Shown: positions 1 to 63,647 of the stretch, one piece after another
Layout: the number at the start of each line of letters is the position of its first letter
Numbering within the stretch: position 1 is the stretch's first letter
Virus record (IMG/VR): IMGVR_UViG_3300030059_002966
Coordinates: 1 to 63,647 of that record
From: a virus
Taxonomy: Duplodnaviria > Caudoviricetes
DNA length: 63,647 nt
Strand: one strand, 5' to 3'
Program-made: the position numbers and the translations under genes
The notes under the pieces: model-generated
Database searches by the model: none
What the model saw: only the letters and a program-made list of their open reading frames with translations
Told to the model about the DNA's origin: nothing

Positions 1-100
1 TACCTCTACTAAAGAATCTTTAGAAAACTTTTCTAAAACAAGAGAAGACGCAGCTAACAATGTTGGCAATTGGTCTCCGGCTATGACAGGCGTTGATCAA
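1..100. repeat. Terminal overlap, copy 1 (circular assembly)
   Basis: 3..100 is identical to 63550..63647; 100 nt with one mismatch (A2 vs G63549). Confidence 0.97.
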
Positions 101-1282
101 AACACTTATAAAGAAATAATAGGTAAAGAAGCTTATAAAAACTTAGAGTACACTACTGACGGTATATTTTATACCGATGCTGCTGGAAAAAGAACAAATA
201 TAAATGATTTAAGCGGTGTTGATACTAGAGCTTCAGGCGCAACAGACGCGCTTTACACTGCTTTAGATGCTAGTGCAAAAGCTGGTGGACAAGGATTAGA
301 ATTTACTTTTGATGAAAACGGAAATCCATCTGACTTAAATTCTAGGATGGTTTTAAGAAATGTAAACAACATACTGCTAGACAAGAAATCTGCAGCTGAT
401 TTGTTTATAGGTGGTGTTCCTGGTTACGAAGGAGACTTGAGCACAAATCCTTCTTATCAATACATAAACGAACAAGCGTCTTTAGGTAATGCAGATTATA
501 CTAGCATGCCTGTAGGAACTGATGGCAACGTAGACTTTACTAGTGACGAATATTTAATGAAACTAGAAGAACTTAAGTCAAACGTGCCTACAGAGTGGTT
601 AAGCGGCTTTGTTATGGACATGATGAAGGACGCTAATAGTGAAGGGTTTGGTAAGTACAACGAAAGCGTAAAAACTAAAAGTGGCAAAGGCAGTGGCTTT
701 GGAGATGAAACAAATTTTGCTGGCTTCTTTACAGACCTTTACAATGGATCAATGATGAAAATACCTGGTCTTGGTCAAAAAGTTCAATACGCAAAATATA
801 ATACTGAAAATCAACAAGTAGAAATATACAACTCTGACAGAGCTACGATTGGTGATCCAATGTCGTTAGGTGAGTTTATGGGTGAAGTTGGTGTTCCACA
901 AGACGCTAGACAAAAAGTATTAGACTACTTTACTGGAGCGCAAGATCCTGTATCAACAGAAACTAAAATGAGTCCGAAGGATGAAGAAAGAGTTAGAGAT
1001 GCTTTTCCAGGAAGCAAAGAGGGTGGAAAGAAAATGAGAGTTGGTAGCAAAAATGATAACGACGACGATGAGGCTGTAGATAAACTAAGAACTTTATTTC
1101 CAGATATTGAAATTGATGTTTCAGAGTTTAATCTTAAAGAAAAAATAAGAATAGCAGATAAAGACTTTAAAATTAGAAGTGACGACTTTGATCCTCAGCA
1201 AGTTATAGATCACTTAAACGATGTAATGTACGGCAAAAAATCTTCATCTAATAAGGTGGATGACGCATTAAACAAAAAATAA
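83..1282 (+). CDS. C-terminal part of the putative internal virion/ejection protein (true start 63204)
   Basis: Long ORF between the pilot-like protein and the giant protein, the usual position of podovirus ejection proteins. Confidence 0.7.
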   Translation: MTGVDQNTYKEIIGKEAYKNLEYTTDGIFYTDAAGKRTNINDLSGVDTRASGATDALYTALDASAKAGGQGLEFTFDENGNPSDLNSRMVLRNVNNILLDKKSAADLFIGGVPGYEGDLSTNPSYQYINEQASLGNADYTSMPVGTDGNVDFTSDEYLMKLEELKSNVPTEWLSGFVMDMMKDANSEGFGKYNESVKTKSGKGSGFGDETNFAGFFTDLYNGSMMKIPGLGQKVQYAKYNTENQQVEIYNSDRATIGDPMSLGEFMGEVGVPQDARQKVLDYFTGAQDPVSTETKMSPKDEERVRDAFPGSKEGGKKMRVGSKNDNDDDEAVDKLRTLFPDIEIDVSEFNLKEKIRIADKDFKIRSDDFDPQQVIDHLNDVMYGKKSSSNKVDDALNKK

Positions 1283-1293
1283 ATTATTAATAC

Positions 1294-4200
1294 ATGTTTG
1301 AACTAAACGGCGTAGAGCTAACATCACAAGACATAAAAAATTATGCTCAAGAAAACGATATGTCTTTTACAGAAGGCTATGAGTTTCTCTTAGGCAAAGG
1401 TCTTAAAGAGAAAAGCGTAGAGTCATCTGTTGGCCTTATGGAAAACTTGTTTCCACAAATAGACCCTGTTGAGGAAATAGAAGATGTTTCTTCTGTTAAA
1501 GACGCTGGCGTTTGGGCAATGACAGGTATTGTAGACGCTATGGATGACCTTGGGAATATTTTTACTGGTAGCGTGCAAAGAGCTAAGCTACTAGATCCAA
1601 TAAGTAGAATTAAAAAAGGTACAGCAACAGACGAAGATATTCAACAAGTTCTTGAGTTTAACAAGAATCCAGACATCGGCATGACTGACGAAATACTTAA
1701 GCAGGATTTTGAAAGAGAACTAATAGCTGAAAAGTATGGTAAACCAGCCGCGTTCTTTATGACGTTTTTTAAAGAAGGTACTGCGCAGAAATTTCTTCAA
1801 AGCACATTTCTTCAGGTTGGCGCTCTTGCAACAGAAAGAGGTAGAGCACAAGCCGCCAAAGGAGCTGGTATAGGAGTTGGTACAGCGGCATCGTTAAACC
1901 TTGTCCCTGGTTTAGCGTTTTTACCAGAAGAAATAGCTTCAATACCTATAATGGCGCTTTCAGGAGGTTATGCCGGGATAAGCCAAGCTTTAGAAGTTCA
2001 ACTTACATTGTCAGAGCTTATTACCGAAGAGCTTTTAGAAAAAGGTATAAATGCTAACGACGCAACAGTAGAAGACGTTAGAGCCATAATGGAAGATGAA
2101 GAGGTGTTTAGCGATATTAGAAAGAGAGCCGTAAGAAGAGGTAACACTATTGGAACAATAGATGGTTTTACTGGTATTTTTCTGAAAGGAGCTATTAGAA
2201 AAGGTAGAGGCGTTACTAAGCGTAGTATACCTACTAGAAGCAGAACGTCAGGATATTTAGCAGGAAGTGCGTTTGAAACAGGTATGGGTTTAACCAGTGA
2301 ATTAGCTGGGCAAATAGCAGGTGAACAAGACTTAGACATTACAGCTATACTTGAAGAAGGTTTTATAGATAAAACCATGGCGCCGGTAAGCCTTGCGTCT
2401 AACCTTTACAAAGGTCCTGCTACTTACAGCATAAACGGCAAAGAAGGTGATAGTGGAAAAATGTCTGCTAAAAAGTTTTTTAAATACGTAAATAGCTTGT
2501 CAGACACAGAGCTTTACGAGCAAATGCCTTTGTTTAAAGTAGAAAACGATAAGCTTGCTAGCAACATATTGAACCAAAGAGTTTACGATGTAGCTGTTGA
2601 TATGGAAGTTGACACTAGAATTAACGATCCTAAAAAAAGAGCTGAAGCAATAAAACTTCAAAAAGAGCTTAATAAAATAAAAGACAAAAAAGGTGCTACT
2701 TACGATAAAAGAAGAAGCAAGTTAAAAGAAAAAATCAACGCAATAGCAGACGAGTTTGCTGACAATGAAGTTGACGTTACTAAAGAACAACAAAATGAAG
2801 CTATTAAGCTTGAAAGAAAAGACAACGTAAAAAAGTTAATAAAAAGCGAATCTGAAAAGCTAAAAGAAATGGGTAAAGACCTTGGAGGTCTTGATCTAGA
2901 CGCTTACGATACGGAACAAGAAATGGTTGACGCCTTTGTAGCTGCAGGCGGTAACATAAACGAAATAAGTAGAGACGCTGACGGTAAGGTAACACAAGAA
3001 GCTTTGATACTAGGCGAAAAAATGTTTATCAACATAGATCGCGCTGCTGCAATAGAATCTATAAATCCAGCATCTCACGAGGTACTACACAGAGTAATAG
3101 GTAACTCATTTGCAAGCCTTGATGAAGCTACTAGGCTTAAAGTTGCTGGAGGCTTTTTCAACACAATGACTAAGTCACAAAGAAAGTTTGTTACACAAAG
3201 ACTTAAAGATGATTACAATGTAGACGCTGTTGATGATAGCTTTTTCAAAACTAATCAGGCAGAAGAAATATTTACAGTGTTTGCTCAAGGTATAAGAGAT
3301 AATGATATTACTTTTGATGAAGGATTGTTTAGTAAACTAGGTCTTATACTACAGGAGTTTCTTAGAAAGTCACCTATATTCAAGGGTAAGTTTAAAGGAG
3401 AATTTACCAACGGTAAACAAGTGTACAATTTCTTAAAGCAGTATAATCAAGACATCGAGACTGGAAAGTTTAGTGAAAGAGTAAAAGACTTTGCCGCTGT
3501 AGACAGAGCTGAAGGAACTAAAACCGCAGCATCTAACAGACAAATTTCTGATGAAGCTAAAAAAATACAAGCTGAAGTTGATGCTTTAGGCAAAAAAGCT
3601 GATGGTAGCAAGATGACCAAAGCAGAGTATGATGCTGGACCTAACATTAAAGCATACGAAGAGCTTATTTCTAAAGGCAAGTTAAGAACATTAATTAAAA
3701 ACCAACTTGTAAAGCAAGGTATAGACATACAAGCAGAAGACGCTAATGTTAATGGAATACCTTTGCAAGAGTTTTTAGAAGATGTTGAAGGAAGGCTTAC
3801 TACGGAAATATTAAATTTTAATCCAGATAAAGAAACTACAACTCAAGGTAAGTTTGGACTTTCTGGTTTTATAAACCAAAGAATAATATTTAGAACTGGT
3901 GACGTTGCTAAAACTGGTAAGAAGAGAGTTGATACTAAGTCGCTAGATAAAGAGCAAGAGTCTGCAGGCGGAAAGTCTATGGCTGACAACATACAAGATA
4001 AAGAAGATGCTAGCTTAGAAGACTTAGAAACAGAAGATTTATCTGCTCAAGCGCAGCAAGACAAGAAGATAAAAGAAGATAAAGGAGAAGCTGGCATATT
4101 TTCTAAGCTTAGAAAAAGACTAACCTTAAAAGGACAACCTATACTAGGTGAAAGAACTAACTCTGAGTCTATTGTAAATACTATACTAGTAGAAGTAAGA

Positions 4201-7200
4201 AGAATATTTGTTTCAGAAAGAACACCTTTGTCTAGCGATAGTTTTTTAGCTAACTTAGAAAAGTCTTTAGACGCAAGATTATTTAAGCTTATAAAAAATG
4301 CTTTAGGTACTAAAAAAGCTTACGATGACTTTATAATAGAAAACGCTTCTGAAATAGCTAATCTACCTACTAAGCACTTAGTTGCTTTAGAAAGAGAGGT
4401 TAAAGACGATGCTGATCGTATGTTCACTGAGTTTGACAAAAAGCTTACGTCAAAAGAAGATGTTCAAAGAGCTGTAGATCAAGGACTATTAGACAAAGAT
4501 GCTTTAACTAAAATAGACAAAGGACAAGCTGTTAATCTTTACAGAAAGAAAAACAACATAAACCTTGACAACGTGGTTAAGTTTTTTGACGCACCACCTG
4601 TAAACCCTAAGACTAGTAAGCGCAGTGGTTTAAAAGGTACTAGAAAAGATACATTGGCTAGAAGATTTGCTTTTGAGTTAGCTCAAGATGCTTTACCAGA
4701 GATCGCTAGCATGCCTGAGGTTGCAGATTACAGAAGTTTAATAGATAATGCTGAGTTTGGTAAGGTTCAAATAAACGAGCTCTCTAGAATGATTAATAGA
4801 GAGCCTAGGTTAATGTTTTCAGAAACAAAAGCTTCAGGTAAAAGAGCGCCTCTTACTAACACACAAAAAGCGCTACAGAAAGGCTCAAATATAAGCGTCC
4901 CTGTTCAAAATTATCTTGAAAAATTATTGAATGGCGAGCTTAAACAAAGTGAAATTGACGAAAATGACATAAATCAACTATTAGCTAACAAGTTTTTTTT
5001 AGAAAGACCGTATGAAAGAATTTCAGACAAAGGAATACTTAAAGACTTGCTAAGTGAAATAACAAAATTAAGAAAGAAAGGTTTTAAAACGCAGAAGATT
5101 TACAAAATGTACGAGCAGCACTTTATTGCTTTAGCTAATGCCGTAATGCAAGAAAACTCTGCTATTTCCGCTGATAAGGTTGTTAGAGAAGGAGGTAGAC
5201 CTGATCTTACGTTTATATACGATAACAGCGGCACTATAGTTGGTGTTGAAATAAAAATGGATACAGCTAGAGGAGTTGCTCAAACAGCCTCATTTAAGCT
5301 TGTTAACGATAAGTTTGAAGTTTCTTTTTCAAACCCTAATCCTCAAGACACACAGGCTGAACAAGATCTTCAAAATAAAATGTCAGAAAGGCTTGCGCAA
5401 TTGCTTGAAGGCATTAGCTTTGACAATGAAAACCAAGGCGTAAGCACTGATGACGCTAATAAATTAAAGCTGATTTCACACACGTTCTTGAAAGATATGC
5501 GCGTTGAGATTACTGCTGCTTACATTGCGGCGCACTACAACATGAAAAACTTACCAGAAACATTTATAAACATAGGTAACGCTGGCTTGTTCTATATGCT
5601 AGAGAATGTTGTAAAACCTGAACAATCAAAGTTCTACAAAGATAAAGTTAAAAAGCTTGTTAGCGAGGGTATAAGCGAGGCAGACGCTCAAAAACAAGCT
5701 CGCAAAGAGTTTGTAGAAACAAGAGAAATAACGATGAGAGTAGCTGAAGCCTTAAATATACCTGAGTTAAAGTCAAATCAAAAATTATACTTAGGCGCTA
5801 GACTAATTATTAGTGACGCTAGAAAAACAAAAGGCAACACGCACAGAGTTACGGGTAAAATAGAGCCTCAAATAGATTCTAAAAACTTTGACAAGTCAAC
5901 GTTTGGAAATCTTTCTAATCCTAAAGACATGGCTAGGTTTGTTGAAGCTTTAAACAATGACTCAGTTAAGTACGGTTCAAAGTCTTCTAACAGAAACCTT
6001 CAAAAAGCGGCAATGAATGCTAGGCTAGTAGACAAAAACACTAAAGCCAAAGGTATTAGTATATGGGACTTTGATGACACCCTAGCTCAGACTAAATCTA
6101 ATGTACTTTTCACTGATCCTAACGGCAAGAAAGGAAAGCTTAATGCAGAAGACTTTGCTAAGAAAGGAGCTGATCTATTGTCAAAAGGATACGTGTTTGA
6201 CTTTTCAGAGTTTAGCAAGGTAACAGATGGTACGCCTGGGCCTTTCTTCAAAAAGGCTATTGACAGAATTAAAAAGTTTGGAAATAAAGATAACTTCATA
6301 TTAACAGCAAGACCTGCCGACGCTGCTGGTCCTATTAAGCAGTTTTTAGACAGCTTAGGTTTAGACATACCTTTAGAAAATATAACTGGACTAACAAACT
6401 CTACTCCGCAAGCAAAAGCTCTTTGGATAGTAGATAAGGTTGCCGATGGATACAATGACATTTACTTTGCAGACGATGCTTTAGCTAACGTTCAAGTTGT
6501 TAAAGATGTATTAGAGCAGTTTGATATAAAGTCCGACGTACAACAAGCTAAAATAAAAGCTAGCAATAGAAGAAGTGTAGACTTTAATAAAATACTAGAA
6601 AGAAAAACTGGTGTTCCTTTTAACGAAACATTTTCTAGAGCAAGAGCTATAAAAAGAGGTAAGGATAAAAATAAATTTCAATTGTTTGTTCCTCCAAGCG
6701 CTGAGGATTTTGTAGGACTAATATACTACATGATTGGCAAGGGCAGACAAGGAGAACAAGACTTTCAGTTTTTAAAGAAAAACTTAATAGATCCTTTTGC
6801 TAGAGCTAGTAGAGAGGTGGATATGGCTAGACAGTCGATAGTGAACGATTGGAACAACGTTAGAAAAAAACATAAAGCCGCGGTTAAAAAGCTAAGTAAA
6901 AAAATACCAGGCATGGATTACACTTATGATGATGCTATTAGAGTGTTTTTGTGGGAGATTACTGGTCAAGAAATACCTGGCTTAGATAAAAAAGAAATTA
7001 GAGAGCTAAGAGACGTTGTAGTAAAAAACATGGGGCTAATAAAGTTTGCTATGGATCTTAAGCTTATAGTACAACTAAAAGATGGATACGTTAAGCCCGG
7101 TGAATCATGGACGGCTGGTAGTATAGCGTCAGATGTTAACGAAGCTGTAAACGACATTAGAAGAAGTGAGTTTTTACAAGAATGGTCACAAAACATTAAA

Positions 7201-8691
7201 GAGCTATTTACCGAAGAGAACTTAAACAAACTTGAAGCATTGTTTGGAACTACATACAGACAGTCGCTTGAAGACATTCTTTATAGAATGGAAAAAGGTA
7301 AAAATAGACCTAAAGGAACAGACGCTGCTACAAATAGATTTATGAATTGGTTAGCTGGGTCTGTTGGTGCTATAATGTTTTTTAACGTTAAGTCTGCTGT
7401 TCTTCAAAATATATCTATATTAAACTACATAAACTACACAGATAATAACCCTATTCAAGCAGCTAAAGCTTTTGCTAATCAAAAGCAATACTGGGCAGAC
7501 TTTGCTTTTATATTTAATTCTGACTTTTTAAAACAAAGAAGATCTGGCCTTAACACACACATCGAGTCTAACGAGCTAGCTTCAATAGCTGCAAACGCGA
7601 CAAATAAAGCTAGAGCAATACTAGCTTACTTGCTTAAAATAGGTTTTACACCTACTCAAATAGCAGATAGCTTTGCAATTTCAGTGGGAGGAGCAACATT
7701 TTATAGAAACAGAGTAAAAAGATTTGTTAGTGAAGGCATGAGTCAAGCAGAAGCTGAAACACAAGCTTTTGCAGAGTTTAGAGAAACAACAGAAGAGTCT
7801 CAACAGTCTGCTAGACCTGATAGAATATCGAAGCAACAAGCTTCAAGCTTGGGAAGGTTATTGTTAAACTTTCAAAACTATCCAATGCAGCAAAACAGAA
7901 TAATAAAGAAAACTGTTTTAGATATGAAAAACGGTAGAGGAGACATGAAGCAACATGTTTCTAGGTTATTGTACTATGGATTTGCTCAAAACATAATATT
8001 TTTATCTCTTCAAAACGCTTTATTTGCAATGCTGTTTGAGGAAGCAGAAGATGATGACGAGCTTTTAGACACTAAGACTGAAAGAATATTTAACGGTGTG
8101 GCAGACACGCTGCTTAGAGGATCTGGAATAGTTGGTGGAGTAATAGCTACAGTTAAGAATACTTTGTTAATGGCAGACACGCAGCTAAAGAAAGGTAGAA
8201 AAGGTGAAGGCGCTAAAGTACTGATAGAAGTGGCAAATCTATCACCATCGGTAGGTAGCAAATTAAGAAAGATATATAAAGGATACAAAAGTGCAGATTG
8301 GGACAGAAACGCTATATCAGAAATGCCTTTATACGATTCTAGAAATCCTATATGGAGTATATCTGCGCCAGTTATTGAAGCCACTACAAACGCACCTGTT
8401 GACAGAATTGTAAGAAAAATAAACAATATAAGACTAGCTCTAGACTCTAACTACTCTGCAATGGCTAGACTATCGATGTTTCTTGGTGTTAGTCCTTACG
8501 AGCTAGGTATAAACCCAAGTAAAGATGTTAAAGACGCTAAGCAAAGAGCAAAAGATAAAAACAAAGGTAAAGGTAATCAGTCTACTTCTACTAAGAAAGG
8601 AGAAAAAAGATGCAAAGCTGCTACTAGCTCTGGCCCACGATGTAAAAACATGACGAACAACAAAAACGGTAGGTGTTATGCTCACCAATAA
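1294..8691 (+). CDS. Giant (2465 aa) polyvalent ejection-type protein: zincin HExxH, sigma region 2/3-like segment, PD-(D/E)xK nuclease, HAD phosphatase, C-terminal C3H zinc finger
   Basis: HEVLH (aa ~595); FNPDK..LSGFINQRI..SLD (aa ~787-915); PDL..VEIK (aa ~1303-1321); DFDDT/LTAR/K/FADD (aa ~1592-1728); C-x9-C-x10-C-x2-H at the C-terminus. Last of three genes after the tail block. Confidence 0.7.
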   Translation: MFELNGVELTSQDIKNYAQENDMSFTEGYEFLLGKGLKEKSVESSVGLMENLFPQIDPVEEIEDVSSVKDAGVWAMTGIVDAMDDLGNIFTGSVQRAKLLDPISRIKKGTATDEDIQQVLEFNKNPDIGMTDEILKQDFERELIAEKYGKPAAFFMTFFKEGTAQKFLQSTFLQVGALATERGRAQAAKGAGIGVGTAASLNLVPGLAFLPEEIASIPIMALSGGYAGISQALEVQLTLSELITEELLEKGINANDATVEDVRAIMEDEEVFSDIRKRAVRRGNTIGTIDGFTGIFLKGAIRKGRGVTKRSIPTRSRTSGYLAGSAFETGMGLTSELAGQIAGEQDLDITAILEEGFIDKTMAPVSLASNLYKGPATYSINGKEGDSGKMSAKKFFKYVNSLSDTELYEQMPLFKVENDKLASNILNQRVYDVAVDMEVDTRINDPKKRAEAIKLQKELNKIKDKKGATYDKRRSKLKEKINAIADEFADNEVDVTKEQQNEAIKLERKDNVKKLIKSESEKLKEMGKDLGGLDLDAYDTEQEMVDAFVAAGGNINEISRDADGKVTQEALILGEKMFINIDRAAAIESINPASHEVLHRVIGNSFASLDEATRLKVAGGFFNTMTKSQRKFVTQRLKDDYNVDAVDDSFFKTNQAEEIFTVFAQGIRDNDITFDEGLFSKLGLILQEFLRKSPIFKGKFKGEFTNGKQVYNFLKQYNQDIETGKFSERVKDFAAVDRAEGTKTAASNRQISDEAKKIQAEVDALGKKADGSKMTKAEYDAGPNIKAYEELISKGKLRTLIKNQLVKQGIDIQAEDANVNGIPLQEFLEDVEGRLTTEILNFNPDKETTTQGKFGLSGFINQRIIFRTGDVAKTGKKRVDTKSLDKEQESAGGKSMADNIQDKEDASLEDLETEDLSAQAQQDKKIKEDKGEAGIFSKLRKRLTLKGQPILGERTNSESIVNTILVEVRRIFVSERTPLSSDSFLANLEKSLDARLFKLIKNALGTKKAYDDFIIENASEIANLPTKHLVALEREVKDDADRMFTEFDKKLTSKEDVQRAVDQGLLDKDALTKIDKGQAVNLYRKKNNINLDNVVKFFDAPPVNPKTSKRSGLKGTRKDTLARRFAFELAQDALPEIASMPEVADYRSLIDNAEFGKVQINELSRMINREPRLMFSETKASGKRAPLTNTQKALQKGSNISVPVQNYLEKLLNGELKQSEIDENDINQLLANKFFLERPYERISDKGILKDLLSEITKLRKKGFKTQKIYKMYEQHFIALANAVMQENSAISADKVVREGGRPDLTFIYDNSGTIVGVEIKMDTARGVAQTASFKLVNDKFEVSFSNPNPQDTQAEQDLQNKMSERLAQLLEGISFDNENQGVSTDDANKLKLISHTFLKDMRVEITAAYIAAHYNMKNLPETFINIGNAGLFYMLENVVKPEQSKFYKDKVKKLVSEGISEADAQKQARKEFVETREITMRVAEALNIPELKSNQKLYLGARLIISDARKTKGNTHRVTGKIEPQIDSKNFDKSTFGNLSNPKDMARFVEALNNDSVKYGSKSSNRNLQKAAMNARLVDKNTKAKGISIWDFDDTLAQTKSNVLFTDPNGKKGKLNAEDFAKKGADLLSKGYVFDFSEFSKVTDGTPGPFFKKAIDRIKKFGNKDNFILTARPADAAGPIKQFLDSLGLDIPLENITGLTNSTPQAKALWIVDKVADGYNDIYFADDALANVQVVKDVLEQFDIKSDVQQAKIKASNRRSVDFNKILERKTGVPFNETFSRARAIKRGKDKNKFQLFVPPSAEDFVGLIYYMIGKGRQGEQDFQFLKKNLIDPFARASREVDMARQSIVNDWNNVRKKHKAAVKKLSKKIPGMDYTYDDAIRVFLWEITGQEIPGLDKKEIRELRDVVVKNMGLIKFAMDLKLIVQLKDGYVKPGESWTAGSIASDVNEAVNDIRRSEFLQEWSQNIKELFTEENLNKLEALFGTTYRQSLEDILYRMEKGKNRPKGTDAATNRFMNWLAGSVGAIMFFNVKSAVLQNISILNYINYTDNNPIQAAKAFANQKQYWADFAFIFNSDFLKQRRSGLNTHIESNELASIAANATNKARAILAYLLKIGFTPTQIADSFAISVGGATFYRNRVKRFVSEGMSQAEAETQAFAEFRETTEESQQSARPDRISKQQASSLGRLLLNFQNYPMQQNRIIKKTVLDMKNGRGDMKQHVSRLLYYGFAQNIIFLSLQNALFAMLFEEAEDDDELLDTKTERIFNGVADTLLRGSGIVGGVIATVKNTLLMADTQLKKGRKGEGAKVLIEVANLSPSVGSKLRKIYKGYKSADWDRNAISEMPLYDSRNPIWSISAPVIEATTNAPVDRIVRKINNIRLALDSNYSAMARLSMFLGVSPYELGINPSKDVKDAKQRAKDKNKGKGNQSTSTKKGEKRCKAATSSGPRCKNMTNNKNGRCYAHQ

Positions 8692-8693
8692 TC

Positions 8694-8700
8694 GTGTAAT
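8694..8700 (+). promoter_or_regulatory. Putative class II (middle/late) promoter core GTGTAAT
   Basis: Same core as 24993-24999(-) and 62267-62273; 10 nt upstream of ATG 8711. Confidence 0.45.
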
Positions 8701-8710
8701 AATTAATACT

Positions 8711-9748
8711 ATGACACTAAGAATTATTATATTCTTGCTTTTAGTTTTATCTGCTAGTAAATCTGAAGCACAAATTAAAAAAGCTTTTAAGTTTTCTACG
8801 TTCTACGTAGCAGCTAACGGAGGAACTTCTTTGTCTGACAGAGATGTATACTCTGTGGATAATAGCATGCTAGTGTATGATACTATATTTACTCCTTTTG
8901 ACTACTCACTAACAATGGGTATAAGGAAGATCAAGAGATTTCCATACGAAGCTAGAACTCAGTTTAAAGACGGTTTAGAAACTTCGTTTTCTGATGCTGC
9001 TAGCGTTGGATTATCTCCGTTTGAGTATTTGTTCGAGCTAGACTATAGAAGACAAGAAGGCGTAGAGTACTTTGATCAAAACCACTTTTTAAGATACGTT
9101 AAGCCATTATGGTTAGCTAAAGTAGAGTATTTAAAAGAAGGATTTGCAGATATAGAGTACTTTGAGTCTACGGCTAGACTAAGAATAAACTCTAAGAAGA
9201 AACTATCTTTTAATATTGGCGCTGTAAATAGACTAGCAGAGCCATACGGATACGATCCTTTAGAAGAGTGGACTATGTCTACTGGTAATGTTCACTACAC
9301 GCAATTGGCTATTCAGGAGGGATATAGCATTGATGTGTTTCAATCAGAGTATAAAGATCCGAACGGAAACATTGTTGCGAATAACTCTGCTGTTTGGGAA
9401 GAGGTAGTAATACCTACTGTATTGAAAAATTATGTAGATAAAAAAAGAAATCAATTGCCACAACAACTACAAAACTCGCTAGTTATTGGCTTTGACTTCT
9501 ATCATTATAAGAAAAACTTCTGGTTACATTCATGGGGTAATTTAATGCCATATCATTACGATAACGGCGATCAGTTTTCATATCACAACTTTAACGATGG
9601 AGAACAGTGGAACGATTACTCTGGTGGTTTAATATTTGGCTATAAGCTAAACAAAAGCCTAGGATGTTTCATAGAGGGTAAATATAACAAGTACTGGAAT
9701 AAAGAGTGGTACGATTTTAAAGCAGGGATAAATTACATAATATTTTAA
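8711..9748 (+). CDS. Secreted protein, putative outer-membrane beta-barrel
   Basis: Signal peptide MTLRIIIFLLLVLSASKSEA|Q; aromatic-rich amphipathic strands; C-terminal KAGINYIIF resembles a beta-signal. Start moved from 8678. Confidence 0.6.
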   Translation: MTLRIIIFLLLVLSASKSEAQIKKAFKFSTFYVAANGGTSLSDRDVYSVDNSMLVYDTIFTPFDYSLTMGIRKIKRFPYEARTQFKDGLETSFSDAASVGLSPFEYLFELDYRRQEGVEYFDQNHFLRYVKPLWLAKVEYLKEGFADIEYFESTARLRINSKKKLSFNIGAVNRLAEPYGYDPLEEWTMSTGNVHYTQLAIQEGYSIDVFQSEYKDPNGNIVANNSAVWEEVVIPTVLKNYVDKKRNQLPQQLQNSLVIGFDFYHYKKNFWLHSWGNLMPYHYDNGDQFSYHNFNDGEQWNDYSGGLIFGYKLNKSLGCFIEGKYNKYWNKEWYDFKAGINYIIF

Positions 9749-9749
9749 C

Positions 9750-10034
9750 ATGGCAAAGGAGTTAAATGAAAACACTAGTTTTAAAGTTAGTGTACAAACG
9801 TTAATAGCAATGGGGTTTGGTATGGCAACAGTTATAAGCATGTGGTTTGTTCTACAGGCCGATATAGCTGAGGCAAAAGAATTACCAGTTCCACCGCCAC
9901 AAGATGTTAGCCGCATGGAGTTTGACATGAAAGATAAGAATATTAGGTTGTCTATTGAAAACACTGAGAAAGCTGTTGATGATTTAAAAGATAGACTTAT
10001 TAGGATGGAAGATAAATTAGATAAACTTAGATAA
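9750..10034 (+). CDS. Single-TM protein with C-terminal coiled coil
   Basis: Hydrophobic segment aa ~13-35, then heptads (IENTEKAVDDLKDRLIRMEDKLDKL). Confidence 0.65.
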   Translation: MAKELNENTSFKVSVQTLIAMGFGMATVISMWFVLQADIAEAKELPVPPPQDVSRMEFDMKDKNIRLSIENTEKAVDDLKDRLIRMEDKLDKLR

Positions 10035-10354
10035 TGAAAACTATAGCTTTATTATTGTTAATATCTTCAACTGCTTGGGGACAAATAGTAGTAACTCACT
10101 TTAATGCTGACTGGAACAGTCCTAACAAGGTAAGTTACATTGGAGATTTAACAGACTGTGATATAGTATACGTTGATATAGCTGTAGCACCAGTGTTACA
10201 AGCTAAACACGAGATAGTTGTAGTACCTACGGTTGTTATATTTAAAGACGGAGAAGAAGTAAAAAGATTTCAAGCTGATATATCTTTTAGCATGAAAGCA
10301 ACAAGAGAGGATATGCAGGAGATAATTGATGAACTAATAATGAGTGATTTTTAA
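10034..10354 (+). CDS. Secreted thioredoxin-fold protein lacking CxxC
   Basis: Signal peptide ..STAWG|Q; HFNADWN where FxAxWC is expected; cis-Pro motif VPTVVIFKDGEEVKRF. Confidence 0.7.
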   Translation: MKTIALLLLISSTAWGQIVVTHFNADWNSPNKVSYIGDLTDCDIVYVDIAVAPVLQAKHEIVVVPTVVIFKDGEEVKRFQADISFSMKATREDMQEIIDELIMSDF

Positions 10355-10364
10355 AAAAAATATT

Positions 10365-10550
10365 ATGGCTTACAAAATGAAAGGACTGTCAGGCTTTGGA
10401 CCAACAAAACCTAAAAGCGTAGTTGCAGCGAAGAAGAAGAAAATAAAAAAAGATCCAACGTTTGAGTATGGCTATGAAGAGTCTGAAAAAATAATGAAGC
10501 TCAGAAGAAAAGGTTTAATACCTGGATCTCAAAAGTTTGGTAAAAAATAA
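10365..10550 (+). CDS. Small Lys-rich protein with MAYKMK leader
   Basis: MAYKMKG start matches the MAFKMK family; start moved from 10344. Confidence 0.65.
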   Translation: MAYKMKGLSGFGPTKPKSVVAAKKKKIKKDPTFEYGYEESEKIMKLRRKGLIPGSQKFGKK

Positions 10551-10551
10551 T

Positions 10552-12363
10552 ATGAAGTACTTATTCACACTATTACTACTAGTAAATATAGCCTTTGCTC
10601 AGTGTCCTAACGGAACTTACGTAAACATAATTATTAACCCGGACCAATACCCAATTGAAACATCTTGGGCTATAATTGATTACTTTGAAGATACTATTGC
10701 TACAGGTGGTCCTTACGACGATATAGTTGGATACGAGCCGCAGCTAATGCAAGTATGTATACCTAATGGTGATTACTTGTTTAATATATCCGATCAATAT
10801 GGTGATGGTGTTGCTGGTAGTTTATGGGGTGGACAAGATGGATCTTACTATGTAGTGCATTGTGGTGATACTATAGTGCAACCAGACTCTGCTAACTTTG
10901 GCTTCGCTGCTTTTCATGGGTTTACACTAGATGATTGTGCTCCGGCACCGCCATTGTATGGTTGCATGGATGATAACTACATAGAATTTTTACCTGTAGC
11001 TACTGTTGATACAGGTATGTGTTTCATTGAGAAAGCATTTGGCTGTACAGAAGAAGACGCGTTTAACTATGATGAGTATGCTAACACTGATATTACAGTT
11101 GATAGCTGCTTACACACGCTAGAACTTACAGATTTAGCTGGTAACGGCTGGGCTGGAGCTTACGTACAGGTTATACAAGGTTATAATTCTTTAGGTGTAT
11201 TTACACTAGAGGATGGCTTTGATACTACGTTTACATTTAGCTTAGATATATCGCAAATAGTAGAGGTTATATTCTTTACAACACAACAATCACAGTTTAC
11301 TTCAGTACAGTGTGGTTACAATTTGTATTCAGAAGAGCACGTTACTATAAGCGAACCAGGAGGATTTGCTAATCCACTTATACCTTTTCAACCAATGCTT
11401 GGTATGCCTTATTGTGGTAATAGTTGCATAGATAAAATATATGGCTGTACAGATGATACAGCTTTAAATTACAACGAGAGTGTGAATACAGATGACGAGA
11501 GTTGCTACTACGTTTCTGGGTGTACTAATCCAATATACCTAGAGTATAACGCAGACGCTGACTTTGATAACGGAACCTGTGAGACGCTCGTGGTTCTAGG
11601 TTGCATGGATGAAGCGGCCTTGAATTATAACCCTGAAGCAAACACAGAGTTAGATGGCTCTTGCGTTGATGTAGTTTTGGGATGTATGAGTGAATTAGCG
11701 TTTAACTTTAATCCTAACGCAAACGTAGATGACAACTCGTGTATAGCATACTCGTATGGTTGCACTGATCCATTTGCCTTTAACTATGATTCAATTGCCA
11801 ACACCGATGATGGTGGTTGCATAGAAGTAATTAACGGCTGTACTGATACTACGGCACTAAACTATAATGTAGTTGCAAACACTGATAATGGTTCTTGTAT
11901 TTATCCATTGCCTGGTTGTACTGACCCGACCGCTGAGAATTATAATATATCGGCTAACGTGCCAGACTCTAGTTGTTACTATTCTGCTGGTTGCTACGTT
12001 GGTGATATATACTACATTCCTAATGAGTGTTTTAGCTGGGTGATTGAAGTTGATCCTCTTTGCTGTAACAACGATTGGGATAACACGTGTCAAGAATTGT
12101 ACACATACTGCCAGGACGGTTGGACAGGGCCAACAGACATTACAGAGTTTAGAAATAGTTTAGTTATATATCCTAATCCTACAAGTGATTATATAAACAT
12201 AAGTAAAAAAGTTGACGCTAGAGTATTTAACTCTATTGGCAAGCTTATCTTATCTAAAAAACATATAGACGTCTTAGATGTCTCTAGATTAAGCAAGGGA
12301 ATATACTACATTGTATTTGATTACAACAAAATAAAGATTAATAAAAAAATTATAAAACAATAG
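10552..12363 (+). CDS. T9SS (Por) type-A CTD cargo protein with Cys-rich GCTD repeats
   Basis: Signal peptide ..IAFA|Q; 9 repeats of GC(T/M)DxxAxNYxxxANxDxGSC; C-terminal IYPNP..FNSIGK..LSKGIYY..KKIIK. Confidence 0.85.
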   Translation: MKYLFTLLLLVNIAFAQCPNGTYVNIIINPDQYPIETSWAIIDYFEDTIATGGPYDDIVGYEPQLMQVCIPNGDYLFNISDQYGDGVAGSLWGGQDGSYYVVHCGDTIVQPDSANFGFAAFHGFTLDDCAPAPPLYGCMDDNYIEFLPVATVDTGMCFIEKAFGCTEEDAFNYDEYANTDITVDSCLHTLELTDLAGNGWAGAYVQVIQGYNSLGVFTLEDGFDTTFTFSLDISQIVEVIFFTTQQSQFTSVQCGYNLYSEEHVTISEPGGFANPLIPFQPMLGMPYCGNSCIDKIYGCTDDTALNYNESVNTDDESCYYVSGCTNPIYLEYNADADFDNGTCETLVVLGCMDEAALNYNPEANTELDGSCVDVVLGCMSELAFNFNPNANVDDNSCIAYSYGCTDPFAFNYDSIANTDDGGCIEVINGCTDTTALNYNVVANTDNGSCIYPLPGCTDPTAENYNISANVPDSSCYYSAGCYVGDIYYIPNECFSWVIEVDPLCCNNDWDNTCQELYTYCQDGWTGPTDITEFRNSLVIYPNPTSDYINISKKVDARVFNSIGKLILSKKHIDVLDVSRLSKGIYYIVFDYNKIKINKKIIKQ

Positions 12364-12367
12364 CAAA

Positions 12368-13234
12368 ATGGCAACAGTAACACCAACATTAACTTTATCT
12401 AGCAGCGATCTACTAACGGACGCGCTAAGCTTAACTACTACTACTAGCATTACAGCTGCTAATACTAGTGGACTAAGAAGAGACACTATAACATCTGTGT
12501 CTAGAACAAATAGAATATCATGTGTAGATGGTGACTTAGATGTACCAGCTGCTTTAGCTACTCAAGGTCAGTTTATAGACATAACAGACAATCATGGTCT
12601 TAACAGAAGATATGTTTTTATAGACGGAACAAACTCATCCGTAGCAACTGGATCTATTATTGCAACAGGAACAGACATTGGATCTGATACTCCTGCTAAC
12701 TTAGGTTTACTTGAGTTGGTTGGTGGTATAGCTCTTGACGTTACAGATGGTATGCAACAAAGAGATTTTATAGCAGAGCTTAGGACTGGCATAAACCATG
12801 CTAATGGGCACAACGGATCTATAACTGCAGCGGCTGTAGCTTCAGAAGCAGACGGACCACAATCAACAACTCTTACAAACCCAACATCAGGTGAATCTGC
12901 AGCTTTTTTAGTAGACGCTGCTAACTCTACGCTTAGCTTTCTAGACAATACAAAAGATGCCGCAGCAACTAACAGCTCCGCTGATCATCCAATAATTGTT
13001 TCTAAAAGTACGTTTACTTCTCCTGCTTTTGTTTACTTAAAAAATACAGCAACTTTTAACTCTTCAACTGGTAGATTATTTTTCTACTACGATAACCATG
13101 CCGCTGAAGAAATTTTAGAGCTTAGAGGTGGTGAATTTGCTTTTATTCCACTTAACGTACAGAATAACCTTAGAGTATACACTTCTACTTCTGGAACTGT
13201 TGTAGAATCTATGGTATTTGGTACTAACTCTTAA
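12368..13234 (+). CDS. Putative virion structural protein
   Basis: Thr/Ser/Ala-rich, beta-strand-like, in the late arm. Confidence 0.5.
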   Translation: MATVTPTLTLSSSDLLTDALSLTTTTSITAANTSGLRRDTITSVSRTNRISCVDGDLDVPAALATQGQFIDITDNHGLNRRYVFIDGTNSSVATGSIIATGTDIGSDTPANLGLLELVGGIALDVTDGMQQRDFIAELRTGINHANGHNGSITAAAVASEADGPQSTTLTNPTSGESAAFLVDAANSTLSFLDNTKDAAATNSSADHPIIVSKSTFTSPAFVYLKNTATFNSSTGRLFFYYDNHAAEEILELRGGEFAFIPLNVQNNLRVYTSTSGTVVESMVFGTNS

Positions 13235-13236
13235 TT

Positions 13237-13704
13237 ATGAAGTTAGAAGTAGTAAGGTTTAGCTCTCAAGTGGACTCAACATCAGGCTTGCTCTTTGAGG
13301 TAACAGATATTAGAAAACACTTTTTGTGTTATACTCTTGAAGATGAGCGTCGAGCTTTTAAGGTTAAAGGTGAAACTAGAGTTCCAGCTGGCACTTACAA
13401 GATAGACTTAAGAACCGAGGGAGGATTTCACTCTAGGTATGACAGAAAATATCCTGGTGTACACATTGGTATGCTACATGTTCTTGACGTACCAAACTTT
13501 GAGTATATATTAATACACACCGGTAACACAGATGAGCACACCGCTGGTTGCTTGATAGTTGGTGACGCACAAGAAAACAATAGGATACTATCAGACGGTT
13601 TTGTGGGTAAGTCTGTAAACGCTTATAAAAGAATATATCCTAGTATTGCTAAAGCAATTCAACAAGGAGAAGAAGTAACAATAACATACATAGACTACGA
13701 CTAA
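13237..13704 (+). CDS. DUF5675-like putative endolysin (L,D-transpeptidase-like fold)
   Basis: CYTLED, VPAGTY, ILIHTGNT..HTAGCLIVG motifs. Confidence 0.7.
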   Translation: MKLEVVRFSSQVDSTSGLLFEVTDIRKHFLCYTLEDERRAFKVKGETRVPAGTYKIDLRTEGGFHSRYDRKYPGVHIGMLHVLDVPNFEYILIHTGNTDEHTAGCLIVGDAQENNRILSDGFVGKSVNAYKRIYPSIAKAIQQGEEVTITYIDYD

Positions 13705-14204
13705 TGGGAACTTTAACGCTTAGCATAACAGAGAACATAAACTTAACCAACGGAGGTTATGAGTACAACTATACTACTGCTGGAACTTCTGATGACTTAA
13801 ACATCGCTGATGTTGATGCGTACACTGCTACAACACTAAGCATACCTACTGCGTTTACTCAGGTTGCTAAATTTTCTTCTGGAGCTACTGTTGGTATGGG
13901 CCTTTATGATTCCGCAAAGTTTAAGTACATGAGGTTTATGAACACTGACTCTACTAACTTTGTTACTCTTCAGTTAAGCGATGCAACTAACAATAAGCAG
14001 GTAAACTACAAAGTTTTAGCTGGACAATCAATGTATTTTACTAGCCTAGTGTTTGAGTGTAATAGTTCTACAACCGCAGCATCTCAAGACGTTGTTCAAG
14101 GAACATCTAACATTGCTGGTCTAACTGCTACAGCCGACGAAGTGCAACTTAAAGCTAACAGTTCTGCTTGTAATGTAGATATATTAATAGCTTATGATCT
14201 GTAG
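13704..14204 (+). CDS. Putative virion structural protein
   Basis: Late arm, beta-rich composition. Confidence 0.5.
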   Translation: MGTLTLSITENINLTNGGYEYNYTTAGTSDDLNIADVDAYTATTLSIPTAFTQVAKFSSGATVGMGLYDSAKFKYMRFMNTDSTNFVTLQLSDATNNKQVNYKVLAGQSMYFTSLVFECNSSTTAASQDVVQGTSNIAGLTATADEVQLKANSSACNVDILIAYDL

Positions 14205-15920
14205 ATGGCTAGAAGAAAACAAAAATCACCAGGGTTTCGATATGTAGGTAAAACTGTTGAAACAAGCCCTATTCGCTTTGATAATGATGTATTTATTGAA
14301 AAAGCCAAAGCTAGCGCTGCTGGAGGATTAACCACCTTAGCATTTGACTCTAGCGGAAAAGTAATAAAAGAACTTCAACCTAGAAGAATTAATAATCTAC
14401 CAGATACTAATGCGGCCTTTGTTGTCAGCGATTTTTTTCAATCAGGCATTAACTTAAACTTAGCGGAAGGTACAACGGGTGGCGTAACAGCTAATAGAAC
14501 GCACCAAATGCCTACTGCTACTGAGTTTGCCAACAATGCTTTGTCTGATATACTTACTAGCTTTGAATTTATTATAGTAAATCTAGACGACGAGTTTAAT
14601 GTTGAGCCAACCACTAACACGGGTTTAACTTTAATTGGATCAATGAGGGTTTCTCCTGGCACATCTGCAACTTTTACGTGTATTAGAACTTCCTCAAAGT
14701 CAGCAACAAACGCTGTTACTATTGTAAGAGCTGCAAGCGATGCTTTTAGTCCTGCTGATGGGGGAGATATAACTTCTGTTGTAGCTGGAACAAACTTAAC
14801 TGGTGGAGCTACTTCTGGAGCAGCTACTATAAATTTAGCTGACGCTAGCACTTCTGCAAAAGGAGCAGCAAGTTTTAGCTCTGATAATTTTGCCGCGTCT
14901 TCAGGTGCTATTACAATAAAAGACGGTGGTGTAGATTTAGCAGCTGAGGTTACTGGAGTTTTGCCTAGCGCCAATATGGACGGTGATACTGCTCACTTAA
15001 CTACAAATCAAACTTTCACTGGCACTAAAACTTTTGATGAAACAATATCTGGTAGTGTTGACGGTAACGCGGCCACAGTAACTACAAACGCAAATTTAAC
15101 AGGACACGTTACATCAAGTGGTAATGCCGCTGTATTAGGATCTTTTACTGTATCACAACTAAGCACAGCTATTTCTAATGCTACAATATCAGGCAGCAAT
15201 ACTGGTGATGAAACTAAATCTGATATAGATGCTTTGGCAATTACAACCGTAGGAACATTAGATACTGGTAATGCAACTGCAATTGTTAGTGCTGCATCAG
15301 CAACGGCTGCTGGTAAAGTAGAGCTAGCAACAACTGCTGAAGCTAATTCAGGGACTGATACAGCTAGAGCTATTACAGCAGCGGGTTTAAAGTCTCATGT
15401 TGATGCTAGATTTAGTTATCAAAACATAAGCTTCACTGGTCAATCAACTGTTCCCTCAGATGGTGATTGGATGACGGTGTCTGGTAATGGTATATCTAAT
15501 CACACGTGGAATACAAATTTAGGATCAGGAGGTACTTCTGTTGGAAGCACTACTGTAACAATACCAACAGGGCAAATATGCCAAGGCATTATAGTACCTT
15601 ATGACTGTGTTCTAGTAGGATTTGCTAGCTTAATTAGAAGCGTAGGTAATCATCAATCTAAAGTAGGCCTAGCGGTTGGAGTTCCAACTTACAATGATTT
15701 TGCAACGTTTGATTGCACGCTAAGAGCGTATAACGCTGCAGATGTTAGCGCTGGTCCAGATTCTAACTATAGTCAAAGACCGGTTAGAGCAGATTTTCTT
15801 ACTGCTAATTACGCTATGTCAGCTGGACATGTTATATTTCCTTTGATTGGAAGTGTAGCTAGTAACTCAAGATCAGTACAATGGAACTGTACTTTAGTTC
15901 TTAAAACATTAATACCATAA
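14205..15920 (+). CDS. Tail fibre / receptor-binding protein
   Basis: Gly/Ala/Thr-rich; fibre motifs GDITSVVAGTNLTGG and ASATAAGKVELATTAEANSGTDTARAIT. Confidence 0.7.
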   Translation: MARRKQKSPGFRYVGKTVETSPIRFDNDVFIEKAKASAAGGLTTLAFDSSGKVIKELQPRRINNLPDTNAAFVVSDFFQSGINLNLAEGTTGGVTANRTHQMPTATEFANNALSDILTSFEFIIVNLDDEFNVEPTTNTGLTLIGSMRVSPGTSATFTCIRTSSKSATNAVTIVRAASDAFSPADGGDITSVVAGTNLTGGATSGAATINLADASTSAKGAASFSSDNFAASSGAITIKDGGVDLAAEVTGVLPSANMDGDTAHLTTNQTFTGTKTFDETISGSVDGNAATVTTNANLTGHVTSSGNAAVLGSFTVSQLSTAISNATISGSNTGDETKSDIDALAITTVGTLDTGNATAIVSAASATAAGKVELATTAEANSGTDTARAITAAGLKSHVDARFSYQNISFTGQSTVPSDGDWMTVSGNGISNHTWNTNLGSGGTSVGSTTVTIPTGQICQGIIVPYDCVLVGFASLIRSVGNHQSKVGLAVGVPTYNDFATFDCTLRAYNAADVSAGPDSNYSQRPVRADFLTANYAMSAGHVIFPLIGSVASNSRSVQWNCTLVLKTLIP

Positions 15921-16072
15921 TGGCAGATATAAAAACAATGACACAAGAGTTGACTGACATGTCAGTTGACATAGAACAATCAATGCTTAGTGGTGACTAC
16001 GTTGAAGTTGTTGCTATATTAAAAAAAATAGTAGAAAAGCTAAACGAAGTGGTGGTTAAAGTTAATGAATAA
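15920..16072 (+). CDS. Small helical protein (50 aa), not in the ORF track
   Basis: MADIKTMTQEL..VKVNE*; TAATG overlap with the tail-fibre stop. Confidence 0.6.
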   Translation: MADIKTMTQELTDMSVDIEQSMLSGDYVEVVAILKKIVEKLNEVVVKVNE

Positions 16073-16122
16073 TTGACAATTTTTTAACATAAAAAAACAG
16101 CAACAGTAAATTTAAGGTAATT

Positions 16123-16494
16123 ATGGCAAAAATAAATACAATATCGCTAAGCGGAGATTCTTTTGTCGACATAGGAACAGATAACATAATAGGAATAATA
16201 GTGTCTAATACTGACAATGAAGATGTAACTATTGACCTTGTTATTGGTGGTAAAGTTTTGAACGGAACAACATCAACTACAGGGGCAATTTTTGTATTAA
16301 AAGATATACCAATTCCTATTGGTTCTTCTTTCGTTTGGGACGACGACAATATATTGAGTGGTATTTTTAGCAGCGGCTCAACAGTTTCAAACTTCAACAC
16401 CTTAAAAAGAAAGTTTGAAATATTAAGAAATAATACTTTCTTAATTAGAGCGGGTAGCGGTCACACCGCGGATGTTTTGCTTAAGAGAAAATAA
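16123..16494 (+). CDS. Hypothetical, probably structural protein
   Basis: Last substantial ORF of the late arm. Confidence 0.5.
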   Translation: MAKINTISLSGDSFVDIGTDNIIGIIVSNTDNEDVTIDLVIGGKVLNGTTSTTGAIFVLKDIPIPIGSSFVWDDDNILSGIFSSGSTVSNFNTLKRKFEILRNNTFLIRAGSGHTADVLLKRK

Positions 16495-16519
16495 CAATTT
16501 CTTAGCATTGCTTTCATAT

Positions 16520-16559
16520 AAAAAACGGTCCACAAGGTGATTATAACCCTATGGACCGT
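16520..16559 (-). terminator. Intrinsic terminator of the minus-strand arm
   Basis: ACGGTCCA..TGGACCGT stem whose extension has G-U pairs only on the minus strand, followed by T6; at the point where the arms converge. Confidence 0.75.
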
Positions 16560-16621
16560 AAAATTGATATAAGCAACTTGCTTTACGTAGCGATAATGAT
16601 TATCGTATACGTTATAGCTGT

Positions 16622-16813
16622 TTAAGCTGCTACAGTATTCTTCTTCTCTTGAACTTCAATTCTAACTTTTTGAGCTAGATCTTTGATAGCCTGCATGTTC
16701 TTACGAACTCTCGTACCAGCAGAAGAATTTCCATCTTCAAACTTTTCTAAATCGTTAATACCTTGTTCTAAGGCTACTAACATGTTGTTGTACATTCTCT
16801 GTAATTCTGTCAT
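16622..16813 (-). CDS. Histone H1-like (Hc1-family) nucleoid protein
   Basis: EKFEDGNSSAGTRVRK resembles the Bacteroidota Hc1-like motif GNxAAGTRARK. Confidence 0.65.
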   Translation of the reverse strand: MTELQRMYNNMLVALEQGINDLEKFEDGNSSAGTRVRKNMQAIKDLAQKVRIEVQEKKNTVAA

Positions 16814-16833
16814 AATAAATATATTAAATTAAA

Positions 16834-18687
16834 TTAAACTACTTCACAGTTACCACCAGCGCAAGCAAGCTCGCCTGATAGATCCGTGTTGTCATCTAGC
16901 TCAACTACTTTAGTTAAGTCTACATTAGATAACACTTTCGACATTTCATTAAACTTAGCTTCGTCAATGTCTTCAAACGGAGCCTGTGTGTATGTACCGC
17001 CGTTGTAAGGCAATACAGATAAACCATTGTAATGGTTTCTATTCTCCCACATCCATTTTCCAGCTTCATCCCACTCATCCTCTCGTAAGGAGATCGTAGC
17101 CGAAACATTATGGCTGTTTGAACCTGTTCTGTGACCTGACTTAACCCACTCAGTAGCTACACGTTTTACACGTTCAAGCGTATCAAATGGTGATTCAGTT
17201 CTCATAATAGATCCTTCAGGAGCTTTTTGAGGTACAGATATTACTGCTGTATCGTGAGGTCTGAAGAACTCGTCTTCTATTAGCTCAGGATGATTTACAG
17301 ACAAATAAGTATATATAGCCTCATTTTTTCCTACGCGCATCCTACGGACATAATAATCATTATGCCATGCATGAATACCCGATGACGTTCCTAGTACCAG
17401 AGATGTTGTCCCTGCAGGCTTAACGGTTGTAGATCGTGCTGATTTGTTTATGCCAATTAGCTTGGCAACTCTAGCGTTCTCTTTGTTAACTATTTTAGCC
17501 GCATCAGACATATCATATTTAAGCACAGCGCCTGAACCAATACCAGTCATTGACACTCCGATAAGAGCATCTCTTTCAGTTGTTTCCTTCCACACTTCGC
17601 GTAAGTAATGAAAGTCAGTGTAACCTGCTTGAAGCGTTCCTATAAACGCAGCGGCTTTCACCCTAGCATTAAAGTCATCTTGACTTTCTATATCTGAGAC
17701 ATTAACCTCACATAAGTTACAAAACTGAAAAGGTCTTAGTGCTATTTCACAGCAAGGATTTGTTCCCCAGTCTTTATCGTTGTTTAGATAAATACCAGGC
17801 TCACCAGCACCAGACAGTTCAACACGTTTCCACAGATTCATAAAAAAGTCTTCTGTAATTTTGTGTCGCATTAATACAGCAGAGTTGTTAGCTCTACCAC
17901 GCTGTGGGTTACTCTCCCACCAATCACCTGATTTACAGGAGATCATTTCATCATCAGCAGCGCTGAATAAACTAATTAAAGCCGCACGTCTTATACCGCC
18001 AGCAAGTACAGCATCAGCAATATGGCAGATAATATCGTGAACCTCAATAGAACTGAGAGTCGATCCGTCTTCTTTCGCATTTAAAATTCCTTCTAACTTC
18101 ATTAAACATTCCTTTAGCGGCTGAGGACCTGGAGCTTTACCACCAGATGTAACTAGCCTAGCGCCTTTTGGCCTAATATCAGTGTAGTCAAACAACACTT
18201 TAGACGTACGCTTGTTGCCAAGGTAAGACTTAACTAAAACCTTTACAGCATCTGACCAACCTTCAATTGAATCACCAATAACAAACCTTCTAGTTCGTTT
18301 ATCAAACGGCTTAGTTATGTTTGGTAGATCTTTAATGTGGTGTTGTTGTACTGAGTAACCTACTCCACAACCGGACAACAGCAAGAACATAATCTCTGAG
18401 AAACAATCAGGATGGTCAGCAGGCAGATATGAACAGTTATATAAGCGATTAGGAGATATTTCAATGGGCTTACCTGCAAACTGTAACGAACGCATGCTTG
18501 GTAAAATCTTTTTATTGTAGACATATTTATATGCTTCATCTATTTGGTCTATTAGTTCTGGGTATTTTTTTTTGTGCATTTTGATATTACGGTCTACAAG
18601 TTCAGACCAAGTCTCTCGGCGATTAAGCTCCGGGTTGTACTTGGCGTACTTCATGTGTACGGTAATATCTGAGAGGATGTTATTCAT
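16834..18687 (-). CDS. nrdJ: Class II (AdoCbl-dependent) ribonucleotide reductase
   Basis: TNPCCEI, CNL, TTVKPAGT, C-terminal CAGGNC; no beta-subunit gene. Confidence 0.88.
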   Translation of the reverse strand: MNNILSDITVHMKYAKYNPELNRRETWSELVDRNIKMHKKKYPELIDQIDEAYKYVYNKKILPSMRSLQFAGKPIEISPNRLYNCSYLPADHPDCFSEIMFLLLSGCGVGYSVQQHHIKDLPNITKPFDKRTRRFVIGDSIEGWSDAVKVLVKSYLGNKRTSKVLFDYTDIRPKGARLVTSGGKAPGPQPLKECLMKLEGILNAKEDGSTLSSIEVHDIICHIADAVLAGGIRRAALISLFSAADDEMISCKSGDWWESNPQRGRANNSAVLMRHKITEDFFMNLWKRVELSGAGEPGIYLNNDKDWGTNPCCEIALRPFQFCNLCEVNVSDIESQDDFNARVKAAAFIGTLQAGYTDFHYLREVWKETTERDALIGVSMTGIGSGAVLKYDMSDAAKIVNKENARVAKLIGINKSARSTTVKPAGTTSLVLGTSSGIHAWHNDYYVRRMRVGKNEAIYTYLSVNHPELIEDEFFRPHDTAVISVPQKAPEGSIMRTESPFDTLERVKRVATEWVKSGHRTGSNSHNVSATISLREDEWDEAGKWMWENRNHYNGLSVLPYNGGTYTQAPFEDIDEAKFNEMSKVLSNVDLTKVVELDDNTDLSGELACAGGNCEVV

Positions 18688-18694
18688 TTTTTTT

Positions 18695-18832
18695 TTAGTT
18701 TTTATAAATTGTTATACAAATGTCTATAAAACCAATGTAGATTACATGGTTATTTTTAAATTCTTCTTGGTACGTTCTAGCGCCAAATAATAGGCCTGGA
18801 ATAAATCCAAAGCTTAGTTCCCATTCATTCAT
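18695..18832 (-). CDS. Small hypothetical protein (45 aa), not in the ORF track
   Basis: MNEWELSFGFIPG..TIYKN* fills the gap between the endonuclease and nrdJ. Confidence 0.6.
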   Translation of the reverse strand: MNEWELSFGFIPGLLFGARTYQEEFKNNHVIYIGFIDICITIYKN

Positions 18833-18834
18833 AA

Positions 18835-19281
18835 TTATTTTTGTTTTAAAATTAATAATACTGTTTCTTCGCAGTCTTTTTGATTTTGAGGTTTATATAG
18901 AGTTACATGAGGTAAATTGTCTTTTACGTGTTTTTTAAACATTTTCCATCTCATTGGAAAACTTTCGTTTGCTCTACCTTTGCATTCAATAATAAATGTA
19001 TCAGCAACAAAGTCTGGAGTGTACTTTACGTTAAGTATTTTTTTATTACCCCTGTTTTTGTACTCACCTTTACCATTGCCTTGTTTTTCATAACAATCGT
19101 TAGCAAACTCAAAGCTCTCTTGCAATACGTATGTTTGTCCTTCGTAGTGAGATTGTATTTTAGCTTTTTTTAAGGCTAAATACATATACTTCTCTAAACC
19201 TGAAGCAAACTGAATACCATCACAGACAACTTTTTTAGCACGCACTGGACCACGTTTTCTAGACTTTTTCATCATCATCAA
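18835..19281 (-). CDS. T7 endonuclease I-like resolvase
   Basis: FASGLE..YTPDF..IIECKG. Confidence 0.8.
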   Translation of the reverse strand: MMMMKKSRKRGPVRAKKVVCDGIQFASGLEKYMYLALKKAKIQSHYEGQTYVLQESFEFANDCYEKQGNGKGEYKNRGNKKILNVKYTPDFVADTFIIECKGRANESFPMRWKMFKKHVKDNLPHVTLYKPQNQKDCEETVLLILKQK

Positions 19282-19528
19282 ACTTTTTGATTAAAGCTTC
19301 TTCAGATAAGTCTTGAAGCTCTTCGCGCGCAGCTTGTATGTATAGCACGGCATCCATAAGCTCTTCTTGTACATCGTTTAAGTAGCCTACTAAGTTTTTC
19401 ATTTTAGTAGTACGCTCACTATGTAGTGTTTGGCCATACTTTTCAAAGCCTATGTCAGATCGCTGAACAAACTTGTTTACAACATTTCTAACTACTGGAT
19501 CTCTAAATTCAATTGTTTGCTTTATCAT
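19259..19528 (-). CDS. Small all-alpha NTP-pyrophosphatase-like protein
   Basis: GFEKYG..QEELMDAVLY pattern; located in the nucleotide-metabolism cluster. Confidence 0.5.
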   Translation of the reverse strand: MIKQTIEFRDPVVRNVVNKFVQRSDIGFEKYGQTLHSERTTKMKNLVGYLNDVQEELMDAVLYIQAAREELQDLSEEALIKKFDDDEKV

Positions 19529-19529
19529 A

Positions 19530-20531
19530 TTAGTTATCTTTTACAAATGTTCCATTAATCATTTTGCCTTTACGTTTTGAAATTACATCGTAAGCTTCTT
19601 GAATACACTCTTCAATTGAAACTCCGCAAAGTTCAGCTAAGTTAGTTAACACAACGACCATATCACCAATACCATCAACTACTTCGTCAATATCATCTTT
19701 TAACAAAGCTCTACCAACTTCGCCAGCTTCTTCCATAAGCTTTATGTATTGAGTTTTAGGATCGCCTTTATCATATAAGCCTCTTTCATCAGCCCACTCT
19801 CTAATACACTCAAATATATTTTCATTGCATTGGTTGCAATTAGCTGCGGATTGGTTTTTGTATTCTGCAAATAGCTCTGCAAATCTCATTAGTTGATCTT
19901 GATCGTATTCAGGTTTTTCAGCTGGATCAAATATAGTATCCCATTCGCCAAGAGATTCTTGAAACTCTTCAGCAGCAGTCATAGTGTAATAATCTACTAA
20001 AGCTTCTTGATCAGTCTTAGCATCGTATGTTGTACCAACAATAATATTTCTGTGCGGATCTTTATCGTAAAACAAGCTAAAAGCTTTGTTGTATATGTAA
20101 CACCTTTCACTGCTGAACTGAGAAGATCTAACATTAGCCATTATCCAGTTTACTGTTTGGCTTGTGATAGTAAATTCACCGTGCTCAGTTTGCCATTGCA
20201 TACCAATTTCATCCATCAACTGGCCTTTTAACTTGTTGATAGGGCAAGGAAACGTTGTTGTTGCCTCTGTTACGTTTATTTTCATTTTCTTAAATTGTTT
20301 AAAGTTATTACTGTATAGGTCTTTGTAGAGCTGTTCGTCAACCTTGTAACCAAAAGAGTCTTGCATTTCATGCTCTAGCTTTGATATGTAGCCTATGTCG
20401 TCAGACCAAGCTAATATTTCAAACTCACCCTCTTGGTATCCTTGTTGTTTTACAACTCTTTCTTCAATGTTGTTTGTTACACCAACCTTTTTTCCAGGTA
20501 TGTGGTATAACGCATAAGTTTTGTTTATCAT
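19530..20531 (-). CDS. Multidomain protein with C-terminal MazG-like NTP pyrophosphohydrolase
   Basis: KLMEEAGEV..DGIGDMVVVL; the N-terminus (YALYH..KVGVTNN..R) is GIY-YIG-like. Confidence 0.7.
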   Translation of the reverse strand: MINKTYALYHIPGKKVGVTNNIEERVVKQQGYQEGEFEILAWSDDIGYISKLEHEMQDSFGYKVDEQLYKDLYSNNFKQFKKMKINVTEATTTFPCPINKLKGQLMDEIGMQWQTEHGEFTITSQTVNWIMANVRSSQFSSERCYIYNKAFSLFYDKDPHRNIIVGTTYDAKTDQEALVDYYTMTAAEEFQESLGEWDTIFDPAEKPEYDQDQLMRFAELFAEYKNQSAANCNQCNENIFECIREWADERGLYDKGDPKTQYIKLMEEAGEVGRALLKDDIDEVVDGIGDMVVVLTNLAELCGVSIEECIQEAYDVISKRKGKMINGTFVKDN

Positions 20532-21292
20532 AAGTGGTAATTTCTAGTTTTTAAATTAGGTATTTTATCGTTATACAAGTGTAGGTTGTGCGCAAAGTGG
20601 TAATATGTACCAAGCTCATATCCTGTCTCGTAAGCAACTAACATCTGCAAACTTGAAAAACAGTATTGATCATTACAGAAGCCGTACCAGATGTCATTAG
20701 AACGCATTACAACAGACATGTTAAGCTTATTGTCTACAACTGTGAATTGAACAGCGTAAGTACACGGTGTGTCTGTGTCATACATGTGTTGCTCTTTACC
20801 ATCGTATATAGATATTGCCGCTTGCCTAGTGTTTTTGTTTTGCTTTAATTGTTCTATAACTTTATCTAACTGTTTAAATCTATTCCATTGATAACCGTAG
20901 TTAGAATTAACTTGACCGTATTTATCAGCCATTGTTCTCCATATAACTGGAACCTTACCATATATCTCGCCAAGCTTTGATATGTTAGGATCACCAGATA
21001 GATACCATTGCCATTCAGCTTCAGCATACTCTTGTGACCACTTGCGATCTTTGTTAAGTATGTAGTTGTTCTTTGGGTTAGTAATATAAAAGCCTACATT
21101 AAATAAAGCTTTTGTATTTGCAAACTCAACGCCATCACGAAACAATTTCCAGTACCAATAATCATACGCTTCTGATGCAGAGTTGAATGATGTTTTAGTT
21201 GTAGGACTAAGCATAAGCCTGTCCGTTATAAACAAACCACTCTTTGATTTTAGCAGTCTCATACACTTTTTGCAAAACTCTAGTTTTACCAT
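20528..21292 (-). CDS. Thymidylate-synthase-family enzyme, dCMP hydroxymethylase-like
   Basis: VNSNYG, DTPCT, MRSNDIWYGFCND: Asp at the specificity position, as in T4 gp42. The start may be later (MLSPTT). Confidence 0.75.
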   Translation of the reverse strand: MVKLEFCKKCMRLLKSKSGLFITDRLMLSPTTKTSFNSASEAYDYWYWKLFRDGVEFANTKALFNVGFYITNPKNNYILNKDRKWSQEYAEAEWQWYLSGDPNISKLGEIYGKVPVIWRTMADKYGQVNSNYGYQWNRFKQLDKVIEQLKQNKNTRQAAISIYDGKEQHMYDTDTPCTYAVQFTVVDNKLNMSVVMRSNDIWYGFCNDQYCFSSLQMLVAYETGYELGTYYHFAHNLHLYNDKIPNLKTRNYHL

Positions 21293-21327
21293 TCATTGTT
21301 AATGAAATTCTTTTATTTGATAGTACT

Positions 21328-21597
21328 TTAATTATATTTGTCATAATAATATTTATAATATTCTATTTGTTTTTCTAAGACTTCCTGCTTCTCAAAGTTA
21401 GGACTAAAGTTTGACTTGCCTTTAATGATGATCTCAACGCAGAAATTTTTACCAATATCTGCAAAGCCATTAGACTTTACAACACAGCAAGTTATGCCAT
21501 TGTTAATACACCATTGTATCATTTTAGAATCTAATCTTGTAAGAGGCAAAAAGCCTGGTTTAAAAGGCTTAGTTTTTCTAGCCATTAGTTCTCCCAA
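21328..21597 (-). CDS. Hypothetical protein
   Basis: Co-oriented ORF in the operon. Confidence 0.55.
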   Translation of the reverse strand: MGELMARKTKPFKPGFLPLTRLDSKMIQWCINNGITCCVVKSNGFADIGKNFCVEIIIKGKSNFSPNFEKQEVLEKQIEYYKYYYDKYN

Positions 21598-23303
21598 GGC
21601 ATTGGTTCATCCTCAGCAACATCAGAAGCTATTGGTAAAAAGCTACCAGATCTATATTCCCACTTGAAGTGAGCTTCAGCACCATTTTCGCCAAGGTTTT
21701 GAAACTTAACTTTTAAGACTTTAGCCTTAACGGTTTTAGCTTCATAATCTCTGTGAACCAACAAGCCGTGATAACTAGCATCGTACCATTCACCACCACC
21801 TTTAATATTGTACATGGTTGGCTCTTCAATTTTACCATCTGAGCCTTTGTACATTTTAGTAGGATGAGCAACAACAATAACTAATACATCAAACTTCTTA
21901 GCAAACACTTCGATCTTTTGTAGATACTCAAGCGTGTAACGGTTAACATCATCAGAGCTAGCATTTACATCTCTAACCTTATTGAATGGATCAATAACTA
22001 AACATTTAATACCTTTACGCTTCACAAGCTCAGCACCTTTTCTTAACACAGCCTCAAGACTGTATTTATCCATATCAATAAAATAGAAGTTGTCGTTTAC
22101 ATGCTCAGTTACCGTATTCCATTTATCATTACCAATATCACTAGCGTCTGGCATATCCATCCAGACCTTACGCATTAGCTTATGAGCGTGGAGATACGTT
22201 GGCTGATTCTCAGGGCTTGCAAACGCAGTTTTCCAACTGTATTTTTGATTGTATCCAACACACATTTGATCGACAAAGTCAGACTTACCACTACTAGGGA
22301 TACCAGTAACAGTAATAAACTGACCAGTATATGTAGAAAATATCTTATCAAAGTTTTCAATCCCAATTTGAAAGCCAGGTTTAAAACCATTTTTAACAAA
22401 GTCCACAAGTTCATCCTCTACGTCTTTTAATGTTGATACACCTTCTAAAGGTACTTGATTAGCTCTATCTATAACAATCTTAAGATTGTCAGCGCCGTGT
22501 TTAACTAAATAATCGTTTGCGTCTTTACAATCCTCAAAATCAACTAAATGGCAGACTTCAGCGCCAAGACGTCTGATAAACTCTTGCTTAAGAGCTTGAC
22601 CAGGTTCATCGGCATCAACGGCTAAGATAATCTTAGTCTTGTCTTCTAAATAATCGATGCAATTATCTAAGTAATCGAGGTTGTTTGAATTCAACGTAGC
22701 ACCATTAGGCACTGATATTACGTTTTTAATTCCCGCTTCGTGCATTGCTAGCACATCCATTTCACCTTCAACTATTACAGCAGAATCATAACCTACAATA
22801 CTGTTGATATTATAAAATATCTTTTCAGCGCCTTTGTAGAGCTTAAAATTCTTACGTCCATCGCGATACTTAACATTGATAAGTTGATCGCCCATGTAGT
22901 AGTTGAACTGAATTGTATTCTCTGACTTACCTGTCTGAGGCATAAACTCAGGACCTTCAATAACCCGAAGATCCTGTAGAGTTTTATTGCTAATACCTCT
23001 TGTTGCAAACCACTCTTGAACTTTAGTTTGTACCGGTGTATATAATGTTTCTGGTTGCGAAGGTCTAACATAGATCTTCTCAGAAGCACCTTTACGCTGG
23101 TACGTATGAAGTTGAAAACTAGTATTACAATTATGACAGGTGCCGAGACCACGTTCCCAATCATAAGAAGCACATTTAGCTTTCTTATTTTTAGGTTGTC
23201 TATCAACTGAGCACAAAGGGCAAACCCCTTGCGACTTACCAGCTTCTAAACCGTATTGATTGAAACTATCAATCAAGAATCCATTGATCTCTCTGTTCTC
23301 CAT
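21585..23303 (-). CDS. T7 gp4/Twinkle-like primase-helicase
   Basis: Zn finger CPLC..CHNC; TOPRIM VEGEMD..DAD; Walker A GIPSSGKS; LVIDP. Confidence 0.92.
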   Translation of the reverse strand: MENREINGFLIDSFNQYGLEAGKSQGVCPLCSVDRQPKNKKAKCASYDWERGLGTCHNCNTSFQLHTYQRKGASEKIYVRPSQPETLYTPVQTKVQEWFATRGISNKTLQDLRVIEGPEFMPQTGKSENTIQFNYYMGDQLINVKYRDGRKNFKLYKGAEKIFYNINSIVGYDSAVIVEGEMDVLAMHEAGIKNVISVPNGATLNSNNLDYLDNCIDYLEDKTKIILAVDADEPGQALKQEFIRRLGAEVCHLVDFEDCKDANDYLVKHGADNLKIVIDRANQVPLEGVSTLKDVEDELVDFVKNGFKPGFQIGIENFDKIFSTYTGQFITVTGIPSSGKSDFVDQMCVGYNQKYSWKTAFASPENQPTYLHAHKLMRKVWMDMPDASDIGNDKWNTVTEHVNDNFYFIDMDKYSLEAVLRKGAELVKRKGIKCLVIDPFNKVRDVNASSDDVNRYTLEYLQKIEVFAKKFDVLVIVVAHPTKMYKGSDGKIEEPTMYNIKGGGEWYDASYHGLLVHRDYEAKTVKAKVLKVKFQNLGENGAEAHFKWEYRSGSFLPIASDVAEDEPMPWEN

Positions 23304-23305
23304 AA

Positions 23306-23614
23306 TTAGAACGGCAGGTCATTGTCAGCAACCTCTGCTTTAGCAGGAGCTGGTGGCATGTTATCTCTTGGCGCAGCATCAACGTTTGTTCCGTTTGTCC
23401 AAACAACTTTAACATTACCTAAGTAAGTCTTAGCAGCTTTAGCATCACGCTCATCTTTTGATTGCTCAACGATAACTGGTCCTTGGTTTCCGAACTGATC
23501 AGGTTCGTCGTTTATTGTGATAGCAATTGGTAAATACTTACCTTTCTTACCTACAATGATCTTGTCTTTAGGAATCTCATTAAGATTAATAGACGCTTTA
23601 ATAATACTTGCCAT
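23306..23614 (-). CDS. Putative ssDNA-binding protein
   Basis: OB-like size, acidic C-terminal tail DNDLPF, adjacent to the primase-helicase. Confidence 0.7.
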   Translation of the reverse strand: MASIIKASINLNEIPKDKIIVGKKGKYLPIAITINDEPDQFGNQGPVIVEQSKDERDAKAAKTYLGNVKVVWTNGTNVDAAPRDNMPPAPAKAEVADNDLPF

Positions 23615-23684
23615 ATTTTAATGGTTTATTGGTTAATAATTAATTACATTTATATTATCTGACAGTGGTCGTAATCAATTTGTG

Positions 23685-24416
23685 TTACAACGTTTCTGTC
23701 TTCAAATATTGCTTAGGGTCAAAAGTTTCGTTGTTAAAGAACAAGTCGTATTGTTCACTAGCAGCTTCAACTTTCTTTGCACCTCTTTCATAAAACTGTG
23801 GTGAACAGTCGAACAAACCAATTTGCTTGGTTGTTTTATCTATAACCATGAATAACATTTCATATCCAAAAAACAACTTACTATATATGTAAGCTTGGCT
23901 ATCATAGTTATACTTAGATGCTGACCATCTAAATTTTTCTATATCAGCCGTAGTTTTAAGATCTATAATCAACTTTTCATCATGGTTAATAATATCAGCT
24001 TTACCTTTCCATTTGTTGCCAAACAACTCAGTAACACTTGGCTCTTCAAATACACAATCTCTGCCGTGTATTAAACCTCTACAGACATCGTTTTCAAGAA
24101 CCGTGTCTATAAGTAACCTAGCGTTGTCAGCTTCAGACTGCAGCAAGCACATCTCTCCACCTGAAAGCTCTTTGTATACTTTAGTGTTTCTGTTTGTTGC
24201 CTCTACAATTTTAAAGCTCTTAAGCTTTTCTGGTTCTAGTATTGCCGTGTGAAAATAACCACCAACCAAAAACGCAGGTATAGGTTTTTGTGGCTCGCGT
24301 AAAGCCAGTGGATTTGAAAGCAACGTAGATATATTAGAGTTACTTAAAAACTGTTGGCCGTACTCACCATAATAATCTTTATCATTTTTGAGTCTGTGGT
24401 AATTTTCTTTAGTCAT
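23685..24416 (-). CDS. RecE/ExoVIII-like PD-(D/E)xK exonuclease (DUF3799-like)
   Basis: LSNS, GGYFH, KGKADI..IIDLKTT, YDSQAYIY. Confidence 0.8.
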   Translation of the reverse strand: MTKENYHRLKNDKDYYGEYGQQFLSNSNISTLLSNPLALREPQKPIPAFLVGGYFHTAILEPEKLKSFKIVEATNRNTKVYKELSGGEMCLLQSEADNARLLIDTVLENDVCRGLIHGRDCVFEEPSVTELFGNKWKGKADIINHDEKLIIDLKTTADIEKFRWSASKYNYDSQAYIYSKLFFGYEMLFMVIDKTTKQIGLFDCSPQFYERGAKKVEAASEQYDLFFNNETFDPKQYLKTETL

Positions 24417-24964
24417 TATTTAGTTAATTGTTTTTCCTGTGCAGGAGTTAAAGTATATTTACTTTTGATAGCACTTATATCGCCGCCGCCAGCTATAAAC
24501 TCCATAGCTTTAACTATTTGAGCGCTTGTGATTGCAGTTTTAGCAGATGCTACTTTAGCAGCAACGCCTTTGCCGTGTTGATTAGTAGCATCGGCATCTT
24601 CAGTATCATCAATTAAGAATAAATTACCAAGAGCATACTTTTTACCATAGGTAGACGCAGCGCCAAACTGCTGAGAAGTTTGCATACCTTTTTGGTTAAG
24701 GTCAACGCCAACTATAGCAGTTGCGTGTATAGCACTTGTGCCGTCACTAAACGTAGCGGTAGTTTTCATTACCGGTACAGGATCAAAAGAGATCATCTCT
24801 TCGTTCATTGTAACATATACTTCGTGTTGTAATAAAAATGGCTTAATAGCCTCTAGGATGTCTTCAGCTTTACGGAAGTAATACTTGCCGAAGCTATTGT
24901 ATGAAGACTTTTTAGCTTTCATCTTTGTTTGAACGTCAGCTAATTTTAAAGTTAAATCTTTCAT
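24416..24964 (-). CDS. ERF-family single-strand annealing protein
   Basis: YNSFGKYYFRKAEDI..GAASTYGKKYALGNLFLIDD..DAD. Confidence 0.85.
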   Translation of the reverse strand: MKDLTLKLADVQTKMKAKKSSYNSFGKYYFRKAEDILEAIKPFLLQHEVYVTMNEEMISFDPVPVMKTTATFSDGTSAIHATAIVGVDLNQKGMQTSQQFGAASTYGKKYALGNLFLIDDTEDADATNQHGKGVAAKVASAKTAITSAQIVKAMEFIAGGGDISAIKSKYTLTPAQEKQLTK

Positions 24965-24992
24965 TTTGGTATTTGGTTTAGTTAATAATATA

Positions 24993-25017
24993 GTTACACG
25001 TTTTTTAAACGTTTTAC
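24993..25017 (-). promoter_or_regulatory. Putative class II promoter GTAAA-N13-GTGTAAC
   Basis: Same architecture as 62249-62273 and 35906-35930. Confidence 0.55.
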
Positions 25018-25026
25018 GTAGGCAAC

Positions 25027-25776
25027 CTACAGGTAGTCAGCTAGTTGCGAGTAATCTACGTATTCTTTAAGCTTGTCTATTGCTTGCTTTTTTAACTGAG
25101 AAACTCGAACGTAAGAGCTGCTTCCTTTTATGTCTAGCTTTTCTGCTATTTGTTTTGCGGAAAGCTTTTCACAGCCTAGTCCAAAGCTTAGTCTTAGTAC
25201 GCTAAACTCTTTTTCAGTTAAATGCAGTAGCATTAAGTCTATTATTTTTTGGTGTAGTATTTCTTTTTTAAAAGGATTTTCACTCTCATCTTCGTATTGA
25301 GGTAGCATATTTTCTTCTACTTCTTTGTCTATACTAGAAAACATAGAATTATAGAACATAGCTTGTTTTTCGCTGTCTTCTTCGAAACCTTTTCTTATAT
25401 CATTCAACTTGTGTTCTGGTATACGCATTGGAGATCTATTTGCATCAGACCCTCTTCTTATTGCTCCTCTTATTCTTTTTGATAAAAAAGATTTAATACT
25501 TTTTTCAGGGTTATCAGATTCAATTATCCTGCTCCAAGTTATCTTGTCAACAGCTTGCGTTAAGCCTATTTGACCCATAGACATTAAGTCAGTAACATTC
25601 ATTATTCCACATGCTGAATCAGATGTTGAGAACTTCCGAGCTAAGTTTTCTACTAAAGGCATAAACTTAATTATAAGTTCGTCTCTAGTGTAGTCTTGCC
25701 ACTCTTTATTTTTTGGCATAGAAGACTTTAAGTCCTTCTTGTACCTAGAATAATTGTTGCTGTTGTAATTTTTCAT
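25027..25776 (-). CDS. Phage sigma-70-family sigma factor
   Basis: Region 2 (LVENLARKF..DLMSMGQIGL..RIRGAI) and region 4 HTH (LTEKE..KQIAEKL..RVSQLKKQAIDKL). Start moved to MKNY at 25776. Confidence 0.88.
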   Translation of the reverse strand: MKNYNSNNYSRYKKDLKSSMPKNKEWQDYTRDELIIKFMPLVENLARKFSTSDSACGIMNVTDLMSMGQIGLTQAVDKITWSRIIESDNPEKSIKSFLSKRIRGAIRRGSDANRSPMRIPEHKLNDIRKGFEEDSEKQAMFYNSMFSSIDKEVEENMLPQYEDESENPFKKEILHQKIIDLMLLHLTEKEFSVLRLSFGLGCEKLSAKQIAEKLDIKGSSSYVRVSQLKKQAIDKLKEYVDYSQLADYL

Positions 25777-25780
25777 ACTA

Positions 25781-25814
25781 CAAATATACATTTTTTTATA
25801 TTAAGACGGCCAAA
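25781..25814 (-). promoter_or_regulatory. Bacteroidota housekeeping-type promoter TTTG-N22-TATATTTG
   Basis: Matches the -33/-7 consensus TTTG/TAnnTTTG; ends 4 nt before ATG 25776. Confidence 0.6.
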
Positions 25815-25891
25815 AAGTTATCAACGGAAAATTGTTAATATATTTCTTTACTTGCTTGGCCATACTACTATAATATTTGAATCTTCTTCGT

Positions 25892-26515
25892 TCATAACTG
25901 TTGGTTTAATAATTCTTTTTCTTTTTTTAATTCATTTGGCATATTGCGATGTACAGTGCGTGTTGACACGTTTAATGCCGCAGAGATCGATCCTATTGTA
26001 ATCTTTTTATTGTCATCATGTAACTGTAGCATAACGCCATAAACGTCGTCAGAACTAATCTTTTTAGATCGACCAACCATTTGGCCTACAATCTTAAGCT
26101 TTTGCTCTTGAGTTAATCCGCAATGCCAGTTAAATATTATTTTTCTAGCCTTGTTTACTGGTGGCTGTTCTAAGTCACACATGCTAACATCATATATTAT
26201 AGACTTTAATAATTGCTCTGATACTTTAAATGTTACGAAGCCATTTTCTTTAGTACATATTGATTGTGCTAATGATTCAAGATCGTCTTGATCTAGCTTA
26301 GGGTTTAAGTACCATAAAACTAATAGATGCCACTTTAAAGATCTGTATGTATTTATCTTAGCCTTACTTCTAAACAACGCATAGTGCTGGTGTGTGCCAT
26401 ACTCATAATAACTACCCCAATCAAAAACCTCAGTAGGCTTATCTGTAACCGGTGGTCTTATATATATAAGTCGATGTCTGTTAAGTATATCCATTTTTCT
26501 ATCAAACTGTGACAT
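25892..26515 (-). CDS. C-terminal HTH DNA-binding protein, possible replication initiator or regulator
   Basis: ITIGSISAALNVSTRTVHRN HTH; its start codon lies inside palindromic site A. Confidence 0.6.
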   Translation of the reverse strand: MSQFDRKMDILNRHRLIYIRPPVTDKPTEVFDWGSYYEYGTHQHYALFRSKAKINTYRSLKWHLLVLWYLNPKLDQDDLESLAQSICTKENGFVTFKVSEQLLKSIIYDVSMCDLEQPPVNKARKIIFNWHCGLTQEQKLKIVGQMVGRSKKISSDDVYGVMLQLHDDNKKITIGSISAALNVSTRTVHRNMPNELKKEKELLNQQL

Positions 26516-26554
26516 TAGCCCTTTACTCTTCCTAGTCTACAGCCTATTGTCACA
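26508..26554. promoter_or_regulatory. Palindromic site A (47 bp)
   Basis: TGTGACATTAGCCC-N19-AGCCTATTGTCACA; homologous to the reverse complement of 33792-33839. Confidence 0.75.
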
Positions 26555-26655
26555 TCGCTAGGCTTTAAAGTTGCAATAATAACTCTTTTTGACTTATCTT
26601 TTGCAAATTTAATTTCATTAAATTGCTTTATACGTTTTTTTAGGTCTGGTTTCAT
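26515..26655 (-). CDS. Small basic protein (46 aa), not in the ORF track
   Basis: MKPDLKKRIK..GRVKG*; its stop overlaps the next ATG (TAATG). Confidence 0.4.
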   Translation of the reverse strand: MKPDLKKRIKQFNEIKFAKDKSKRVIIATLKPSDVTIGCRLGRVKG

Positions 26656-27112
26656 ATAATGATTCGGTTTTGAGGTTTGCAATATCGCTTTTTGCGCCTA
26701 TGTAATAATTCCAATATGCTTGGATACTACAGTCGTCTTTGTATTCATCAGGCATACACTGTGGCATATCTGTTATACCAGTGTAAGATAATCCGCCTGG
26801 CAATATGTTAAGCTTATCTTTACATTTAGTATAAGATAGATGCTCTTTGCCATAGCGCTTAGTATATTCTTTAGACAACGCTACAAAATGATGGTATAAC
26901 CATTCATAGTTATTAGCTGATCGCCTAGCCCATATAGTTGATGGATGATTTCTGTGTGCAGCCTTGTAAGGTACGTCAGCATCTTCACCCATAACAGCGT
27001 GATGTGCGGTACATAGCATTTGAGCTGATTCTAAGATCATCTTGACTACGTGCTTGTTGTACTGAAGCTTAGCAGCTTCGTGTGGGTTTTCGTGTAAATA
27101 AAATATATTCAT
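26618..27112 (-). CDS. Pyrimidine-dimer DNA glycosylase (DenV-like) family protein
   Basis: MNIFYL..KHVVKMILESAQML..HRNHPSTIW..YTKRYGKEH..PQCMPDEYK. Confidence 0.8.
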   Translation of the reverse strand: MNIFYLHENPHEAAKLQYNKHVVKMILESAQMLCTAHHAVMGEDADVPYKAAHRNHPSTIWARRSANNYEWLYHHFVALSKEYTKRYGKEHLSYTKCKDKLNILPGGLSYTGITDMPQCMPDEYKDDCSIQAYWNYYIGAKSDIANLKTESLYETRPKKTYKAI

Positions 27113-27161
27113 TGTTTTGGTTTATTATATTATCTGGTCTTGATCGTTTTTGGTTTGTGTA

Positions 27162-27431
27162 TCACAAATTTTCTACAATTTTTTCTAGTTTTACAATGTG
27201 CTTGTTGATTAAGTGGCATTTTTCATACTCTTCACGCTCTTCGTATATATTCATAAGCGTCATTAGTCTAGCAAGCTCTCCAACACAATGGTCATCGTCT
27301 CTGTCCGCATACCACATCATGTCTGCAGGCTGATCTTGTTCTTCTTTAGACAAGCCATATATTCTTTTTGTAAGATCGCAAGCAATCATATCTGCTAGTT
27401 TTTTCATCTGTTCTTCGCTAAAATTTTCCAT
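27162..27431 (-). CDS. Hypothetical protein with UVR-like C-terminal motif
   Basis: EEREEYEKCHLI. Confidence 0.55.
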   Translation of the reverse strand: MENFSEEQMKKLADMIACDLTKRIYGLSKEEQDQPADMMWYADRDDDHCVGELARLMTLMNIYEEREEYEKCHLINKHIVKLEKIVENL

Positions 27432-27433
27432 AA

Positions 27434-27814
27434 TTATAATTGGTTATACTTATCTATAAGATCACGTGGAGAGCCTACAAATATACATTTATCTTCTTTT
27501 TCTAAAGGTCTATTACAACTGTCACACCAGCCAAAGCCTACTTCAAATATACTTATAAACGTTTCTTTACCATAAGCTTGCCATATATAGTATATATATT
27601 CAAGATCGCCGTGCTCTGTGTCAAGATCTTCTATTTCCCAAGATCTACCGTTTACATTACATTTATTAATGAAAGAATTAGCAATGTCAACGCCTAAGCC
27701 TTCAGGGTAACCGTCGTGGTGTCTGTAAAATTGTGCGTGTATAGCATTTGGCATTTCACTAAATGATTGTCCTGATTCGCGTGTTGCAAATCTAATTTGT
27801 GCTCTTGTACTCAT
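27434..27814 (-). CDS. Conserved phage early protein (HxDGYP type)
   Basis: MSTRAQI..YRHHDGYPEGLG..EYIY. Confidence 0.6.
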   Translation of the reverse strand: MSTRAQIRFATRESGQSFSEMPNAIHAQFYRHHDGYPEGLGVDIANSFINKCNVNGRSWEIEDLDTEHGDLEYIYYIWQAYGKETFISIFEVGFGWCDSCNRPLEKEDKCIFVGSPRDLIDKYNQL

Positions 27815-27829
27815 AGTCTTATAGTTTTG

Positions 27830-27985
27830 TCATAATAATAAATCGTTTTCTTCTCTACATTCATCACATATATCACAGAAGTCATGTTCTTCTTCTGTCA
27901 TTGGTCTCTCACAGAACTGGCAGTGTGGAGTTTCTGCATCGCATGGAGTTATTTCATCCATCCATATCCATTCTTGTTTAGTCAT
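27830..27985 (-). CDS. Small Zn-finger protein (51 aa), not in the ORF track
   Basis: CQFC..CDICDEC; AACTATG start context. Confidence 0.6.
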   Translation of the reverse strand: MTKQEWIWMDEITPCDAETPHCQFCERPMTEEEHDFCDICDECREENDLLL

Positions 27986-27994
27986 AGTTTTGTA

Positions 27995-28252
27995 TTAATC
28001 TAGTAGTACCATGTAAGCCTCGACATTGTTCTTGGTAAACCATCTAAGACCTTTTTGCATGTCATCCGTAAGTGACTTATTGTATATGCCAGCTTCAAAA
28101 AGTGCATTAGCACCCATAATAAAGTCATACATGCTTAGTTCTTCAGCTGTAAGCTCGTAGCTTTGTCCACTAAATGAATTTGTGACTGTATCGCCTTTGT
28201 CGTATATTTCTCCGTTGAACCATTTTGGTAATTTTGTTTTTGTCTTATCCAT
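27995..28252 (-). CDS. Hypothetical early protein
   Basis: Tightly packed co-oriented ORF. Confidence 0.6.
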   Translation of the reverse strand: MDKTKTKLPKWFNGEIYDKGDTVTNSFSGQSYELTAEELSMYDFIMGANALFEAGIYNKSLTDDMQKGLRWFTKNNVEAYMVLLD

Positions 28253-28254
28253 AA

Positions 28255-28497
28255 TTAATCTTCTTGTTCGTTGAAAAATATTGTACCTGTAATCCAGTCT
28301 GTAGATGTCATCTCTTCAAACGTGTGGTGTGTAAAAGTTATTAAGCTAGATACGTCACCCATTGACATAGTACTCCAATGAGTATTACTGCTTAAGGCTT
28401 TTATAACGTCTGTTGTAATGCTTGGGTATTCTTCAATGTTTTTTAGTAATGATTCTTTGAACTCAGGTTTGAGTTTTTTGTAAAGTGAAAGTTGCAT
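28255..28497 (-). CDS. Hypothetical early protein
   Basis: Directly downstream of the class I promoter at 28526-28557. Confidence 0.6.
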   Translation of the reverse strand: MQLSLYKKLKPEFKESLLKNIEEYPSITTDVIKALSSNTHWSTMSMGDVSSLITFTHHTFEEMTSTDWITGTIFFNEQED

Positions 28498-28557
28498 AGT
28501 TATATAATTTAATTGGTTACGTATATATTATCTGTTGGTAATCGTTTTGTGTTTGTG

Positions 28558-29166
28558 TTAGTGTTTTACTAGACCAACTTTGTTGGTGTCATTGAACCAC
28601 TTTGTAGCATTAAGATCGTAGTCGCTGGTGTCTTTGTAGCCTTGATCGAGTAGATCTGCTAGTGTGTCAAATATTTTAGTGTGTCGATCTTGCTTTTGGT
28701 CAATCAAATGCTTTTGTTTGCCAGAATCTGAGTAAATAACATCAAAATTGTCAGGTAATTCAACATTTTTAAGCATTTCTACGCAGTTTGTGTAGCTGTA
28801 AAAGCGTACTTGCGGGTTGTGTATAGCAATTGCGAGCCATTTGTCAAGGTAAGCTTGTGAATAATAGTCGCCACTGTCGTGTATACGAATATAATCTGGT
28901 GATTTAAGTATTATCTCTGCATTTACATGAGGTATAAACTTGTCTGTCTTAGATAATTCGTAGCGATATTCAAAAGCTGGTTTAACATTACCCCAGGTGT
29001 AAGCACCTTTACGAGCGTAGCAGAACTTAATACACTCGTCAGCAAACGGACAGGTGATTTTGCCTGTAACTGACTTGTAAGCTGGTATACCAAAGTTGAA
29101 CACACGTTTATCAAAGTGTTTTGAAGTCTTTTTTAACTTAGAATTTTGTGTTAGTAGTTGAGTCAT
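28558..29166 (-). CDS. Gp88-like protein (Cys triad, possible Fe-S)
   Basis: NSKLKKT..TCPFADECIKFCYA..RIHDSGDY..FYSYT. Confidence 0.65.
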   Translation of the reverse strand: MTQLLTQNSKLKKTSKHFDKRVFNFGIPAYKSVTGKITCPFADECIKFCYARKGAYTWGNVKPAFEYRYELSKTDKFIPHVNAEIILKSPDYIRIHDSGDYYSQAYLDKWLAIAIHNPQVRFYSYTNCVEMLKNVELPDNFDVIYSDSGKQKHLIDQKQDRHTKIFDTLADLLDQGYKDTSDYDLNATKWFNDTNKVGLVKH

Positions 29167-29182
29167 AGTAGTTATTATTTAG

Positions 29183-29257
29183 TGCTTAGCAAGGACTCGA
29201 ACCTTGTGATAACCCGTATTGGAAAAACTACTAAATAAAACCAATGTGTTACTAAGC
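29183..29257 (-). ncRNA. tRNA-like element lacking a D-arm
   Basis: 7-bp acceptor stem GCTTAGT/GCTAAGC; canonical T-arm CAAGG-TTCGAGT-CCTTG; central ATTGG/CCAAT stem with an 18-nt loop; 75 nt. Confidence 0.55.
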
Positions 29258-29266
29258 TATTGTAAA

Positions 29267-29330
29267 ACGAAGCGAGAGAGTTTTCACCGTATCCTCTCAT
29301 AGTGATTTGCATTTAAGCCGGACACTTCGT
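29267..29330 (-). ncRNA. Candidate structured RNA
   Basis: Outer stem ACGAAGTG/CGCTTCGT, inner stem GAGAG/CTCTC; intergenic. Confidence 0.35.
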
Positions 29331-29338
29331 ATATTTAA

Positions 29339-29704
29339 TTAGCTATTGTCACTGTCGTCTTCAGTAACTTCAGCAAACATATTTTCTATATTTTCCATGA
29401 TTTGTCTGGTTACTTCGTCAGAGTTATCAAAGCAAAAGCTTTCGCATGTTACTCTGTTGTCGTAGTCAATACCATAATCAATACTGTAATTGCCAAGATC
29501 ATCAAAGTCATAGCCTTCAATTGCTTCTTCAATCAACAGATGTAGCTTATCGTGTTGCTGTGGAGTTAGCTTAGGCTTACTTAGATCATCGTGTTGCTTT
29601 TTAAGATCTGCTAGCTGCCCAGCATACTTACTAATTTCGATGTTGCTGTCAGAGATCATAGACTCTATAGTTCCGATCTTTACTTGTAATTCTTCTTTTG
29701 TCAT
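29339..29704 (-). CDS. Hypothetical coiled-coil/acidic early protein
   Basis: Downstream of the class I promoter at 29735-29766. Confidence 0.6.
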   Translation of the reverse strand: MTKEELQVKIGTIESMISDSNIEISKYAGQLADLKKQHDDLSKPKLTPQQHDKLHLLIEEAIEGYDFDDLGNYSIDYGIDYDNRVTCESFCFDNSDEVTRQIMENIENMFAEVTEDDSDNS

Positions 29705-29755
29705 AATAGTTTAATTTAATTTAATATTCAGTTTTATTATCTGTTAGTAATCGTT

Positions 29756-29971
29756 TTAAATTTGTGCAAGTTTATCAAACTCTTCACGTTCGTAGTATAA
29801 TGCGTACAGTTGACTTTTAAGATCTGCTACTTTAGCAACCCAATAGGTTGTATCGCTTACAAACCCATACTCTTGCCAATGCTCGGCTTGCTCTTCAGCG
29901 TGTGACAGTAGCTTCTTAAGTACTCTTTCGTTCTTGTATCTAACTACATTATGTGCTTTTCTTCCACTCAT
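29756..29971 (-). CDS. Hypothetical early protein
   Basis: ATGA-coupled to the upstream ORF. Confidence 0.55.
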   Translation of the reverse strand: MSGRKAHNVVRYKNERVLKKLLSHAEEQAEHWQEYGFVSDTTYWVAKVADLKSQLYALYYEREEFDKLAQI

Positions 29972-30456
29972 GATAGATCATATCTGTGGCCGTTAACAAT
30001 CACTTGAACTTCAGGAGCAGTTTCTACAGGCTTACTAAGTTCTTGTCTTATGTAATCTAAAGAACTATCGCTTATTATATTTGTAGTTTTACGATAGTAA
30101 TTCTTGATAATAAACTTAGCTAAGTATATCAGTCGATCTTCCCACTTTGGTATTAGTATACGTTCTGTGTTAGTATAATCTCCGTAAGATGATGGTACTT
30201 GCTCAGTTTTATTTATTTGGTAACAGCTAGATAAGTCTTCACTTATGTTACGCACATAGCCTGTTGAGTATGTAGCAAACTTGATAGGATAGCTAGTGCC
30301 AGGATATGCTCTTTGCATTGGTAACTCATATACTGTTGTACCGTTTTTACGTTGGCGCTCTGTTGTGATGTCTTTGATACCTAGTATCTTGAACAGCGTG
30401 TGTGCTTCTCTCGCACTTCTGATCTCTGTTGACATGTATTCTATATCTGTACTCAT
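29968..30456 (-). CDS. Hypothetical early protein
   Basis: Co-oriented 162-aa ORF. Confidence 0.6.
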   Translation of the reverse strand: MSTDIEYMSTEIRSAREAHTLFKILGIKDITTERQRKNGTTVYELPMQRAYPGTSYPIKFATYSTGYVRNISEDLSSCYQINKTEQVPSSYGDYTNTERILIPKWEDRLIYLAKFIIKNYYRKTTNIISDSSLDYIRQELSKPVETAPEVQVIVNGHRYDLS

Positions 30457-30460
30457 AGTT

Positions 30461-30673
30461 TTATCTTAAACAAGTGCCATAACCTTTTCGCCTGGACACC
30501 TTAGCGATTAGCGCTGCTTGCGCTTGTGATACTATTTGAATCGTGTTACCTGTTTTGTGGTTAGTGATAGGTGCTGACGCTACGCGAGCAACACTTGAAC
30601 AGCTTACACAGGTTTTGTAGTTGTATTTTACTCTTATTGGGTGTACAACCTCACCGCATTTGCAATATGACAT
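30461..30673 (-). CDS. Small C4 Zn-finger protein (TraR/DksA-like finger)
   Basis: CKCG..HPIR..TCVSC; own class I promoter; AACTACTATG start. Confidence 0.55.
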   Translation of the reverse strand: MSYCKCGEVVHPIRVKYNYKTCVSCSSVARVASAPITNHKTGNTIQIVSQAQAALIAKVSRRKGYGTCLR

Positions 30674-30947
30674 AGTAGTTTGTTTTTTGATTCATATATA
30701 TTATCTGCAAGTAATTAATTTGATTTGTGTCGGTCGTGTACGAAGATGTCGAAAACCATGTATAGCACTACGACTAACAATGTTACTATAGTCTGTGTCG
30801 TCATAAGTCATATCTTTTTATTGCAACGACTAAATACCATAGAGCTATTAATACCCAACACCACTCGAACATATACCGTAGATTATAATTGTTAGTATTG
30901 CTATAAATCCTATATACATTATAAGATAGTTTATTGCTACTTTAGTT

Positions 30948-31172
30948 TTATTGCTCATTGTAAGATGGATTATATTGGCGGAACAACTCTGTTGCCATAG
31001 TGCCAAGTTCGTTATTGTTACACTCTTCCATAGTCTCTCTGATTCTTTCATACTCTGCTCTACCGCTCTTATACCAACGGTGGTCGTCACTCATATTATA
31101 GTACCAGTCGTGTCCTTTTAGTAGTAACTCTAGTTTACTTAGTAGTAAGGGTGTTTGTTTTTTATTTAACAT
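30948..31172 (-). CDS. Hypothetical early protein
   Basis: HDWYYNMSDDHRWY motif typical of small phage early proteins. Confidence 0.6.
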   Translation of the reverse strand: MLNKKQTPLLLSKLELLLKGHDWYYNMSDDHRWYKSGRAEYERIRETMEECNNNELGTMATELFRQYNPSYNEQ

Positions 31173-31380
31173 CTTCTTGTTTTATTTTAATTAGTATATC
31201 GTTTAAGTTTTCTACGTAAGATTGACCTATGATGTAATCTACATTGTCATTCTTGACATCGTAACTCATCCACTCAATCATATCTTCTATTGAGTTAACT
31301 GCTTCGATCTTGTCAAAGTCTTTTTGCCTTGCATCTTGACTACCTAGTAGTAGAGATACACTTATAAAAATTGCTATCAT
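31162..31380 (-). CDS. Hypothetical protein with N-terminal hydrophobic segment
   Basis: MIAIFISVSLLLG. Confidence 0.55.
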   Translation of the reverse strand: MIAIFISVSLLLGSQDARQKDFDKIEAVNSIEDMIEWMSYDVKNDNVDYIIGQSYVENLNDILIKIKQEDVK

Positions 31381-31381
31381 A

Positions 31382-31609
31382 TTATCTTGTTGCTAAGCCG
31401 CCTAGTATATGGTTAGAGGTTAAACGTGCTTCTTTATCTTTGTTCCAATTGATCTCGTCAGAGTTAATGTAGCAAAAACCTTTATGGTGGAACTGCTCAG
31501 ACATTGGTATCTCTTCGTAGTTCTTAGGTAGTTGGTGAAGTTTATGAGGTATAAACTTAGTATTATTAAGAGTAATAATTTTAGTAGAATGGTATTTAAT
31601 AGAGTTCAT
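31382..31609 (-). CDS. Hypothetical early protein
   Basis: Own class I promoter; AACTACTATG start. Confidence 0.6.
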   Translation of the reverse strand: MNSIKYHSTKIITLNNTKFIPHKLHQLPKNYEEIPMSEQFHHKGFCYINSDEINWNKDKEARLTSNHILGGLATR

Positions 31610-31674
31610 AGTAGTTATTATTATTATTATTATTTACAGTTATATTATCTGATAGCAATTAATTTAATTTGTGT

Positions 31675-31887
31675 TTAGTCTTGAGTATATTTGTTAAGGT
31701 ATTTAAGGTTTATCTTGTGTACAAGGGATAACAGTATTTCGTTTCTAGTTTCTTGCACTTCTTTTACGAAGGCGTCATTAGATTCTTTGTGTTCACCTAT
31801 ATCAAAGATAACTTCTTCTACAGTGTTTTCAATATCGTTCACTAGATCTTCTAGTAACTCGTTAGTAATAGTTTTGTATGTATACAT
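31675..31887 (-). CDS. Hypothetical acidic early protein
   Basis: Co-oriented ORF. Confidence 0.6.
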   Translation of the reverse strand: MYTYKTITNELLEDLVNDIENTVEEVIFDIGEHKESNDAFVKEVQETRNEILLSLVHKINLKYLNKYTQD

Positions 31888-31889
31888 AG

Positions 31890-32069
31890 TTATTTATATA
31901 AAGTGTTATACAAGTCATCAATTAGATCTTGCTCAGTTTCATTATCTTCTAGTTGGCAATCACATTCAACAAACTCTTGTATCTCTTCGTATACCTGTCG
32001 AGCAGACTTGATAGTCATTTGATGGTGAAAGTAATCGAGTGTATGATCGTTCCAGTGAAATGTAGTCAT
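31890..32069 (-). CDS. Small acidic early protein (59 aa), not in the ORF track
   Basis: MTTFHWNDHT..NTLYK* fills the gap exactly. Confidence 0.6.
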   Translation of the reverse strand: MTTFHWNDHTLDYFHHQMTIKSARQVYEEIQEFVECDCQLEDNETEQDLIDDLYNTLYK

Positions 32070-32075
32070 AGTAAT

Positions 32076-32204
32076 TTAGTTTTTAAGTGTATAATATAAG
32101 TCATCAGTGATAGTCTCGAAGTATTTATCGAAGTCATCATTAGTATGTAACTTGTACATCGATCTTAGTAGTAATTTAATGATTAGTAGTTTAATAGTAT
32201 TCAT
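32076..32204 (-). CDS. Small early protein (42 aa), not in the ORF track
   Basis: MNTIKLL..YTLKN*; AACTACTATG start behind the promoter at 32233-32263. Confidence 0.6.
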   Translation of the reverse strand: MNTIKLLIIKLLLRSMYKLHTNDDFDKYFETITDDLYYTLKN

Positions 32205-32287
32205 AGTAGTTATTATTATTTGGTTACAGTTATATTATCTGTAAGTGATTAATTTGATTTGTGTAAAGGTAGTATATTCGTTTAGTT

Positions 32288-32327
32288 GTAGAAAAGAAGA
32301 AGGGGATATACCACCTCCTCTCTCTAC
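32288..32327 (-). terminator. Long purine/pyrimidine hairpin after 32337..32570 (terminator or processing site)
   Basis: GTAGAGAGAGGAGGTGG/CCCCTTCTTCTTTTCTAC pairs with G-U on the minus strand; no clear U-tail. Confidence 0.45.
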
Positions 32328-32336
32328 TTCTAATGA

Positions 32337-32570
32337 TTACTTGATTTCTAAGTGACGAGCGAAGGCAGGTATTACATTAGAGTTTGTGTAATTACCGTAC
32401 TTAGTAAAACAGTTCATATTGTCAAACTTCTCTTGAAACTCATTGTATATCGAGTCATGATTGTACTTGTAAGTACCTTTAGAAGTTGTCATTGTAATTA
32501 CGGTGTTCTTACCTATTAAGGATTTACGGATAACGAAGCGCTTAGTAGTTAAAGAATTTGATTTAGACAT
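32337..32570 (-). CDS. Early protein, paralog 2
   Basis: Shares LTTKRFVIRKSLIG and KYGNYTNSN with 33257..33490. Confidence 0.8.
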   Translation of the reverse strand: MSKSNSLTTKRFVIRKSLIGKNTVITMTTSKGTYKYNHDSIYNEFQEKFDNMNCFTKYGNYTNSNVIPAFARHLEIK

Positions 32571-32645
32571 AGTAGTTTAATTATTAGTAGTTATTATTAA
32601 TTTGGTTTCAGTTATATTATCTTTACTTGTCTGATTAAATTTGTG

Positions 32646-32712
32646 TGAGGTGGCGGGTGAAAATGCTATACACGAGAAACGTGCTATACACGCCTTCGGC
32701 GTTGCCGCCTCA
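32646..32712 (+). other. GC-rich multi-hairpin element with repeated TGCTATACACG
   Basis: 10-bp outer stem TGAGGTGGCG/TGCCGCCTCA enclosing two hairpins. Confidence 0.5.
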
Positions 32713-32729
32713 GTGCGTTGCATTTTGTA

Positions 32730-32948
32730 TTACACTCCCAATTCCATGGTAGTAATATCATAGTATAGTGTATTCATTTCTTCAGGAGTAATATTAAATA
32801 ATTCAATCATTTCTCCAATATATATTTCTTCAAATTCATCAGAGGTATGATCAATATTAAGGTCAATATAATTTGAGTATTTTATTTTCTCAGTTTCCAT
32901 TGAATAGAGATTAATGATTTTAAATTCTTTTAATTCTTGATTTTCCAT
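32730..32948 (-). CDS. Hypothetical acidic early protein
   Basis: Own class I promoter at 32981-33012. Confidence 0.6.
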   Translation of the reverse strand: MENQELKEFKIINLYSMETEKIKYSNYIDLNIDHTSDEFEEIYIGEMIELFNITPEEMNTLYYDITTMELGV

Positions 32949-33018
32949 AATTTATTTATTTATTAGTTTTATTATATATATATTATCTTATTAAACTCTT
33001 AATGAGTTTGTGCAAACA

Positions 33019-33210
33019 TTACAAGTAAAGCGTAACATCTTCTTGATCCATTAGATCACGTAGTGCGATCTTGTGGCTGAACGCCATATCCTCATCAAAG
33101 CCGAACCAGTGGTCGTAACAGTGTTGATGGTGAGTGATCTGATCTTCGATACTAAGAGTATCTGTAATTGTGTCTGGTAAGTATAGGTTGTATATATCTA
33201 TATGTTGCAT
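33019..33210 (-). CDS. Hypothetical early protein
   Basis: Co-oriented ORF. Confidence 0.5.
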   Translation of the reverse strand: MQHIDIYNLYLPDTITDTLSIEDQITHHQHCYDHWFGFDEDMAFSHKIALRDLMDQEDVTLYL

Positions 33211-33256
33211 GTGAATAGTATTATTGGTTAATAAGGGAGAAGGAAGTAAGTAAAGG

Positions 33257-33490
33257 CTATTTAGCCTCTACTTGATGTTCACGTGCCCATGTTGGTAAGT
33301 TGTTACTGTTAGTGTAGTTACCATACTTGTTGAAACATTCCATAGTTTCTAAGTGTTCTTGATTAGCACTGTACACTGCATCGTGATCGTAACTGTATGT
33401 TACATCTTTCTTGTTAGTGAATGTAATGATAGTGTTAGTACCGATTAGTGACTTGCGAATTACGAATCTTTTAGTTGTTAATGTAGTCAT
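33257..33490 (-). CDS. Early protein, paralog 1 (first gene of the early arm)
   Basis: Paralog of 32337..32570; two class I promoters upstream. Confidence 0.8.
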   Translation of the reverse strand: MTTLTTKRFVIRKSLIGTNTIITFTNKKDVTYSYDHDAVYSANQEHLETMECFNKYGNYTNSNNLPTWAREHQVEAK

Positions 33491-33695
33491 AGTAGTTATT
33501 ATTTAGTTATTAATTAATTATTTATTTATATTATTATTATCGAGTATATTCAAATTAAATTTGTGCAAAACGTAAAAGTTTTTAACAGAACAAGATCGAC
33601 TTAACTTGCTTTCGATATATATATTATCTAGAGTTCACTAATAGGATTCGTGAAGTGAAGCGGGGCTGGTAAAATAAAAAGCGTTTTTAGTTTGT

Positions 33696-33785
33696 GCGGG
33701 GCGGTGGGGGGGCCCGGGGGGTCTACACTATATATCAACATTTACAACATCCTATATATTCGGGTACCCTTATATACGAGGTACC
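33696..33785. other. G-run cluster and GGTACC palindromes at the arm divergence; candidate packaging or terminus region
   Basis: GCGGGGCGGTGGGGGGGCCCGGGGGG in an AT-rich genome; GGGTACCC..GGTACC. Confidence 0.45.
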
Positions 33786-33791
33786 TAATAC

Positions 33792-33839
33792 TGTGACACT
33801 AGGCTGTTAATTAAAGAAGAGTAATAGGCTATTGTCACA
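33792..33839. promoter_or_regulatory. Palindromic site B (48 bp)
   Basis: TGTGACACTAGGCT-N20-AGGCTATTGTCACA; inverted homolog of site A. Confidence 0.75.
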
Positions 33840-33861
33840 CTTTTAACTTATAGCCGTTATC

Positions 33862-33868
33862 GAGTAAT
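33862..33868 (+). promoter_or_regulatory. Putative class II promoter core GAGTAAT at the start of the late arm
   Basis: Shares AGTAATAGTATTA with 35925-35937; 9 nt before ATG 33878. Confidence 0.5.
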
Positions 33869-33877
33869 AGTATTAGT

Positions 33878-34141
33878 ATGACTAGACGACGAAGGCTTAA
33901 TGGTAAAAGGCGATCGCCATTTGCAAAGCAAAACTTATCCCCTGAGGCTTCGGCTGCTAAGGCAAAAAGAGATCTTGCCTATGCTAACGGTCCTTATAAG
34001 TCAAAGCGCGCAGAGAATCAAAGAAAAAGACGTGCTGCAATTAAAAACGGTGTTGATCTAACTGATAAAGACTACGATCATACTAAAAGTAAATTCGTAT
34101 CTGTAAAAGCTAACCGCGGAGGATACGGTAAAGGAGTATAA
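33878..34141 (+). CDS. Basic protein with truncated HNH-like motif
   Basis: KDYDH..SVKANRG; Arg/Lys-rich. Confidence 0.55.
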   Translation: MTRRRRLNGKRRSPFAKQNLSPEASAAKAKRDLAYANGPYKSKRAENQRKRRAAIKNGVDLTDKDYDHTKSKFVSVKANRGGYGKGV

Positions 34142-34143
34142 CT

Positions 34144-34491
34144 ATGGCATACATTCAAAAGAACCATCCATTTCCAGTAACTAGCTGCGGTAGACGTAGA
34201 TCTTTTATGACTACCGATAGTCCTGTAAAGTTAACTGATGCATCGTATGAAAAATCTAATAGAAAAATGCGATCTAAGTACAAGAGTGAAACTGGTAAGA
34301 CCTTAGGTAGTAGACAGACTTCTGGAACAGGTAGTCGAAGAGTTAGTTTTGCATGTAGGTTTGCTGGAATGAAAGGACCAATGAAAAAGCCAGATGGAAC
34401 AGATACTAGAAAAGCTATAGCTTTACAAAAATGGGGTTTTGGTAGCGTAGGTGCTGCTAGTAAGTTCTGCAGTAAAAATAAAAAATCATAA
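34144..34491 (+). CDS. Basic small virion-type protein (DUF6321-like)
   Basis: RRVSFACRFAGMKGPMKK..TRKAIALQKW. Confidence 0.55.
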   Translation: MAYIQKNHPFPVTSCGRRRSFMTTDSPVKLTDASYEKSNRKMRSKYKSETGKTLGSRQTSGTGSRRVSFACRFAGMKGPMKKPDGTDTRKAIALQKWGFGSVGAASKFCSKNKKS

Positions 34492-34492
34492 C

Positions 34493-34609
34493 ATGGCGTT
34501 TAAAATGAAATCACCTTTAAAAGCATGCTGGAAATCTTACGTGCAAAAAGGTATGAAAAAGAAAGGTAATAGAACTGTACCTAATTGTGTACCTAGAAAA
34601 AAGAAGTAA
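34493..34609 (+). CDS. 38-aa MAFKMK-leader protein with CWxxY..VPNCVP motif, not in the ORF track
   Basis: MAFKMKSPLKACWKSYVQKGMKKKGNRTVPNCVPRKKK*; fills the gap, TAATG-coupled to the next gene. Confidence 0.8.
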   Translation: MAFKMKSPLKACWKSYVQKGMKKKGNRTVPNCVPRKKK

Positions 34610-35151
34610 TGTTTAAAAACTTTGATACATCTTCGTTTGAGAAAATGAAACCACCAGGCAACAATACGTTCGATGCCATGCAAGAGATCAAAGATCTTAA
34701 AAAAATACCATTGAACAAAAAGTTTGTAAAAGAATACGACAATATTGAAGCTGCTTTTAAAAAAACGGCTGAAGAGCAAGGTTTAGATTATGATGATAAA
34801 ATAGCTAAAAAGCTTATAGTTAATTCTGCTCCAGTGATATTAAAATTAAAAAAGCATTTTGATAGACCAAGACCCAAAGAGCTTGCTAAAGAAATGAACA
34901 TTAAAATTAAAGATATAGAGATGGATTCTATGAAAACAGCATCTTATCCGTCTGGACATACGGTACAAGGAATTTTAATTGCAAAAGTATTAGGAGATAA
35001 ATATCCTAAAGCCAAATCAGCATTTGCAAAAACTGGGGAAAACATATCTTATAGTAGAAACGTTGCAAGAGCTCACTATAAGTCTGATAGTAAGATGGGT
35101 GAAAAGCTAGCTAACGCAATGTACAAACATGTTAACAATAAAGAAATATGA
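34609..35151 (+). CDS. PAP2/vanadium-haloperoxidase-family phosphatase
   Basis: KKHFDRPRP, SYPSGH, SRNVARAHYKSD. Confidence 0.85.
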   Translation: MFKNFDTSSFEKMKPPGNNTFDAMQEIKDLKKIPLNKKFVKEYDNIEAAFKKTAEEQGLDYDDKIAKKLIVNSAPVILKLKKHFDRPRPKELAKEMNIKIKDIEMDSMKTASYPSGHTVQGILIAKVLGDKYPKAKSAFAKTGENISYSRNVARAHYKSDSKMGEKLANAMYKHVNNKEI

Positions 35152-35366
35152 AACAGAAACTAAACAAAATAGCTAAAGAGCTAAAAGGTGCCAGCAAAAT
35201 GCACGCTGGCCAAGCAAAGACTATTGGTAAGCTAGTAAAAAAATCACCTATGCTATTAAAACTGTCTGCAAGTTGTAAGGCCGCGGCTAGAAAAAAGTTT
35301 GACGTGTATCCTAGTGCTTATGCAAATATGTGGGCTTCTAAGACACAGAAAAAAGGTAAGTGCTAA
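35148..35366 (+). CDS. Basic small protein (DUF5872-like)
   Basis: CKAAARKKFDVYPSAYA motif; internal SPML. Confidence 0.55.
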   Translation: MKQKLNKIAKELKGASKMHAGQAKTIGKLVKKSPMLLKLSASCKAAARKKFDVYPSAYANMWASKTQKKGKC

Positions 35367-35647
35367 TGGCAATTAAAAACTCTACCTTTACAGGATCTGC
35401 AAATAAAAAGCGCATGGGTGACTTTAAGCACTCTGACGCACCTGATGCTAAAGGTAAGTTTAAAACAATGTCAGCTAGTTCTCTAGCTTCTTGGCTAATA
35501 AAGACTCGTAAAAGTAATTTATCTAAAATTATTAGTAGCTTAAACCAGCAAGTGGTTTTCAATAGAAAGAAAAATCCTAGTTATGCAGCCAAGATGCGTA
35601 AGACTATGGATATAGTTAGAAAACGATTAAGTAAAAATAAAGCATAA
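35360..35647 (+). CDS. Basic small protein
   Basis: Lys-rich, tightly coupled to its neighbours. Confidence 0.6.
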   Translation: MLMAIKNSTFTGSANKKRMGDFKHSDAPDAKGKFKTMSASSLASWLIKTRKSNLSKIISSLNQQVVFNRKKNPSYAAKMRKTMDIVRKRLSKNKA

Positions 35648-35925
35648 TGGCGTTTAAAATGACATCACCACTAGCTAAGGTTGCAAAAGTAAAGTCTAAA
35701 GGAGGAGGTACTAGAAAAGTATGTCTACCTAAAGCTAAGGTTGCTAGCATGAGTAAAAAGGCAAAACAAAAAGTTATTAATGCTAAAAGAGCTGCAGCGG
35801 CAAAAGGTGATTATAAAAGATCACCTAAAAGTAATGTTAAAGGAACTGGAAGTAGAAATTTAAAAGACTGGATTAGTCAAGACTGGGTACAGGTTGCTAA
35901 CCCAAGTAAAAAGTGTGGTGAGTAA
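35647..35925 (+). CDS. Basic protein with MAFKM leader
   Basis: MAFKMTSPLAK..; LKDWISQDWVQV. Confidence 0.7.
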   Translation: MAFKMTSPLAKVAKVKSKGGGTRKVCLPKAKVASMSKKAKQKVINAKRAAAAKGDYKRSPKSNVKGTGSRNLKDWISQDWVQVANPSKKCGE

Positions 35926-35930
35926 GTAAT
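35906..35930 (+). promoter_or_regulatory. Putative class II promoter GTAAA-N13-AAGTAAT
   Basis: Same spacing as the 25017(-) and 62249(+) copies. Confidence 0.5.
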
Positions 35931-35956
35931 AGTATTAATAACGTAAAAAAATAGAC

Positions 35957-36286
35957 ATGGCATTCAAAATGAAAGCGGGTTCTGAAGGCCCAATGAAGAA
36001 AAACTATCCGGCAGCATTTAAAATGAAAGATGGTAAGATGAAGCCCAAGAAAGCGGGTAAACTAGCAAAAGACACTAGAACTGATGCTCAAAAAGCAAAA
36101 GATAAAAAAGAATTAGAGCGACAAAATAGAATTCAAGCAAAATTTCAAAAAGACGCAGAGAGAAGTAAAAAAGATAAGCAGTACCAGCTAGAAAGACTAG
36201 GTTATTTTCAAGATGATGATGGTAAAATAGTTCGTCCAAAACAATTGCGTAAAACTACTATAAAAAAAGATATTAAGAAAAAATAA
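35957..36286 (+). CDS. Basic protein with MAFKMK leader
   Basis: MAFKMKAGSEGPMKKNY; second internal AFKMK. Confidence 0.75.
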   Translation: MAFKMKAGSEGPMKKNYPAAFKMKDGKMKPKKAGKLAKDTRTDAQKAKDKKELERQNRIQAKFQKDAERSKKDKQYQLERLGYFQDDDGKIVRPKQLRKTTIKKDIKKK

Positions 36287-36300
36287 AAATAAAATACATT

Positions 36301-36906
36301 ATGGCGTTTAAAATGAAAGCGGGTAAAGAAAGCCCTATGAAAAAAAACTTTGGAATAGGTAAAAACTTGCCAGATGGAAGATCTACTTCTTCTGCGTTTC
36401 AAAAACCAAAGGTTTCTTACGCCAAAGCTTTTGAAAACATGGAAAGAGTTCCAGGTAAAACTAGAATGAGCTTTAATAGAAAAAATCCTACTACTGGAGA
36501 GTTGTACGCAGATAGTCCTGGAGGATTATCAAAATTTACATCACAAGCTAAAGTTTACAATACAGAAAAGAGTAAGCCTACTTCAAAGACTACTACTCCA
36601 GAGCTACCAACAATAAAGCCTAAGTTAACTCCAACAACAAGCAACTTACTAGGAACAATCTCATCAAGTACTAAACCTAAAGCTAAAGATGAGACTAATA
36701 TTAAGCTGAAGAAAAATAAACTAACTGGTAGAACTAAAGCTAAGACTGTAGAAAAGTTTGATGACAAAGTTATTAAAACAAAAAGCGTTACAGATAGAAA
36801 AGGTAACGTAAAGACTAAAACTAAAGAAAGAAAAAGAAGAGCAGGAAAAGGTAAGCAAAAGATCGCTAAAGCACTTACTAAACTTGCTAGCAAACTTATA
36901 AAATAA
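36301..36906 (+). CDS. Basic protein with MAFKMK leader
   Basis: MAFKMKAGKESPMKKNF; Lys/Thr-rich. Confidence 0.75.
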   Translation: MAFKMKAGKESPMKKNFGIGKNLPDGRSTSSAFQKPKVSYAKAFENMERVPGKTRMSFNRKNPTTGELYADSPGGLSKFTSQAKVYNTEKSKPTSKTTTPELPTIKPKLTPTTSNLLGTISSSTKPKAKDETNIKLKKNKLTGRTKAKTVEKFDDKVIKTKSVTDRKGNVKTKTKERKRRAGKGKQKIAKALTKLASKLIK

Positions 36907-36932
36907 ACTTTAAAAAATAAACACAACAGGAT

Positions 36933-37160
36933 ATGGCATTTAAAATGAAAAATCTATCTACAATGAAAATGGCTAAAAAAGCAGGTTCACCGATGGATAT
37001 GGGCGCAAAGCCAATGAAAATGAAAAAAGGCTCTCCAATGGATAAAGCTTTAATAGGTGATCAAAACAACTTACCACCAGAGCTTAAAGCTAAAATCGAA
37101 GCTGCGCCAGAATCTCCTAAGAAGATGAAGAAAGCCGCTATGAAGATGAAAAAGAAATAA
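36933..37160 (+). CDS. Basic protein with MAFKMK leader and SPM repeats
   Basis: MAFKMKN..GSPMD..KPMK..GSPMDK. Confidence 0.75.
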   Translation: MAFKMKNLSTMKMAKKAGSPMDMGAKPMKMKKGSPMDKALIGDQNNLPPELKAKIEAAPESPKKMKKAAMKMKKK

Positions 37161-37202
37161 CGGAAACACCGTTAACCACGTTATTAACCTAAAACCAAAA
37201 TT

Positions 37203-37496
37203 ATGACGTACCTATATTACCAGACCACCTCAACAGGTGGCGAAATGAAAGTCAATGATAAAACCAAAGCAGAGTGGGAGCACTTGGCTAACAAAGAGAA
37301 CTGGAGGATAACTCAGTTACCTAATGGATTTTATCAAACCGAAGTATCTAACCCAAAGAACGAAGAGTGGCACGATGTTACTCGTCGAGAGACAATGGAA
37401 GGAGCTGAGTCAGCAATTGACGGAAGCGTTGACCACTTCTCTAATAAGTTAGAAGCAACCAAAGGACCGAAGGTTGTTAAGACATTCAAGAAGTAA
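37203..37496 (+). CDS. Hypothetical protein
   Basis: 97-aa ORF upstream of groEL. Confidence 0.65.
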   Translation: MTYLYYQTTSTGGEMKVNDKTKAEWEHLANKENWRITQLPNGFYQTEVSNPKNEEWHDVTRRETMEGAESAIDGSVDHFSNKLEATKGPKVVKTFKK

Positions 37497-37527
37497 ACTA
37501 AAACCAAATTTAATTTAATTTAATATA

Positions 37528-39102
37528 ATGGAATTTAACAACCCTAGTCTTCTTATCAAAGACTTAAACTTTGGTGAAGACGCAAAAAGTAAAATAGGTG
37601 CAGGTGTAGAAAAACTAGCGAAAGCAGTTAAGTCTACATTAGGAGCATCTGGAAAGTGTGTTATATATGAAGACGCACGAGGAATACCGGTAATCACAAA
37701 AGACGGAGTAACCGTTGCAGAAAGCGTAGTCTTATACGACCCGGTTGAAAACTTAGGAGCTACTTTAATTAAAGAGGCTTCTAAAAACACAGTAAGAGAA
37801 GCCGGCGACGGCACTACAACAGCGATAGTTCTTGCTGAGTCCTTACTAAACACTATAAATCTTCCTGAATATAAGGATTCCGCTAATCGTGTTCTACGAG
37901 AAGGCGTTAAGTCAGGATTAATTAAAATCAACGACTATTTAGATTCAATAAAAATAGATGTAACAGACGACAAGCTGTCTCACGTAGCTTCTATATCGTG
38001 TAACAATGATATTGAGCTTGGTTCTATTATAGCTGAAGCTTATAATCAAGTTGGCAAAGATGGTGTAGTATTAATGGAGTCATCGGAAACTGAAGAAACT
38101 TACGTAGATGTGGTTGATGGTGTGCAACTAAAAGATTGTGGTCTAACCTCACCTCACTTTGTTACTAATGTAGACAAACAAAAAGCAGAGCTAGAAAATC
38201 CATTAGTATTAATATGCATGTCTGAAATACCTAACATACGTAAAATACAAAGCATACTAGAACATGTTATTAAACATAATCGATCTTTGCTTATAGTAGC
38301 ACCTGTTGCTCAGCAAGTAAAATCGGCGTTGCTTATGAATAAGGTTAAAGGTAACATTAAAATCAATATTATAGATTTACCAGGCTTTGGTCCTACAACT
38401 AAAGACACTTGTGAAGACTTATCTATATTGACAGGCGCTACTTTGTTTAACGAAGAGCTTGGTGATGATTTAGACATGATTAAACCAGAAGATTTAGGAG
38501 AAGCTGAATATTCATCTACTGATGAAACAGACACTATTATAACTACTGTAGAAGGATATGAACAAGAACTAGAAGATCGTATTGATCAAGTTGCTAAAAT
38601 GGTTGCAGATGAAAAGAACGGTTATATTAAAAAGAAGCTGGAACAAAGATTGTCTATGCTTTCAGGTTCAGTTGGTGTTATTAAAGTCGGCGCCAATTCT
38701 AAAATTGAGCTTAAAGAAAAAAAGGATAGAGTTGAGGATGCGATATATGCAACAAAAGCAGCGTTGAAAGAAGGTATTGTACCTGGTGGTGGAATAGCTT
38801 TACTTAACGCGTCTACAATAATTAAGCCAACTAACGATGGTGAAAAGGTTATTCTTGAGTCTATTAAGTCTCCGTTTGAAACTATATTAAAAAACGCTGG
38901 GTTTGAGACTATAGGCTATCCAGATAAAGAAGGTTATGGTCTTGACGTAGTAACTGGTGACGAAGTTAATATGGTTGACTTTGGGATAATAGATCCTGTG
39001 CTAGTAACTAAGTCAGCGCTTAAAAATGCAGTAAGCGTTGTTATGACTATTGTTTCTGCAGATTGTGTAATCTCAAACGCTAGAGCAGATGAAAGCAATT
39101 AA
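37528..39102 (+). CDS. groEL: Group I chaperonin GroEL
   Basis: ITKDGVTVA, AGDGTTTA, KEKKDRVEDA, EGIVPGGG, GIIDP; no GGM tail. Confidence 0.97.
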   Translation: MEFNNPSLLIKDLNFGEDAKSKIGAGVEKLAKAVKSTLGASGKCVIYEDARGIPVITKDGVTVAESVVLYDPVENLGATLIKEASKNTVREAGDGTTTAIVLAESLLNTINLPEYKDSANRVLREGVKSGLIKINDYLDSIKIDVTDDKLSHVASISCNNDIELGSIIAEAYNQVGKDGVVLMESSETEETYVDVVDGVQLKDCGLTSPHFVTNVDKQKAELENPLVLICMSEIPNIRKIQSILEHVIKHNRSLLIVAPVAQQVKSALLMNKVKGNIKINIIDLPGFGPTTKDTCEDLSILTGATLFNEELGDDLDMIKPEDLGEAEYSSTDETDTIITTVEGYEQELEDRIDQVAKMVADEKNGYIKKKLEQRLSMLSGSVGVIKVGANSKIELKEKKDRVEDAIYATKAALKEGIVPGGGIALLNASTIIKPTNDGEKVILESIKSPFETILKNAGFETIGYPDKEGYGLDVVTGDEVNMVDFGIIDPVLVTKSALKNAVSVVMTIVSADCVISNARADESN

Positions 39103-39346
39103 CCACTACGTAGTAGTAGATAAAATAAAAACTGAGCAAAAGAAAATTGCTGGGTTGATAGTAACAGAAAGGGTTGATGAAGACAACAGGTTTTTTAAAG
39201 CTAATGTTATATCAGTAGGAAATTTAGTAGAAGGAATATCAAATGGTGACACAGTTCACTACGATAGACACGCAGGACACGGAATAGAATTTAACGATAA
39301 GTTTTATTTTGTTATAAAGGCAAGTGATATTGTACTAGTAGATTAA
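39089..39346 (+). CDS. groES: Co-chaperonin GroES
   Basis: MKAINHYVVV..AGLIV..VISVG..GDTVHY..IKASDIV; overlaps the groEL stop. Confidence 0.85.
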   Translation: MKAINHYVVVDKIKTEQKKIAGLIVTERVDEDNRFFKANVISVGNLVEGISNGDTVHYDRHAGHGIEFNDKFYFVIKASDIVLVD

Positions 39347-39423
39347 ACACAAACCATAAACTTTAATCCTTATACACAAAATCACAATCAATTAATTATT
39401 AATCATTTTAAAACTAAAAAAAA

Positions 39424-39789
39424 ATGGCAAACAAAAATGACACTTATCTGTACTTCATGGAAGAAACAGATGGAGCATTCGATGGAGCAAACGACGCTAT
39501 GTGTCGTCCTTTATCAACTTTTAGAGGCTTTGGTATCGTTGCTGCAACAACAACATTAGAGTTACACTTTGACAGCATGTTAGGTACAGGAGCAGATATT
39601 GCTGCTGTAGACAAAGCTGTATTAACTGTTACTGCTAACACGCAAAAGGCAATTATTAAATCTCTTACAGAGCAATTTAATGCACATCCACATGCGGCTT
39701 CTATGTTAGTTGTATCTGACGACTCTAACTCAGTATTTGCTCATCCAGATATTACTGGAGTAGCTATTACAGTAACTGCTGCTGCTTAA
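39424..39789 (+). CDS. Putative structural protein
   Basis: Ala/Thr-rich ORF with a strong A-rich leader. Confidence 0.5.
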   Translation: MANKNDTYLYFMEETDGAFDGANDAMCRPLSTFRGFGIVAATTTLELHFDSMLGTGADIAAVDKAVLTVTANTQKAIIKSLTEQFNAHPHAASMLVVSDDSNSVFAHPDITGVAITVTAAA

Positions 39790-39795
39790 TCTTGA

Positions 39796-40236
39796 ATGAG
39801 ATTAACTAGTCACGATTTACGTGAATTACAAATCCTAAAGTATTACAGGCTCACTAGAAAGTGGGCTTGTAAGACTTACGGGTTAACAGATGCCGATCTT
39901 GAACTACTAATATTTTTAGATTGTCAAAAACGGTTTACAAGACAAGATTTTATTGATGGTACTTACACCATGAGCTGGGATAAAACTCGGTGGGACAAGT
40001 TAAGAAAGCTAGGCTGGATTGAGGTGTGGAGACACAGGAATAGAACGACTATAAAATACTCAGTGTTTAAAACGTCGTTTAAATGCAGCCAATTAATAAG
40101 TAGAATATATAGGATGTTATTAGGCGAAGAAGATATGCCAACATCAGAAAGAAGTGTATTTTACAATAACAAAACATATACTGACAAAGTCTTTAATAAG
40201 GCTATTGATGATATGATTAAAGACCCTCAAAGATAA
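39796..40236 (+). CDS. Putative winged-helix DNA-binding protein
   Basis: LTDADLELLIFL..WDKLRKLGWIEV resembles a MarR-like wHTH. Confidence 0.5.
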   Translation: MRLTSHDLRELQILKYYRLTRKWACKTYGLTDADLELLIFLDCQKRFTRQDFIDGTYTMSWDKTRWDKLRKLGWIEVWRHRNRTTIKYSVFKTSFKCSQLISRIYRMLLGEEDMPTSERSVFYNNKTYTDKVFNKAIDDMIKDPQR

Positions 40237-40638
40237 ATGACATTTAAACTAGGATCAAGCAAAGGACTACAAGCACAAGGTGGAAATATAAATTCTACCA
40301 TGAAGTTTAGAAAAGATCAAGATCTTTCTGTACCTGGCGTACCTGTTTATAAAAAGAAGTTAGATGGTGACGTATTGGGAGAGGCAAATATGGATGGAAG
40401 CATATACGTTAGTGAAAGCGTAGATCCAAATGATCCTATGATGAAAAGAGTTCTTAATCACGAAATGCAACACGTCACAGCCATGAAGATAGGTAGCGAA
40501 ACCTACGATGATAATGCTGTTTATTTTAAAGGTGAGGTTTGGCCTAGAGGCGAAGGATACATAACAAATCCACACACTGGGCAAAAGATGAAAGAAGGTG
40601 ATTCTAGATTGCCTTGGGAATCAAATAAAATACAATGA
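40237..40638 (+). CDS. Zincin metalloprotease, candidate maturation protease
   Basis: LGEA..DGSIYV..VLNHEMQH..LPWE; N-terminal MTFKL. Confidence 0.7.
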   Translation: MTFKLGSSKGLQAQGGNINSTMKFRKDQDLSVPGVPVYKKKLDGDVLGEANMDGSIYVSESVDPNDPMMKRVLNHEMQHVTAMKIGSETYDDNAVYFKGEVWPRGEGYITNPHTGQKMKEGDSRLPWESNKIQ

Positions 40639-41051
40639 TACAAAACATTTTAGGCGGATTATTTGGTAAAGTACTAGATAATGCAGAAGGAATTTTAGAT
40701 AAAGTAATAACAACAGATAAAGAGCGTGACGAAGCTAAGTTGGCTATTAAATCTGTAATGTTAGAAGCAGAGCGTGAAGCTTTTGCAAAAGAAGTTGAAG
40801 ATCGTAAAGATGCACGTGATCTTTATAAAGATGATGCTGTTATTCAAAAAGTATTAGCAACGTTATTTACAGTAGCTTACTTTGGCATTACTTACGTAAT
40901 GTTTAACTACTTTGTAAACAAGACAATAGATTTAGGTGAATTTGAAATTAGCTTTATATCTACAATATTTGGAGCTATGAGCGCTAAAGTAAATACAATA
41001 ATCGACTTCTTCTTCGGTGGAAGTTCAAATAAAAACGAACAAACAAAATAA
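40635..41051 (+). CDS. Putative holin (3TM type)
   Basis: ILDKVITTDKER..DRKDAR, two C-terminal TM segments, FFFGGS. Confidence 0.65.
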   Translation: MIQNILGGLFGKVLDNAEGILDKVITTDKERDEAKLAIKSVMLEAEREAFAKEVEDRKDARDLYKDDAVIQKVLATLFTVAYFGITYVMFNYFVNKTIDLGEFEISFISTIFGAMSAKVNTIIDFFFGGSSNKNEQTK

Positions 41052-41056
41052 ACAAA

Positions 41057-41815
41057 ATGGCAAATAAATTCTTTACAACAACAACAGAGCCGGTAATAAC
41101 AAGTGGTGCTACTGCTTTCGGGGCAGATGATGCAATGTTTGACTGGACACCTATACAAATTCCAAAAGGATCTTGCGCTCTAGCAAGTATATCTGGATAC
41201 ATAATGGGTAAAAATGGCGATGACCAAGCTACTGGCGGAATTATTGATTTATTTTTTGCTAGAAGCATAGACGGAGTAGCACCTCCAACTATTGGTACTA
41301 TAAATAGCGCTATATCAAAAGCTAACGCGGTTGCGTTTAGAAGACATCTAATTGGCTATATGTCTTTAGACATGGACGAAAGAACAGACTCAACAGACCC
41401 ACTTGCGTCGTATAACGCTTTTGGATTAGCTTTTAATTCCACAATAAACAACTCTTATAATCCTATAATCATGGAAGCTGAAGCTGAAGCTAAGGCCAAT
41501 GGATTTCAAACTATATACGTAGCTGGAGCTTCGCAGGCTGCTTTTGACTTTGGAACAGGAGTTTTATGTGCTGGAGAACACGCTGCAGACGACTTGACTA
41601 TAGTTATAGATAATGGTAGTGGAGCTGCAAGTATTGCTCTTAACACTCTTGCTGTTGGAGATGAAATAGTAATATCAAACGACACTGCAATTGGAAAAAT
41701 AACAGCTTTAACTAATGTACTTATAACCGTAGACGCTGCGCCAAACATTCTAGCGGACAACGCTGAAATTGTTCCAAAATTTCCACTAAGATTTAGGTTT
41801 GGGTGGCAATATTAA
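41057..41815 (+). CDS. Putative structural protein
   Basis: Late arm, beta-rich composition. Confidence 0.45.
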   Translation: MANKFFTTTTEPVITSGATAFGADDAMFDWTPIQIPKGSCALASISGYIMGKNGDDQATGGIIDLFFARSIDGVAPPTIGTINSAISKANAVAFRRHLIGYMSLDMDERTDSTDPLASYNAFGLAFNSTINNSYNPIIMEAEAEAKANGFQTIYVAGASQAAFDFGTGVLCAGEHAADDLTIVIDNGSGAASIALNTLAVGDEIVISNDTAIGKITALTNVLITVDAAPNILADNAEIVPKFPLRFRFGWQY

Positions 41816-41848
41816 ATAACAACTAATCAAATTAAATTAAATTAAATC

Positions 41849-42136
41849 ATGGCAAAAAGAAAAACACCTAAAACTGTTGACTTAAAACCTCAAACAGACA
41901 GAATCACAGAAGAACAGCTAAAGTCTTTACAAGGACTAGTCAAAGCTATTAATACTGCACAAGCAGATATTGGTGCTATTGAAGCTAGAAAGCACAACTT
42001 ATTGCATCAAGTTTTTGAAATACAAGGTATGTTGGCTAAGCTTCAAGAGGAGTTTAAAGAACAGTATGGAACTGGAGACATTAACATTCAAGATGGATCT
42101 ATTAGAAAACAGAAAGATGAGCAAGCTGATTCGTAA
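41849..42136 (+). CDS. Coiled-coil hypothetical protein
   Basis: Heptads followed by EQYGTGDINIQDGSI. Confidence 0.6.
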   Translation: MAKRKTPKTVDLKPQTDRITEEQLKSLQGLVKAINTAQADIGAIEARKHNLLHQVFEIQGMLAKLQEEFKEQYGTGDINIQDGSIRKQKDEQADS

Positions 42137-42338
42137 AATTACCATTGGCAAGGATTATAAGATTGACGCAATGCACTACTCTGTTGGACAGGAAGTGTAT
42201 GGTGGTCATACTATTTGTGATATTATAGAAGAAGAAGATAAGTTCTCTATATATATTAAAAAGAAAAACAATATACTACCTTGGAAGGACTTCAATAAAA
42301 ATATGGCTGTTTCCGTAGAGTACAACTTAGAATATTAA
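42117..42338 (+). CDS. Hypothetical protein
   Basis: Likely start MSKLIRKI at 42117; the longer ORF overlaps the upstream gene. Confidence 0.65.
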   Translation: MSKLIRKITIGKDYKIDAMHYSVGQEVYGGHTICDIIEEEDKFSIYIKKKNNILPWKDFNKNMAVSVEYNLEY

Positions 42339-42922
42339 TGCGAAGTGTCTACGGTTTTGTAATAAAGCCTAAAGGTGAAAGATACAAGAACACTTCTAAG
42401 GTTGGAGACAAAGAGCTAATAACTAACACTGAAGTTTATAGCTATCAACATGTTAACAAAGAAGCAATAATTGTATCTTGCCCTATGGTAGGTAGTGATC
42501 TAGATTTATTACCCGGTGATACCGTTATCGTACATCATAATGTATTTAGAAGATGGCACGACGTTAAGGGTAGAGAAAGAAACAGCAATAACTTTTTCAA
42601 CGAGGAAACATACGTTATACACGCCGACCAAATGTTTTTAAAGAAAAGCAATAACAAGTGGGAGTGCTTCAAAGGTTATTGTTTTATTAATCCTATAAAA
42701 GAAACAGACGCTTACAGCACAGAGCTAGAAAAACCTAACGTTGGTGTAGTAAAGTATTCTGATGGGACAGTTAACACTGGGGACGTTATTGGTTATAGAC
42801 CAAAGACAAATAGTGAGTTTGTTTTTGAAGGAAAAAGGCTATACAGAGTTTTATCAAATCTTATTACAATTAAATATGAATATCAAGGAGACGAAGAAGA
42901 GTATAATCCAAGCTGGACATAG
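42338..42922 (+). CDS. Tandem GroES-like-domain protein
   Basis: Two units with GroES signatures: (F)VIKP..PGDTVIV and FINP..EKPNVGVV..TGDVIGY..EFVFEGKRLYRV. Confidence 0.55.
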   Translation: MRSVYGFVIKPKGERYKNTSKVGDKELITNTEVYSYQHVNKEAIIVSCPMVGSDLDLLPGDTVIVHHNVFRRWHDVKGRERNSNNFFNEETYVIHADQMFLKKSNNKWECFKGYCFINPIKETDAYSTELEKPNVGVVKYSDGTVNTGDVIGYRPKTNSEFVFEGKRLYRVLSNLITIKYEYQGDEEEYNPSWT

Positions 42923-43151
42923 AGCAGTTGAAGAGCTCATTAAAGTTGCTAAAGAAGCTATTGTTGATGGTGATGATGACATTACTGCCGATAGACTTAA
43001 GAACGCTGCTGCTACAAAAAAGCTCGCTATCTTCGATGCCTTTGAGATACTTGATCGTATACAAGAAGAAGAAGCTTTACTCGAGGGTAAGGTTACTGAA
43101 GAGAAGAAAGAGAAGGTTTTTAAAGGCTTTGCCGAAGGTAGATCTAAGTAA
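42876..43151 (+). CDS. Putative terminase small subunit
   Basis: Helical protein directly upstream of and TAATG-coupled to terL; start moved from 42762. Confidence 0.5.
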   Translation: MNIKETKKSIIQAGHRAVEELIKVAKEAIVDGDDDITADRLKNAAATKKLAIFDAFEILDRIQEEEALLEGKVTEEKKEKVFKGFAEGRSK

Positions 43152-45373
43152 TGTACAGACAAACTTTATACGAAATAATAGAGCCAATAAAAAAGACTAC
43201 AATAAGTAGGCTTAACAAAGGTAAGAAGTGGAAGCAAGGCTATAACAAGGAGCATGATGTTGTTGTACTTAGTGACACTGGCCAAATAGGTGAAATATAT
43301 AACATCCAGGGATTGCACATAGCCTTACCTAAGCCTCCTAAAAATGTGTATAGCAACAAAGATAAAAAGTGGAAACAACTTGAAAAGCCTGAGATACTTA
43401 AGAAGATTAAAACAATATTTGACTGGAGGGCATACCCAGAAGATCAAAAAGAACAATGGCACGAGTACATCGACGGAGAGTTCGACAAGCGCAACGGTGG
43501 TTTTTGGTTTAATAATAATGGAACGACTACGTACATAACAGGTACACACTATATGTATTTACAGTGGAGCAAGATTGACGTTGGCGCACCAAACTTTAGA
43601 GAGGCAAATAGATTGTTTTTTATATTTTGGGAAGCGTGCAAGGTAGATAAGAGGTGTTATGGCATGTGTTACTTAAAAAATAGACGTTCTGGTTTTTCTT
43701 TCATGAGCTCTGCGGAGACCGTTAACTTAGCTACCATTTCAAGTGACTCTAGATACGGTATACTGTCTAAGAGTGGTGCTGATGCTAAGAAGATGTTTAC
43801 TGATAAAGTTGTACCTATATCAATAAACTATCCTTTCTTTTTCAAACCAGTTCAAGACGGTATGGACAGACCAAAGTCTGAGCTAGCATATCGTGTTCCA
43901 GCGAGTAAGTTTACTCGTAAGAAAATAGAAACTAACGAGAAGCTAGAAGAGATAAAAGGTCTTGACACTACAATTGACTGGAAGAACACAGGTGACAACA
44001 GTTATGATGGCGAAAAGCTTTCGCTACTAGTGCATGATGAGAGTGGTAAATGGGAACGACCAGACAACATACTTAATAACTGGCGAGTTACAAAAACTTG
44101 TTTAAGATTAGGTAGTAGAATTATTGGAAAATGCATGATGGGATCAACGTCAAATGCTTTAGATAAAGGTGGTGATAATTTTAAGAAACTGTACAACGAC
44201 AGCGATGTCAAAAAAAGAAATAGAAATGGTCAAACAAAATCTGGTTTATATTCTTTGTTTGTGCCAATGGAATGGAACTTTGAAGGATTTATTGATGAGC
44301 ATGGACAGCCCGTGTTCAATACTCCAGAACGAGATGTTTGTGGACCAGACGGTGAACTAATAGACGTAGGTGTAATAAATCATTGGGAAAACGAGGTCGA
44401 TGGTTTAAGAGATGATCAAGATGCTTTAAACGAGTTTTATCGTCAGTTTCCAAGAACAGAAGAACACGCGTTTAGAGATGAAACAAAAAATAGTATATTT
44501 AACTTAGTTAAGATATACGAACAAATAGATTATAATGAAGGTATTGGAAGCTCAGCGTCGGTAACAACAGGTAGCTTTCAGTGGGTTAACGGAATAAAAG
44601 ACTCACAAGTTGTTTTTACTCCAAATCCTAGCGGTAGGTTTAAAATAAGTTGGGTTCCGCCTGCTAGACTTCAGAATAATGTAATAAATAAAAATGGAAT
44701 TAAGTATCCTGGAAATGAACACATGGGTGCTTTTGGTTGTGACAGCTACGACATTAGTGGAACAGTTGATGGTAGAGGTTCTAATGGAGCTTTACATGGA
44801 TTAACTAAGTTTTCAATGGAAGATGCGCCAGCAAACCATTTTTTTTTAGAATATGTTGCCAGACCACAAACCGCTGAAATGTTTTTTGAAGACGTGTTAA
44901 TGTCATTAATATTTTATGGTATGCCACTGCTTGCAGAGAACAACAAGCCTAGATTACTTTACTATTTAAAACGTAGAGGATATAGAGGTTTCAGTATGAA
45001 CAGACCTGACAAAGTTTGGAATAAGTTATCTGTTGCAGAAAAAGAAGTTGGTGGAATACCAAACTCTAGTGAAGATATTAAGCAAGCTCACGCTGCTGCA
45101 ATTGAAATGTATATCAACGATCACGTTGGAGTAAAAAGCGACGGATCTTATGGTAGTGTATATTTTAATGAAACACTTAACGACTGGGCAAAGTTTAATA
45201 TAAACAAAAGAACAAAGCACGATGCTTCTATAAGCTCTGGGCTAGCTGTTATGGCTTGCAATAGAAACTTGTACAAGCCAACCGCTGATAGAATAATACA
45301 ACCTTTGAACTTAACTGTTTCAAAATATAGTAACGATGGATTTTCATCTAAAATAATAAATAATGGCTTATAA
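43151..45373 (+). CDS. terL: Terminase large subunit
   Basis: KNRRSGFS (Walker A), LLVHDESGKW (Walker B), GSTSN, nuclease GCDSYD..ENN..HD. Confidence 0.9.
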   Translation: MYRQTLYEIIEPIKKTTISRLNKGKKWKQGYNKEHDVVVLSDTGQIGEIYNIQGLHIALPKPPKNVYSNKDKKWKQLEKPEILKKIKTIFDWRAYPEDQKEQWHEYIDGEFDKRNGGFWFNNNGTTTYITGTHYMYLQWSKIDVGAPNFREANRLFFIFWEACKVDKRCYGMCYLKNRRSGFSFMSSAETVNLATISSDSRYGILSKSGADAKKMFTDKVVPISINYPFFFKPVQDGMDRPKSELAYRVPASKFTRKKIETNEKLEEIKGLDTTIDWKNTGDNSYDGEKLSLLVHDESGKWERPDNILNNWRVTKTCLRLGSRIIGKCMMGSTSNALDKGGDNFKKLYNDSDVKKRNRNGQTKSGLYSLFVPMEWNFEGFIDEHGQPVFNTPERDVCGPDGELIDVGVINHWENEVDGLRDDQDALNEFYRQFPRTEEHAFRDETKNSIFNLVKIYEQIDYNEGIGSSASVTTGSFQWVNGIKDSQVVFTPNPSGRFKISWVPPARLQNNVINKNGIKYPGNEHMGAFGCDSYDISGTVDGRGSNGALHGLTKFSMEDAPANHFFLEYVARPQTAEMFFEDVLMSLIFYGMPLLAENNKPRLLYYLKRRGYRGFSMNRPDKVWNKLSVAEKEVGGIPNSSEDIKQAHAAAIEMYINDHVGVKSDGSYGSVYFNETLNDWAKFNINKRTKHDASISSGLAVMACNRNLYKPTADRIIQPLNLTVSKYSNDGFSSKIINNGL

Positions 45374-47804
45374 TACAGGTGTAGTTAGTAATTATTTTCC
45401 AAGTCAAGCTGTAAGTGATCTTGAAAAGATTAGTTTTGATTATGGTTTAAAAGTAGCTAAAGCTATAGAAGCTGAGTGGTATGGCACTTCAAACGGAGAT
45501 GCTAGAACAAGAAACCAGGGCAGAACAAATAGGTATAGTGGTAATCAAAGTGACTTTCACAAGCTTAGACTATACGCTAGAGGTGAGCAATCAATAGAAA
45601 AATACAAAGATGAACTTTCGATCAACGGTGATTTATCTTATCTAAACTTAGATTGGAAACCAGTACCTATTATTCCCAAGTTTGTTGATATTGTAGTAAA
45701 TGGTATTGCAGAAAGAACTTACGATGTAAAAGCTTACTCTCAAGATCCTAATGGTGTTCAGAAGAGAACAGAATACATGGAGTCTATTTTAGCTGATATG
45801 AGATCTAAAGAGCTAAATGATTTTGCTAAAAATGAATTAGGCGTAAATCTATACAACAACGATCCAGCTAGTCTACCTGGCGATGAAGAAGAATTAGCTC
45901 TTCACATGCAGTTAACATATAAGCAAGCTATTGAGCTGGCAGAAGAACAAGCTTTAAATGTTTTACTAGAAGGAAATAAATACGAAAACACTAAGAAAAG
46001 ATTTTACTACGATTTAGCTGTGCTAGGTATTGGTGCAGTAAAAACTAACTTCAACACATCAGAAGGAGTTACTATTGATTACGTTGATCCAGCTGATTTA
46101 GTTTATTCCCACACAGACTCTCCTTATTTTGAAGATATATATTATGTTGGTGAAGTAAAAAGCATACCAATTAATGAGTTAGTAAAGCAATTCCCACATT
46201 TGGATCAAGAAGAAATTGAAGAAATAGCTTCTAAAAGCGGAGGACATAGAGCTGCTTTTGAGTCTTACAAAGAGCAAGATAACAATACGGTTCAGATACT
46301 ATACTTTAACTTTAAAACATATATGAATGATGTTTACAAGGTTAAAGAAACTAGCACTGGTGGTGAAAAAGCAATACCAAAAGACGACAGTTTTAATCCG
46401 CCTGAGAATATGGAAGGTGGTTTTCAAAAAATGCAAAAGTCTATCGAGTGTCTTTACGAAGGAGCTTACATAATTGGGTGTGATAAGCTTATACAGTGGG
46501 AAATGTCTAAGAATATGATGAGACCTAAAAGTGATTACACTAAGGTTAAAATGAATTATTCTATCGTAGCGCCTAGAATATACAAAGGTAAAGTTGAGTC
46601 TTTAGTTAGTCGTATTACTGGTTTTGCAGATATGATACAATTGACTCACTTAAAAATACAGCAGGTTATGTCTAGGATGGTTCCAGATGGAGTTTATCTT
46701 GACGCTGATGGTTTAGCTGAAGTTGACTTAGGTAATGGAACAAACTATAATCCTCAAGAAGCTTTAAACATGTTCTTTCAAACAGGTTCTGTTATTGGTA
46801 GATCTATGACGGCCGACGGAGACATGAATCCTGGTAGAATACCAATACAAGAAATAACAAGTGGTAGTGGAGGCGGTAAACTTCAAAGCTTGATAGCTAA
46901 CTACAACTACTATTTACAGATGATACGTGATACGACTGGTCTAAATGAAGCTAGAGATGGTAGTATGCCAGATAAAAACGCTTTAGTAGGAGTTCAAAAG
47001 CTAGCAGCTGCAAATAGCAACACTGCCACAAGACATATATTACAAGCTGGATTATTTTTAACAGCTGAAACTTGCGAAGCTTTGTCTCTTAGAATATCTG
47101 ACGTAATAGAGTACTCTCCAACTAAAGATGCTTTCATACAAGCTATAGGTGCTCATAACGTTGCCACTTTAGAAGAAATGTCTGAGCTACACTTATATGA
47201 CTTTGGTATTTTTATAGATCTAGCTCCTGATGAAGAGCAAAAAGCTATACTAGAAAACAATATACAAGTAGCCTTGTCTCAACAAAACATAGACTTAGAA
47301 GACGCTATTGATCTTAGAGAAATAAAAAATATTAAGCTAGCTAATCAAATGTTAAAGATTAGAAGAGCTAAGAAGTTGAATAGAGACCAAGCAATGCAAC
47401 AACAGAATATTCAAGCGCAAGCACAAGCTAACGCACAGGCACAACAAGTTGCCGCGCAAGCAGAAGTTCAAAAAACGCAAGCTATAACTCAAATGAATGC
47501 ACAGCTAGAGCAAACAAAGTCTCAACTTAGAATGCAAGAGAACCAAGCTGACGCTGTTCTTAAAAAATCTTTAATGGAGTTAGAATTTCAAATGAACATG
47601 CAGCTTAAGCAAATGGAAACTGACATACTTAATTCCAGAGAAGAATCTAAAGAAAATAGAAAAGACGAAAGAACCAAAATACAAGCTTCACAGCAAAGTG
47701 AGCTTATAGACCAAAGAAAGCAAGGTACACCACCTAAAAAGTTTGAATCAGCAGGTAATGATATACTTGGTGGATTTAACCTAGGTGGTTTTGAGCCTAG
47801 ATAA
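45363..47804 (+). CDS. Portal protein
   Basis: 813 aa directly after terL; PIIPKFVDIVV; Gln-rich C-terminal barrel helix. Confidence 0.85.
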   Translation: MAYNTGVVSNYFPSQAVSDLEKISFDYGLKVAKAIEAEWYGTSNGDARTRNQGRTNRYSGNQSDFHKLRLYARGEQSIEKYKDELSINGDLSYLNLDWKPVPIIPKFVDIVVNGIAERTYDVKAYSQDPNGVQKRTEYMESILADMRSKELNDFAKNELGVNLYNNDPASLPGDEEELALHMQLTYKQAIELAEEQALNVLLEGNKYENTKKRFYYDLAVLGIGAVKTNFNTSEGVTIDYVDPADLVYSHTDSPYFEDIYYVGEVKSIPINELVKQFPHLDQEEIEEIASKSGGHRAAFESYKEQDNNTVQILYFNFKTYMNDVYKVKETSTGGEKAIPKDDSFNPPENMEGGFQKMQKSIECLYEGAYIIGCDKLIQWEMSKNMMRPKSDYTKVKMNYSIVAPRIYKGKVESLVSRITGFADMIQLTHLKIQQVMSRMVPDGVYLDADGLAEVDLGNGTNYNPQEALNMFFQTGSVIGRSMTADGDMNPGRIPIQEITSGSGGGKLQSLIANYNYYLQMIRDTTGLNEARDGSMPDKNALVGVQKLAAANSNTATRHILQAGLFLTAETCEALSLRISDVIEYSPTKDAFIQAIGAHNVATLEEMSELHLYDFGIFIDLAPDEEQKAILENNIQVALSQQNIDLEDAIDLREIKNIKLANQMLKIRRAKKLNRDQAMQQQNIQAQAQANAQAQQVAAQAEVQKTQAITQMNAQLEQTKSQLRMQENQADAVLKKSLMELEFQMNMQLKQMETDILNSREESKENRKDERTKIQASQQSELIDQRKQGTPPKKFESAGNDILGGFNLGGFEPR

Positions 47805-47826
47805 TTACTAATTTATATTTTATATT

Positions 47827-49005
47827 ATGGAAGAAAATGAAAAAGTAGCTGAAGAAGTTACGCAAGAAACACAAGACACTCAAGAGGTACAAGAAATTGA
47901 AAAGCCGATTGTTGATGATTCTAAGTTTGAGTCTGCCGGAGACGATTCGGTAATCAAAATAGACATGTCAACTCCTGTTGTTGAACAAGAACAAGTTGAT
48001 GAAGTTGAAGACAACGCTGAAGAGCCTGTTGTTGAAGTAGTAGAAGAACAACCAGAGCTTGAAGTTGAACCAGAAGTAGAAGTATCTGAAAGTGCTTTAG
48101 AAGAAGTCACTGAAGAAGAGATAGCAGAAACAGAAATTGCTGTTGAAGAAGCTATAGCAGAATCTGAAGCTACAGGAAAAGCATTGCCAGAAAACGTTCA
48201 AAAGTTAGTTGACTTTATGGATGAGACTGGTGGAACGTTAGAAGACTATGTTAATCTTAATAAAGATTATTCTGAGCTAGACAACATGACTGCTTTAACA
48301 GAGTATTATAAAAAAACAAAACCGCATTTAGATGCAGAAGAAATAGAGTTTCTAATTGAAGACTCGTTTAACTATGATGAAGAGCTAGACGAAGAAAGAG
48401 ATGTTAGAAGAAAAAAACTAGCGCTTAAAGAGCAAGTTGCCAGCGCGAAGGCCTACTTAGACGGGCAAAAGTCTAAATATTACGAAGAAGTGAAAGCTGG
48501 GTCAAGGTTAACGCCTGAAGCTCAAAAAGCTATGAACTTCTTTAACCGATATAACAAGGAATCGGAGCAGAATGAAAAAGTAGCATCAGAAGCTAAACTT
48601 AAGTTTAACAATAAAACCGATCAGGTTTTTAATGACAAATTCAAAGGTTTTGAATACAACGTCGGAGACAAAAAGTATAGGTTCAATGTAAAAAACGCTA
48701 AAGAGGTTAAGAGTACTCAAAGCGACATTAACAATTTTGTCAAAAAGTTTTTGGCAGAGGATAACACAATGTCAGACGCTAAGGGTTATCACAAATCTTT
48801 ATTTACAGCGATGAACGCAGATACTATTGCACAACACTTTTATGAACAAGGCAAGGCTGACGCTGTCAAGGACAGTATTAGCAAGGCAAAAAACGTTAAC
48901 ATGGCCCCACGACAAACTCACAAGACGTTTGAAGGTGGTGGTATGAAAGTAAAAGTTTTAGGCGAAAATTCTTCTGATTTTAAGTTTAAGATTAAAAAAC
49001 GATAA
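47827..49005 (+). CDS. Scaffolding protein
   Basis: Very acidic N-terminus, helical; between portal and capsid. Confidence 0.7.
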   Translation: MEENEKVAEEVTQETQDTQEVQEIEKPIVDDSKFESAGDDSVIKIDMSTPVVEQEQVDEVEDNAEEPVVEVVEEQPELEVEPEVEVSESALEEVTEEEIAETEIAVEEAIAESEATGKALPENVQKLVDFMDETGGTLEDYVNLNKDYSELDNMTALTEYYKKTKPHLDAEEIEFLIEDSFNYDEELDEERDVRRKKLALKEQVASAKAYLDGQKSKYYEEVKAGSRLTPEAQKAMNFFNRYNKESEQNEKVASEAKLKFNNKTDQVFNDKFKGFEYNVGDKKYRFNVKNAKEVKSTQSDINNFVKKFLAEDNTMSDAKGYHKSLFTAMNADTIAQHFYEQGKADAVKDSISKAKNVNMAPRQTHKTFEGGGMKVKVLGENSSDFKFKIKKR

Positions 49006-49031
49006 TTTTAACAATTTAAAACAAATTAATC

Positions 49032-50513
49032 ATGGCATTAACTCCAGGAACTAATTTGAATAGCGTACCAACTGCTCAAAAGCAAACGTTATCTTCAAAT
49101 TACTTAGATTTTACAGGCGGCACGGACACAACGTGGGCGCAACAATATTTACCAGACCTTATGGAACAAGAGGCTGAAGTGTTCGGAAACAGAACAATTT
49201 CAGGTTTCTTATCTCAAGTAGGGGCTGAAGAAGCTATGACTTCTGACCAAGTTGTTTGGTCTGAGCAGTCTAGATTACACATAGCTTTAAAAGGAACAGT
49301 TATTACAGCTGGTTCTACTAACGGTACTTTTACAGTTATATCTGACATTGACGGAAACATTTCTGGTGACGGATTTACTGTTGCTGATCACGGTGTTAGA
49401 ACTAACGACGTTGTACTTATTGCTTCTGCTGGTATCGTTACACAATGTTTAGTTGTTGACGCTGACACAGCTGTTATTCAAGTTGAACCTTATGACAAAG
49501 CTGACTTAACTGGTCACGCTACTGGCGCAAGCGCTTCTACTTTATTAGTTATTGGCTCTGAATTTGCTAAAGGTACATCTTACAACGATGGAAACTTTGC
49601 TGCATCTACTTCAAGAACTGCTAACGAGCCAACTTTCAAGTCTTTCTCTAATAAGCCGATTATTATGAAAGATTACTACGAAGTATCAGGATCTGATGCA
49701 TCTCGTATTGGTTGGGTTGAAGTTTCAGGTGAAGCTGGACAAAACGGTTACTTATGGTACTTAAAAGCTGAAGCTGATACAAGATCACGTTTCACTGACT
49801 ATTTAGAAATGGCAATGCTTGAAAGCGTTAAAGGTTCTAACTCAACTGTTGTTGATGCTAGTTTAGGTGCTCCTAGTGATGCTTCTGTTGGTACTGAAGG
49901 TTTATTTGCTGCTATCGAAGATAGAGGTAATGTAACTTCTGGTGTTACTGGTATTAACGCTACTACTGATTTAGCTGAGTTTGACGCTATTTTAGCAGAG
50001 TTTGACAACCAAGGTGCTATTGAAGAAAACATGATGTTCGTAAACAGAGCTACTAGCTTAGCAATGGATGACATGCTAGCTTCTATGAATTCTTACGGTG
50101 CTGGTGGTACTTCTTACGGAGTATTCGACAACTCTGAAGACATGGCATTAAACTTAGGTTTTTCTGGATTCCGTAGAGGATCTTACGACTTCTACAAGTC
50201 TGACATGAAATACCTAAACGACAAAGGAACTAGAGGCGGTATCAACTCTGCTGCTACTTCTGCTGCAATTAGAGGGGTGATTGTACCTGCTGGTGTATCT
50301 TCTGTATATGACCAAATGTTAGGGAAAAACATGAAGCGTCCGTTCTTACACGTACGTTACCGTGCTTCTCAAACTGACGACCGAAGAATGAAAACTTGGG
50401 TTACTGGTTCTGTTGGAGCTGCTACATCTGCTTTAGATGCAATGCAAATCCACTTTTTAACAGAAAGATGTTTAGTTACTCAAGGTGCTAACAACTTTAT
50501 GTTAATGAAGTAG
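49032..50513 (+). CDS. Major capsid protein
   Basis: 493 aa after the scaffold; highly biased codon usage; followed by a strong terminator. Confidence 0.85.
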   Translation: MALTPGTNLNSVPTAQKQTLSSNYLDFTGGTDTTWAQQYLPDLMEQEAEVFGNRTISGFLSQVGAEEAMTSDQVVWSEQSRLHIALKGTVITAGSTNGTFTVISDIDGNISGDGFTVADHGVRTNDVVLIASAGIVTQCLVVDADTAVIQVEPYDKADLTGHATGASASTLLVIGSEFAKGTSYNDGNFAASTSRTANEPTFKSFSNKPIIMKDYYEVSGSDASRIGWVEVSGEAGQNGYLWYLKAEADTRSRFTDYLEMAMLESVKGSNSTVVDASLGAPSDASVGTEGLFAAIEDRGNVTSGVTGINATTDLAEFDAILAEFDNQGAIEENMMFVNRATSLAMDDMLASMNSYGAGGTSYGVFDNSEDMALNLGFSGFRRGSYDFYKSDMKYLNDKGTRGGINSAATSAAIRGVIVPAGVSSVYDQMLGKNMKRPFLHVRYRASQTDDRRMKTWVTGSVGAATSALDAMQIHFLTERCLVTQGANNFMLMK

Positions 50514-50527
50514 AAATACTTTTTTTA

Positions 50528-50560
50528 AGCTACCCTGCCTTCGGGTGGGGTAGTTTTTTT
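50528..50560 (+). terminator. Intrinsic terminator after the capsid gene
   Basis: AGCTACCCTGCC-TTCG-GGTGGGGTAGTT followed by a T run. Confidence 0.9.
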
Positions 50561-50583
50561 ATTAATTATTATTATATTATATC

Positions 50584-51426
50584 ATGGCTAAAAAGCAAAC
50601 AACAAAGGCTAATGTAGCGCCTGAAATGAAAGCTACAAATGAAATGCAACAAGTTATTATTGAAACAGCAGTTGCAGAAAAAAAAGTAGAAACTCCTAAG
50701 AACGATTGGGAGATCAAAGATAGATTGTACTATTTAAAAGGCAATAAAAAGCCTTTATCAAGGATGATCAGATCTGCTAATATATTTTTCTTTGACGAAA
50801 GCAAAGGTTTTGAAAGAGAGTTAAAGTATTGTGAAAACCAAAGAACAGTTTTTGTTGATGAAATGAAAGGTGATCAAAGATTATCTCACATCATATTTAG
50901 AAACGGAGCTTTGTTTGTACCAAAAGAAAAAACGGTATTACAAAAGTTTTTATCTTTACATCACCCAGATAGAGATGTAATGTACTTTGAAAACAAGCCT
51001 GCTGAAGTTGCGGCTGATCAATTAGATTACATTGAAATGGAAATTGAAGCGTTAATGATAGCTAGAGATTTAGATATTGATCTAGCTGAAGCTGTTATGC
51101 GCGTAGAGATTGGATCTAGGGTATCAGAGATGAGTTCTAAGGAATTAAAAAGAGATTTACTATTATACGCTAAAAGAAATCCTGGTTTATTCTTAGAATT
51201 AGTAAATGATGAAAATGTATCTTTAAGAAATACAGGTATTAAAGCTACTGAAATGGGTATATTAAAGTTATCTAGCGATCAAAGAACTTTTACATGGGGT
51301 TCTAACGATAGAAAACTAATGAACGTACCTTTTGACGAGCATCCTTATTCAGCTTTAGCATCTTGGTTTAAAACTGACGAAGGCATGGAGGTTTTCTCCA
51401 GTATTGAAAAGCGCTTAAACGCGTAA
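50584..51426 (+). CDS. Conserved morphogenesis-region protein
   Basis: 280-aa ORF after the capsid gene. Confidence 0.6.
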   Translation: MAKKQTTKANVAPEMKATNEMQQVIIETAVAEKKVETPKNDWEIKDRLYYLKGNKKPLSRMIRSANIFFFDESKGFERELKYCENQRTVFVDEMKGDQRLSHIIFRNGALFVPKEKTVLQKFLSLHHPDRDVMYFENKPAEVAADQLDYIEMEIEALMIARDLDIDLAEAVMRVEIGSRVSEMSSKELKRDLLLYAKRNPGLFLELVNDENVSLRNTGIKATEMGILKLSSDQRTFTWGSNDRKLMNVPFDEHPYSALASWFKTDEGMEVFSSIEKRLNA

Positions 51427-51440
51427 CTATCCTATGGTAG

Positions 51441-51466
51441 AGCAGCCACTCTTCGGGGTGGTTGCT
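51441..51466 (+). other. UUCG-capped hairpin without U-tail
   Basis: AGCAGCCACTC-TTCG-GGGTGGTTGCT. Confidence 0.6.
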
Positions 51467-51487
51467 TAACTATAAAAAAAAGACATA

Positions 51488-52198
51488 ATGGCAGTAGATG
51501 TAAATAAAGTTTATCAAAGAGTTTTGGCTATCGCCAACAAAGAACAAAGAGGTTACATTACTCCTCAAGAATTCAACATACTAGCTAATCAAGCGCAGCT
51601 AGATATATTTGACCAGTATTTTTATGATCTTGGACAGTTTTTAAGAGTACACGGAAACAACACTACGTTTGCGGATGCTGTAGAAATGTTAAAAGAAAAA
51701 ATAAGTACTTTTGAAAAATACAATACTACAGTAGGATCTGGCGTTACTCTACCTACAGATCTTTATAGGCTAAACTGCGTTAGATTTAACAGTGTTGAAG
51801 CCGAGCTTATTTCTCTTAAAGATTTTTACAGAATACAAAACAGCTATTTACTATCACCAAGAGACGAATATCCAATTTACATAAGGACAGAGGGCTCAAT
51901 AAAAGTATACGGCCACACGTCAGCAACTAATCATGCTTTGTCGCAAAAAGTATCTAACGTAGCATGTGACTATATAAAGAAGCCAAGCTTAGTAAACTGG
52001 ACTTATAACGTTGTTTTAAGCAACGCAATATACAACTCTAGTGCAAGTGATGTTCAACATTTCGAAGTTCACGAATCAGAAGAGTCTAATTTAGTGTATA
52101 CTATTTTGAAGTTTGCTGGCATGGCTATTAAAGATCCTTCAGTATATCAGTATGGTGCTGGTGAAGAAATAAAAGATATACAACAAGAAAAACAATAA
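51488..52198 (+). CDS. Head-tail connector/ring protein
   Basis: NKEQRGYITPQEFN..NQAQ; position and size match crAss-like ring proteins. Confidence 0.65.
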   Translation: MAVDVNKVYQRVLAIANKEQRGYITPQEFNILANQAQLDIFDQYFYDLGQFLRVHGNNTTFADAVEMLKEKISTFEKYNTTVGSGVTLPTDLYRLNCVRFNSVEAELISLKDFYRIQNSYLLSPRDEYPIYIRTEGSIKVYGHTSATNHALSQKVSNVACDYIKKPSLVNWTYNVVLSNAIYNSSASDVQHFEVHESEESNLVYTILKFAGMAIKDPSVYQYGAGEEIKDIQQEKQ

Positions 52199-52201
52199 TA
52201 T

Positions 52202-53095
52202 ATGGCTCAAATATCACAAACACAAGCGGGCTACTATGGCGCTTCAAGTGGTCATGGGGCTTATCAATTCACTTCACTTAGAGACATTATAAATGCGTTT
52301 CTTGTAATATACGTTGGAGAAGATAAGCTAATAAGTAAAATTAGCAAAACCGACGTTAGATTTCACGCTCAAAGAGCTTTGCAAGAATTAAGCTTTGACA
52401 CTTTAAAATCAGTAAAGTCCTTAGAAATAGAAGTTCCATCAACATTACAAATGTCGCTTCCTCAAGATTACGTTAACTACGTTAAAATTACTAGAACAGA
52501 CAGTAGTGGTATAGAAAGAGTTTTGTATCCAGCTATAAATACCAGTAATCCAACCGCACCTTTGCAAACAGGTTCAATTGGAGATGAGGGCTTTATTGAT
52601 GCTAACGCCGATGGTGCTATTGACCTACAATCAGAGTCTGATACTTGGACTGCGTTTAAAGGACAAACTGGTTCAAACGTTGGCGAAGACGCCTATAACT
52701 TTGATACTGATTTATTTGACTTATTTTTAGGTCAAAGATATGGTATAAATCCTGCTAACGCGCAGATAAACGGAACGTTTTACATTGACGAATTAAATGG
52801 AAAAATACACTTTGGTTCTTCTATAGCTGGTAAAACAGTGACTGTTAAATACATAAGCGACAGTTTAGGTACGGATGCAGAGTCTAGAGTTCACAAGTTT
52901 GCTGAAGAAGCAATGTACAAGTGTATAGCATACGCTGTTGTAGCTAATAGAGCTAACATGCCTGAGTATGTTGTTCAAAGGCTTAGAAAAGAAAAGAAAG
53001 CAGCTACAAGACAAGCTAAGCTTAGATTATCAAACATTAAGTTAGAAGAAATATCTCAAATACTAAGAGGTAAGTCTAAACAAATTAAACACTAG
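52202..53095 (+). CDS. Head-tail connector/tail tubular (ring) protein
   Basis: LPQDYVNYVKI motif; position. Confidence 0.65.
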   Translation: MAQISQTQAGYYGASSGHGAYQFTSLRDIINAFLVIYVGEDKLISKISKTDVRFHAQRALQELSFDTLKSVKSLEIEVPSTLQMSLPQDYVNYVKITRTDSSGIERVLYPAINTSNPTAPLQTGSIGDEGFIDANADGAIDLQSESDTWTAFKGQTGSNVGEDAYNFDTDLFDLFLGQRYGINPANAQINGTFYIDELNGKIHFGSSIAGKTVTVKYISDSLGTDAESRVHKFAEEAMYKCIAYAVVANRANMPEYVVQRLRKEKKAATRQAKLRLSNIKLEEISQILRGKSKQIKH

Positions 53096-53098
53096 TAA

Positions 53099-56000
53099 AT
53101 GGCTGAGATTAAAAGAACTTTTCTCAAAAGCAAGATGAACAAAGATCTCGACGAGAGATTAGTTCCTAGCGGAGAATATAGAGATGCTTTAAACATAGAG
53201 GTAACTACCTCAGAAGGAGCTAACGTTGGATCTGTTCAAAACTTAAAGGGTAACATTAATACTACGGTTGTAGATCATAATGGATTTTCTTTAATATCCG
53301 GCAGTAGAGCATTGAGCTCTAACGCTACTACTATTGGCGTGCACGCTGACGATTCTACCAAAGCTATTTACAATTTTATCCACCTAGCTCAAGATCTCGT
53401 TGCTAATGGTATATACGTGGGTGGCACTAGGTTTACTGGAGTTAAGTCAGACTGTATTACCGAATTTAAACCTTACTTAAATCAAGACGGTGGAGGAACA
53501 AGGCCTATTGTAGTTGACGTTTTTGAAGCTAGATCAGCAGCTACACCTTTCGTAGCAGGAGATAACGACAGAATAATAAGTGGATTAGAAACAGTTTTTA
53601 CAGATTCTAGTGTTCAGGGTAGTAGCAGTGTTCCAGCTGGTATAAGAGTTGGGATGAGAGTTAGAAAAGTTAACCTTGACGGAGCTGCAGTAGACTCTGA
53701 TAACACTAAAATATACGTAAAGAAAATACTAGGCTCTGACGAAGCAAACGGAAAAATAGAAGTTACTGGTGGAGTATTTATTCCGTACACCCAAGTAGAT
53801 CTTGACACTGGAGTTGTTTTTAAGTTTACAGCAGAAAGAGTTTTAAATTTTGAAGCTGGCGTTAACAAAATAGAAGAAAATACAGATGGAACTCCTTCTA
53901 CTAAAACTCCTGAAGATAAGATCATATCATCGATAAATCTTGTTGACGATATACTTTACTACACGGACAACAGAACAGAACCAAAAAGAATATCTCTTAC
54001 TAGATTCAGAGAAAAACTTAGTTTTATATACAAGCACTCTTCGCACATCTGGAAAGACGTTAGCGGAACTTTCGTAAAAACACCGCTAGAAGAGTCTTTA
54101 ATAACGGTAATAAGAAAAAATCCTTTAACTCCACCTGTTGTAGAAACTATAACAACCACGAGGCAGCCTATTGCTATTAGGGTTAACAATGCGGATGACT
54201 ATGGAGATTTTGGAAATATTGTAACACAAGACGAACAAGGATCAGCGACAGCTTTTAACTATTCAGAAGCTACTACCTCTCTGGTTTTGCTACTCGATGA
54301 TGAATCACCTACTGGTGTCAGCCCTTTTTCTTTTACTACGGCAGAAAACGAGGTTTTTTTACCTGACGGTAGTAATATGCCTAACGGTAACAACCTACTA
54401 GCTTTATCTGCTTCAACAGAAAGAGTAAACTGGAGAACTGGTGATGTTCTTCAACTAACTGGAAATATTACAAACTCAACTGCGCTAGTACAAATCCATC
54501 TTTCGCACGCAAATGGAGTTGTAGACGGAGATCCTACCCAAAACTTATTTACAACGTTTAGAGTAAAGTTAATTTCTACGTCGCAAGAATACACTGGCAC
54601 CGAACCAGATGAGTCTTGGTTAGCAGAAATACATGATAGAGATAAAGTGTATGAGGATGACTTTGTTTGCTTTGCCTATAGATATAAATATGTTGACGGT
54701 GAATATTCTGCAATATCACCATACTCTAACGTAGCTTTTAAAGCTGGTTTTTACTCTTATAATCCAATAAAAGGATTTAATGGTGGTATGGTTAACAGGG
54801 CAAAAAGTATAAAAGTATCTGATTTTATACCTCCTCACACACCTAGAGACGTTGAAAAAGTTCAACTTTTATTTAAGAAAACAAACTCAGCACTAGTCAA
54901 CGTTATTAGAACTTACGAAAGAAATTCTTTTGACTGGAATATTCAAGGAACTATTGGTAGTAATTACAAAGGGGCGTTAGAAATAAGCTCAGAAGTATTT
55001 GGAGCGGCGCTTGGTGAAGATCAATCACTTAGGATATTTGACAATGTTCCAGTAAAAGCTAGATCTCAAGAGTTTAGCTCTAGTAGACTACTATATGGAA
55101 ACTACCACGAAAACTATAACGTACAAGATGAATCTTTTACTAACATAGATCCTAGGATTAATTCTGGATTTGAATCTTTGTTTACTGACTTTACCGCTAG
55201 TTTTGAAAGTAGTTCAAATATGAGTTCTACGCAGCCAAGCGTTGCGCCAGAGGGTAATGATCTGGACTCTGACTTAATGTATCAAATTAGTACTGACTTA
55301 ACTCCAGGCATCCCTGGCGGTCTTCAGAGTATGACGCCTAACTTCAATCCTCAAGATTTTACAATTAACTATGCAGAAGGAACTAACGACACGGTATCGA
55401 ATCCTTTTGGTGGTCTTCCAGCAACTATAGAAGTTGATCCTTCAAATGCCTACTCTAATGTAATACCTGGCTCAAACTTAGTTTCTTTAGGGTGGCGTTG
55501 TTCAGAAGGGCCTTACTATGAGGCTTCGGTGTCTGGAAGTTACACTTTTAAAGCTAGCGTTGACGTAAAGTTTATGTATGCACAGTTTACAGCGCTTGCT
55601 GACAAACCAGCTAGCCATAAAGGATTATTTTTTGGGCTGGCAAGAACAACCAGCAGCGGCGAATGGCTAGATCATGAAAACCTACACGGCGATAACGGCG
55701 ATTATAACTCTGTTACTATAAACGAAGCCAACCCAAATATACTGCATATTGAAGCTGTAAGCGGTAACAATTTAAACACAACAGTAAATTTTTTCAACAA
55801 CGGAGCAGGACCATTTCAAAGTTTTTCTTTTGAAAAAACAGTATATCTAAACGCTGGAGAAAAAGTTGCAGCTGGATTCATAGGCTCGCACAAAATACTA
55901 AGTCTTACTAACGATGCTTACTATAATACACTTTCTGGCGCAGCGTTTGATGGTATTGCTGGTAACTTTCTTAGCTTGCCAATATTGAACAACTCTTACT

Positions 56001-59000
56001 TTGCAGTAACAAGTTCTCCTGGTGAAGTAGACACTTTTATTGGCGCACAAGCTAAAAGTTCTGTAAAGTCTGATAGAGAATACCAGGTTGGTGTAGTTTA
56101 TTCAGATGAGTACGGTAGAGAATCTTCTGTACTAATAGGAAATAGCAAAGGTTTAAAAATTACCAAAGAATCTAGCAATACTCAAAACAGAATTTTTGCT
56201 AAAATACAAAACAAAGCGCCTTATTGGGCTAAGCATTACAAGTTTTATTTAAAAGAAATAGCTGAAGAGTACCACAATATTGTTCTTTACAAAGCATACA
56301 GCACAGGTGGTTTAAATGATGATAACGATGCTGATGGAAACATAAACTTTGTCTGGCTAGCTTTTAACTCTGCTGATGTAAATAAAGTTTCTAAAGGAAG
56401 TTATTTAATACACAAGAAACAACACGGTAATACAACTGCTGTTTTAGATCCTAGCGCTAAGTATAGAGTGCTAGATATTATTGGTAACGCTACTATTGAT
56501 GAAGAAGAAATAAGTGTTGGTGGTTTAGACTTAGATGCTTTAGGTGCTACTTTTGATGACGTAAATGGAAAGTTTTTTGTAAAAATAGAGACAGACAATA
56601 ACTTTGTGTTGAATATAGGTGACGGAGAATCTATTACAAATGATGAAAACGTAAGCAGTGGCGCTGTGTTTGAGGTTGTAAAAACTACACCCGTAGACAT
56701 AGACTTGTTTTATGAAGTAAGCCAAGCTTTTCCAATTTACTTAGACAAGAACAATGCTAGCACGATTATAAAGGCTGGTGATGTAATTACTCTTGAAGAA
56801 GGCTGGAGTCAAAACGAATTCAACAACTGGAGTTTACAAAACCTAGCCGTTGTTGCTGGCGAACAATCTGCTTACTCTTTAGGTCAAAGCAACGTGCAAT
56901 TCAATGAATCTGGCTCTGTTATTGTTACTCTTCAAGAAAACTTTAATTACGCTCTTAACGCTGGATCTGACGCTAATAAAACACTTAGATTTACTAGACC
57001 AGATGGTAGCTACTACATACTAGCTGCCACAGGTCTTAACTTAGCTGGGAATACTATAAGAATATATCCTTTTACTCACAAGACTTCTCAGTCTAACTTT
57101 TCTAGTAAACATTTGTTAAACTTTTTTAATTGTTTTACTTTTGGAAACGGAGTAGAATCTGATAGAGTTAGAGACGACTTTAACGCCAACGTAATATATC
57201 CTTATACTAGTGTTGGTAAAGCAAGTGGATTCAAAGCCTCTCTACCTGATGATGATTACAAAAGAAATCACAAGAAAAACGATATAATATTTTCTCAAAT
57301 AAAAAACGAAGTTGGTGGTTTGAATAGAACTAACGAGTTTTTAATGGCAGAAAACATTGTAAAAAGACTAAGCTCAGAGTACGGTAGTATACAAAAGTTG
57401 TTTACTAGAAACACAGACGTAATTGCTTTCTGTGAAGGTAAAGTCTTAAAAATACTAGCAAACAAAGATGCTTTGTTTAACGCTGACGGAAACTCTCAAT
57501 TATTGTCTTCAACAAATGTTTTAGGTCAAGCAGTACCTTTTACGGCTGACTATGGCATATCTAAAAACCCAGAATCATTTGCGGTAGACGAGTTTAGATC
57601 ATACTTTGTCGATAAAGACAGAGGAGCAGTACTAAGGCTTTCTAGAGACGGTATAAGCGCTATATCAGACTTTGGTATGAAGGACTTTTTTAGAGACAAT
57701 TTAAAAGACTCTGTAGTTTGCATTGGTAGTTATGACAGAAGAAAAGAAGAGTATAATCTAACGATACACACATACGACTCTCCTAATCCTTCTAACAAAA
57801 ACGTATACACACTATCATACAGTGAAAGCGCTAAAGGATGGATAAGCTTTAAGTCTTGGATAAAAGAGTCTGGAGTTTCTTTAAGCAATGATTACTACAC
57901 TTTTAAAAATAGCAAGATGCACCTGCATCATGTTAATAGCAAGTTTCACAATAATTTTTATGGAACACAGCAAAAGTCTACTATAACGCCTATATTCAAC
58001 GATTCTAGTGGTACAGTAAAGCACTTTGACACTGTTAGCTACGAAGGAACTCAAAGCAAGGTTATTAAGTTTACAAATGAAGTTGTTGACGGCGTTACTT
58101 ATAACGATGGAGAATATTATAATGCTGTTGCCAAAAACGGATGGCACATAGAATCTATAGTAACAGACTTACAGGAAGGTTATATAGACGAGTTTATTGA
58201 CAAAGAAAACAAATGGTTTAATTATATAAAAGGAATATCTACTTCTCACACAAACCTTGCTGACGGAGATGTTACGAGCAACTTAGACTTTAACGAAATA
58301 AACATGCAAGGTATAGGTGACCTAAGTGCCAATGCAACGTCTAACGTTGGTGGTTTTAGCGAAGGGCACGATATTAACGTAAGTGTATCAAACTCCGACA
58401 ACGCACAATGGTCTTCTGCCGGCTATGAGATTTACAATCAGTCTTCATACCCAGGAACAGCAACATTTGTTATAATTCCAAATGCTGGATACGCGGTTGG
58501 AGCTGCAAACTTCAGCATTACCAACAGCTTACCCATTTGGATTACTAGTGTTTCTTTCTCTGATTCTACTATTGCAGGAACTGCTGACAATACTGTTATT
58601 GGTACAATAACTTTCTCAGGACAAACTCTTTCTTCAGATGTTTCTCATAGTTTACAAATAGACACTGTTGCCGCACCAACGGCTATGCTATGGACAGGAA
58701 ATATAAATATTTATGGTTCAGGAATAGGTCAACAGGGTGGTGAAACGTTTTCGCTAACATTGAACGATGACTTTGTTGGTCAATTAATAGGACCAACAAT
58801 AGAAAACGGTTATGCTTCTTATTTCGTAATAGCTTACATTTCCAGTCAAGCTAATAATTTTTCACCTTTACTAAAGTTTTCTGCAAACAGCGGCGTTAAC
58901 TACTTTTATCCTTTAAGTAACTTGTTGAGCACTTCTGTTAGCCCTATAAGCGAGGCTGAAAATTATAACTTTGAGCAACAAGTGCCAGGATCACTTAACG

Positions 59001-61399
59001 CTATTGCGGCTACAACTCAAGGCGTAGAAATAGAGTACGCATACCAAGGCGAAAACGTAGGTGTTGATCAAGACAACATAATAAGCATATATACTAACTC
59101 TCAGCAAGTTCAATGCGAGTTTAACAGCTATATTCCAGACGCTAGCAATGAAAATACGCCAACCGCTACATTTGACGACAACGGTGGGTTTAACAATGTA
59201 GGATTAGTAACTAATGTTGGAACTCCATCTGTAAAAGTTGTTGCTACAGACGATGATCTTGATTGGCTTACACCACAAACAATAACAAACTACATACAAC
59301 AAGGCGGTGGCCCTGTATTAGGACAGGTTACCTCTGAAGCATGTAGCTTTACTCTTTCGCAAAACAACGGAAACACTAGAGATTTAGAACTACATCTTTT
59401 TTCAGCTATAAACAATACTAATACTCCAGATGACATACTAGCTATAAAACAACAAGAAGCTGATGTTATAAACGCTGGAATACAAATACAAAGCATTATA
59501 AACGAAGTTGGAAACCCTGACTATGGTCAAGTTTACGACAATTTAAACGGCACTACTTTTGGCTCAGGCGTTCCTGGCCCAAAACTTACGCAAGAGGCGT
59601 ATCCACCTTTTATGCTGAGGGTTGTAGCAGACTGCAATGTGCAAGCAGGTGATGGTTTTTCTGATGCTAACTTCACAATAACATATTCTGATCCAGCAAA
59701 TCCTTTTGCTCAGTCTAACGGACCAATACCAGTATATGGACCTGTTGTACCACATAGTGGAAACTTAAATGTTTCTTTTACAGATAACAATGGATCTTAC
59801 GCTCATGCTCCTTTGATTTTACTGGAAAACGAAACAACTCAAGATAGAACTCTAACTATTACTGTTACGCATCCAAGCGATAGCTCAGTAAGTAAAACAA
59901 TAATTGTAACTCAAAAAGCGGCTTATAGTTCCGCTGATAACACTTTAAGATTTTTAAACAACATCGGTGGTTTGGCTAACTCAAATACCTCACCTAACTT
60001 TGATGAGCTAGAACAGTTTTTTAACGATGTTGATCCTGAAGAAACAGTAGAAATATCTGCGAATGGTGGCTACAAAGAGTTATATATTAAAATTCCCAAC
60101 GAAGACTATCAATTTATACAAGAAAATGCAACAGCAAATAATGAGCTTGCAGGGTCAGCTCTTCCTTCTGTCTCTCTACATGAAGCGCAGCTAGCTGGAA
60201 GCTACAATCCAGATGAGGGTGTACCTGGATGGTTGCAAAGCCCTGGTATAGATGAAAACGGTAATCCAGTATTTAGTGGAGGTGATGAATACTACGTTAC
60301 AGAAACTAATGTAGGTACATTTAGCTTAATACCTTTTTTCAATGGTTTTGTTCAAAACTATTACGGAATAAACTTAGCTCAGTACTATTATGAATTTAAT
60401 TTTACTGAAAACAACTATATTATACCAGGAAACTCTGTTCCTGATACTAGAAAGTTTGAGATTAGAGGTAAGCATCCTTTTAACAACACTGGGCAATACG
60501 ATAGTAAAATAAAGATTAAACAACCAGCAACACCTTACGCTCAGTTTTTATCTATAGAAGATATAGTGGCTAGTGACACTGATAATAACGGAAACTATGT
60601 GGTAAATATTCCTGGCGTTGCAAACAATGGAACACCTCAATTTGGACAATGGTTAAATGGGCAAAATATTTATTCCGATGAAGACTACACTGCAGGAAAC
60701 GTTCCAGCTGGCCTTATTAGCTACGCGCTTTTTGAGCAAACTACACCTACTTGGCTTATTGAATCAAGCGTAAACTTTAACTCTGGTACATCAACAACGC
60801 AAGATTATAACTGCCAAGTTGTTGTTCAGCCTAACTTTACAGGATTTACTAGAGAGGTTAACGTTAAAGTTGTAAACGCTAACTCTACTTTTGACTTCAA
60901 CATAAATGGTCCGGCTATTGACGATACGTTTCAGCAATCAAGAAAAATAATAATACCTGGCGCTATAGGATTTTTGTATTTAGGAGATCAAAACCTTTCG
61001 CCTTTCATAGTCCAAAATTTTCTTCACACCGGAACTAACAACGATTTTTTAGTTAACATGAATGAATCTGAGGAAATACCGCCAAAGTCGTTGCCTCAAT
61101 CCCAAGGAAACGTAAGCATGAGCACTGTAGTAAACTTTAACGGTCCAGTTCCTTACGTAGCAAACATTAAAATAAAAGAACAAGGTGAAGAAGATTATAC
61201 TTTTATTACAGATGAAGCTGAAGCTACTTGGATTAGCGTTTTACCAAATATTTCAACGCCAACGCAAAATGAAGTATCTCACAAGTTAAAAGTATCGTTT
61301 ACTGGAACCGGTGGAGATCCAGGTTCAATATTAAAATTTGATGTTATTCACGGGGCAAATCAAAACTTAGTAAAATCTTACACTATATTTAGAGCATAA
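53099..61399 (+). CDS. Tail stabilisation/nozzle protein with long insertions and C-terminal extension (2766 aa)
   Basis: MNKDLDERLVPSGEYRDALN N-terminus; YGISKNPESFA..YFVDKDRGAVLRLS core; beta-rich extension. Confidence 0.75.
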   Translation: MAEIKRTFLKSKMNKDLDERLVPSGEYRDALNIEVTTSEGANVGSVQNLKGNINTTVVDHNGFSLISGSRALSSNATTIGVHADDSTKAIYNFIHLAQDLVANGIYVGGTRFTGVKSDCITEFKPYLNQDGGGTRPIVVDVFEARSAATPFVAGDNDRIISGLETVFTDSSVQGSSSVPAGIRVGMRVRKVNLDGAAVDSDNTKIYVKKILGSDEANGKIEVTGGVFIPYTQVDLDTGVVFKFTAERVLNFEAGVNKIEENTDGTPSTKTPEDKIISSINLVDDILYYTDNRTEPKRISLTRFREKLSFIYKHSSHIWKDVSGTFVKTPLEESLITVIRKNPLTPPVVETITTTRQPIAIRVNNADDYGDFGNIVTQDEQGSATAFNYSEATTSLVLLLDDESPTGVSPFSFTTAENEVFLPDGSNMPNGNNLLALSASTERVNWRTGDVLQLTGNITNSTALVQIHLSHANGVVDGDPTQNLFTTFRVKLISTSQEYTGTEPDESWLAEIHDRDKVYEDDFVCFAYRYKYVDGEYSAISPYSNVAFKAGFYSYNPIKGFNGGMVNRAKSIKVSDFIPPHTPRDVEKVQLLFKKTNSALVNVIRTYERNSFDWNIQGTIGSNYKGALEISSEVFGAALGEDQSLRIFDNVPVKARSQEFSSSRLLYGNYHENYNVQDESFTNIDPRINSGFESLFTDFTASFESSSNMSSTQPSVAPEGNDLDSDLMYQISTDLTPGIPGGLQSMTPNFNPQDFTINYAEGTNDTVSNPFGGLPATIEVDPSNAYSNVIPGSNLVSLGWRCSEGPYYEASVSGSYTFKASVDVKFMYAQFTALADKPASHKGLFFGLARTTSSGEWLDHENLHGDNGDYNSVTINEANPNILHIEAVSGNNLNTTVNFFNNGAGPFQSFSFEKTVYLNAGEKVAAGFIGSHKILSLTNDAYYNTLSGAAFDGIAGNFLSLPILNNSYFAVTSSPGEVDTFIGAQAKSSVKSDREYQVGVVYSDEYGRESSVLIGNSKGLKITKESSNTQNRIFAKIQNKAPYWAKHYKFYLKEIAEEYHNIVLYKAYSTGGLNDDNDADGNINFVWLAFNSADVNKVSKGSYLIHKKQHGNTTAVLDPSAKYRVLDIIGNATIDEEEISVGGLDLDALGATFDDVNGKFFVKIETDNNFVLNIGDGESITNDENVSSGAVFEVVKTTPVDIDLFYEVSQAFPIYLDKNNASTIIKAGDVITLEEGWSQNEFNNWSLQNLAVVAGEQSAYSLGQSNVQFNESGSVIVTLQENFNYALNAGSDANKTLRFTRPDGSYYILAATGLNLAGNTIRIYPFTHKTSQSNFSSKHLLNFFNCFTFGNGVESDRVRDDFNANVIYPYTSVGKASGFKASLPDDDYKRNHKKNDIIFSQIKNEVGGLNRTNEFLMAENIVKRLSSEYGSIQKLFTRNTDVIAFCEGKVLKILANKDALFNADGNSQLLSSTNVLGQAVPFTADYGISKNPESFAVDEFRSYFVDKDRGAVLRLSRDGISAISDFGMKDFFRDNLKDSVVCIGSYDRRKEEYNLTIHTYDSPNPSNKNVYTLSYSESAKGWISFKSWIKESGVSLSNDYYTFKNSKMHLHHVNSKFHNNFYGTQQKSTITPIFNDSSGTVKHFDTVSYEGTQSKVIKFTNEVVDGVTYNDGEYYNAVAKNGWHIESIVTDLQEGYIDEFIDKENKWFNYIKGISTSHTNLADGDVTSNLDFNEINMQGIGDLSANATSNVGGFSEGHDINVSVSNSDNAQWSSAGYEIYNQSSYPGTATFVIIPNAGYAVGAANFSITNSLPIWITSVSFSDSTIAGTADNTVIGTITFSGQTLSSDVSHSLQIDTVAAPTAMLWTGNINIYGSGIGQQGGETFSLTLNDDFVGQLIGPTIENGYASYFVIAYISSQANNFSPLLKFSANSGVNYFYPLSNLLSTSVSPISEAENYNFEQQVPGSLNAIAATTQGVEIEYAYQGENVGVDQDNIISIYTNSQQVQCEFNSYIPDASNENTPTATFDDNGGFNNVGLVTNVGTPSVKVVATDDDLDWLTPQTITNYIQQGGGPVLGQVTSEACSFTLSQNNGNTRDLELHLFSAINNTNTPDDILAIKQQEADVINAGIQIQSIINEVGNPDYGQVYDNLNGTTFGSGVPGPKLTQEAYPPFMLRVVADCNVQAGDGFSDANFTITYSDPANPFAQSNGPIPVYGPVVPHSGNLNVSFTDNNGSYAHAPLILLENETTQDRTLTITVTHPSDSSVSKTIIVTQKAAYSSADNTLRFLNNIGGLANSNTSPNFDELEQFFNDVDPEETVEISANGGYKELYIKIPNEDYQFIQENATANNELAGSALPSVSLHEAQLAGSYNPDEGVPGWLQSPGIDENGNPVFSGGDEYYVTETNVGTFSLIPFFNGFVQNYYGINLAQYYYEFNFTENNYIIPGNSVPDTRKFEIRGKHPFNNTGQYDSKIKIKQPATPYAQFLSIEDIVASDTDNNGNYVVNIPGVANNGTPQFGQWLNGQNIYSDEDYTAGNVPAGLISYALFEQTTPTWLIESSVNFNSGTSTTQDYNCQVVVQPNFTGFTREVNVKVVNANSTFDFNINGPAIDDTFQQSRKIIIPGAIGFLYLGDQNLSPFIVQNFLHTGTNNDFLVNMNESEEIPPKSLPQSQGNVSMSTVVNFNGPVPYVANIKIKEQGEEDYTFITDEAEATWISVLPNISTPTQNEVSHKLKVSFTGTGGDPGSILKFDVIHGANQNLVKSYTIFRA

Positions 61400-61401
61400 T
61401 T

Positions 61402-62256
61402 ATGGCAATAACAACATTATTTTTTTCAATAGATCCACAGTCAACAGGCGCCGCTATAGGTGACACTGCTTATTATATAGACGATGGCAACTTAGTTGCA
61501 ACTGGTGGATTTGATACTAGCTCAAGCATTAATAATGTAATTAACATGGGCACTATAACTGGTTTTGGTTTTCAAAACTCTTCTACCGTTGCTGCTATTA
61601 AATCAACACACATTATAGTTTTTACAAGTGAAACTTTTAACTCTGGAGATATAAACTTTGAATACGTAGTAAACAGCGGAGTTCCATATTCTAACGCTCA
61701 GACTTCGTCAAACTTTTTTCTTTACTACAATGCTGATCCTGGATACACTCAAAATCAAGTCATTAGCCCTGGTGTTCTCTCTACTGGAACGCCAAAAAAA
61801 ATAGGTGTTGCGCCTTCTGGTACAGCAGCTGGTAGAGCCGCTAACTTTAAAAGTGCTATTGAGTTTGCTTCTCAAGGAGCTTTAACTTGTGCTTTGTCTA
61901 CTACTTCTGCAGCAAACGACACGCTAACAGTAACTCAAAATATAGCTGGAGAAAGCGGTAACTTACCTGTTAATGATTTTGTAGGTAACATGGATAGTAT
62001 AACTTCATCTTTTCCTACTGCTTTTACTAGTGGAGCTGATGCAACAACTAGTTTTGATGCTTATACCATGACTGTGGAAACAGACAACTTGTATGACTTG
62101 CCAACAACTAATGACTATATATTCTTTAGCAGAGATAATTCTGTAAACTTAAGTTCGCTAATAGGATACTATGCAGAGCCTAAGTTTGTAAATGACTCCA
62201 CTAACTACGCGGAACTGTTTAGCGTAGGCTTAGGTGTAACAGAAAGCAGTAAATAA
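61402..62256 (+). CDS. Putative tail protein
   Basis: Follows the nozzle gene; C-terminal SSLIGYYAE..AELFSVG..ESSK. Confidence 0.55.
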   Translation: MAITTLFFSIDPQSTGAAIGDTAYYIDDGNLVATGGFDTSSSINNVINMGTITGFGFQNSSTVAAIKSTHIIVFTSETFNSGDINFEYVVNSGVPYSNAQTSSNFFLYYNADPGYTQNQVISPGVLSTGTPKKIGVAPSGTAAGRAANFKSAIEFASQGALTCALSTTSAANDTLTVTQNIAGESGNLPVNDFVGNMDSITSSFPTAFTSGADATTSFDAYTMTVETDNLYDLPTTNDYIFFSRDNSVNLSSLIGYYAEPKFVNDSTNYAELFSVGLGVTESSK

Positions 62257-62273
62257 CAACCTTAAAGTGTAAT
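62249..62273 (+). promoter_or_regulatory. Putative class II promoter GTAAA-N13-GTGTAAT
   Basis: Upstream of the ejection-protein operon; same architecture as 25017(-). Confidence 0.55.
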
Positions 62274-62298
62274 TATTAATAGATATAATTAAATCATA

Positions 62299-63198
62299 AT
62301 GGTAAACAAAAAAGAATCACCTATGAAGTTAGCTCCACTAGCCGCTATGGCTATAGTAAGTGGCGTTAAAGCGGGTGTTGATATATTTAGTGGTTTTGCT
62401 GCTAAAAGAAAAGCTCAAAAAGACTTAAAGAAACAGCAAGCAGAACTTGACAAAAGCATGTCTGCTTATGAAAACTTTGACTTTAGAATTCAAAATCCTT
62501 ACGAAGACTTAACTGTATCTACAGAGGGTCAAAAGCTAGCTAACGAACAAATGACACAACAGTCCGCTAATACTTTGCAATCGCTAAAAGCAGGTACAAC
62601 AGGTGCTGGAGCAGCGTCTTTAGCCACGGCTATATCTAGACAAGGTGCTTCAAATGCTAGAGCTGCGCAGGCTAGTACTGCTAACCAAGAGGCTGCTAAC
62701 CAAAGATTAGCCGCGGGTGCTCAAGAGCAAATTGATCAAAATGTAAAACAACAAAACTTTGGAAGAACAGAAACACTAGCGGCACTATCGCAACAAAATG
62801 TTGCTACGTCTCAAGGTATGTTAAACGATGCTAACGCTCAAATAACTGGTGGCGTTGGGGATTTACTAGGTTCTGTAACAAGCTTTGCGTCACAAGGCGG
62901 TTTTGGTGGTGGAGAAAAAACAATGACAGATCCAGTTGTTGGCAATATAGATGGTGACGCTGCAGATGTTGCGTACAACACTAGAAGCGGTCAAACGTTT
63001 GGTATGAATAATCCAAGCACGCTAAACAAAACAGGAATCTTATATGAAGATCTTAACATGACAATAAAAAGATTACAAGAAGATCCAAACTTTAGACACT
63101 TGAACAGTGGTCAACTTAAAAGTATATTTGATGAGCAAAACCAAGGCACAGGTATAGGTTTTACTCCTAACTTAACGCTTGGAGGCATAACAGGATAA
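62299..63198 (+). CDS. Putative pilot/ejection protein
   Basis: Ala/Gly/Gln-rich, hydrophobic N-terminus preceded by ESPMK. Confidence 0.65.
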   Translation: MVNKKESPMKLAPLAAMAIVSGVKAGVDIFSGFAAKRKAQKDLKKQQAELDKSMSAYENFDFRIQNPYEDLTVSTEGQKLANEQMTQQSANTLQSLKAGTTGAGAASLATAISRQGASNARAAQASTANQEAANQRLAAGAQEQIDQNVKQQNFGRTETLAALSQQNVATSQGMLNDANAQITGGVGDLLGSVTSFASQGGFGGGEKTMTDPVVGNIDGDAADVAYNTRSGQTFGMNNPSTLNKTGILYEDLNMTIKRLQEDPNFRHLNSGQLKSIFDEQNQGTGIGFTPNLTLGGITG

Positions 63199-63203
63199 TA
63201 ATT

Positions 63204-63647
63204 ATGGCAAAAACAAACGCACTATTAGCAGGTAATGCTGCTATTAACAAAGCTAAAGCGGCTTCGGTAATAGACTACGGATCTATGCTTGACAAAAGCG
63301 TAGAAATATTAAACACAAGATTTCAACTAGCCAACGATACTACCGTTGCTTTTTTAAATAACATGCCAGAAGACTTTTCTGCTGAGATTGTTCCAGTTGA
63401 AGGTAGAGAGCTTCTAACAAACTTTCTTAGAGAAAATAAAGATAGATATGCTGAGCTTTCAAAGACAGCAGGTAAGTACTCTAACAGACCTACTAGCGAA
63501 GAGTATTTAAACGCTACTAGAGAGCTAGACAAAATAAAAAACTCTTTTGCCTCTACTAAAGAATCTTTAGAAAACTTTTCTAAAACAAGAGAAGACGCAG
63601 CTAACAATGTTGGCAATTGGTCTCCGGCTATGACAGGCGTTGATCAA
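63204..63647 (+). CDS. N-terminal part of a putative internal virion/ejection protein (about 541 aa in total, continues at 83..1282)
   Basis: ATG at 63204, open to the window end; ATG 63630 equals ATG 83 and is in frame (426 nt). Confidence 0.85.
   Translation, partial: MAKTNALLAGNAAINKAKAASVIDYGSMLDKSVEILNTRFQLANDTTVAFLNNMPEDFSAEIVPVEGRELLTNFLRENKDRYAELSKTAGKYSNRPTSEEYLNATRELDKIKNSFASTKESLENFSKTREDAANNVGNWSPAMTGVDQ
63548..63647. repeat. Terminal overlap, copy 2 (circular assembly)
   Basis: Matches 1..100; lies inside an ORF that reads through the junction. Confidence 0.97.

Follow-up and report, generated by a model that had tools for sequence, protein, structure and literature searches.

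Domain 2 is the part of a sigma-70 factor that docks on the core RNA polymerase, at the clamp helices of beta-prime, and that deals with the -10 element. A protein that consists of this domain only can direct initiation, as T4 gp55 illustrates; infected cells produce gp55 as a small free protein, with gp33 and the sliding clamp as its partners. The crAss-like phages have a virion RNA polymerase. N4 has one as well, as described in PMC4496689, and phiEco32-like phages have free sigma factors according to the account in PMC8948821. Polyvalent injected proteins, as the relevant parts of PMC5512222 and PMC7824862 present them, include host-modifying domains. A count of the word 'sigma' in the main text of PMC5512222 gives 0, and the literature surveyed, at the level of main texts, reports no sigma-like domain for any phage protein of the injected or polyvalent kind.

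The window, the whole stretch of 63,647 nucleotides analyzed here, comes from a phage of marine Flavobacteriia type. Only two ORFs in it exceed 813 aa, both of them coding for giants, and one of these, P0001 (Table 1), contains the segment discussed here. In the same-strand late block, this gene follows those for terminase, portal, capsid, and fibre-like proteins, neighbors named by PHROGs. Gene order and size suggest that its product, probably of the multi-domain, polyvalent type, is internal to the virion or ejected from it. The preliminary description had reported a sigma-factor-like segment in this protein, and the strings it quoted are indeed found there, with AYEEL beginning at aa 787 and NFNP at aa 841–844. 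Its interval, 3640–4050, corresponds to aa 783–918.

Table 1. Features of the giant gene and of the early region in the window.
Feature	Position	Strand	Length or residues	Basis and remarks
Giant ORF P0001	1294..8691	+	2465 aa	ORF list and translation
HEVLH (HExxH) motif	3076..3090	+	aa 595–599	Kept across the family (V..HE.LH; map of 37 full-length homologues)
Sigma-70 domain-2-like sub-domain	3640..3939	+	aa about 783–882	Regions 2.1–2.4
Linker, acidic then basic	3940..4098	+	aa 883–935	Predicted disordered; holds the 'region 3.2-like' string; conserved E..DLS at its end
modC, second half of a conserved 370-aa module	4099..4752	+	aa 936–1153	Conservation over 120 sequences
HAD-like phosphatase motif set	6046..6573	+	DFDDT at aa 1592, then LTAR, K, DDA..NV	Strong conservation
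Best-conserved part of the family	6631..8493	+	aa about 1780–2400	Conservation map; hydrophobic stretches
Bipartite early promoter-like element, CACAAA-N17/18-AGATAAT	within 23654..33012	all -		Nine exact copies
Free-standing phage sigma factor	25027..25791	-		Pfam Sigma70_r4 E=9.9e-8; phrog_351 E=4.7e-18

The giant belongs to a widespread group. There are 163 homologous giant proteins at E<=0.001 and 120 cluster representatives at the same threshold, and 364 of 369 candidate IMG/VR stretches encode a relative of giant aa 2001–2300. These 120, all relatives of the giant, are everything that a phmmer search of 1.84 billion proteins returned. Megablast and tblastn searches with the whole gene, aa 703–1202, and aa 1780–2400 gave 0 matches to 50,697 phage records, and the cultured phages in the searched collection contain no giant homologue. 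No Pfam family was matched at cut-off by the whole giant or its pieces, and no PHROGs family at E<=0.01. A match to the SutA RNAP-binding domain at aa 545–564 (E=0.0064, piece search) was dropped, as its columns are unconserved.

Other parts of the protein carry recognizable motifs. The HEVLH motif alone, which is not accompanied by a Pfam match, suggests a possible zincin-like peptidase upstream of the sigma-like domain. The set beginning with DFDDT we take to be the motifs of a HAD-like phosphatase; Pfam HAD itself matches at E=0.071, under the cut-off. The best-conserved part of the family served as the probe for finding related phage genomes. The protein terminates in a zinc-ribbon-like end.

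Several comparisons indicate that the sub-domain at aa about 783–882 is a remote but real-looking, highly diverged homologue of sigma-70 domain 2, as judged from sequence profiles and predicted models. First, a 46-sequence alignment of the segment (A2), compared by hhalign with a sigma-2 profile made from 30 diverse Sigma70_r2 segments, matches with Prob 86.7 (P=4.3e-6, score 35.5) and places aa 819–882 on regions 2.2–2.4. An independent 23-sequence alignment (A1) matches the same profile with P=4.7e-4 over 80 columns, region 2.1 included. Second, the real score of 35.5 exceeds those of all 123 decoys, which reach at most 11.0 for 3 reversed, 14.4 for 60 column-shuffled, and 17.5 for 60 block-shuffled alignments. 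Third, when the sigma-2 profile is run along the full-length family profile of 2465 positions, its top match is at aa 821–880 (score 33.4, P=0.0019), and the next match scores only 16.4. The same profile scores the accepted free sigma factor of this phage lower (Prob 42, P=2.6e-4). In these profile comparisons, the resemblance to region 2 claimed in the preliminary description is above chance.

Database-wide significance was reached by no single search. Pfam Sigma70_r2 is matched below cut-off by 4 of the 46 family members (best E=0.0017) and by 1 of the 23, and is the Pfam family with the most matching members among the 46; no member matches it at cut-off, and a six-frame search of the window gave nothing at E<=10. 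The A2 profile returned 6 matches at E<=10 among PDB sequences, none of them a sigma.

Structure prediction gives a consistent picture. A template-free AlphaFold model of the sub-domain (pLDDT 84.2) has four helices, and the NFNP loop lies between the helices aligned to 2.2 and to 2.3/2.4. Foldseek against the PDB lists 26 matches. Chains from sigma-factor or sigma-containing entries account for 11 of these and superpose at 3.0–4.2 A rmsd over 78–98 columns, and the other 15 listed have rmsd of 5.7–17.6 A. The first rank is held by the SigE N-terminal domain (TM 0.64 by target length), and the SigE fragment 8b3z_A comes up twice, in the sequence-profile search (E=0.27) and at rank 1 of the fold search. 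A sigma-2 fold is thus predicted for the segment, with sigma or sigma-containing entries as the only low-rmsd PDB matches listed; the best E-value of this search is 0.96, which is not significant. In the ESM Atlas, 24 of 30 neighbors fall in the Sigma70_r2 set, with a top score of 0.96. For the model of the whole module, Foldseek found nothing in the PDB at E<=0.001; in BFVD it found one homologue (E=2.6e-5), and among the 50 BFVD matches listed, phage sigma factors stand at ranks 2, 6, 25, and 42, none significant. Small helical bundles often reach TM-scores of 0.4–0.6. AlphaFold and the language model may both follow one short motif, and to that extent the evidence from the one partly repeats that from the other.

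Co-folding of the domain with residues 242–372 of a Flavobacteriaceae beta-prime subunit gave a score of 0.36, against 0.02 for the best control, a result classed as 'weak support'. Of 80 solved complexes, 58 attain the mark applied, as do 2 of 110 mismatched pairs; with scores of 0.60 or less, only 7 of the 80 attain it, together with both of the mismatches that pass. Contacts agree in at least 66% between runs, and the pLDDT of the partner is at least 66. Since sigma-2 and the clamp helices are a textbook pair, the pass may reflect likeness only.

The likeness to sigma factors ends with domain 2. None of the hhalign sigma alignments extends past about aa 882, where the linker begins, and AlphaFold pLDDT drops below 50 at model residues 103–133 and 147–156 in the linker stretch. 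A string at aa 883–905 (SLD...L.D.I.D) had been taken for region 3.2, a reading that its poorly conserved columns do not sustain: S883 is found in 29 of 105 sequences, L884 in 24 of 45, and D885 in 23 of 64. A sigma-4 profile built from 29 sequences gave P=0.43 with A1 and P=0.5 with the full-length family of the giant, whereas the positive control, the free sigma factor, gave Prob 93.9 and P=1.5e-7; the caveat in the preliminary description that no region 4 was apparent is borne out. Nor does the giant contain another recognized DNA-binding domain for the conserved upstream box ACAAAnTAAATACGA. Because sigma-4 is found nowhere in the giant, the segment is not a complete sigma module, and because regions 3 and 4 are both missing, the domain is not a sigma factor; as read from sequence, it is a sigma-2-only module. 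Beyond the linker, modC has near-invariant residues at S937, R940, Y1010, DLVQxER (1028–1034), GTRKD (1115–1119), and D1132-A1133. Its matches to an RPA32 winged helix (E=0.007) and, in the Atlas, to LPD39 (score 0.78) are leads only.

The early region of the window contains the promoters that such a module might be thought to serve. The bipartite element has 9 exact matches where 0.01 are expected, which upholds the earlier description of a non-host-looking early promoter. The Bacteroidota promoter consensus is TTTG/TAnnTTTG, and the early class looks unlike it. Counts of host-type TTTG-N17-23-TAnnTTTG sites (5 and 3, against 2.15 expected) show no enrichment, and the late promoters are therefore not claimed to be host-like; a de novo search for enriched 8-mers, scored against a maximal-order background, was uninformative. 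A loose check agrees with the earlier statement that the phage has no RNA polymerase, as the giant family has no conserved DxDxD-type motif except the HAD-like DFDxT. A phage without its own polymerase needs the host core to be active.

The genome has one free-standing sigma factor, as had been stated. Its true start is probably the ATG at 25776, giving 249 aa as in its homologues. In the window this gene lies downstream of an early-class promoter, so some factor present at infection must fire the first early promoter. A possible host-type promoter, TTTG-N22-TATATTTG, lies directly 5' of its ATG in the window, and in six relatives the start of the gene abuts or overlaps the upstream ORF. The free sigma factor has 0 matches in the 50,697 phage records. 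It is found in 9 of 36 further related records; two of the 36 are 90% complete or more, and one of these two has it. Since fragments make up most of the 36, nothing follows from the 9.

Comparison of 11 related genomes bears on which of the two proteins reads the early promoters. The A2 HMM finds the sigma-2-like domain in the giants of all 11, a relaxed early promoter pattern occurs in all 11 on the equivalent strand, and the GATAAT core of the downstream box is common to them. modC is present in six of these giants and absent from five, whose genomes keep the same promoters. Relative to the copies in the window, the domain of the giant is 17–31% identical and the free sigma factor, which has region 4, is 51–74% identical. 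The giant's domain is thus not favored as the promoter reader. Promoter-specific initiation by the domain is neither demonstrated nor excluded by these comparisons. An apparent co-occurrence of module and promoter (exact pattern in 4 of 15 genomes; dom.hmm at E<=1e-5 in 6 of 11) was rejected as an artefact of strict thresholds, since the relaxed pattern is found in 11/11 genomes and the sub-domain in 11/11 giants.

The preliminary description had proposed that the phage injects a sigma module. One part of this proposal stands, as a region-2-like domain is present at the place named; a complete sigma module is not supported, as the region 3.2 string is unconserved and sigma-4 is absent. The reading preferred here, which we hold tentatively and at a little less than an even chance, is that the diverged sigma-2 acts as a docking handle for the host core polymerase within a polyvalent-type, probably ejected giant. 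Packed in the capsid, the giant protein would probably leave it together with the DNA. The domain would then occupy the sigma-2 site of the host core enzyme, and the bound polymerase would be brought to the entering phage DNA, aiding the first round of early transcription. Once synthesized, the free sigma factor would be the main reader of the bipartite early promoters. An identity of 17–31% would suit a scaffold or an arms-race surface equally, the clamp helices being highly conserved, and this counts against a handle. The domain also makes the question of who transcribes the first early genes testable for these uncultured Flavobacteriia phages.

It is also conceivable, though fairly unlikely, that a sigma-2-derived fold has been reused with no link to polymerase, for example to bind DNA ends or single strands while the genome is ejected, or as a helical scaffold that links the peptidase-like part to modC. 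The pattern of conservation agrees with this in part. In the hhalign alignment, region 2.2 does not retain the polar residues that bind core (Q-E of DLxQE), the well-kept positions are limited to the hydrophobic core and the NF(N/D)P...G(W/Y)IN motif, and identity among related phages is low. The weakness of the co-folding result points the same way. However, aromatic and basic positions are kept in the helix aligned to regions 2.3/2.4, every one of the 11 giants retains the domain even where the neighboring modC is gone, and no other function is supported.

A bolder possibility, which we judge unlikely, is that the domain is a minimal, sigma-2-only initiation factor like T4 gp55. Delivered by the capsid, it would capture host core at the site of entry and, alone or with modC, start transcription at the first early promoter while the cell is still free of newly made phage proteins, thereby bootstrapping the free sigma factor. 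The sigma-2 homology and the presence of the domain in all 11 giants agree with this, as does an early promoter class that is specific to the phage group, is present throughout the 11 genomes, and differs from the Bacteroidota consensus, while host-type bipartite sites are unenriched. The location of the free sigma operon behind an early-class promoter also poses the very bootstrapping problem that such a factor would solve. Against it, neither sigma-4 nor another recognized DNA-binding domain is available to read the upstream box, and modC is missing from five giants whose genomes share the promoters. The domain diverges far more than the free sigma factor across genomes with a common GATAAT core, and the free sigma factor may have its own host-type promoter. 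Finally, packaging in the virion, like polymerase binding and an effect of the giant on transcription, is something that we infer.

Still less probable is a sigma mimic for host shut-off, in which the ejected domain would fill the sigma-2 site and block host sigma factors. The homology and the weak docking fit this as they do the handle, the missing regions 3 and 4 and the fast divergence fit a competitive binder, and host-modifying domains have precedent in polyvalent injected proteins. However, one or a few ejected molecules could hardly titrate the many polymerases of a cell, a phage that depends on host core would be silencing the enzyme it needs, and no result points specifically to inhibition. 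Chance likeness, in which an unrelated four-helix domain and region 2 of sigma factors would have a short F(N/D)P...aromatic-I motif in common, is the least probable reading, for although every database-wide statistic is non-significant, small bundles commonly give such TM-scores, and both predictors may have been drawn to the same motif, the directed profile match is replicated with independent sequences, beats 123/123 decoys, is the sole match along the giant, and outscores a bona fide sigma factor against the same profile, and the fold search and the Atlas both single out sigma-2 among all families.

With the docking handle retained as the preferred reading, the locus can be set against the systems it most resembles. 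Compared with canonical domain 2 (Sigma70_r2, PF04542; for example the SigE N-terminal domain in 8b3z and sigma-2 with -10 single-stranded DNA in 3ugo), the domain of the giant has the same helix order, with rmsd of 3.0–3.7 A for the best structural matches. The two share the F(D/N)P loop that separates helix 2.2 from helix 2.3, and regions 2.3/2.4 have their counterpart in an aromatic-I-x-x-x-I/L-x-x-R/K helix. Unlike the canonical form, this copy is embedded at about residue 800 of 2465 aa with no region 3 or 4 to follow, has a longer loop between the 2.1 and 2.2 helices, has lost the polar residues of DLxQE, and remains below the Pfam cut-off.

T4 gp55, the late sigma, likewise consists of a sigma-2-like part only, and a gp55-named protein of Delftia phage PhiW-14 is the BFVD match at rank 42 (prob 0.41, not significant). 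The difference lies in context, since the domain described here is part of a giant late protein without a known partner. Region 2 is also the shared sigma-70 family tie to free phage sigma factors, both the one in the window and those of phiEco32-like phages as PMC8948821 describes them. The free sigma factor of the window has region 4 and is well kept, whereas the domain of the giant does not resemble it in particular: compared by hhalign with the family of this sigma factor, whose alignment is shallow (Neff 1.8), it gives Prob 0.2.

Similar to the virion RNA polymerases of N4 and the crAss-like phages, the giant is encoded among the late genes of a podovirus-type genome that has phage-specific early promoters, and in each case the giant protein is proposed to act in early transcription on entry. 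However, those proteins are polymerases with catalytic motifs, and the giant family has no conserved polymerase motif. With a sigma-2-like piece only, host core polymerase would still be needed. If the unlikely reading as a capsid-delivered initiation factor were true, it would be a third answer to the 'first transcript' problem, beside promoters read by host sigma factors and injected polymerases, and one used by abundant marine Flavobacteriia phages.

The overall plan of the giant resembles that of the polyvalent proteins (Iyer et al. 2017, PMC5512222). As the main text of that paper describes them, they share with the giant a very large multi-domain layout, a peptidase-like HExxH motif, enzyme-like domains, and a zinc-ribbon-like end, and their domain content also varies, as it does among the giants (modC in 6/11). 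No LPD family of Pfam matches the giant, and the Atlas lead to LPD39 is weak. The conserved HExxH and HAD-like sets and the variable modC are all below the Pfam cut-off in the giant. What sets it apart is the sigma-like piece itself: sigma-70 domain 2 is known in free sigma factors, and its occurrence inside giant late proteins would represent a new hold on the host polymerase.

Taken together, the negative and positive searches indicate with high confidence that residues ~783–882 of the 2465-residue giant protein are a true homologue of sigma region 2 (sigma-2). The sigma-like strings quoted in a preliminary description, which proposed a virion-delivered sigma inside this protein, are present in its translation at residues 787–915, and the region 2 likeness is real. 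A sigma-2 profile was built from 30 diverse Sigma70_r2 matches in five bacterial genomes. Against it, in hhalign, an alignment of the giant's segment (A2, 46 sequences) scored 35.5 (Prob 86.7, P=4.3e-6), placing residues 819–882 on regions 2.2–2.4, and an independent alignment (A1, 23 sequences) reached P=4.7e-4 over 80 columns, adding region 2.1. Decoys scored at most 11.0 (reversed), 14.4 (60 column shuffles) and 17.5 (60 block shuffles), and the phage's own free sigma factor, encoded by a separate gene, matched this profile less well (Prob 42, P=2.6e-4). A sigma-2 scan of the 2465-position family profile was best at residues 821–880 (score 33.4, P=0.0019); the second site scored 16.4.

A template-free AlphaFold model of residues 780–895 (pLDDT 84.2) has four helices and matches nothing in the PDB at E≤0.001. 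First in rank comes the N-terminal domain of SigE, at rmsd 3.7 Å (prob 0.69; TM 0.64 by target length), a fragment that is also the third A1 sequence-profile match (E=0.27), aligned via FNPEKK. Among the 26 PDB matches listed, 11 are sigma or sigma-containing polymerase entries (rmsd 3.0–4.2 Å), the matched chain being explicitly sigma at ranks 1 and 17 only and elsewhere taken by us to be sigma from entry titles; the remaining 15 have rmsd 5.7–17.6 Å. Of 30 named language-model neighbours of residues 783–890, 24 belong to the Sigma70_r2 set; the highest score is 0.96, which shuffled proteins reach about once in 100. On the negative side, Pfam detects no sigma domain within the giant protein (E≤10), a six-frame Sigma70_r2 search of the window gives no match, phmmer against a set of 1.84 billion proteins recovers nothing beyond relatives of the giant itself, the A2 profile has six matches among all PDB sequences, none of them sigma, and hhalign of the segment against the phage's own sigma family finds no match. 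Sigma70_r2 matches more of the aligned members than any other Pfam family does (4/46, best E=0.0017, and 1/23), all below the cut-off.

Of a sigma factor, the segment has sigma-2 alone. The preliminary description had also read region 3.2 here, wrongly: that likeness is limited to the window's close relatives, and the stretch is predicted to be disordered and is covered by no sigma alignment. A complete injected sigma is likewise unsupported, as a sigma-4 profile detects the free sigma with Prob 93.9 (P=1.5e-7) but yields P=0.43 for the conserved ~370-residue module containing the segment (residues ~780–1150) and P=0.5 for the giant family as a whole. The A2 domain was co-folded with residues 242–372 of a Flavobacteriaceae beta-prime. 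The outcome was "weak support" (score 0.36, best control 0.02). Of 80 solved complexes 58 attain this mark, as do 2 of 110 mismatched pairs; at ≤0.60, only 7 of those 80 attain it, along with both passing mismatches. Contact agreement across runs was at least 66%, and partner pLDDT at least 66. Because sigma-2 and the clamp helices are already a solved textbook pair, the predicted complex would speak for likeness more than binding.

The window record (63.6 kb, completeness estimate 98%) carries the features tabulated here.

Positions of the giant gene, its parts and other features of the window
Feature	Position	Strand	Remarks
Giant ORF	1294..8691	+	2465 aa; end of same-strand block with terminase, portal, capsid-type and fibre-like genes
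modC, second half of conserved module	4099–4752 (aa 936–1153)	+	nearly invariant S937, R940, Y1010, DLVQxER, GTRKD, DA
HAD-like motif set and following ~600 aa	6046–8493 (aa 1585–2400)	+	family's best-conserved part, many invariant residues
Free sigma ORF	25027–25791	−	254 aa
Insert before sigma gene	25776–25900	−	~100 nt
Early-class promoter	27129–27159		upstream of free sigma gene
Large terminase	43151–45373	same-strand block as giant	PHROGs
Portal	45363–47804	same-strand block as giant	PHROGs
Capsid-type structural protein	49032–50513	same-strand block as giant	PHROGs
Second giant ORF	53099–61399	same-strand block as giant	2766 aa; fibre-like; Ser/Thr/Asn/Gly-rich by eye

The second giant presumably acts as a fibre or in host recognition; a second giant, of 1800–3600 residues, likewise occurs in related genomes. 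The host is very probably a member of Flavobacteriia, since terminase relatives occur in phages of Flavobacterium, Cellulophaga, Tenacibaculum and Maribacter (87 records) and a neighbouring gene encodes a type-9 secretion sorting domain. The phage's GroEL-like chaperonin has close relatives (47–80% identity, loci L001–L012) on contigs binned under Parvibaculum, Maricaulis, Sphingobacteriales, Flavobacteriaceae and archaea, some of which are probably mis-binned phage contigs; one is phage-sized, at 63,395 bases.

The ~370-residue module occurs in 163 giant proteins (E≤0.001) and, with clustering at 50% identity, in 120 representatives. Where names are given, its homologues are labelled no more specifically than "hypothetical protein" or by a gene-call line; free sigmas are absent from the set. 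Mapped over 37 full-length homologues, conservation picks out HExxH, the module, the HAD-like motif set and a ~600-residue C-terminal region, the last strongly conserved, but no polymerase-type aspartate motif. No cultured phage was matched by tblastn of the module and C-terminal part against 50,697 phage records, and residues 1585–2400 match neither a Pfam family nor a cultured phage. modC is present in 6/11 giants, versus 11/11 for the sigma-2-like sub-domain (E 1e-31 to 8e-4); its two leads are both weak, LPD39 at an Atlas score of 0.78 and an RPA32 winged helix at E=0.007.

The bipartite early promoter-like element CACAAA-N17/18-AGATAAT has nine copies in the window (0.01 expected), all on the minus strand at 23.6–33.0 kb. 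In the window and ten near-complete related genomes, the relaxed form ACARR-N18/19-GATAAT lies opposite the giant gene's strand in 11/11, with 77 sites there as against 8 on the giant's strand (backward control, 4 and 7). Among the sites listed, we read the consensus in most relatives as ~ACAAAnTAAATACGA-N8/9-nGATAATAT, the long upstream box ~ACAAAnTAAATACGA being found in G007, G008, G010, G013, G014, G016 and G018 (loci L132–L143, L148–L163). The base preceding GATAAT tends to vary by genome, A, G or T being commonest. Promoter and domain are both present in all 11 genomes, but identity to the window's copy is 17–31% for the sub-domain and 51–74% for the free sigma, itself in 11/11 genomes (incomplete in one, where it meets a contig end). 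The relative G008 has the free sigma gene twice, near both ends of its 66.4-kb record (L136–L139), which suggests terminal redundancy or assembly overlap. The free sigma, conserved and equipped with region 4, is a better fit to a promoter class that is shared and has a long upstream box than is the giant's domain, which evolves fast and lacks region 4.

Our best reading, a tentative one, is that the domain derives from sigma-2 and serves as a handle on host core polymerase, within a probably ejected giant. That the giant instead delivers a minimal sigma is unlikely, yet the idea is kept alive by a bootstrapping problem. The free sigma gene lies behind an early-class promoter, its start codon abutting or overlapping the end of an upstream HTH-like ORF in six relatives, so the first firing of that promoter must depend on something already there when infection begins. 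An insert separating the two genes is seen in the window alone; directly before the ATG at 25776 it carries TTTG-N22-TATATTTG, a possible host-type promoter, which we take to resemble the Bacteroidota-type −33/−7 promoter for a nearly leaderless transcript. The annotated sigma ORF probably starts five codons too early, as its homologues have 249 residues and begin MKNY. Full-text literature searches, covering main texts, gave no account of a sigma-like domain within a phage protein of the injected or polyvalent kind. PMC5512222 has 0 occurrences of the word "sigma" in its main text, and the phage sigma factors treated in PMC7824862 are free ones only.
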